Part shown: positions 1 to 24,299 of the stretch, piece by piece
Position numbering within the stretch: the first letter of the stretch is position 1
How the letters are laid out: each line of letters begins with the position of its first letter
Assembly (NCBI GenBank): GCA_049599475.1
Contig: JBMYOQ010000063.1
Location: 1 to 24,299 of the forward strand
DNA: 24,299 nt
Reading direction: 5' to 3'
DNA from: Opitutales bacterium
GTDB lineage: Bacteria > Verrucomicrobiota > Verrucomicrobiia > Opitutales > JABSRG01
Notes under the pieces: generated by a model
Seen by the model: only the letters and a program-made list of their open reading frames with translations
Databases searched by the model: none
What the model was told of the DNA's origin: nothing
Program-made: the position numbers and the translations under genes

Positions 1-52
1 ATGGTGCACTTTCACCCGCAAATTACTGGTGCATTTTAACCGCAAACCGACA
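1..52. mobile_element. Terminal inverted-repeat end of a probable IS21-family insertion sequence (body lies left of the window)
   Basis: Two tandem imperfect copies, TGGTGCACTTTCACCCGCAAA (2-22) and TGGTGCATTTTAACCGCAAA (27-46), followed by CCGACA ending in CA at 52. The reverse complement starts TGT and has reiterated ~20-bp sites, the layout of IS21-family ends. No transposase in the window. Confidence 0.65.
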
Positions 53-461
53 AAACGCTGCAGTATTTTGGGGACATCTGTATAATGCAAACCAGCATGA
101 AACTTACGCGCTTCGCCAAAAATTTGCGCCTTTGTCATGGGTTTTCTAAGGACGCGGATTACCGCGCCCATTCGTTTGGCTGATTGAATCCAATTCACAA
201 CCTCTCTTTTCGCTTCCATCGACAACAGTTGTTTCGCGACATTCATATAGCCACTTACCGAATCAGTGATGGACCAATGACTCCTAATGAGAGACAAACA
301 GATTCTCAGTCAAAAGGGAAAAACACATATAAAAACATTATGCGTATGTAAGGATAAATGACAGAAATCTCGAACACCCCGAAAAGAAAGTAGCCGAATA
401 CCTACAAAACACCCCGATTCAGCTAGGGGACAATTATCAAATTGTAGAAACGTCTAATTCT

Positions 462-821
462 TTGGACACATTCATTCACCAAAGAAGTGATATTCTCAGG
501 AAAAAGCTGAAAGTCTTAATCTCAGAAATAAATACTCGCGGGCAAATACATCAACAGAACACTGCAGATATTCGCGACGATGAATTGACCATCAGCAATC
601 TCATACTGGAGTTAGGTTCATCATATCCGGGTCTAAACGAGCAAATTCAAAAGCAAAGAGATACGCTTAACCTAAGGCTACTCGAACTCAGGAAAGAACG
701 TCGGTCCATTCAACATGAATGTTGGAGAGATCTAGAATCCGTCATCAACGATCACCTGTTACCGACGGTTGAAGGATTGGAGCAATCTAAGGCTAGGGCC
801 CAACTCCTAGGAGGGGAATAA
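462..821 (+). CDS. Hypothetical helical/coiled-coil protein (true start may lie further upstream)
   Basis: 119-aa ORF with heptad-like charged helices; stop lies 3 nt before the ATPase start. The frame is open back to 333. Confidence 0.7.
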   Translation: MDTFIHQRSDILRKKLKVLISEINTRGQIHQQNTADIRDDELTISNLILELGSSYPGLNEQIQKQRDTLNLRLLELRKERRSIQHECWRDLESVINDHLLPTVEGLEQSKARAQLLGGE

Positions 822-824
822 GAA

Positions 825-2174
825 TTGAGAGAAGCAGAACTTAGGGAACAATGCAGAAAGCTGCTCCCAATCATCGGCAAACGAGCAAACTCTCTATGGA
901 AGGCCTATATCACTTCTGACACTCCATCTGAGAAATTTCGCATGGAAAGCCTCATTCAAATGTTTGGGCTAAAGCACTTGGATCGAGATGTATCTCATCG
1001 TCAAATAACCCTTCCACCATCGCATTCTAAGCGTCATTCCCAGAGCGTGCATGCTGGAACCCTGCTTTACAGCGGAAAAGCCGTTTCTGACCTCTTTCTG
1101 AGCCCTGACAACTTCCGGAAGCACATTGGCATTTATGGTATAACAGGTTCAGGGAAAACAAACTGCGCGTATCATCTAATCCAGGGACTAGCCAAACGGA
1201 ATATCCCGGTCTTGATCATTGACTGGAAACGCTCTTACCGCACCCTGCAGTTCATTCCTGACAGCCCCCTTAAAGACATCAAAGTCTTCACTTTAGGGAG
1301 AAAAGGCTCTCATAGCCTGAGCTGGAATCCATTTCGCGGGCCTCCCGGTATCCATCCGCAGACATGGCTATCGGTTGTCGGGGAGGTTCTCGAAAAGTCA
1401 CACATAGCCGGTCAAGGCGTCTTTGATGTATTCATAGAGGTCTTCGATCAAATCTTTGATGAATACGGAGTATATGAGGGCGATGTGGCCAAGTATCCAA
1501 ACTTCTTCGATGCGATGGACCATATTCAGAAGTTTAAATCAGGAAAAGGTCGGCGTGGACTATGGCAAGATAGCTTCACTCGCATTTTCAGGAGCTTCAC
1601 GTTCGGCCCCGCAGCCGGAGCATTCAACGCAAGAAATCCGATTAAGCTGGAAGAACTTCTTTCTGAAAAGATCATCTTCGAATTAGATCAGGAATTGCCT
1701 AAAGCACTGCGAGCCTTTTTCTCGGAGCTTATCCTTAGATTCATTCACCTTGTAAGACTACATCAAGGCGAAACCGAACGCCTGCGACATGTAATCGTCC
1801 TTGAAGAAGTGCATAACCTATTCCCGAAGTCGAGTATCGAGAAACAAACCACAAATAGCTTAGAAATCCTTTTCAAGGAGGTGCGCGGATTCGGCCAAGG
1901 GTTAATCAATATCACACAAAACCCGAGCCTCATCCCTTTGTACATTATCGGAAATTCCAATACACAATTCTTCATGACCCTCTCGCATGAAGACGACATA
2001 ATGGCGGCGAAACGAGCCCTATTCCTGCAACCCGGCGAGGAGCCTTTTCTCGATAGGCTAGCCACAGGAGAAGGGCTCGTAAAAATCCATAGCGCGACCA
2101 GCGCCTGCCATATCCGTGTCCCTAAGGTTAACCTTGTCCAACGACGCCCTGATGCGGAGGAGAATTCAGATTGA
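825..2174 (+). CDS. HerA/FtsK/VirD4-superfamily P-loop ATPase (DUF87-like)
   Basis: Walker A GITGSGKT after HIGIY, IIDWK strand, Walker B VIVLEEVH, and KEVRGFGQGLINITQNPS (arginine-finger/sensor motif of the HerA/VirB4/VirD4 clade). Strong RBS AGGAGG upstream of the TTG start. Confidence 0.88.
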   Translation: MREAELREQCRKLLPIIGKRANSLWKAYITSDTPSEKFRMESLIQMFGLKHLDRDVSHRQITLPPSHSKRHSQSVHAGTLLYSGKAVSDLFLSPDNFRKHIGIYGITGSGKTNCAYHLIQGLAKRNIPVLIIDWKRSYRTLQFIPDSPLKDIKVFTLGRKGSHSLSWNPFRGPPGIHPQTWLSVVGEVLEKSHIAGQGVFDVFIEVFDQIFDEYGVYEGDVAKYPNFFDAMDHIQKFKSGKGRRGLWQDSFTRIFRSFTFGPAAGAFNARNPIKLEELLSEKIIFELDQELPKALRAFFSELILRFIHLVRLHQGETERLRHVIVLEEVHNLFPKSSIEKQTTNSLEILFKEVRGFGQGLINITQNPSLIPLYIIGNSNTQFFMTLSHEDDIMAAKRALFLQPGEEPFLDRLATGEGLVKIHSATSACHIRVPKVNLVQRRPDAEENSD

Positions 2175-2533
2175 TCAGGCGTAAATGGATTAGGTCAGGA
2201 AGCGAAGATTTCGACGCGCGGCAGGAAAGGCTTCTACAGTATGTACTTTCAAAAATTCAATATTATTACAAATACCTATACCAAACTAGAGCTTGTTATC
2301 AATATCCCTTAAATTTGTCGCGTTTGACGAAAATGTGTAATCGAAATGGCAAAGCGGTATTACTCGCAGTCAAGACTCTCGCACATACAACATCAGATTC
2401 CAAAAACATCCACCCAATAATATTCTACGATAGAGTCTGCTCGGAAAAGTTTCCGAGCAAGAGAACTTATAGGATTTTTCTGAGTCGCAAGTCAGATAAC
2501 TTAAACTCGTCAGAGCCATCAGGGCCTCATTAG
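2171..2533 (+). CDS. Small basic hypothetical protein, possibly winged-helix DNA-binding
   Basis: 4-nt TTGA overlap with the ATPase stop (translational coupling). K/R-rich, with LNLSRLTKMCNRNGKAVLLAVKTL resembling an HTH followed by beta strands. Confidence 0.55.
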   Translation: MIRRKWIRSGSEDFDARQERLLQYVLSKIQYYYKYLYQTRACYQYPLNLSRLTKMCNRNGKAVLLAVKTLAHTTSDSKNIHPIIFYDRVCSEKFPSKRTYRIFLSRKSDNLNSSEPSGPH

Positions 2534-2605
2534 AATAAAACTAGATCAATAATTACCCGAGATAGTCACGAGTTGATCTGACAGTTGCGTGAACCGTTAC
2601 CGTAT

Positions 2606-3112
2606 TTAATCCTTCGAAAATTCTATTTCCGAAATAACATCATTATCAGTACCATATCTCCTATCCGGGCCTGCTGACCTTATCTGAAGCACCATTGGTC
2701 CATTATCATCTTTGATATAACTTATTAAATACGGATTTTTCCAAGGGTCGTGCAAATTCCCCTCTACTGAATAATCCAATTTTTTTAACAATTTTTGACC
2801 TATTAACTGCTGAATTTTTCGCTGAGTAAGCTGAGTCTCTTCTCCATCAATTCGTTCCATCACTTCGGTTTGCGGTACGGATGATTGATTTATCGTTTCC
2901 AGCAAAGAATCCTGAAACGATTTAGCGGCGTAATGCCGTGCCTGGTCACTTATTCTGAAACCAACGAGAATTGCAATCGCTAGAAGAGTGAAAGTCGTCA
3001 AAATCACTATTATTTTGAACTTCAAAGGACAGGATATTGCGTTAAAGAAGAACGAAACAAACCTAGTCTTTAAATTCAGTAATCTTGAAGAAATAGCCAG
3101 CAGTGAATTCAA
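2606..3112 (-). CDS. Membrane-anchored protein with type II secretion pseudopilin GspG-like C-terminal domain
   Basis: Hydrophobic segment IIVILTTFTLLAIAILVGF; C-terminal DPWKNPY...IRSAGPDRRYGTDNDV matches the GspG motif DPWG.PY...S.GPDG..GT.DD. The start may be the TTG at 3025. Confidence 0.7.
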   Translation of the reverse strand: MNSLLAISSRLLNLKTRFVSFFFNAISCPLKFKIIVILTTFTLLAIAILVGFRISDQARHYAAKSFQDSLLETINQSSVPQTEVMERIDGEETQLTQRKIQQLIGQKLLKKLDYSVEGNLHDPWKNPYLISYIKDDNGPMVLQIRSAGPDRRYGTDNDVISEIEFSKD

Positions 3113-3419
3113 TCAAGACATTATTCGGGAAACCCTCAATGATTAAGATGTAACTTAGGTCTTCAACATACCTTTTGTAAATTTGGATATTAGTAACTAT
3201 CAACCAATCTTCGTCATATTTCCCGACGACTTTTATTTTTTCGATTCCTTCGACCCTAAACTTTCTTGGGTCCGAATTCTCTGAATCGGAATGGAATTCT
3301 AGCAAACAAGTTGTGTCCTCAGGCTTGAGTTTACTGTTAAGCCTTAGCTTTTGTTCATAAAGCTCTTCGTCTAGCAAGTTTACGGTATCAAGCAATTCTC
3401 GAAAATATGGATACTTCAT
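3063..3419 (-). CDS. Putative immunity protein for the Rhs C-terminal toxin
   Basis: 118 aa, acidic, AT-rich, no signal peptide; ATG sits 1 nt after the Rhs stop (TAA-A-ATG), the canonical toxin-immunity arrangement. Confidence 0.7.
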   Translation of the reverse strand: MKYPYFRELLDTVNLLDEELYEQKLRLNSKLKPEDTTCLLEFHSDSENSDPRKFRVEGIEKIKVVGKYDEDWLIVTNIQIYKRYVEDLSYILIIEGFPNNVLIEFTAGYFFKITEFKD

Positions 3420-3420
3420 T

Positions 3421-6400
3421 TTAAATCATGTTAGGTGGATTTCCGGCAGGCGGATCTACTGGTATAATAACTTCCCCATCACCTGTGGGGGGAGGTCTCA
3501 TGAGCTCTGCTGGAGGCATGATCATTATGGTATTAAATCTGTTTAGAATAGATTGAAGCTTTCTTATCGCCTCATTCATTTTTCCTTTATCAGACCTCGG
3601 GCATGGCTTCGCTTTGCCTCTAGGAGATCCATCTGGGTTGTAGCGTGTTTTGTTGCCATTTTTATCTATTCGATCAATGTGTGGATCTCTGGGAGATCCA
3701 TCTGGGTTTTGGCCATGCCCAAATGGGTCTGGACGATATGTATCTCTCGATCGACCAATGGGGTCTATGTAAGCAATAGGGTTATTACCGACATAGGCAT
3801 ATAAGTTTGAACCCTCGACGAGCAATTCTGGGCGAACTTTGCCGTCAAATGCATCACGACTTAACCATTTTCCTTGTCTTGCATCGTAAACACGGTTTTT
3901 CGCAAACGAATACGCACTCATTTGATGAAACCAATGTCCCGTGTAAAGGAAGTCACTTTCAACACCGATGCCACCGATCTTCTCGACGTCTCCCCATACA
4001 CTGTAATCGTATCGAGATTCCACAGTTGTTCCATCACTTGCCACGACTTCCCGTATGGACCCCAAATGATCTTTTGTGTAATAATAACGGCTTGATCCAT
4101 CTTTGAATCCGTTTTGGTAATAGCCGCGATCGATGGTTATTCCGTTTGAGGAGCGACTCTGTAAAATTCGGTCATTATCCCAAATAAAGAGCTGATTGCT
4201 CTGCTCTATGTTATTTTCATACTCTATAATCCGGATGCGACGATCAAAACCGTCGTAAAAAAACTCACTTTTCTTTGAGGCTTCAATTATGGTGATGAGG
4301 CGATTTTTCACATCCCATTGAAACTCTCTCAGAATAACTCCGCTTGCGTCTTTTTCGAACCGTAGATTCCCGTTTGAATCGTATTCGAACTGAATTTGGA
4401 CACCTGACGCAGTGATTGAATAGCTCTGGCTTGCGGTATTGTTGTTTCCGTCTGTCGCTTCAATTGTAATGGTATTGTTGCCCTCAGCTAGATTTACTAG
4501 TGCTTCAAACGTATAGGGTGCGCTGCCGCCATCAGACAATACCTTGGCTGCTTGACCGTTTACAGTCACAAGAGCTGGCTCATCTATGGTTCCACTGAAA
4601 ACCGTTTCACCAAAGCCTTGCTGAGTAGTCGTTTGATTAAGCGAATTAGCAGGGTAGTTCGTATTTCCACTAGCTGTTGTTACACTCGTGCGGTTTCCAG
4701 CCTTATCGTATCCGTAGGAATATTGTTCTATTGTTCCTTGGGTAATTGTATCAGTGCGAAGAGCAGTTTTTAACCTCGAAGCCTTGTCGTATCCAAAAGT
4801 CCATTTCTTGGCTGCCGCACTGTTTTGCGTGCTTGTCCAAGTTTCGACGTTCCGATCTTGCTCGTAAGAGTAGTCAAACTGCGAAATAACGCTTGGGATA
4901 GGTGCTCCGCTTAGGTGTTTGATCTGTTGAATTAAGTGATCTTCGCTTACGCTCGTGTAAATGTATTCTGTTTTCATCCCATTAGGGTAATCCATGTGAT
5001 CAATGCGATTAGACTGACCCACGTAAGAATAGTCAAATGTACCGAGATTATTGATTACATTTTCGACCCTGCTGCGTGAGTCGTAAATATATTCTACTGC
5101 ATGGCTTGATGTGCTGTAAGTGAGGTCATCGACGATTTCTCGTTTATTCAGCCGCCTCAATGCGTCGTAAGTGTATTTAAGAGTATCATCAGAGAATGGG
5201 CCGTCCACTCTTGCAATTAGGCCACCCCCATTTGTTACTCCGTCATCTGGGTGGTAAATGAAATCAGTTGTTCCGACTCCATCGCTCATCATTACAAGGC
5301 GATCATACCATTGACCATACTCGAAACTCTCATCTGGAGTGTTTGCTGCGGTGTAGTCGATCGACTCAAGATTGCCGTCAATAAAGTAGCTGTGTGTCGC
5401 GGTTTGATTAAGGGCATCTGTTGAAGCCTGAAGTTTTCCCGATTGGGGATAATACGTATAGTTTTCCTTAGAACCGTTATCGTAGCGTTTTTCGGTAACG
5501 CGGCCTTGGACATCTCGGACCCAGTGGGTAACGTTTCCTTCTCCATCTATTAGTTTTCGAATGTCACCGCAACGGCACCATTCATATTGAGTTAGTTGTC
5601 CGAGGGGATCGCGCTCCAAAATCGGTCTCATAAGAGCATCATGAAAGAAACGTGTCCAAAGCCCGTCCCGATCTCGTGAAGCAACAAGGCTATGGTTTTC
5701 GTAGTCGAACTGCTCATACGAACTGTCTGGATAGGTAATAACCGTAACACGGTCTAAGGCATCGTAATCGTATGTAAGGGTGTGTCCTTCTGAATTTGTG
5801 GCTGTGCGAATGCGGTCGAAGCTGTCGTACGTGTAAGTCATTTCCCCGCCGGGAACATCTCCTGTAATCGACAGCAGTTTGCCGTAACCATTGTTATTTA
5901 GATTTGTCTCATAGGTGAAGGTTATGACCTCACTCAGTTCGTTAGTTACTGTTTTAATCTGACCCTCTGCAGTATAGCTGAATGTAGTCGTGTTTCCTCC
6001 GCTATCTGTGAAGGTGCGAGGCAGATGGGCGGGGTCAGCTGCGTTGTAGGTGTAGCTAGCCAAGGTCGAGTAGGTAGGAAAGGCTTCAGTGCCTCCGGTG
6101 CGCTGCTTAATAAAAAGCACGTCGATATCATTCGCGGCGTATTCGATTACGGTTTCACGACCTTTTGGATCGATTTGCTTCGTTAAATTACCTAATCCGT
6201 TATATTCATATTGGATGGCTTGAGTAACCAAAGTTCCCGCTTCATCTTCGACTACACGGGCAACGACAGAGGGGCTGTTGATATACCCCTGAATGTAGGG
6301 CTGGGGCTGGCCCGGATAATTGTACCAAACACGACCTTCTAGTGGCGGTTTCTCGCTCTCTAGAATACTTGTTGCAGCATCTGCCGTGTCTGGCTGGACC

Positions 6401-8646
6401 CAGTGATATAGGTGAGCCTTTGAGTAATCTCCGGCTCCATACTTCATTTGCTGCTTATCCCAATAGAAGGAATTGCGGTCGTCATTATCGCTAGTGCGAT
6501 ATGAAACAATACTACTATCAGGCAATGGTTCGTCTGAATTGCTAATATTCCCGGGCAGCCCTGTTTCGGAGGAGCTTAAGTTGTATTCGATACGCTCTTT
6601 ATCGCCATATGCGTCTGTTGCCTCAATGAATCGAATTAGACTATAACTTCCTAAATCAAAATCGCTCAGCTCAAAGGTGGTCGTCCCGTATGGTGTGGTA
6701 AGCGTGTCAATATCACCACTAGCGTTGTAGTTAAAGCTCGATACAATTCCGTAAACATCTTCGATGTCTGTAAGGCGAACAGCTCCGCTCACATCGTTAT
6801 AGGTGAAGATCGCGGAACGCCCGTAAGGATCTTCTACTTCCGTTACCAGATAGGGTTCACCGGAATATGTGTAGAAAAATTCAGTCGAAAGACCTGTTGC
6901 GTCATGAATGTATTTTAAGCGTGTGGCGTAAGTCGTATCATATTGCAGCGTTACGGTGTTCCCTTGTGGATCAACGATCTTACTTAAGAACACTTTCCGT
7001 TGTGTTCCAGCAGTCCCAATATAGTGCTCATAGTAGTGCTCGCTGTTGTCAGGATAGACTTTTTTATAGGTGTTTGTCGTTAGTTTGACCAGCACTGAAG
7101 AAGTCTGGACATCACGCCCATAAGTCTGCGTGAGATTGTCAAAGTCGGTGTGGATTTCACTGCCTCCTCCACGGAGATATAGAGTAATATTCGAGCCGGG
7201 ACTGCTTGGATTGTCTTCTAAATAAGACACCCAGTTTGAAACCCACTGTGGGCTAAAGCTGGTATAGGCAATTGAGCTCGGCTGCCCAAATTCCCGCTGA
7301 TTGTAATTAACGCGAAGGCGAACATCTGGCCCATATGCTGCGGGATAGCCTACAGGGGTGTCTTCGATGCTGAGGCTGGCAAGAAGTGTGTGAAAGCTAT
7401 AAGTAGCCATCGCAAGACCACTGCAACTATCGCCGCAATCTCCACCATTTTTCTGGTCGCAGTGCGCTGTTTCTTCTTCGCCACCGTTACCAGAATGTCC
7501 CTTACCGAAAATAACAGACGCTTCAGCCGCTATTGGCTCATCCCAACCATTTGGTAATTTGTTAGACGGAATAATAAAGAAACCACTGGCTTCAGCATCA
7601 ATAGCGGCGGGACTCATCCATGTCTCGTTTCCGAACGTTGGGTCTTTAAGCAGATATTTGCCATTTAACTCACGGGTTAAGGCACCATAGTGTCCTACTT
7701 TCCAATGAACGACGGAGGGAATCACTATTTTTGAACCAAGGCTCCGTTTGGCCATTTGCATGTCTAGCCCGAGCTGAGTTGACATCGCTTGAACCTGATC
7801 CAGAGAAAACCCCGTATCTGGAGAAACCACATTTTCTAGGAAAACTGCACAAGCGGCTTCGCTTCCGGGTAGCAATTCCGCCGCAACATTAGTTAAGGCA
7901 TATGGTCCGCAGCGGTAAGCGATACCGCCTTTGTTTTGCATTGACCAATAACCTTCTCGCGCGCTGTCCACTAGGATACGGGCTGTTCCTTGAAATGACC
8001 TGCCCTCGATTTTCTCAAAAACAGAAGCTAATTCATCCTTTCGGCCAATCCGTGCACACATCTTGGCATATTCAGCGATGGAGCGGTTCGCTATAGACAC
8101 CGAGTGTCTATCTGTGCCGTCTTTGGCTCCTTCCCATGCAGCCATCCAAAAACTAAGAGCTTTTGAGAAATAGCCCGTATCATATGAAATGAGACCAAGA
8201 TTAAGTTGAAGGCCAGGAGTCCAGATGGACTGTGGATACGTTTCAATAAAAGATTCAAGGGGAGCAATCGCTTCGGCATCACCGATTTCCATGTAAGTTT
8301 TAAGCGCTGCTACGATGGCTGATCTTTCTTCAAGGCTGGCACTGCCCTGAGCAGTTAGCAAGGGTTCGGGTAAACTATCTAAGTGCGTTAATTCACTATT
8401 GCTGAGATTGTCACTGAGGACACGGTTAGCCTGTCCGTAAGAGGGCGGCGATATCATTCGCCTCTTTTTGCTTTGAGCAACGTCGCTCATCTTTTTCTCT
8501 GGAGCAGACCAAGCTTTGGATAACTCTTGTTTAATTTTGGCAATTTCTTGCTCTTGCGAACGTGCTTCAGCGAAAACATTTATAGATGCGGAGGCCGCAC
8601 CCATTGCTAAGCCCCACAGAATGGCTTTTTTTATTTTGGTTTGCAT
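3421..8646 (-). CDS. Rhs/YD-repeat polymorphic toxin with signal peptide, TPR-like helices, C39-like cysteine peptidase, internal Ig-like insert and ~110-aa C-terminal toxin domain
   Basis: Sec-type N-terminus; CGPYAL (C246), GHY (H319), DP (D335); many YD repeats (YDSFDR, YDALDR, YDKAGNR); Rhs core DHLGSIR...YTG...NRVYD...GKWLSRD...NLYAYVGNNPIAYIDPIG ending at aa 1631. Confidence 0.95.
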   Translation of the reverse strand: MQTKIKKAILWGLAMGAASASINVFAEARSQEQEIAKIKQELSKAWSAPEKKMSDVAQSKKRRMISPPSYGQANRVLSDNLSNSELTHLDSLPEPLLTAQGSASLEERSAIVAALKTYMEIGDAEAIAPLESFIETYPQSIWTPGLQLNLGLISYDTGYFSKALSFWMAAWEGAKDGTDRHSVSIANRSIAEYAKMCARIGRKDELASVFEKIEGRSFQGTARILVDSAREGYWSMQNKGGIAYRCGPYALTNVAAELLPGSEAACAVFLENVVSPDTGFSLDQVQAMSTQLGLDMQMAKRSLGSKIVIPSVVHWKVGHYGALTRELNGKYLLKDPTFGNETWMSPAAIDAEASGFFIIPSNKLPNGWDEPIAAEASVIFGKGHSGNGGEEETAHCDQKNGGDCGDSCSGLAMATYSFHTLLASLSIEDTPVGYPAAYGPDVRLRVNYNQREFGQPSSIAYTSFSPQWVSNWVSYLEDNPSSPGSNITLYLRGGGSEIHTDFDNLTQTYGRDVQTSSVLVKLTTNTYKKVYPDNSEHYYEHYIGTAGTQRKVFLSKIVDPQGNTVTLQYDTTYATRLKYIHDATGLSTEFFYTYSGEPYLVTEVEDPYGRSAIFTYNDVSGAVRLTDIEDVYGIVSSFNYNASGDIDTLTTPYGTTTFELSDFDLGSYSLIRFIEATDAYGDKERIEYNLSSSETGLPGNISNSDEPLPDSSIVSYRTSDNDDRNSFYWDKQQMKYGAGDYSKAHLYHWVQPDTADAATSILESEKPPLEGRVWYNYPGQPQPYIQGYINSPSVVARVVEDEAGTLVTQAIQYEYNGLGNLTKQIDPKGRETVIEYAANDIDVLFIKQRTGGTEAFPTYSTLASYTYNAADPAHLPRTFTDSGGNTTTFSYTAEGQIKTVTNELSEVITFTYETNLNNNGYGKLLSITGDVPGGEMTYTYDSFDRIRTATNSEGHTLTYDYDALDRVTVITYPDSSYEQFDYENHSLVASRDRDGLWTRFFHDALMRPILERDPLGQLTQYEWCRCGDIRKLIDGEGNVTHWVRDVQGRVTEKRYDNGSKENYTYYPQSGKLQASTDALNQTATHSYFIDGNLESIDYTAANTPDESFEYGQWYDRLVMMSDGVGTTDFIYHPDDGVTNGGGLIARVDGPFSDDTLKYTYDALRRLNKREIVDDLTYSTSSHAVEYIYDSRSRVENVINNLGTFDYSYVGQSNRIDHMDYPNGMKTEYIYTSVSEDHLIQQIKHLSGAPIPSVISQFDYSYEQDRNVETWTSTQNSAAAKKWTFGYDKASRLKTALRTDTITQGTIEQYSYGYDKAGNRTSVTTASGNTNYPANSLNQTTTQQGFGETVFSGTIDEPALVTVNGQAAKVLSDGGSAPYTFEALVNLAEGNNTITIEATDGNNNTASQSYSITASGVQIQFEYDSNGNLRFEKDASGVILREFQWDVKNRLITIIEASKKSEFFYDGFDRRIRIIEYENNIEQSNQLFIWDNDRILQSRSSNGITIDRGYYQNGFKDGSSRYYYTKDHLGSIREVVASDGTTVESRYDYSVWGDVEKIGGIGVESDFLYTGHWFHQMSAYSFAKNRVYDARQGKWLSRDAFDGKVRPELLVEGSNLYAYVGNNPIAYIDPIGRSRDTYRPDPFGHGQNPDGSPRDPHIDRIDKNGNKTRYNPDGSPRGKAKPCPRSDKGKMNEAIRKLQSILNRFNTIMIMPPAELMRPPPTGDGEVIIPVDPPAGNPPNMI
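3623..3708. repeat. 17-bp direct repeat GGAGATCCATCTGGGTT inside the Rhs C-terminal domain (NPDGSP twice)
   Basis: Exact copies at 3623-3639 and 3692-3708. Confidence 0.85.
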
Positions 8647-8656
8647 ACGTATCGAA

Positions 8657-11600
8657 TTAAAGGGCTACGGCGTGCGGTGGTTGTTCTAGGGTAATCAGAG
8701 GAGCGCTTGTGTCTGAACCATTGGAAGGGCGGCTGTTCATATTCGGATCGAGTGGGAACTCATCTATATCATCATTGACACCGTCTCCATCCGTATCTGC
8801 CAGAGCCGGGTCAGTCCCGAGTGCTAACTCCTGCGCATTGGTGAGGCCGTCTCCATCGTTGTTATTTTCAGTAAGACCTATTCCTATCGTCAGCCCAATA
8901 GAGTCGTCGATGCCGTCTTGATTGAGATCGGTATCCAAATCTTCCGTATCTGCCACAAGGGGATTGGTTCCTGTTACGAAGATTTCATCGCTGTCGTTTA
9001 TCAAATCACCATCGGTGTCACCATTTAAGGGGTCAGTTTGATTCTGGTATTCCTGTAAGTGAGTTAGCGTATCGCTGTCAGCATTACTTGAAGGGTCAGT
9101 TAATCCGAAATATACCATCCATGTTTCAGCAACACCGTCTTCATTTGCGTCAACTGCCTCATCTACACCGATATCAACAACACCATCGTCTCGAAGTTCA
9201 CCGTCAAAGTCGAAAATGCTGTGCTCGGTTACAATCCCAGCATCCTTAGCGGGTGAATTATGATAAATCCCATAGTAAGGCGTAATGCCCGGATTGCGCG
9301 TATTTTGATCAGTCGCATCAATAAAAACGCTGCCTGTGCTAGAATCTCGGTGAAGTGTATTTTGGAAGATGATACCATTGGTGTTCCCTTCAATTTCATC
9401 ACCATTTCCGAAAGCGTTATTCCATATGAGTGTGTTGATTAAGCGAATGTCGTTGCTGTTTGATCCACTATAGATCGCTGCTCCGCTAGGGGCTATATTA
9501 TCTACTAACGAGCATGACACAAAAGTAATATCTCCAGATGCGACATAGATAGCTCCACCGATATTGGTTGCCTCATTATTCGCAAACAAGCAGCCAACAA
9601 TCCATAGGTCAGTTTGATTGTTTCCAGCAGAAATATACATCCCTGCACCATTCGATAAATTCGAGGTCGAGCCTCCCTTTTGGATGGTGAAACCGTCGAT
9701 TACACCTTCTGAGTAAAAATCGATCAGATTGTCATATCGACCAGTTCCATCAATAGTGGTGGCACGTGCATGATCGCGACCGAACAGAAACACTCGATCA
9801 CTTATATAAATATCTTCGTTGTAGGTTCCGGGCAAGACCTCGATAATATCAAAGTCTTCCGCTGCATTGAGGGCTGCCTGTATGGTCTTCTTTTCGTAAG
9901 TTGTCTCGTTTGCTAGAGTGCTATCGACAATGAAGTAGTTGACGCTTCCAACATCGGTAAGCGGATGCACTGTTGATTGGCTTGCAGAATACTGAGGCAG
10001 GCTGGTGCCGTCCGTTGGATCAGTCCCATGATAGTATTCGAAGATATTTGGATAACGGTCACCATCAGCATCGCCAGACGCTTCGGCTAATAGTTTGCCG
10101 AAATATTGGTATTCCCAAGCGTCGTCTATACGATTTGAATTCGTATCAGCTAAAACTGTCAGTTTGATTGGACGTGAGTCATTCTCTTGTGAGTTATCTA
10201 AAATCACTCTTGCGAAAAGAGAGTGCTCACCTGAAGGCATGTCATACCATGTCCTGTAAAAAATATTTCCGCTAGATGGGGAGGTGTCTTGGCCGATGTA
10301 ATAGTCGTCAGCATAGAATTCTACACGATCTATGTCATCAGGAGTATCCAGCACCTCAGCTTTGAGCTGGGTAGTTGAGGTGTTCAGGTCATCACCTTCG
10401 AGTAAAACTAGATTGGCGATGGGTTGAGTTAGATTAGCAAACGGGATATCAAAACTGTAGGGAATTGACCATGGAGATGTCCCAAGCCCTGTGTGGGCTA
10501 TTGTTATAGTGTCTGAGTAGATAGCAGGAATGACATTTTCCGTATCAATCGACAAATTCAGCAGTTGATTGCTGCTATTCGCAACCGTTCCGCTTAAGGG
10601 CGTAAGCGAAAGCATAGGCTTCGTTACCTTGAACTTTATCGCTAGGTTGTTTTGAAGATAGATTTCATTATGAGCGACAGTCAGGCCTTGGTTACGTGAA
10701 ACGTTTTGAATGCCGATTGTGCATTCATCAGTATCGCCATCTAATTGCTTGTAGAAAAATTCAATTTCCCCGTTAGCATTAAGAACGATTTGAAACGTGA
10801 TGTTGCCGGAGTTGTCATCTTTAGCAACGGCTTCGTATTGAACAATCAATTGGGTTGCAGATTCTTTATAGTAAATTGAACCGTTCGTACCGGTGTCTAG
10901 GTCGTCCCAAAATGCAGCGATTTTTCCGTATGCTCCGCCTGTGTAAGACAGTGGGTTATTCCAAGAAGTGTTGAATTCCTGTTGGAAATTGAGGTAACCG
11001 TTGGTTGAAACCCATATTTCTGAACGATTTCGACCGTAATAAGGGAAGCTGAACTGTGTCAGCGTAAGCATCTCGGAATCATTGTCATCGTCGGCGATTG
11101 TCAGTAACTCGGTGCCTGTGCTACTGATATCATTCCATGAGTAGATCGCGCTACCCGTCAATGAGTCCTCCCATTGATAGCCTCCTACATTCACTCCATT
11201 CAGAGTAGCTGTATAATTGGCATTACTCGCGGTGTCATTATTCACGTAAAGCTCACGAGTGTGATTCTGCCCCCAATCCATTTTCTCTTCTAGGCTCGGG
11301 TAAAAAACAGCAACGACATCCTGCCAATATAACTCCCAGTCGTCTGGTAGTTGATTAGAGTTCAAATCCAAACCCGCGAAAGGGTCGGTATTCTGATTCA
11401 ACTCATCCTGATTACCTATGGTATCCCCATCTAGGTCATAGCCCCATGGGTCGCCTCCCATATCGATGTCTGTATACTTAAGACGGAAGAAGAGCTTGTC
11501 ACTGGTAGAATTGAAATTCCAGCTGATTGGCAGGTCAAAACCGGGCTCGATAATAGGCGCATAAGCCCAATCCGTAAGAAGGTCATCTGTGCTCAGTATA

Positions 11601-11767
11601 AAATACGTCCTGTTGTCGCGACCAAACCATGACAGTGTGCCGCTATCAGTTACACCGTCATAATCGATCTGAAAGCCTTCATTTAAATCGCTGGCCGTTT
11701 GCGCATTTCCACAAAAGGCGACCCCTAAAAGGCAAAAACATGAGAGAGGATAAAGCTTGGGCGTCAT
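8657..11767 (-). CDS. Large secreted multidomain protein: DxDxDG (bacterial TSP3-like) Ca-binding repeats, NIDO-like domain, Ig-like domains, right-handed beta-helix
   Basis: Signal peptide; repeats DLDGDTIGN, DADGDRYPN, DTDGDLIND, DTDGDGVND; FSFPYYG...VSTNGYL...IAAFWDDL...TFQIVL (NIDO-like); IDRVEFYAD (bacterial Ig); TIQAALNAA...VLPGTYNE...IDGFTI...GGAIY (pectin-lyase-like beta-helix). Confidence 0.88.
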   Translation of the reverse strand: MTPKLYPLSCFCLLGVAFCGNAQTASDLNEGFQIDYDGVTDSGTLSWFGRDNRTYFILSTDDLLTDWAYAPIIEPGFDLPISWNFNSTSDKLFFRLKYTDIDMGGDPWGYDLDGDTIGNQDELNQNTDPFAGLDLNSNQLPDDWELYWQDVVAVFYPSLEEKMDWGQNHTRELYVNNDTASNANYTATLNGVNVGGYQWEDSLTGSAIYSWNDISSTGTELLTIADDDNDSEMLTLTQFSFPYYGRNRSEIWVSTNGYLNFQQEFNTSWNNPLSYTGGAYGKIAAFWDDLDTGTNGSIYYKESATQLIVQYEAVAKDDNSGNITFQIVLNANGEIEFFYKQLDGDTDECTIGIQNVSRNQGLTVAHNEIYLQNNLAIKFKVTKPMLSLTPLSGTVANSSNQLLNLSIDTENVIPAIYSDTITIAHTGLGTSPWSIPYSFDIPFANLTQPIANLVLLEGDDLNTSTTQLKAEVLDTPDDIDRVEFYADDYYIGQDTSPSSGNIFYRTWYDMPSGEHSLFARVILDNSQENDSRPIKLTVLADTNSNRIDDAWEYQYFGKLLAEASGDADGDRYPNIFEYYHGTDPTDGTSLPQYSASQSTVHPLTDVGSVNYFIVDSTLANETTYEKKTIQAALNAAEDFDIIEVLPGTYNEDIYISDRVFLFGRDHARATTIDGTGRYDNLIDFYSEGVIDGFTIQKGGSTSNLSNGAGMYISAGNNQTDLWIVGCLFANNEATNIGGAIYVASGDITFVSCSLVDNIAPSGAAIYSGSNSNDIRLINTLIWNNAFGNGDEIEGNTNGIIFQNTLHRDSSTGSVFIDATDQNTRNPGITPYYGIYHNSPAKDAGIVTEHSIFDFDGELRDDGVVDIGVDEAVDANEDGVAETWMVYFGLTDPSSNADSDTLTHLQEYQNQTDPLNGDTDGDLINDSDEIFVTGTNPLVADTEDLDTDLNQDGIDDSIGLTIGIGLTENNNDGDGLTNAQELALGTDPALADTDGDGVNDDIDEFPLDPNMNSRPSNGSDTSAPLITLEQPPHAVAL

Positions 11768-11778
11768 AACGTTTAGAA

Positions 11779-12663
11779 TTATTGAGATTCTGTGTAGCTA
11801 CTGTTCTTGCCGGGCCAGAAATTAGTTATGGTTGGCTTGGGTTGCTTCGGATTCTTCTTTTCGTATTCTAGCCGGGCGTCACGGAGTTTTTCGGCATTGA
11901 TGTGAGCAATTTTCAATTGCTTCTCATGTTCCAAATAGTAGCTGAGTAAGCCATCCATATGCTCATAGAGCTTATCAGGGACGTTTTCGGAGGTATCAGC
12001 TTCTATCACATATTCAGTGTATTCCTCTGATAGCTGAACGGGGGGGTCAAACCAGCGAGAATCATATTCATAGCCGAGTTTTTCTGCATCTTTTCCGCGC
12101 TTTTTTTCGTCCTCTTCACTAACTACTTCTGAGAATCCAAAATAACTGTAATGAGCCGATTCAGTTTCAAAGCTCGAAATCGGGCTCAAGTAGAGAAGCG
12201 CCAAATTGGTCCACACGGTAAAACGCTTTCCATCATCAGGATTATTCCAATAGATACGAGTGTGAGACTCCTTATAAACCGTTGCTGAAATAGAAATCAT
12301 TTCATGGGGACGCAATTGTTCGGGAAATACTGCAATCGATGTGGATTCGACAATCTCAGGATTCGATTCTGTGAGCTTAGTATTTTCTCCGATACTCACC
12401 TCCTCTTCGTTGGCATTATTGATCGCTGGAGCTGAGATCCTGCGGACGATGATTTGCGATGGAGCAACGTCTAAAACATTCTGATCAAGGACAGTGACTG
12501 CATTAATCTGAGCACGTTTTTCTGCGTCGCGCTCTTCCTTAGCTTCCACCTCAGCCTCTACTATGGATTGCGCCTCATCCTCACTTATCAGTCGTGGCTC
12601 TTCTTGTGCAGAAATAAATGGCCCAAGAATACAAATCGGAAACAGATACACTAAATTTTTCAT
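11779..12663 (-). CDS. Secreted hypothetical protein, first gene of the Rhs operon
   Basis: 294-aa ORF with N-terminal signal peptide; 11-nt gap to the next gene on the same strand. No family recognised. Confidence 0.8.
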   Translation of the reverse strand: MKNLVYLFPICILGPFISAQEEPRLISEDEAQSIVEAEVEAKEERDAEKRAQINAVTVLDQNVLDVAPSQIIVRRISAPAINNANEEEVSIGENTKLTESNPEIVESTSIAVFPEQLRPHEMISISATVYKESHTRIYWNNPDDGKRFTVWTNLALLYLSPISSFETESAHYSYFGFSEVVSEEDEKKRGKDAEKLGYEYDSRWFDPPVQLSEEYTEYVIEADTSENVPDKLYEHMDGLLSYYLEHEKQLKIAHINAEKLRDARLEYEKKNPKQPKPTITNFWPGKNSSYTESQ

Positions 12664-12827
12664 AAATCTAACTAATAGCGATGATCAAACCCCGCTCACA
12701 TTTTCCAGTCCAGCTATAAATCAAATGGACTATAACTATTATTCAATGGTTTCCGAAAAGCAGTCTTAGCCGTGACTACTCAATGATATAGACCGCCCCG
12801 TTCTTTCCCTACCTGAATCTCAAACGA

Positions 12828-14429
12828 CTAATCTTGATAAGCATTAGCCCAGCAATATTCCAACGCTTCAAACATGACAGTCATATGATTTTCAAAATCT
12901 TCCTTAGAAATATTTTGCCCCATGTAGCGCGCTAGCTTAACCTTTTGGTTAATTCTCGTGCTGGTTCGCAGTTCTACAGGGTAATAGTCTTCAAGCCCAT
13001 GCACGGGCAGAACGAATAACTGGTTATCTGCTCCGTTGTGCCGACGACCGTTTCTAAAATCATTAAAACGCTGCTCTTTTCCCACATCAGGTTTATCAAA
13101 GAGGATGGCAAGCCGCTCTCTGTAAATCGGTCGCCGATCAATGGTAGCCAACAAATCCTCTACCGCAGTGACTTGCTGCCGTTGGCGTTCGTCATCTCCA
13201 TTGGCAGGCAAAATGTGGATTTGTATACGATCAGAATAATGCCGTTCAATAACATGCTTATAAAACTCTACTTCACTAGGCCCTTCAACGATTAGGAAAT
13301 TTGCGGGAAGCAAAATATCAGCTGGAGACCCTCCAAGAAGCTCGAAAATAACTTCGTGTTTTATTGCTAGAGAAGAGACTTTGCTTATCTGGGTCTCGCC
13401 ACCCAATTCTTTCGCTACCCTGAAGATTGTCTGCTGATCATTAGGGTCTCTAAGTAGGACAGAAGAATGAGTATTAATAAAAACCTGATCATGACTGTCC
13501 GCCAACTCTAGAAGTGCTTGTTTGAGCTGTCGCTGAGCCGTCGGATGAAGGTGCAACTCAGCTTCATCTATAAAAAAGATGAACGAACGCCCAAGAGCAT
13601 CATCACGCCTTTGGTCAGCATATGTCTTAATAATGGCAAGCATCAACGCTCGCTGCATTCCATCTCCTTTTTCCTCAGCCGCAGTGGAGACACCATCATC
13701 AACTTGGGTTCTAAAATTTTTCAACAGATCATCAAATGCCGGTTCCTCCACCTTGAAGCCAACTTCCGCACATTCAGGGAACTGCATCCTAAGATGCCCA
13801 CAGACCATACCGCTAATTTCTTTGAGCTTTCGCTTAATACTAGAGCTTTCAGAGGCAAATAGTTTGTCGAATTGCTCACGGAATTTTATATACTCTTCCT
13901 CCGACTCAAGCATTTCCGAAAAGACTCCACCGAGCATCTTTCCTATCGGAGTAGTGGTTTTATAGTTCCCCACATCCTTCAGATTCTTGGTTGCTTCGAC
14001 AAATTCAAATCGAGGAATACAATTATTAAATGGTCCATCTGAGCCACACGGCTGTTTCTTCCATCTCCCATCCCTAGGGTTATATAAAAAGCGATCTTTC
14101 GGCCGATCACTAGTGCGCCTTACCCACATAGTATTACTCGCCTCTAAAACCTTTCTTAGCTTTAGCTGATTTTCGGAATTACTGATCTGGGAGAGCCCCT
14201 CCTGAACCCCTGAAAATTCCAACTCTACGGAGACTATCTCATCCTCGGCAGCGTCCGAACGTTTCACATCGGGAAGAAGGCCGACTCCTTTATAGAACCA
14301 CTGAATGGCTTCAAATAAATTTGTTTTTCCGTGATTATTTTGGCCCACGAAAACATTGAAATTGGAAACATCGACCTCTACTCGGCGAATCGAGCGATAG
14401 TTCTCTACGGTGATCTTGGATATTCTCAT
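12828..14429 (-). CDS. OLD-family ATP-dependent nuclease (ABC ATPase + TOPRIM)
   Basis: ITVENYRSI start, Walker A GQNNHGKT, signature KGDGMQR, Walker B FFIDEAELHLHP, H-loop INTHS, TOPRIM LIVEGPSE, later FDKPD and LEDY. Confidence 0.9.
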   Translation of the reverse strand: MRISKITVENYRSIRRVEVDVSNFNVFVGQNNHGKTNLFEAIQWFYKGVGLLPDVKRSDAAEDEIVSVELEFSGVQEGLSQISNSENQLKLRKVLEASNTMWVRRTSDRPKDRFLYNPRDGRWKKQPCGSDGPFNNCIPRFEFVEATKNLKDVGNYKTTTPIGKMLGGVFSEMLESEEEYIKFREQFDKLFASESSSIKRKLKEISGMVCGHLRMQFPECAEVGFKVEEPAFDDLLKNFRTQVDDGVSTAAEEKGDGMQRALMLAIIKTYADQRRDDALGRSFIFFIDEAELHLHPTAQRQLKQALLELADSHDQVFINTHSSVLLRDPNDQQTIFRVAKELGGETQISKVSSLAIKHEVIFELLGGSPADILLPANFLIVEGPSEVEFYKHVIERHYSDRIQIHILPANGDDERQRQQVTAVEDLLATIDRRPIYRERLAILFDKPDVGKEQRFNDFRNGRRHNGADNQLFVLPVHGLEDYYPVELRTSTRINQKVKLARYMGQNISKEDFENHMTVMFEALEYCWANAYQD

Positions 14430-14703
14430 TGCTATATCAAACTTCTACCTAATCGACTGCGCGAAACTTGAGCTGATTCACATAGTAAAACATACAATTT
14501 CGTGGCTATATTCGATAACCCATAGAGGTAACTAATGATTTAAAAAGTGCACGACAAATTCGCCTCTGACGGCGCTACGCATGATAATTACCGATACAGG
14601 GACCTCTGATTTAGAACCTAGCCCTCGTCAGTGAACTTTCTCCAACTCACAAAATAAGACACAAAGCTTGTGTCATACTTTTTCTTCCAAATCACCGATT
14701 CCA

Positions 14704-14716
14704 TAAATCGTTGATT
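14704..14716. promoter_or_regulatory. IHF-binding consensus site next to the tRNA 3' end (att-site accessory)
   Basis: TAAATCGTTGATT matches YAANNNNTTGATW exactly; a weaker copy TAAGCTTTTGAAT lies at 14884-14896. Confidence 0.5.
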
Positions 14717-14729
14717 TTCAATCAAATAG

Positions 14730-14805
<76 letters not shown>

Positions 14806-14934
14806 TCATGGCACTTCTAGGCACATGCAAAATAAGACACAAATACGACACATCGTTTTCGCGCATGTGTGTCTTATTTTGTATAAGCTTTTGAATACTA
14901 AAAAGTTAGAATCTGTAAAGAACAAGGTTGACCA

Positions 14935-14977
<43 letters not shown>

Positions 14978-14989
14978 ATCAGTAAAACC

Positions 14990-15035
14990 TTCGATAAAGG
15001 CGTGAGAATGATGGCCCGTCAACCGGTTTTTTAGA
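14990..15035 (-). promoter_or_regulatory. Possible sigma70 promoter of the tRNA locus
   Basis: TTGACG -35 at 15022-15017 with an upstream A-tract; the -10 region is a poor match. Confidence 0.35.
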
Positions 15036-15064
15036 AAATCCTCATCAATTCGCTGCGAGGCCCG

Positions 15065-16483
15065 TTACCACGTGTATTCGACCGTGTAACGGATCTTGGT
15101 TTCTTCGCCGGCTTTAAGAGATTTCTTCAAAACTAGGGTATCTGCTTGCGGACGCTCTGAAGCATCTGCTGTGAACTGAATAATCTTGGCATTCATTGAG
15201 CGCACAAGCGGCTCGCGTATCTCTATGCTTACCGGCTCTTCTTTTCGGTTTGCCAATCGGTATTCGATGGTTTCCTGCATCCATTTCCGGCCACTCACTA
15301 CCTGAAAGTCGACCTGCTTGCGCTCGGCGACGAGGTCAAAGGCATTTCCGAGAAGCAAATCGAGGGTCTCGTCCTTGGGCGTGTGTTCCACCCGATCCTC
15401 TCCAATGAACTCAAGGGAATCTTCATCACTCTGATAAAAGCGCATCCGCCCGGCGGGTATCGGCATGCCTAGAGCATTGTTTTCGGAGTTTTCAATAAAG
15501 ACGCGTTTCTCAACTTTTGGACCCTCACCTCGGCCAAGAAAGCCCGGATCTTGATACACACCTCGACCGTACATCCCCCGAAAGTTGCGTGCCACGTCGA
15601 CAATGTACCGCGTGTCACCACGAACGCCTGTTGCATTCATGAATTCGACCTGTTTGGTCTGCTGATTCTCTAGATCGGTCTGATAAGGCAGCGTATACAA
15701 ATGGAAATCAGCGAATGCTTTCTGACTAACGCCTTCATTGCGAGATGCGCCCGCAGCAAAAGACATTTCTGCTCTAACCCGATAAACAGATGGCTCAGGT
15801 TGCACACGATTCACCTCCCCGGCCATGAGCTTAATATTCGCCTGCTCAAAACGGGTGCCGCTATTATTTGTCAAAGTCACCCATCCGACGACATCATAGA
15901 TATCGCCCCCGCGCGCGACTACGTTGTAATCCGCCTTCCAGCGAAAACCTGTACTGATATAGCTCAGCTCGCCTTCAAACGCCTGATTCCCCTCGGACAA
16001 GATATCCCAAGCTAGGCGTGGGCGAAGGAGGGAGCCTTCCCCGAGACTTGGAAAAATTGCACGCCCGGGGAGCCCGGTCATAATTCCACGCTCAGTCTGC
16101 ACGATCGGCTGATTGCCTCCGCGGATGATTTTACCCGTTTCGTAGACTGCGTATCCACTGTCATTCGTCCCGGTCAGGAACGTAATTTCTTTCCCTTCAA
16201 ATTTCTTAAGCAAGAGGTCTTGGTTCAAAGTGCCTCCCTCGTAATTTTGCTCCAAAATTCTAAATTTCGCAGCCCCGGCAGGGTCTCGAAACACGACAGA
16301 GTCCGGTTCCAGGAAGCGGGTAATTTCCTGATTGGTAACAGTGTTTAGCCCATCACTGAGGTCGACATCGAAGGTCTGCCGGACAACTGCGAAGTTATCA
16401 TTGTAGATCGTTAAGGAGGGAGAACTCGCACAGAGGCTCCCGCAACACAGGATAAGAAGGGATAAATGGGATCGCATAGCCAT
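15065..16483 (-). CDS. DUF4139 domain secreted protein
   Basis: Signal peptide; LTIYNDNFAVVR, LSYISTGFRWKADY, GWVTLTNNSG, LMAGEVNRV, HLYTL, LGMPIPAGRMRFY, FIGEDRVEHTPKDE motifs typical of DUF4139 proteins. Confidence 0.85.
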   Translation of the reverse strand: MAMRSHLSLLILCCGSLCASSPSLTIYNDNFAVVRQTFDVDLSDGLNTVTNQEITRFLEPDSVVFRDPAGAAKFRILEQNYEGGTLNQDLLLKKFEGKEITFLTGTNDSGYAVYETGKIIRGGNQPIVQTERGIMTGLPGRAIFPSLGEGSLLRPRLAWDILSEGNQAFEGELSYISTGFRWKADYNVVARGGDIYDVVGWVTLTNNSGTRFEQANIKLMAGEVNRVQPEPSVYRVRAEMSFAAGASRNEGVSQKAFADFHLYTLPYQTDLENQQTKQVEFMNATGVRGDTRYIVDVARNFRGMYGRGVYQDPGFLGRGEGPKVEKRVFIENSENNALGMPIPAGRMRFYQSDEDSLEFIGEDRVEHTPKDETLDLLLGNAFDLVAERKQVDFQVVSGRKWMQETIEYRLANRKEEPVSIEIREPLVRSMNAKIIQFTADASERPQADTLVLKKSLKAGEETKIRYTVEYTW

Positions 16484-16527
16484 ACTACGATCCAGACACA
16501 GATTCCTTAGACTTTAAAACAAAGATG

Positions 16528-17535
16528 TTACTCAAAAAAATCGATTACCGGGCGCATGCGCGACTCTGGGAGCTGCTGGAGCGCCTCTTTAAACACGGCC
16601 TCAATTTCGCTGAGAGATTCTGTCTCCTTCAAGGCCAGGATGCCTCGAGAATTGGACTCGGCCAGAGTCTTCGCATCGAATAGCATCATGACCGCGCCAA
16701 GAGGCGTCACTTTTACCACCGTGCCATGCGGGCCGTGGGTCCAGACATTGTGTAGGCCGATTTCACCCCGAGCAGCCTTGTAGGACATCGGTTCGACGGG
16801 ATCTCCATAGCGTTCGCACGCTTGCTCCATGAGCACAGCATCTTGCTGGGTGATTCCGTGAGCTCCGATAAAGCCTCCGGCTTTCATTACACGCGCTACG
16901 CGAACGTCCAGCTCTTCCAAGTGCATTTCCCCGTCGCAACCGTATCCGGAGACTCCGTAAACCGATGGGACATCGAGCTGCATCAGCGCAGACATCACTG
17001 AGAAGTCGACCATGGCAGTCTTCGCCGGTGCCGCTTCTTTGCCATCCGTAAATGTGTCCGAGCCGATGTCTACGCCGATTACAAGATCGATTTTTCGCTC
17101 GGTGACAAAGGCCTGCAAACTATCTCGAAGTCCCACGACCCCGTTTTCCAAGCCAACAACGCATACATAGTCAGCAGGGAGAATATCGTAAATAATGGCT
17201 TCGCAAGGCGCACGCTCCCCCACTTTTGAGGACGAGTTGATGATCGCGACCTGATCGTGGACACGTTCGGCTGGGCTTAGATCGTCGAGGCTGTAAACAG
17301 TCGGCCCCATTACTGCGCTTCCCCATTTCTCAGCGAGCGGGTTACCCTCAGGAGTCCACCATTGGCAAGATACTCCGCCCATCCCTACTTCCTCAACGCC
17401 GAGCTGCCGCAGCAAGCGAGCAATGGGAATACCCTGGACCGCATCTCCGCCACCGCCAATCCCAAGGATCAACGCGCGTTTGGATTCGAGTGCCAATTCT
17501 ATTAAGCTTTTTTTCAGTTCCACAGTCTCAGGCAT
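16528..17535 (-). CDS. DUF1152 family protein
   Basis: LILGIGGGGD, DLVIGVDIGSD and GYGCDGE motifs. Confidence 0.8.
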   Translation of the reverse strand: MPETVELKKSLIELALESKRALILGIGGGGDAVQGIPIARLLRQLGVEEVGMGGVSCQWWTPEGNPLAEKWGSAVMGPTVYSLDDLSPAERVHDQVAIINSSSKVGERAPCEAIIYDILPADYVCVVGLENGVVGLRDSLQAFVTERKIDLVIGVDIGSDTFTDGKEAAPAKTAMVDFSVMSALMQLDVPSVYGVSGYGCDGEMHLEELDVRVARVMKAGGFIGAHGITQQDAVLMEQACERYGDPVEPMSYKAARGEIGLHNVWTHGPHGTVVKVTPLGAVMMLFDAKTLAESNSRGILALKETESLSEIEAVFKEALQQLPESRMRPVIDFFE

Positions 17536-17603
17536 TTTTAAATATACAGCAAAATCAATGTCACGCTCGACTTTGGCACATTTTTCTCTGGTTTCTGTAA
17601 GCT

Positions 17604-18596
17604 ATGCAGTCACGACCTCTCGGAAATTCAGGTATTGAAGCATCAATAGTCGGCCTTGGCACGTGGGCTATCGGCGGATGGAGCTGGGGAGGCACGGATG
17701 AACAAGACTCCATATCCGCGATCCATGCAGCCCTCGACTCAGGAATCAATCTGATCGACACCGCTCCCATCTACGGCATGGGGCTCTCGGAAGAAATTGT
17801 CGGCAAGGCTCTCCGAGGTCGACGAGATAGCGCAATCCTTGCAACTAAGTGCGGCTTGCGCTGGGACAGCACTTACGGCGAATTCGTATTCAACGACGGC
17901 ACCCACGACATCTATCGAAACCTGAGCCCCGAAGGCATTCAGCTCGAAGTGGAGAACAGTCTACAGCGCCTAAAGACAGACGTGATTGACCTCTACCAAA
18001 CCCACTGGCAAGAGCAGGTGACTCCTCTTGAGGACGTGATGGCCACCCTGCTGAGCCTGGTTGATTCAGGGAAAATTCGCTCGATTGGCGTAAGTAATGT
18101 CACCCCTGAAATATTGGAGAATTACCAGAAGCTCGGCCCGATCGCGAGTATTCAGGAAAAGTTCAGCATGGTCGATCGGGTGCATGTGAAAGACGGACTA
18201 TTTCCCGCCGCAGAGTCTTCAAAGACAGCTATACTTGCCTACTCACCTTTGGATATGGGGCTGCTGACAGGGAAAATTGGCCCCGAGCGCACATTTGGGG
18301 ACGGCGATATGCGCAAAGACAACCCGCGCTTCTCTGTCGAATCCCGCACCAAGGTCGCCGACTTGCTAGCGACCTTCGAAGCATTCACACAGGAGCTCGA
18401 GTGCACCATGGCTCAGCTTGTAATCGCCTGGACAGCCCAAGTAAGTGGAATCTCCCACGTCCTCTGCGGTGCGCGCAACGCCAATCAAGCAACCGAGAAC
18501 GCTCAAGCCGGTTCCCTGACCCTCTCGGACGACATGCTGAATGCGATGAGCGAGACCGTAGAATCGATGGACATCGAACTCCCTCAACCCTGGTAA
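17604..18596 (+). CDS. Aldo/keto reductase
   Basis: GLGTWAIGG, IDTAPIYG, ATKCG, SLQRLKTDVIDLYQTHW, GKIRSIGVSN, AYSPL. Confidence 0.96.
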   Translation: MQSRPLGNSGIEASIVGLGTWAIGGWSWGGTDEQDSISAIHAALDSGINLIDTAPIYGMGLSEEIVGKALRGRRDSAILATKCGLRWDSTYGEFVFNDGTHDIYRNLSPEGIQLEVENSLQRLKTDVIDLYQTHWQEQVTPLEDVMATLLSLVDSGKIRSIGVSNVTPEILENYQKLGPIASIQEKFSMVDRVHVKDGLFPAAESSKTAILAYSPLDMGLLTGKIGPERTFGDGDMRKDNPRFSVESRTKVADLLATFEAFTQELECTMAQLVIAWTAQVSGISHVLCGARNANQATENAQAGSLTLSDDMLNAMSETVESMDIELPQPW

Positions 18597-18643
18597 TGCA
18601 TTTGCTAGGAATTAGCCGCTGATTGCCAGCAGACCAGCGCTCA

Positions 18644-19939
18644 ATGAAATCCATATCTGAAATACCAGTGTTTACCGGCAGCTTCGCCGATGCATTTTAC
18701 CCAGACCCAATCGGCTGCATGCGTAAGGCCTACGAGACTCTGGGGCCCATTTTTTCTATACAACACGATGGAAAACAGATGCTCGCTATGGGTGGAGTGG
18801 CGGCCAACCGCAAAGTCTGGCGCACGCGAGATCTTTGGGACTACCACACATCCAATCGACATTTCCGCGAACAATTCACCGACCGCTATCTAAACCAGCT
18901 CGAGGGCAAGGAATACATCGAGAAACGCAAGCGCGTCCAAGCAGGCTTCAAGACGAAAATGCTCATGACTCACACCGGGAACATGGGCGATGTCGTCATT
19001 CGAGAAATGCAGAAGACACAGGGCGAGTGGATCGATTTACGCAGCTTCTGTATGCGTATCATCATTGCAATGACGAGCAGGGCTCTCATGCAGGTTGATC
19101 TTCCCGAGGGGATGGACAACACCATGGCGATCTCTAATAAAATGATGTTGCGCGCGGACACCCTGGGACCATGGCGCCATCTATACTACCTGCGCCCAGA
19201 TCGTATTTTTCGTCGCCAAAAAATTTTTAATTACCTTGGCTCAATCATCGATGCTCGAAAAGGCATCCCTCTTGATGAACAGGGAGATGATATTCTCTCT
19301 CTTTCCCTTCGCGCGCATCCCAAAGATGCTCCGCCCATTGGTCGCTTAGAACTCATCCACGATCTCTCACAGCTAATGATGGCGGGGTCGACAACGACGT
19401 CACATTTGGTCCTTTGGCATTTCGTGATGCTGGCCACGCACCCCGAATGGCAATCAGAACTTAGGGAAGAACTCGAAAATTGGTCCACCCATGGCTTTGA
19501 CGATATGGGGAAATTTCCGAAGCTCAAAGCTTCCTGTTTAGAGATCGAGCGTATCCGCCCATCCAGTACATTTTTCAATCGCGTTTCTAAGAAAGCTTTC
19601 GACTTCGAAGACTACTCAGTACCTGAGGGCACATGGGTAATGCACCTTCACGTCTTGGCACATTACTTGGAAGAGATTTACCCCAAACCACTGGAGTTCA
19701 CACCGCGCCGATTTCTTGAAAATCCAGACATCCCCCACCGGGATGTCCACGGGCTCTACGGAGGTGGTTCACATGTCTGCGTAGGCAGTCCCTTCGCGCG
19801 TATTTTAACTCCCACCGTGATTGGCAATGCATTGAGCTATTTCGACATTGAATGGAAAGATGCTCCTGAACCGCGTGCCCGCATTGAAACCGTATTGGCC
19901 CCCGCCCGTCCCGCAGTCGTACGCTTTATAAAAAAATAA
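18644..19939 (+). CDS. Cytochrome P450
   Basis: I-helix AGSTTT, K-helix EIER (ExxR), FTPRRF (PERF-like), heme motif YGGGSHVCVG. ATG at 18644 preferred over TTG at 18623. Confidence 0.94.
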   Translation: MKSISEIPVFTGSFADAFYPDPIGCMRKAYETLGPIFSIQHDGKQMLAMGGVAANRKVWRTRDLWDYHTSNRHFREQFTDRYLNQLEGKEYIEKRKRVQAGFKTKMLMTHTGNMGDVVIREMQKTQGEWIDLRSFCMRIIIAMTSRALMQVDLPEGMDNTMAISNKMMLRADTLGPWRHLYYLRPDRIFRRQKIFNYLGSIIDARKGIPLDEQGDDILSLSLRAHPKDAPPIGRLELIHDLSQLMMAGSTTTSHLVLWHFVMLATHPEWQSELREELENWSTHGFDDMGKFPKLKASCLEIERIRPSSTFFNRVSKKAFDFEDYSVPEGTWVMHLHVLAHYLEEIYPKPLEFTPRRFLENPDIPHRDVHGLYGGGSHVCVGSPFARILTPTVIGNALSYFDIEWKDAPEPRARIETVLAPARPAVVRFIKK

Positions 19940-19975
19940 AAGCCGGGTCGTCTCCTAAACGACCCGGCCTCTCTT
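19931..19975. terminator. Intrinsic terminator between convergent P450 and TonB-C genes
   Basis: 10-bp stem GCCGGGTCGT/ACGACCCGGC (19942-19968) with a long U tract on the minus strand and CTCTCTT on the plus strand. Confidence 0.8.
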
Positions 19976-20019
19976 ACCATACCGTCCCGGAGCTCACTAC
20001 ACTCCGAGAAATTTTCAAA

Positions 20020-20343
20020 CTACTTCAAAGGTATACGGCGGCGGATACGCCCCTCTTTTTCCACGCCCTTAAAAGTCCACTTAGAGACACTCGCGACAAC
20101 GGCACGTGCCAGGCTTGGGCGTGTGATAGACACGACTTTTGGGTTCAAAACCACGCCTGTGGCACTGATTGTATATTCGACAATAGCGAAATCGCTCTTC
20201 TTTAAAATCGACCTGTGACGTGCCGGGATTTTCAATTCATTAAGATCGCCATCTACACGCATTTTCTCAGGGGCTTCGGCACCCAAAATGGAGAACGCAA
20301 GAACCAAGCATAAGATAGCAATGATGTAATTTAGAGAGAGCAT
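20020..20343 (-). CDS. Small secreted TonB C-terminal-domain-like protein
   Basis: Signal peptide then VEYTISATGVVLNPKVV...LARAVVASVSKWTF (TonB_C pattern). Confidence 0.75.
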   Translation of the reverse strand: MLSLNYIIAILCLVLAFSILGAEAPEKMRVDGDLNELKIPARHRSILKKSDFAIVEYTISATGVVLNPKVVSITRPSLARAVVASVSKWTFKGVEKEGRIRRRIPLK

Positions 20344-20745
20344 AAATGGATCAGTTTTCGAGTGAGTCTTTTATACAACCAAGTGGAAATTCTAATATTT
20401 TCGTATGATTGATACCCTCCTATACGGGCTAAATCGCGCCATTTTCAAAAATAACGCAAAAATAATTATATTCATTTCAGGAAACCGAGTATCATATAAT
20501 GTATTCAGGTTTTGGATATATATTAAACTCTTAGAACCGCTGGATAATTCCACAAACCTGGAAGCAATATCTGCTCTGATTAGTTCTGGCCTCGGATCGA
20601 ATGCGTGGCCGAGCGAGGACGCTTTTCTCAACATATAAACTCATTCTCAAAATTAATTTCATAAAGCTAGGCCGCAATGTCCGCTGCGATCGGCTCTGCG
20701 GAGGCTGAGGACAGCGGATGTAGGCTTACCGGGGATGGATACGAA

Positions 20746-20883
20746 GGCGCTGCGTTTAGAGAAGAAATGGGGTAGCAACCGATCTCCGAGCGGTTGAAGA
20801 CAGCAATTTCGCCCAGCTGATACGCAGCATTCGGCCGCTCGGAGATCGGCCACTACCGATGACATCACCCTAAACGCTGCGCC
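20746..20883. repeat. GTAG-type REP doublet (REPIN-like long hairpin)
   Basis: GGTAG-CAACCG-ATCTCCGAG-CGGTTG-AA (20771-20798) faces the inverted copy GGTAG-TGGCCG-ATCTCCGAG-CGGCCG-AA (20857-20830). Outer arms GGCGCTGCGTTTAG / CTAAACGCTGCGCC pair at 13/14. Confidence 0.75.
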
Positions 20884-21069
20884 ATTTAGGACAGCGTCTC
20901 TCCCGAAAAAACTCACGATCATAATTTGAGCTCAATGCGAACGGGCTTTCGAGAGTTGGTATAAATACCAAACTGTAAGGGATGTCGTATTAGACGAGGA
21001 CATTCTTAAAACTGAAGATACGGACTAAAAAAAGCGGGCACTCTATCCCTGAAATCTGGGTACATAATT

Positions 21070-21133
21070 GAGCCGAGTGCGCTTACACACACTCGGCTCT
21101 CCTGCCCGTTTAACCCAGAAGCTCAAGCTTCTG
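21070..21133 (-). terminator. Two hairpins downstream of the 21156-21512 gene (terminator or RNA stabiliser)
   Basis: GAGCCGAGTG/CACTCGGCTC (21070-21099) and CAGAAGC/GCTTCTG (21116-21133); no strong U tract directly adjacent. Confidence 0.55.
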
Positions 21134-21155
21134 CAGCAGCAACGTATTTAATTTT

Positions 21156-21512
21156 CTATTTCAACATAATGCGCTGTCGAACGCGCACTGACTGATTCGA
21201 TTCCTCGAATTTCCAGCTCTCTACGCCCGACAAAACTTCCTTTTTCAATTCAGGCCGCGTGGTCGCAATAACAACCGGTGCCTCGACGAGGCCCTGCTCC
21301 GTAACAACAAATTCTAAAATGAAAAAGTCGCTCGTTTTAAGCTCGCTGCGATAGTGCGCAGGAAGGACTAAGCGATTTTCTTTCGGGGAGACTGCTTCAG
21401 TGGATGTTGATTGAGCCTGAAGTGCTGCCGACGCGAGGATGCAGAGGCTTCCTAGAACCCACAAATTCATGTGAGACGTAATAGCTTTTCGGTTTTGATT
21501 TGATGCAGTCAT
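21156..21512 (-). CDS. Small secreted TonB C-terminal-domain-like protein, paralogue of 20020-20343
   Basis: Signal peptide; LPAHYRSELKTSDFFILEFVVTEQGLVEAPVV...SWKF aligns without gaps to IPARHRSILKKSDFAIVEYTISATGVVLNPKVV...KWTF. Confidence 0.78.
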   Translation of the reverse strand: MTASNQNRKAITSHMNLWVLGSLCILASAALQAQSTSTEAVSPKENRLVLPAHYRSELKTSDFFILEFVVTEQGLVEAPVVIATTRPELKKEVLSGVESWKFEESNQSVRVRQRIMLK

Positions 21513-21626
21513 TGTGCGTTACATTTGAATTCTTGAGTCTTTGTAAAAAAGAACCAATCCTTGCTGGTTTGCAGGGTATACGCATGCTTTACCCATAATT
21601 TTCAGATTTAATCGCAAAATTCATAA

Positions 21627-22496
21627 ATGCTTCTGCGGAAGTCTCAGATCCTTACAATCGCCGCTGGCCTAGGAGTCACCTTGCTAGCCTTCATGCCACT
21701 GCTCCAGTGGCTTGTGGATTACACGAGCAGTAATACGCAACTCTTACACGCCTTCATCATCCTCGCATTCGCCGGAGCAATGCTAATCTATGAACGCAAT
21801 GAACGGATCCAGTTCGCTCCAGGCTACAACAAGCAGGTCTTTTGGGGCTTTCTTATCAGCTATGGGTTTATCAGCATTGCCTTCTTTGCCAAGCTTAGCC
21901 TGCTCTACCTACCGGCGCTCGTAGGAGCCATCTACGGCTGGTGCCACTATCTATTCGGCGTCCGCTATAACCGAGTCGTGACCGCCCTCCTTGTCGCATT
22001 TTCCCTTTTTCTAGGACTGTTGATCCTGTTTCCAACAATGGATTGGCCCCTACGCATGCTCGCAGGCCAGATATCCCATATCATATTCAGTCAATTGGGA
22101 GGCGAGACTCATCTCTTTTTGATGAAGGAGAATGTAGCTCAAGCCGAACCTCTGCTGATTGTGACCATGGGCGGTCGACCCTTCGAGGTGGCACCGGAGT
22201 GCAACGGCTTCGGGATGCTAAGTGCATCGACCCTGCTCTCAGTGCTCTTATCTGTCTACTACCGTCTGGGCATCGGCAGGAGCACCCTCCTCGTCCTGAT
22301 AAGCCTCCTGAGCTCATTCGCAATGAATCTCATACGCATTCTGATCATTGTCTACCTCGCTCCGTGGGTCGGAGACCATTACTACACCATGCATGAAATC
22401 ATCGGGATTACAGCCTTCTGGATGGCGCTTATAGGGATCTGGATGATTGGTAAGCGATTCGACGAGCAAACCGCGAGCCCTAGCGAAAGCACATAA
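21627..22496 (+). CDS. Exosortase/archaeosortase family protein
   Basis: About 8 TM helices; catalytic Cys (VAPECNG), Arg (NLIRI) and His (MHEIIG). Confidence 0.9.
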   Translation: MLLRKSQILTIAAGLGVTLLAFMPLLQWLVDYTSSNTQLLHAFIILAFAGAMLIYERNERIQFAPGYNKQVFWGFLISYGFISIAFFAKLSLLYLPALVGAIYGWCHYLFGVRYNRVVTALLVAFSLFLGLLILFPTMDWPLRMLAGQISHIIFSQLGGETHLFLMKENVAQAEPLLIVTMGGRPFEVAPECNGFGMLSASTLLSVLLSVYYRLGIGRSTLLVLISLLSSFAMNLIRILIIVYLAPWVGDHYYTMHEIIGITAFWMALIGIWMIGKRFDEQTASPSEST

Positions 22497-23328
22497 TCGG
22501 GATCTTACAGCGGCGAATCATCTCACTGGTAGTACTTCCAATGAAAAAATTTCGAATGCGGCTATGCCCGTAGGCGCCCATAATCATCAGGTCGATTTCA
22601 TTTTCCTCAACAAAAGCAGCAATCGTATCCTCCGGTTCTCCGCCAAGTAACTGAAAGGAGACCTCGGTGGACAGATTCTCTATTTTGCTTTCCGCCTCAC
22701 GCAGAGTCTCTGCATATTGCTCGGCATCCCGGTCTTCAGCAACCGACACGACGCTCACCGTACATTTTGCAAACATCGACCCACTTGCGACGAAATCGAG
22801 TGCCTTGCGAGCATGCTCACTCCCATCGAAGGCCAAAAGCACGTTGTCACACGCGTTATACTGCCTGGCAGAGATACACACCGGGACAGTCGCATTGCGC
22901 ACAATACGCTCCATCATCGATCCGAGATGGCCTTTCGCGTAATCGGCGTTCTCCCCACGTTTCCCTATTACTATGCCTAAATACTCACTCTGTATCTTCT
23001 CGATCGTATCAACGAGAAAACCGGTGCTGTGCTCAAAAGTCACGCGATCGGGATCCATACCCGCTTGATCGAAGTAGCCGCGGCAAGTCTGCTCCAAGAC
23101 CCCGGCTTTATCCTTTTCGATCTTCTGCATATGGGCAGTCACCCCTTGATAGGGCTGGACTCCGAGGCTGCCCGAAAGATCGGCGCACACAGGAATCTCG
23201 AATTGCCGCAAATCAGAAATATAAATCACATGCACTCCGGCATCGATTGAACAAGCCCACCACGTGGCGAGCTGACAGACGGGCTCTGCGTAGGGACTCC
23301 CGTCAACACATACTAGAATCCGCTTCAT
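22480..23328 (-). CDS. Universal stress protein (two Usp domains)
   Basis: MKRILVCVDGS, IVIGKRG...HLGSMMERIVR, VLLAFDGS, DLMIMGAYGHSRIRNFFIGSTT. ATG at 23328 preferred over 23349. Confidence 0.94.
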   Translation of the reverse strand: MKRILVCVDGSPYAEPVCQLATWWACSIDAGVHVIYISDLRQFEIPVCADLSGSLGVQPYQGVTAHMQKIEKDKAGVLEQTCRGYFDQAGMDPDRVTFEHSTGFLVDTIEKIQSEYLGIVIGKRGENADYAKGHLGSMMERIVRNATVPVCISARQYNACDNVLLAFDGSEHARKALDFVASGSMFAKCTVSVVSVAEDRDAEQYAETLREAESKIENLSTEVSFQLLGGEPEDTIAAFVEENEIDLMIMGAYGHSRIRNFFIGSTTSEMIRRCKIPIMCFR

Positions 23329-23444
23329 AGCACTTACTTTAAACGGCATTTTGAGGCCGTTGATAAGCGAAATCCGCCAACAAAAAAGTCACCACGCCTA
23401 CCGTGCGTGATGACTTCGATTTCTCGGCTCTATATAACAAAAGC

Positions 23445-24257
23445 TTACTGGCGAAGGCGACGGATGATGACCGCTCCGAGCGCGAGCCCTGCCAACAACA
23501 TTCCAATATGGCCAGGCTCTGGAACGGCGACCGCATTATACTTGGCCATCACCTCGATCTCAGAGAGTGCTGAATCATAAAAATTCGCTAGAGCAATACT
23601 ACCATCAAAGCTTGTGAATACTCCTGATGAACCGTCTGGGCGCGCTACGTTAGTATCCGTGCCCGAGAATGAACCAAAATTGCCGCCAATGGTATCGACA
23701 AAAGTCGTGGAAACCATGCTACCCACGGATGCGCCATCTACATAGAGATCGAGCCGATCATTGACCGTATCCGTCACCCCAACAATTTGAATAAAATCAC
23801 TCGGTGTAGACGTGAAGGTGTAGCTTGCACTGTTCGAGACTCCGTTGTCCTCTACTGTGAAAAACAAATCGGCCCCTTCGAGAATCAGGGATGTTCCGTC
23901 GGTCGCGCCCCCGAGTTCTACAAGCGCATGCCTTCCAGCCAAATCACTTGTGGATACCCAAAGCTCAATCGTGAAGTCGCTACCGTTAAAGGCATTGAAA
24001 CCACTTACATCGTTTCCGAAAACTCCATTGGAAATCGCTTGGTCAAAGCCATTGTAGCCTTCAACAGCGACGACATCCCCACCGCTCAAAGAAGTGCTCA
24101 TGGCCCCTACCGCACTGCTCCCAGTCGGAGACCATGTGAGGCTACTGGCATCACCGAGTGCCAGATCAGAAGCATTATAGGAAACGACAGCATCTTGCGC
24201 GCAGAGGGAGCTCGCGAGCACGCAGGCCAAAACAGAATTTATAGTAAGATGTTTCAT
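23445..24257 (-). CDS. PEP-CTERM protein with LamG/concanavalin-A-like domain
   Basis: Signal peptide; FTIELWV, LYVDG, FDGSIA...YDSALS (LamG-like); C-terminal VPEP + TM helix + RRLR. Confidence 0.92.
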   Translation of the reverse strand: MKHLTINSVLACVLASSLCAQDAVVSYNASDLALGDASSLTWSPTGSSAVGAMSTSLSGGDVVAVEGYNGFDQAISNGVFGNDVSGFNAFNGSDFTIELWVSTSDLAGRHALVELGGATDGTSLILEGADLFFTVEDNGVSNSASYTFTSTPSDFIQIVGVTDTVNDRLDLYVDGASVGSMVSTTFVDTIGGNFGSFSGTDTNVARPDGSSGVFTSFDGSIALANFYDSALSEIEVMAKYNAVAVPEPGHIGMLLAGLALGAVIIRRLRQ

Positions 24258-24299
24258 GGGGGATTTCGTTAAGAGACTATTATTGAGTAACTCTCGACT

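Follow-up and report, generated by a model that had tools for sequence, protein, structure and literature searches.

A putative Ig-like domain divided between an Rhs toxin and its variable partner protein in an Opitutales bacterium

The Rhs toxin gene and its neighbours

The DNA analysed here (the window) is a stretch of 24,299 nucleotides from an Opitutales bacterium, and every feature for which coordinates are given lies on its minus strand. The central gene (3421..8646) encodes a protein of 1741 aa with YD (RHS) repeats (PF05593, E 2.3e-32; TIGR01643, E 4.9e-25) and an Rhs-associated core at aa 1548-1631 (3754..4005; TIGR03696, E 6.6e-14), in which the DPIG motif occupies aa 1628-1631. The segment after the core, aa 1633-1741 (3424..3750), was assigned by this position as a variable C-terminal cargo. 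It gave no Pfam match at E values up to 1, and the paralogous Rhs protein diverges completely past the core. With YD repeats, core and variable C-terminal domain all present, the gene is classified from its sequence as an Rhs/YD-repeat polymorphic toxin. An AlphaFold2 model of aa 441-1640 consisted entirely of beta-hairpins (mean pLDDT 91.3, pTM 0.83).

The N-terminus of the Rhs protein would carry a Sec signal peptide, predicted by eye from the translation at aa 1-26 (8569..8646; MQTKIKKAILWGLAMGAASASINVFA). Further on, a Peptidase_C39-like domain spans aa 245-360 (7567..7914); in a search with the N-terminal 430 aa, PF03412 matched with E 6e-6 and 26.6 bits, the cut-off being 22, and residues C246, H314 and H319 were invariant or nearly so among 29-55 homologues. 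Since this domain is also present in Rhs genes lacking both the Ig-like insert and the partner described below, it is not a correlate of the partner. In Pfam and NCBIfam scans of the Rhs protein, its partner and further ORFs of the window, PAAR and VgrG families had no match. Identity with a Tc BC component was considered and rejected, as the scans of the Rhs protein and partner gave no beta-propeller, no TcB/TcC-type N-terminal domains and no TcA partner.

Directly upstream, the partner gene (8657..11767) encodes 1036 aa, and its stop codon is separated from the Rhs ATG (at 8646) by a gap of 10 nt. The partner comprises an N-terminal signal-like segment, a body resembling NIDO, Big_7 and beta-helix proteins, TSP3 calcium-binding repeats and a C-terminal tail. 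Its family matches were weak (TSP3_bac, Big_7 and Chlam_PMP in Pfam; NosD, CglD and choice-of-anchor Q in NCBIfam), and a paralogue 48-49% identical is encoded on another contig of the genome (C112). Two small genes flank the pair. A 118-aa ORF directly downstream of the Rhs gene (3063..3419) is a candidate immunity gene by position alone; it had no family match in the Pfam and NCBIfam scans and no homologue across the other loci. A 294-aa ORF with a signal-like N-terminus lies directly upstream of the partner gene (11779..12663); the same scans gave it no family match, and weak tblastn matches occurred at the same position in two other loci (L017, 3e-5; L026, 7e-6), so that it is possibly a third member of the operon. 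Elsewhere, the window contains an exosortase gene and a PEP-CTERM protein.

A strand-deficient insert and a strand-like tail

Between two YD repeats the Rhs protein harbors an insert of 67 aa (aa 1346-1412, GETVFSG...SQSYSIT; 4411..4611). The preliminary description had placed an insert of about 70 aa here, at 4402-4611, and likened it to the Ig-like domains of glucodextranase B; both points hold with slightly revised limits. PF09136 (Glucodextran_B) matched aa 1350-1413 with E 2.4e-9 and 37.4 bits for the whole protein, and with E 2.2e-11 and 44 bits for the excised piece, above the gathering cut-off of 27 bits. Because the match covers profile positions 21-81 of 83, the first 20 positions are unmatched, which bears out the earlier statement that the first strand is missing. 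In complete tandem copies of the domain (proteins P0106 and P0107) positions 1-20 read DT.aP.i.v..P..g.l, followed by q.TVsGT; there, about 20 residues precede the first matched strand (strand B), versus about 7 (TTTQQGF) between the shell motif NSLNQ and that strand in the Rhs protein. By sequence, then, the insert is a Glucodextran_B Ig-like domain that lacks its first strand or strands, here termed A and A'. It belongs to the same sequence family as domain B of glucodextranase (PF09136; PDB 1ug9), from which it differs by the absence of profile positions 1-20, and its superposition on residues 706-780 of 1ug9 gave a VIA Z of 7.8 and an rmsd of 3.1 over 70 residues with 26% identity.

The partner ends in what appears to be the missing piece. 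Its C-terminus reads ...SDTSAPLITLEQPPHAVAL-stop, in which three elements succeed one another: the last TSP3-type motif (DTDGDGVNDDIDEFPLDP; 8744..8797), a linker of 10 aa rich in Ser, Pro and Asn (NMNSRPSNGS; 8714..8743), and the tail DTSAPLITLEQPPHAVAL (8660-8713), which is followed at once by the stop codon (8657-8659). The tail, proposed here as the donor of strands A and A', was already described from this gene as an orphan strand, and an alignment of 34 partner C-termini showed it to be conserved in this terminal place, P47, I49 and P54 being invariant, with the consensus D-T-x-A-P-x-I-x-L-x-x-P-x-x-A-V-x-L for the 18 residues up to the stop. The TSP3 motif is conserved together with it (D15, D17, G18, D19, G20, D23, D26, P29 and D31 nearly invariant in the same alignment, A4), and the linker between them varies in sequence and in length (7-15 residues). 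The 34 loci span Verrucomicrobiota, Myxococcota, Planctomycetota, Gemmatimonadota and Fibrobacterota. In the 14 partners scanned, the bodies differed (beta-helix, LamG, Calx-beta, RCC1 or Big_7 arrays), and solely the C-terminal TSP3 motif and the tail were constant.

Being short, conserved and placed at the very C-terminal end of secreted-type proteins, the tail might also be a sorting or anchoring signal for a secretion or surface-attachment system, unrelated to the insert, and the exosortase gene and PEP-CTERM protein of the window would be in keeping with this. A general signal, however, should mark many proteins, and only 2 of the 9407 ORFs of at least 100 aa in the 4.68-Mb Opitutales genome end in the tail (tail-HMM E values 2.4e-10 and 1.8e-9; next best 0.04), both directly upstream of the sole two Rhs matches in this genome. 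Moreover, on inspection of the sequence the tail has neither the hydrophobic helix nor the basic end of the PEP-CTERM kind, and in five phyla it always lies beside an insert-bearing Rhs gene. We thus regard a sorting signal as very improbable.

Correspondence between tail and insert

The preliminary description predicted that insert and tail would be found together across homologous operons, and this was the case. The public set comprised 73 loci, 27 of them with the insert, and the tail was present in all 24 of these that had readable upstream DNA. Further Rhs genes taken from a phylum sample of 401 genomes had both insert and tail in 6/6 cases, as did the two operons of the Opitutales genome (2/2). 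Overall, the tail accompanied 32 of the 32 assessable insert-bearing loci and none of the 21 complete Rhs genes without insert. On an Rhs tree of 46 rows, 22 had both features, 24 had neither and no row was mismatched; the independent contrasts pointed in the same direction (2/2), which with n=2 corresponds to a sign test p of 0.5, and the same table would arise if partner and insert were simply inherited together within clades. The insert was the sole feature of the Rhs protein that varied along with the partner. In the insert-less sister clade, the large neighbours have another conserved motif at their end (...F-Y-R-L/V...).

The two pieces were also compared with a single reference, an 84-position HMM for which P0106 and P0107 provided 16 complete natural tandem domains, 39-45% identical to the insert. 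Aligned inserts began at positions 17-25 in 26/26 cases, the Rhs insert studied here covering positions 21-83, and all 34 partner tails aligned at their very end, from positions 1-3 through 10-19. In hhalign, the last 18 tail residues corresponded to positions 1-18 (P 8.8e-4) and the insert to positions 21-83 (P 4e-14). As the tail stops 3-4 residues before the start of the insert, the two tile one domain profile with no overlap. Individual tail scores were low (best 10.1 bits), with a median of 3.25 bits versus -1.7 for 680 shuffles, whose maximum was 5.5; the same alignment geometry was seen in 75 of these shuffles.

Together, an insert devoid of its first strand and a neighbour that always ends in a strand-like tail led us to propose that the two proteins probably lock by completing one fold. 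One objection comes from the insert itself. A seven-strand Ig domain can be inserted into a loop only with loss of a terminal strand, so the strand loss can be explained with no partner at all: strand A would have been lost only because a loop can accommodate a domain whose two ends lie on one side, leaving a self-sufficient, strand-reduced sandwich. The C-terminal module of the partner would then bind elsewhere on the Rhs protein or serve export or calcium-dependent folding, and the tail would resemble strand A as the remnant of an Ig domain that once stood at the C-terminus. Folding of the insert alone as a complete Ig domain would, according to the preliminary description, speak against a joint; AlphaFold2 returned a confident, compact six-strand sandwich with neither the strand nor the partner present (pLDDT 75.7 when modelled alone; within the 1200-aa model, 86-91 in blocks of 10 residues, with one block at 76). 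The weak scores of single tails and the number of independent contrasts, just 2, are likewise compatible with a self-sufficient insert. Against it, tail and insert adjoin on the domain profile 3-4 residues apart, the insert alone among the Rhs features co-varies with the partner, and the rest of a domain never follows the tail, either in the 34 loci or in the database proteins having TSP3 and the tail motif, where the motif was terminal in 8/8.

Co-folding of the two pieces alone bears on the same choice. With Rhs aa 1336-1425 and the last 60 aa of the partner as input, alongside three controls, the ipSAE was 0.46 (0.46, 0.47 and 0.45) versus 0.00 for the best of these, a result graded 'weak support' by the tool; the runs shared at least 97% of contacts, with a partner pLDDT of at least 55. 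In calibration, 116 of 157 solved complexes and 2 of 215 mismatched pairs passed the mark, and passes at an ipSAE of 0.60 or lower comprised just 18 of the 157 solved complexes and both passing mismatches; these counts hold roughly here, the alignments being our own. The output was a score with no interface, which is compatible with a self-sufficient insert as well. The computational checks suggested in the preliminary description all turned out favourably, and its donor-strand joining is partly supported by co-occurrence, profile tiling and the co-fold difference; contact of the peptide with the insert, whose A-strand groove it would fill, is a prediction. On balance we consider a self-sufficient insert unlikely.

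Proposed joint and comparison with known systems

Our preferred reading, to which we assign a probability of about 0.6 from sequence and modelling, is that the tail supplies strands A and A' in trans and so couples the toxin cocoon to a targeting protein of variable build. The locus would represent a two-gene toxin module whose joint is one Ig-like domain divided over two polypeptides. The socket would be the Glucodextran_B-type beta-sandwich devoid of A and A', set in a loop of the YD cocoon of an Rhs protein with Sec signal, C39-like domain and cargo. As the plug, a secreted partner would combine a lineage-specific body (beta-helix, lectin-like, Calx-beta, RCC1 propeller or Ig arrays) with a constant C-terminus, in which a TSP3 calcium-binding motif leads via a short variable linker to the 18-residue tail. 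After export, the tail would pack along the insert's open edge and provide A and A' by donor-strand complementation, thereby linking the cocoon to a variable subunit for binding or targeting. From the features above we infer that the two proteins bind physically and in which geometry, that both are exported and that the partner has a targeting role; a display or targeting role would fit the variable, adhesin-like partner bodies.

The complementation might also be transient, the tail acting as a chaperone-like strand that keeps the insert, or the Rhs protein, folding-competent during export and is later released or exchanged, for instance on a target cell. Profile tiling and tail conservation would look identical in that case, and chaperone-usher pili offer the analogy of a temporary donor strand that precedes exchange. 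Yet the partner bodies are large, variable and of binding type rather than of a conserved chaperone fold, and no third strand donor was found within the operon, which makes a transient role improbable.

Donor-strand complementation is known from chaperone-usher pili (PapD or FimC with pilins), and strand exchange from type V pili. As in these systems, an Ig-like fold is encoded with one strand missing; in pili, the strand of another polypeptide completes it in a tight non-covalent joint. In pili it is the C-terminal G strand that is missing, the donor being a strand of the chaperone or the N-terminal extension of the next pilin, whereas the joint proposed here would lack the N-terminal A and A' and receive them from a C-terminal tail. 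Furthermore, the acceptor would be a domain inserted in a toxin cocoon and not a fibre subunit, and chaperone and usher families had no match among the window ORFs scanned.

In Tc (ABC) toxins, a beta-propeller inserted in the shell of the TcB-TcC cocoon mediates its docking on TcA. The present module resembles them in having a predicted YD/Rhs cocoon with a wall-inserted domain and a proposed joint to a separate large binding subunit. It differs in that the insert is a 67-aa Ig sandwich lacking its first strand instead of a propeller, the cocoon is formed by one chain, which also bears a predicted Sec signal and a C39-like domain, the partners are not TcA-like (beta-helix, LamG, Calx-beta and RCC1 in Pfam), and the joint would be a shared fold rather than a surface contact. 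A predicted YD cocoon, an Rhs core and a variable C-terminal toxin are shared with T6SS Rhs effectors such as Tse15, RhsA and Rhs1; these attach to VgrG via PAAR or clade domains and are not known to carry a signal peptide, in contrast to the signal-like peptide and C39-like domain seen here. SpyTag/SpyCatcher, engineered from the split CnaB2 Ig-like domain, is similar in that a short peptide completes the Ig-like sandwich of another protein; that pair is man-made and an isopeptide bond locks its strand in place, while the split proposed here would be natural and conserved across phyla, with no such bond indicated. In the full-text literature covered, which included PMC3482391 (consulted for C39, Verrucomicrobia and TSP3), no published description of a split-Ig or donor-strand joint of an Rhs toxin to a partner was found.

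A broader reading, which we put forward only tentatively and hold somewhat less probable than its opposite, is that of a natural plug-and-socket system in at least five phyla, in which interchangeable binding proteins share one universal C-terminal strand tag of 18 residues that completes a strand-deficient Ig domain in the wall of a Sec-exported Rhs cocoon; the sister clade lacking the insert may rely on another tag that works in the same way. If so, any targeting body could be coupled to any toxin cocoon.

To our knowledge, little has been established about the route by which Rhs toxins outside type VI secretion arrive at their targets. If the proposed joint is true, a large family of Sec-exported C39-Rhs toxins, spanning Verrucomicrobiota, Myxococcota, Planctomycetota and other phyla, recruits a separately encoded and freely exchangeable targeting subunit via a shared fold. 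This would offer a testable answer on toxin delivery and specificity and a new natural case of fold complementation outside pili, and the tail and insert could serve as a small natural peptide-domain pair for protein coupling.

The Rhs operon and its Ig-like insert

The Rhs protein (1741 aa; 3421-8646, minus strand) has a signal-like N-terminus, a match to Peptidase_C39 over aa 245-360 (E 6e-6), YD repeats (PF05593, E 2.3e-32) and an Rhs core at aa 1548-1631; no family match was obtained for its C-terminal region of 109 aa. The gene starts 10 nt past the stop codon of the partner gene (8657-11767, minus strand), which encodes 1036 aa with weak TSP3, Big_7 and beta-helix-type matches, and the next ORF after the Rhs gene encodes 118 aa (3063-3419, minus strand). 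Directly upstream of the partner lies an ORF of 294 aa (11779-12663), of no known family and with a signal-like N-terminus, in the same minus-strand orientation as the partner and the Rhs gene. As weak homologues of this ORF are positioned alike in two other loci (L017 and L026), it may be a third operon member. On the Rhs operon side (1-15000) the G+C content is 0.41-0.48, versus 0.45-0.54 in 15000-24299, and the lower-G+C stretch also holds a HerA/DUF87-type ATPase (825-2174, plus strand) and an AAA_15 ATPase (12828-14429, minus strand); on these grounds it looks like a genomic island. The exosortase (EpsH) gene (21627-22496, plus strand) and the Laminin_G_3 protein with a PEP-CTERM end (23445-24257, minus strand) at the far end of the window are unrelated to the partner tail.

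The insert comprises Rhs aa 1346-1412 (nt 4411-4611). It was present in 43 of 52 aligned homologues at the same site, between the shell motif N-x-L-N-Q and the next YD repeat, and in the other nine this motif ran straight into the repeat. The preliminary description held that the insert is an Ig-like domain devoid of its first strand, and this was borne out: Pfam Glucodextran_B covers it at profile positions 21-81 of 83 only (E 2.4e-9 with the whole protein, 2.2e-11 with the insert excised), and the shell motif is followed by the first matched strand after only about 7 residues. In an AlphaFold2 model of Rhs aa 441-1640 (65 aligned sequences; mean pLDDT 91.3, pTM 0.83), the insert (model residues 906-972) has six strands, with 10-residue pLDDT blocks of 86-91 and one of 76, to which the preceding flank adds just one strand, three residues long. 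Modelled alone (aa 1340-1420, 26 sequences), it gave a pLDDT of 75.7. The best VIA match of the insert model was to the Ig-like domains of sulfite dehydrogenase (2ca3_A; Z 8.2, rmsd 1.8, 71 residues), and glucodextranase 1ug9 matched at residues 706-780 (Z 7.8, rmsd 3.1, 70 residues, 26% identity), Z values of 7.8-8.2 being in the range that VIA rates as common arrangements. A Foldseek search of the model against the PDB returned nothing at E up to 0.001, and a PDB sequence search with the insert profile nothing convincing (best 7on7, a repeat protein, E 9.9e-4 over 25 residues).

Downstream of its main Rhs gene, a Myxococcota locus (L012) carries two more Rhs fragments that include the Ig insert (18147-20972 and 21423-24527), apparently orphan cassettes reaching back past the insert.

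The partner tail and its place on one domain profile

Translation confirmed that the partner ends in a strand-like peptide directly before its stop codon (...DTDGDGVNDDIDEFPLDP-NMNSRPSNGS-DTSAPLITLEQPPHAVAL-stop; tail coded at 8660-8713). A second operon of this genome, on another contig, encodes a partner that is 48-49% identical and ends in ...SDTTAPLITLGKPPEAVLL-stop, together with an Rhs protein that is 40% identical and has the same insert. A scan of species-representative genomes yielded 336 Rhs relatives, and in the 73 distinct loci represented by the best 80 of these a tail-type ending was found on the gene upstream of many Rhs genes. Among 34 aligned partner C-termini the P, I and P of the motif P-x-I-x-L-x-x-P are invariant, preceded by a near-invariant TSP3 motif and then a variable linker. 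The motif is always terminal, with 3-10 residues between the second Pro and the stop codon, and it was also terminal in 8 of 8 database proteins combining TSP3 with it. Tail ends occur in only 2 of the 9407 ORFs of this genome. The bodies of the partners are very diverse, the 14 scanned including pectinesterase/beta-helix and Laminin_G_3 domains, six Calx-beta domains, RCC1 propellers, nine Big_7 plus Ig domains, NIDO and DUF5122. Searched on its own against Pfam, as pieces of 30 and 40 aa, the tail gave no match at E up to 10; a piece of this length is too short for the filters.

Matches to a loose tail regex on six ORFs of this genome were treated as chance, as were those in L015, L026, L037, L042, L068 and L076, which fall in short or off-strand ORFs with no TSP3 context. 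A tail-bearing homologue of the partner, P0133, which carries the source name fibronectin type III domain protein and ends in ...GDTTPPVITLFEPIGAVPVP, is found in the cultured Chthoniobacter flavus, a possible experimental system.

Complete copies of the insert-type domain, in tandem and 39-45% identical to the insert, occur in the database proteins P0106 and P0107, and each copy opens with D-T-x-a-P-x-i-x-v-x-x-P-x-x-g-x-l, followed by q-x-T-V-s-G-T. On an HMM of the complete domain built from 16 of these tandem units (84 positions), all 26 inserts aligned from positions 17-25 to positions 72-83, and all 34 tails aligned, at their very end, from positions 1-3 through 10-19. The tail scores were low (median 3.25 bits, maximum 10.1) and stood above what 680 shuffles gave (median -1.7, 95th percentile 1.7, maximum 5.5 bits), though 75 of the 680 shuffles aligned in the same geometry. 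In a profile-profile alignment with hhalign, the final 18 residues of the tail fell on positions 1-18 (P 8.8e-4) and the insert on positions 21-83 (P 4e-14), which puts the split point in the loop between strands A' and B. Big_7 repeats had been tried as the comparator (alignment A6, eight repeats); hhalign put no tail on their first strand (probability 1.4%) and aligned the insert over 29 columns only (probability 32%). As Big_7 is another family and the tandem units of P0106 and P0107 are closer, the latter were used instead. Placed side by side, 22 tail-insert pairs, a set too small and too closely related for the purpose, revealed no clear pattern of covariation.

Long secreted-type proteins in two loci of the phylum sample, L126 (genome G312) and L128 (G376), also contain complete tandem copies of the insert-type Ig-like domain. 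Every copy includes a DT.PP first strand of its own, no neighbour bears a tail, and the proteins serve as natural unsplit comparators.

Joint occurrence of tail and insert

Inserts were called at HMM E up to 1e-3 in the 73 loci drawn from the best 80 of the 336 relatives. Wherever an Rhs gene had the insert and its upstream DNA was readable, the tail stood upstream (24 of 24 loci); 21 of these tails were detected automatically, and the other three came to light once shorter ORFs were allowed (contig ends cut L018 and L043, and the assembly of L059 is riddled with frameshifts). In three more loci with the insert (L024, L033 and L047) the Rhs gene lies at the contig start and the upstream DNA falls beyond it. 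No tail accompanied any of the 21 Rhs genes that are complete through the core and lack the insert; in these, N-x-L-N-Q leads directly into the next repeat, and two (L062 and L073) have little upstream DNA. Nine loci have the tail on a contig that stops before the insert site, and the remaining 16, in which no tail was found, are too incomplete to judge. A weak insert-HMM match in L049 (E 4.9e-4) was excluded, being in a downstream non-Rhs ORF.

In a phylum sample of 401 genomes, a stretch resembling the insert was picked up in eight additional long ORFs. In six of them, all Rhs genes, the insert is truncated, and each time the gene upstream terminates in a tail. The tail HMM recovered three of these tails at E up to 6e-6 and two weakly (0.039 and 0.062); the remaining one (L127), in which Val replaces the otherwise invariant Ile, was recognized by eye only. 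The other two, L126 and L128, were not counted, as their domains are complete and in tandem, with their own first strand, and form no shell insert. The tail was thus found with the insert in 32 of 32 assessable loci (24 + 6 + the two operons of this genome), as the preliminary description would have it. A FastTree phylogeny of 49 Rhs shells, computed without the insert columns, implied at least two changes of insert state, the insert-bearing lines being paraphyletic; of the 46 rows with both traits readable, 22 had both tail and insert and 24 neither. The co-occurrence is striking and also statistically thin, because the Rhs tree offers only two independent contrasts, both concordant (sign test p 0.5). 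A metagenome scan with a generic TSP3 pattern (39 loci) was uninformative, since it gave no insert match and most contigs were short; its one tail-like end, in L084, is followed by 10 more residues.

Loci with a C39-Rhs gene that lacks the insert often have large same-strand neighbours, up- or downstream, that end in ...[FY][FY]R[LV] plus 2-6 residues. Among closed ORFs of 250 aa or longer, 17 of 777 have this ending; they are distributed over 13 loci, 12 of which are insert-less or not readable for the insert (L049, L053, L058, L060, L062, L064, L067, L075, L078, L079, L080 and L081); L031, with one of the 17 ORFs, is the only insert-bearing one. The TSP3 proteins P0129, P0139 and P0151 share the ending, which may be another partner ending, mutually exclusive with the tail.

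A proposed split Ig domain between partner and shell

The proposal that the partner tail docks onto the insert was examined by co-folding Rhs aa 1336-1425 with the last 60 residues of the partner. The outcome was weak support for an association; the position of the interface was not part of this result. The ipSAE values were 0.46, 0.47 and 0.45, and 0.00 in three controls, with at least 97% contact agreement among runs and a partner pLDDT of at least 55. This mark is passed by 116 of 157 solved complexes, against 2 of 215 mismatched pairs; only 18 of the 157, together with both passing mismatches, did so at 0.60 or under. These counts hold only roughly, because custom alignments were used.

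From sequence comparison and modelling, a split Ig domain is the most economical reading of tail and insert, to which we assign a probability of about 0.6: the partner tail would give strands A/A' to the sandwich in the Rhs wall that lacks them. On the main rival reading, the first strand was dropped solely so that the domain could fit into a loop, and the tail works elsewhere. What favours the split domain is the exact way in which the two pieces tile one domain profile, the conserved and strictly terminal tail on otherwise unrelated partner bodies, its confinement to Rhs partners, the joint gain or loss of partner and insert, a C39-like domain that does not vary with the partner, and the weak pass in the co-folding.

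In its mode of working, the proposed arrangement resembles donor-strand complementation in pili. Unlike in that system, the N-terminal strand is the one missing and the donor sits at a C-terminus, and neither a chaperone nor an usher turned up among the window ORFs scanned; for these reasons the Rhs-partner pair is not a member of it. In Tc toxins, as proposed here, a shell insert docks a targeting subunit, although there the inserted domain is of another type and neither the partner nor the joint is the same. Neither an Ig insert in Rhs shells nor a partner tail of this kind was found described in full-text searches and in passages of one review. If tail and insert do complete one Ig domain, the shared fold would tie the toxin cocoon to a binding subunit of variable type.
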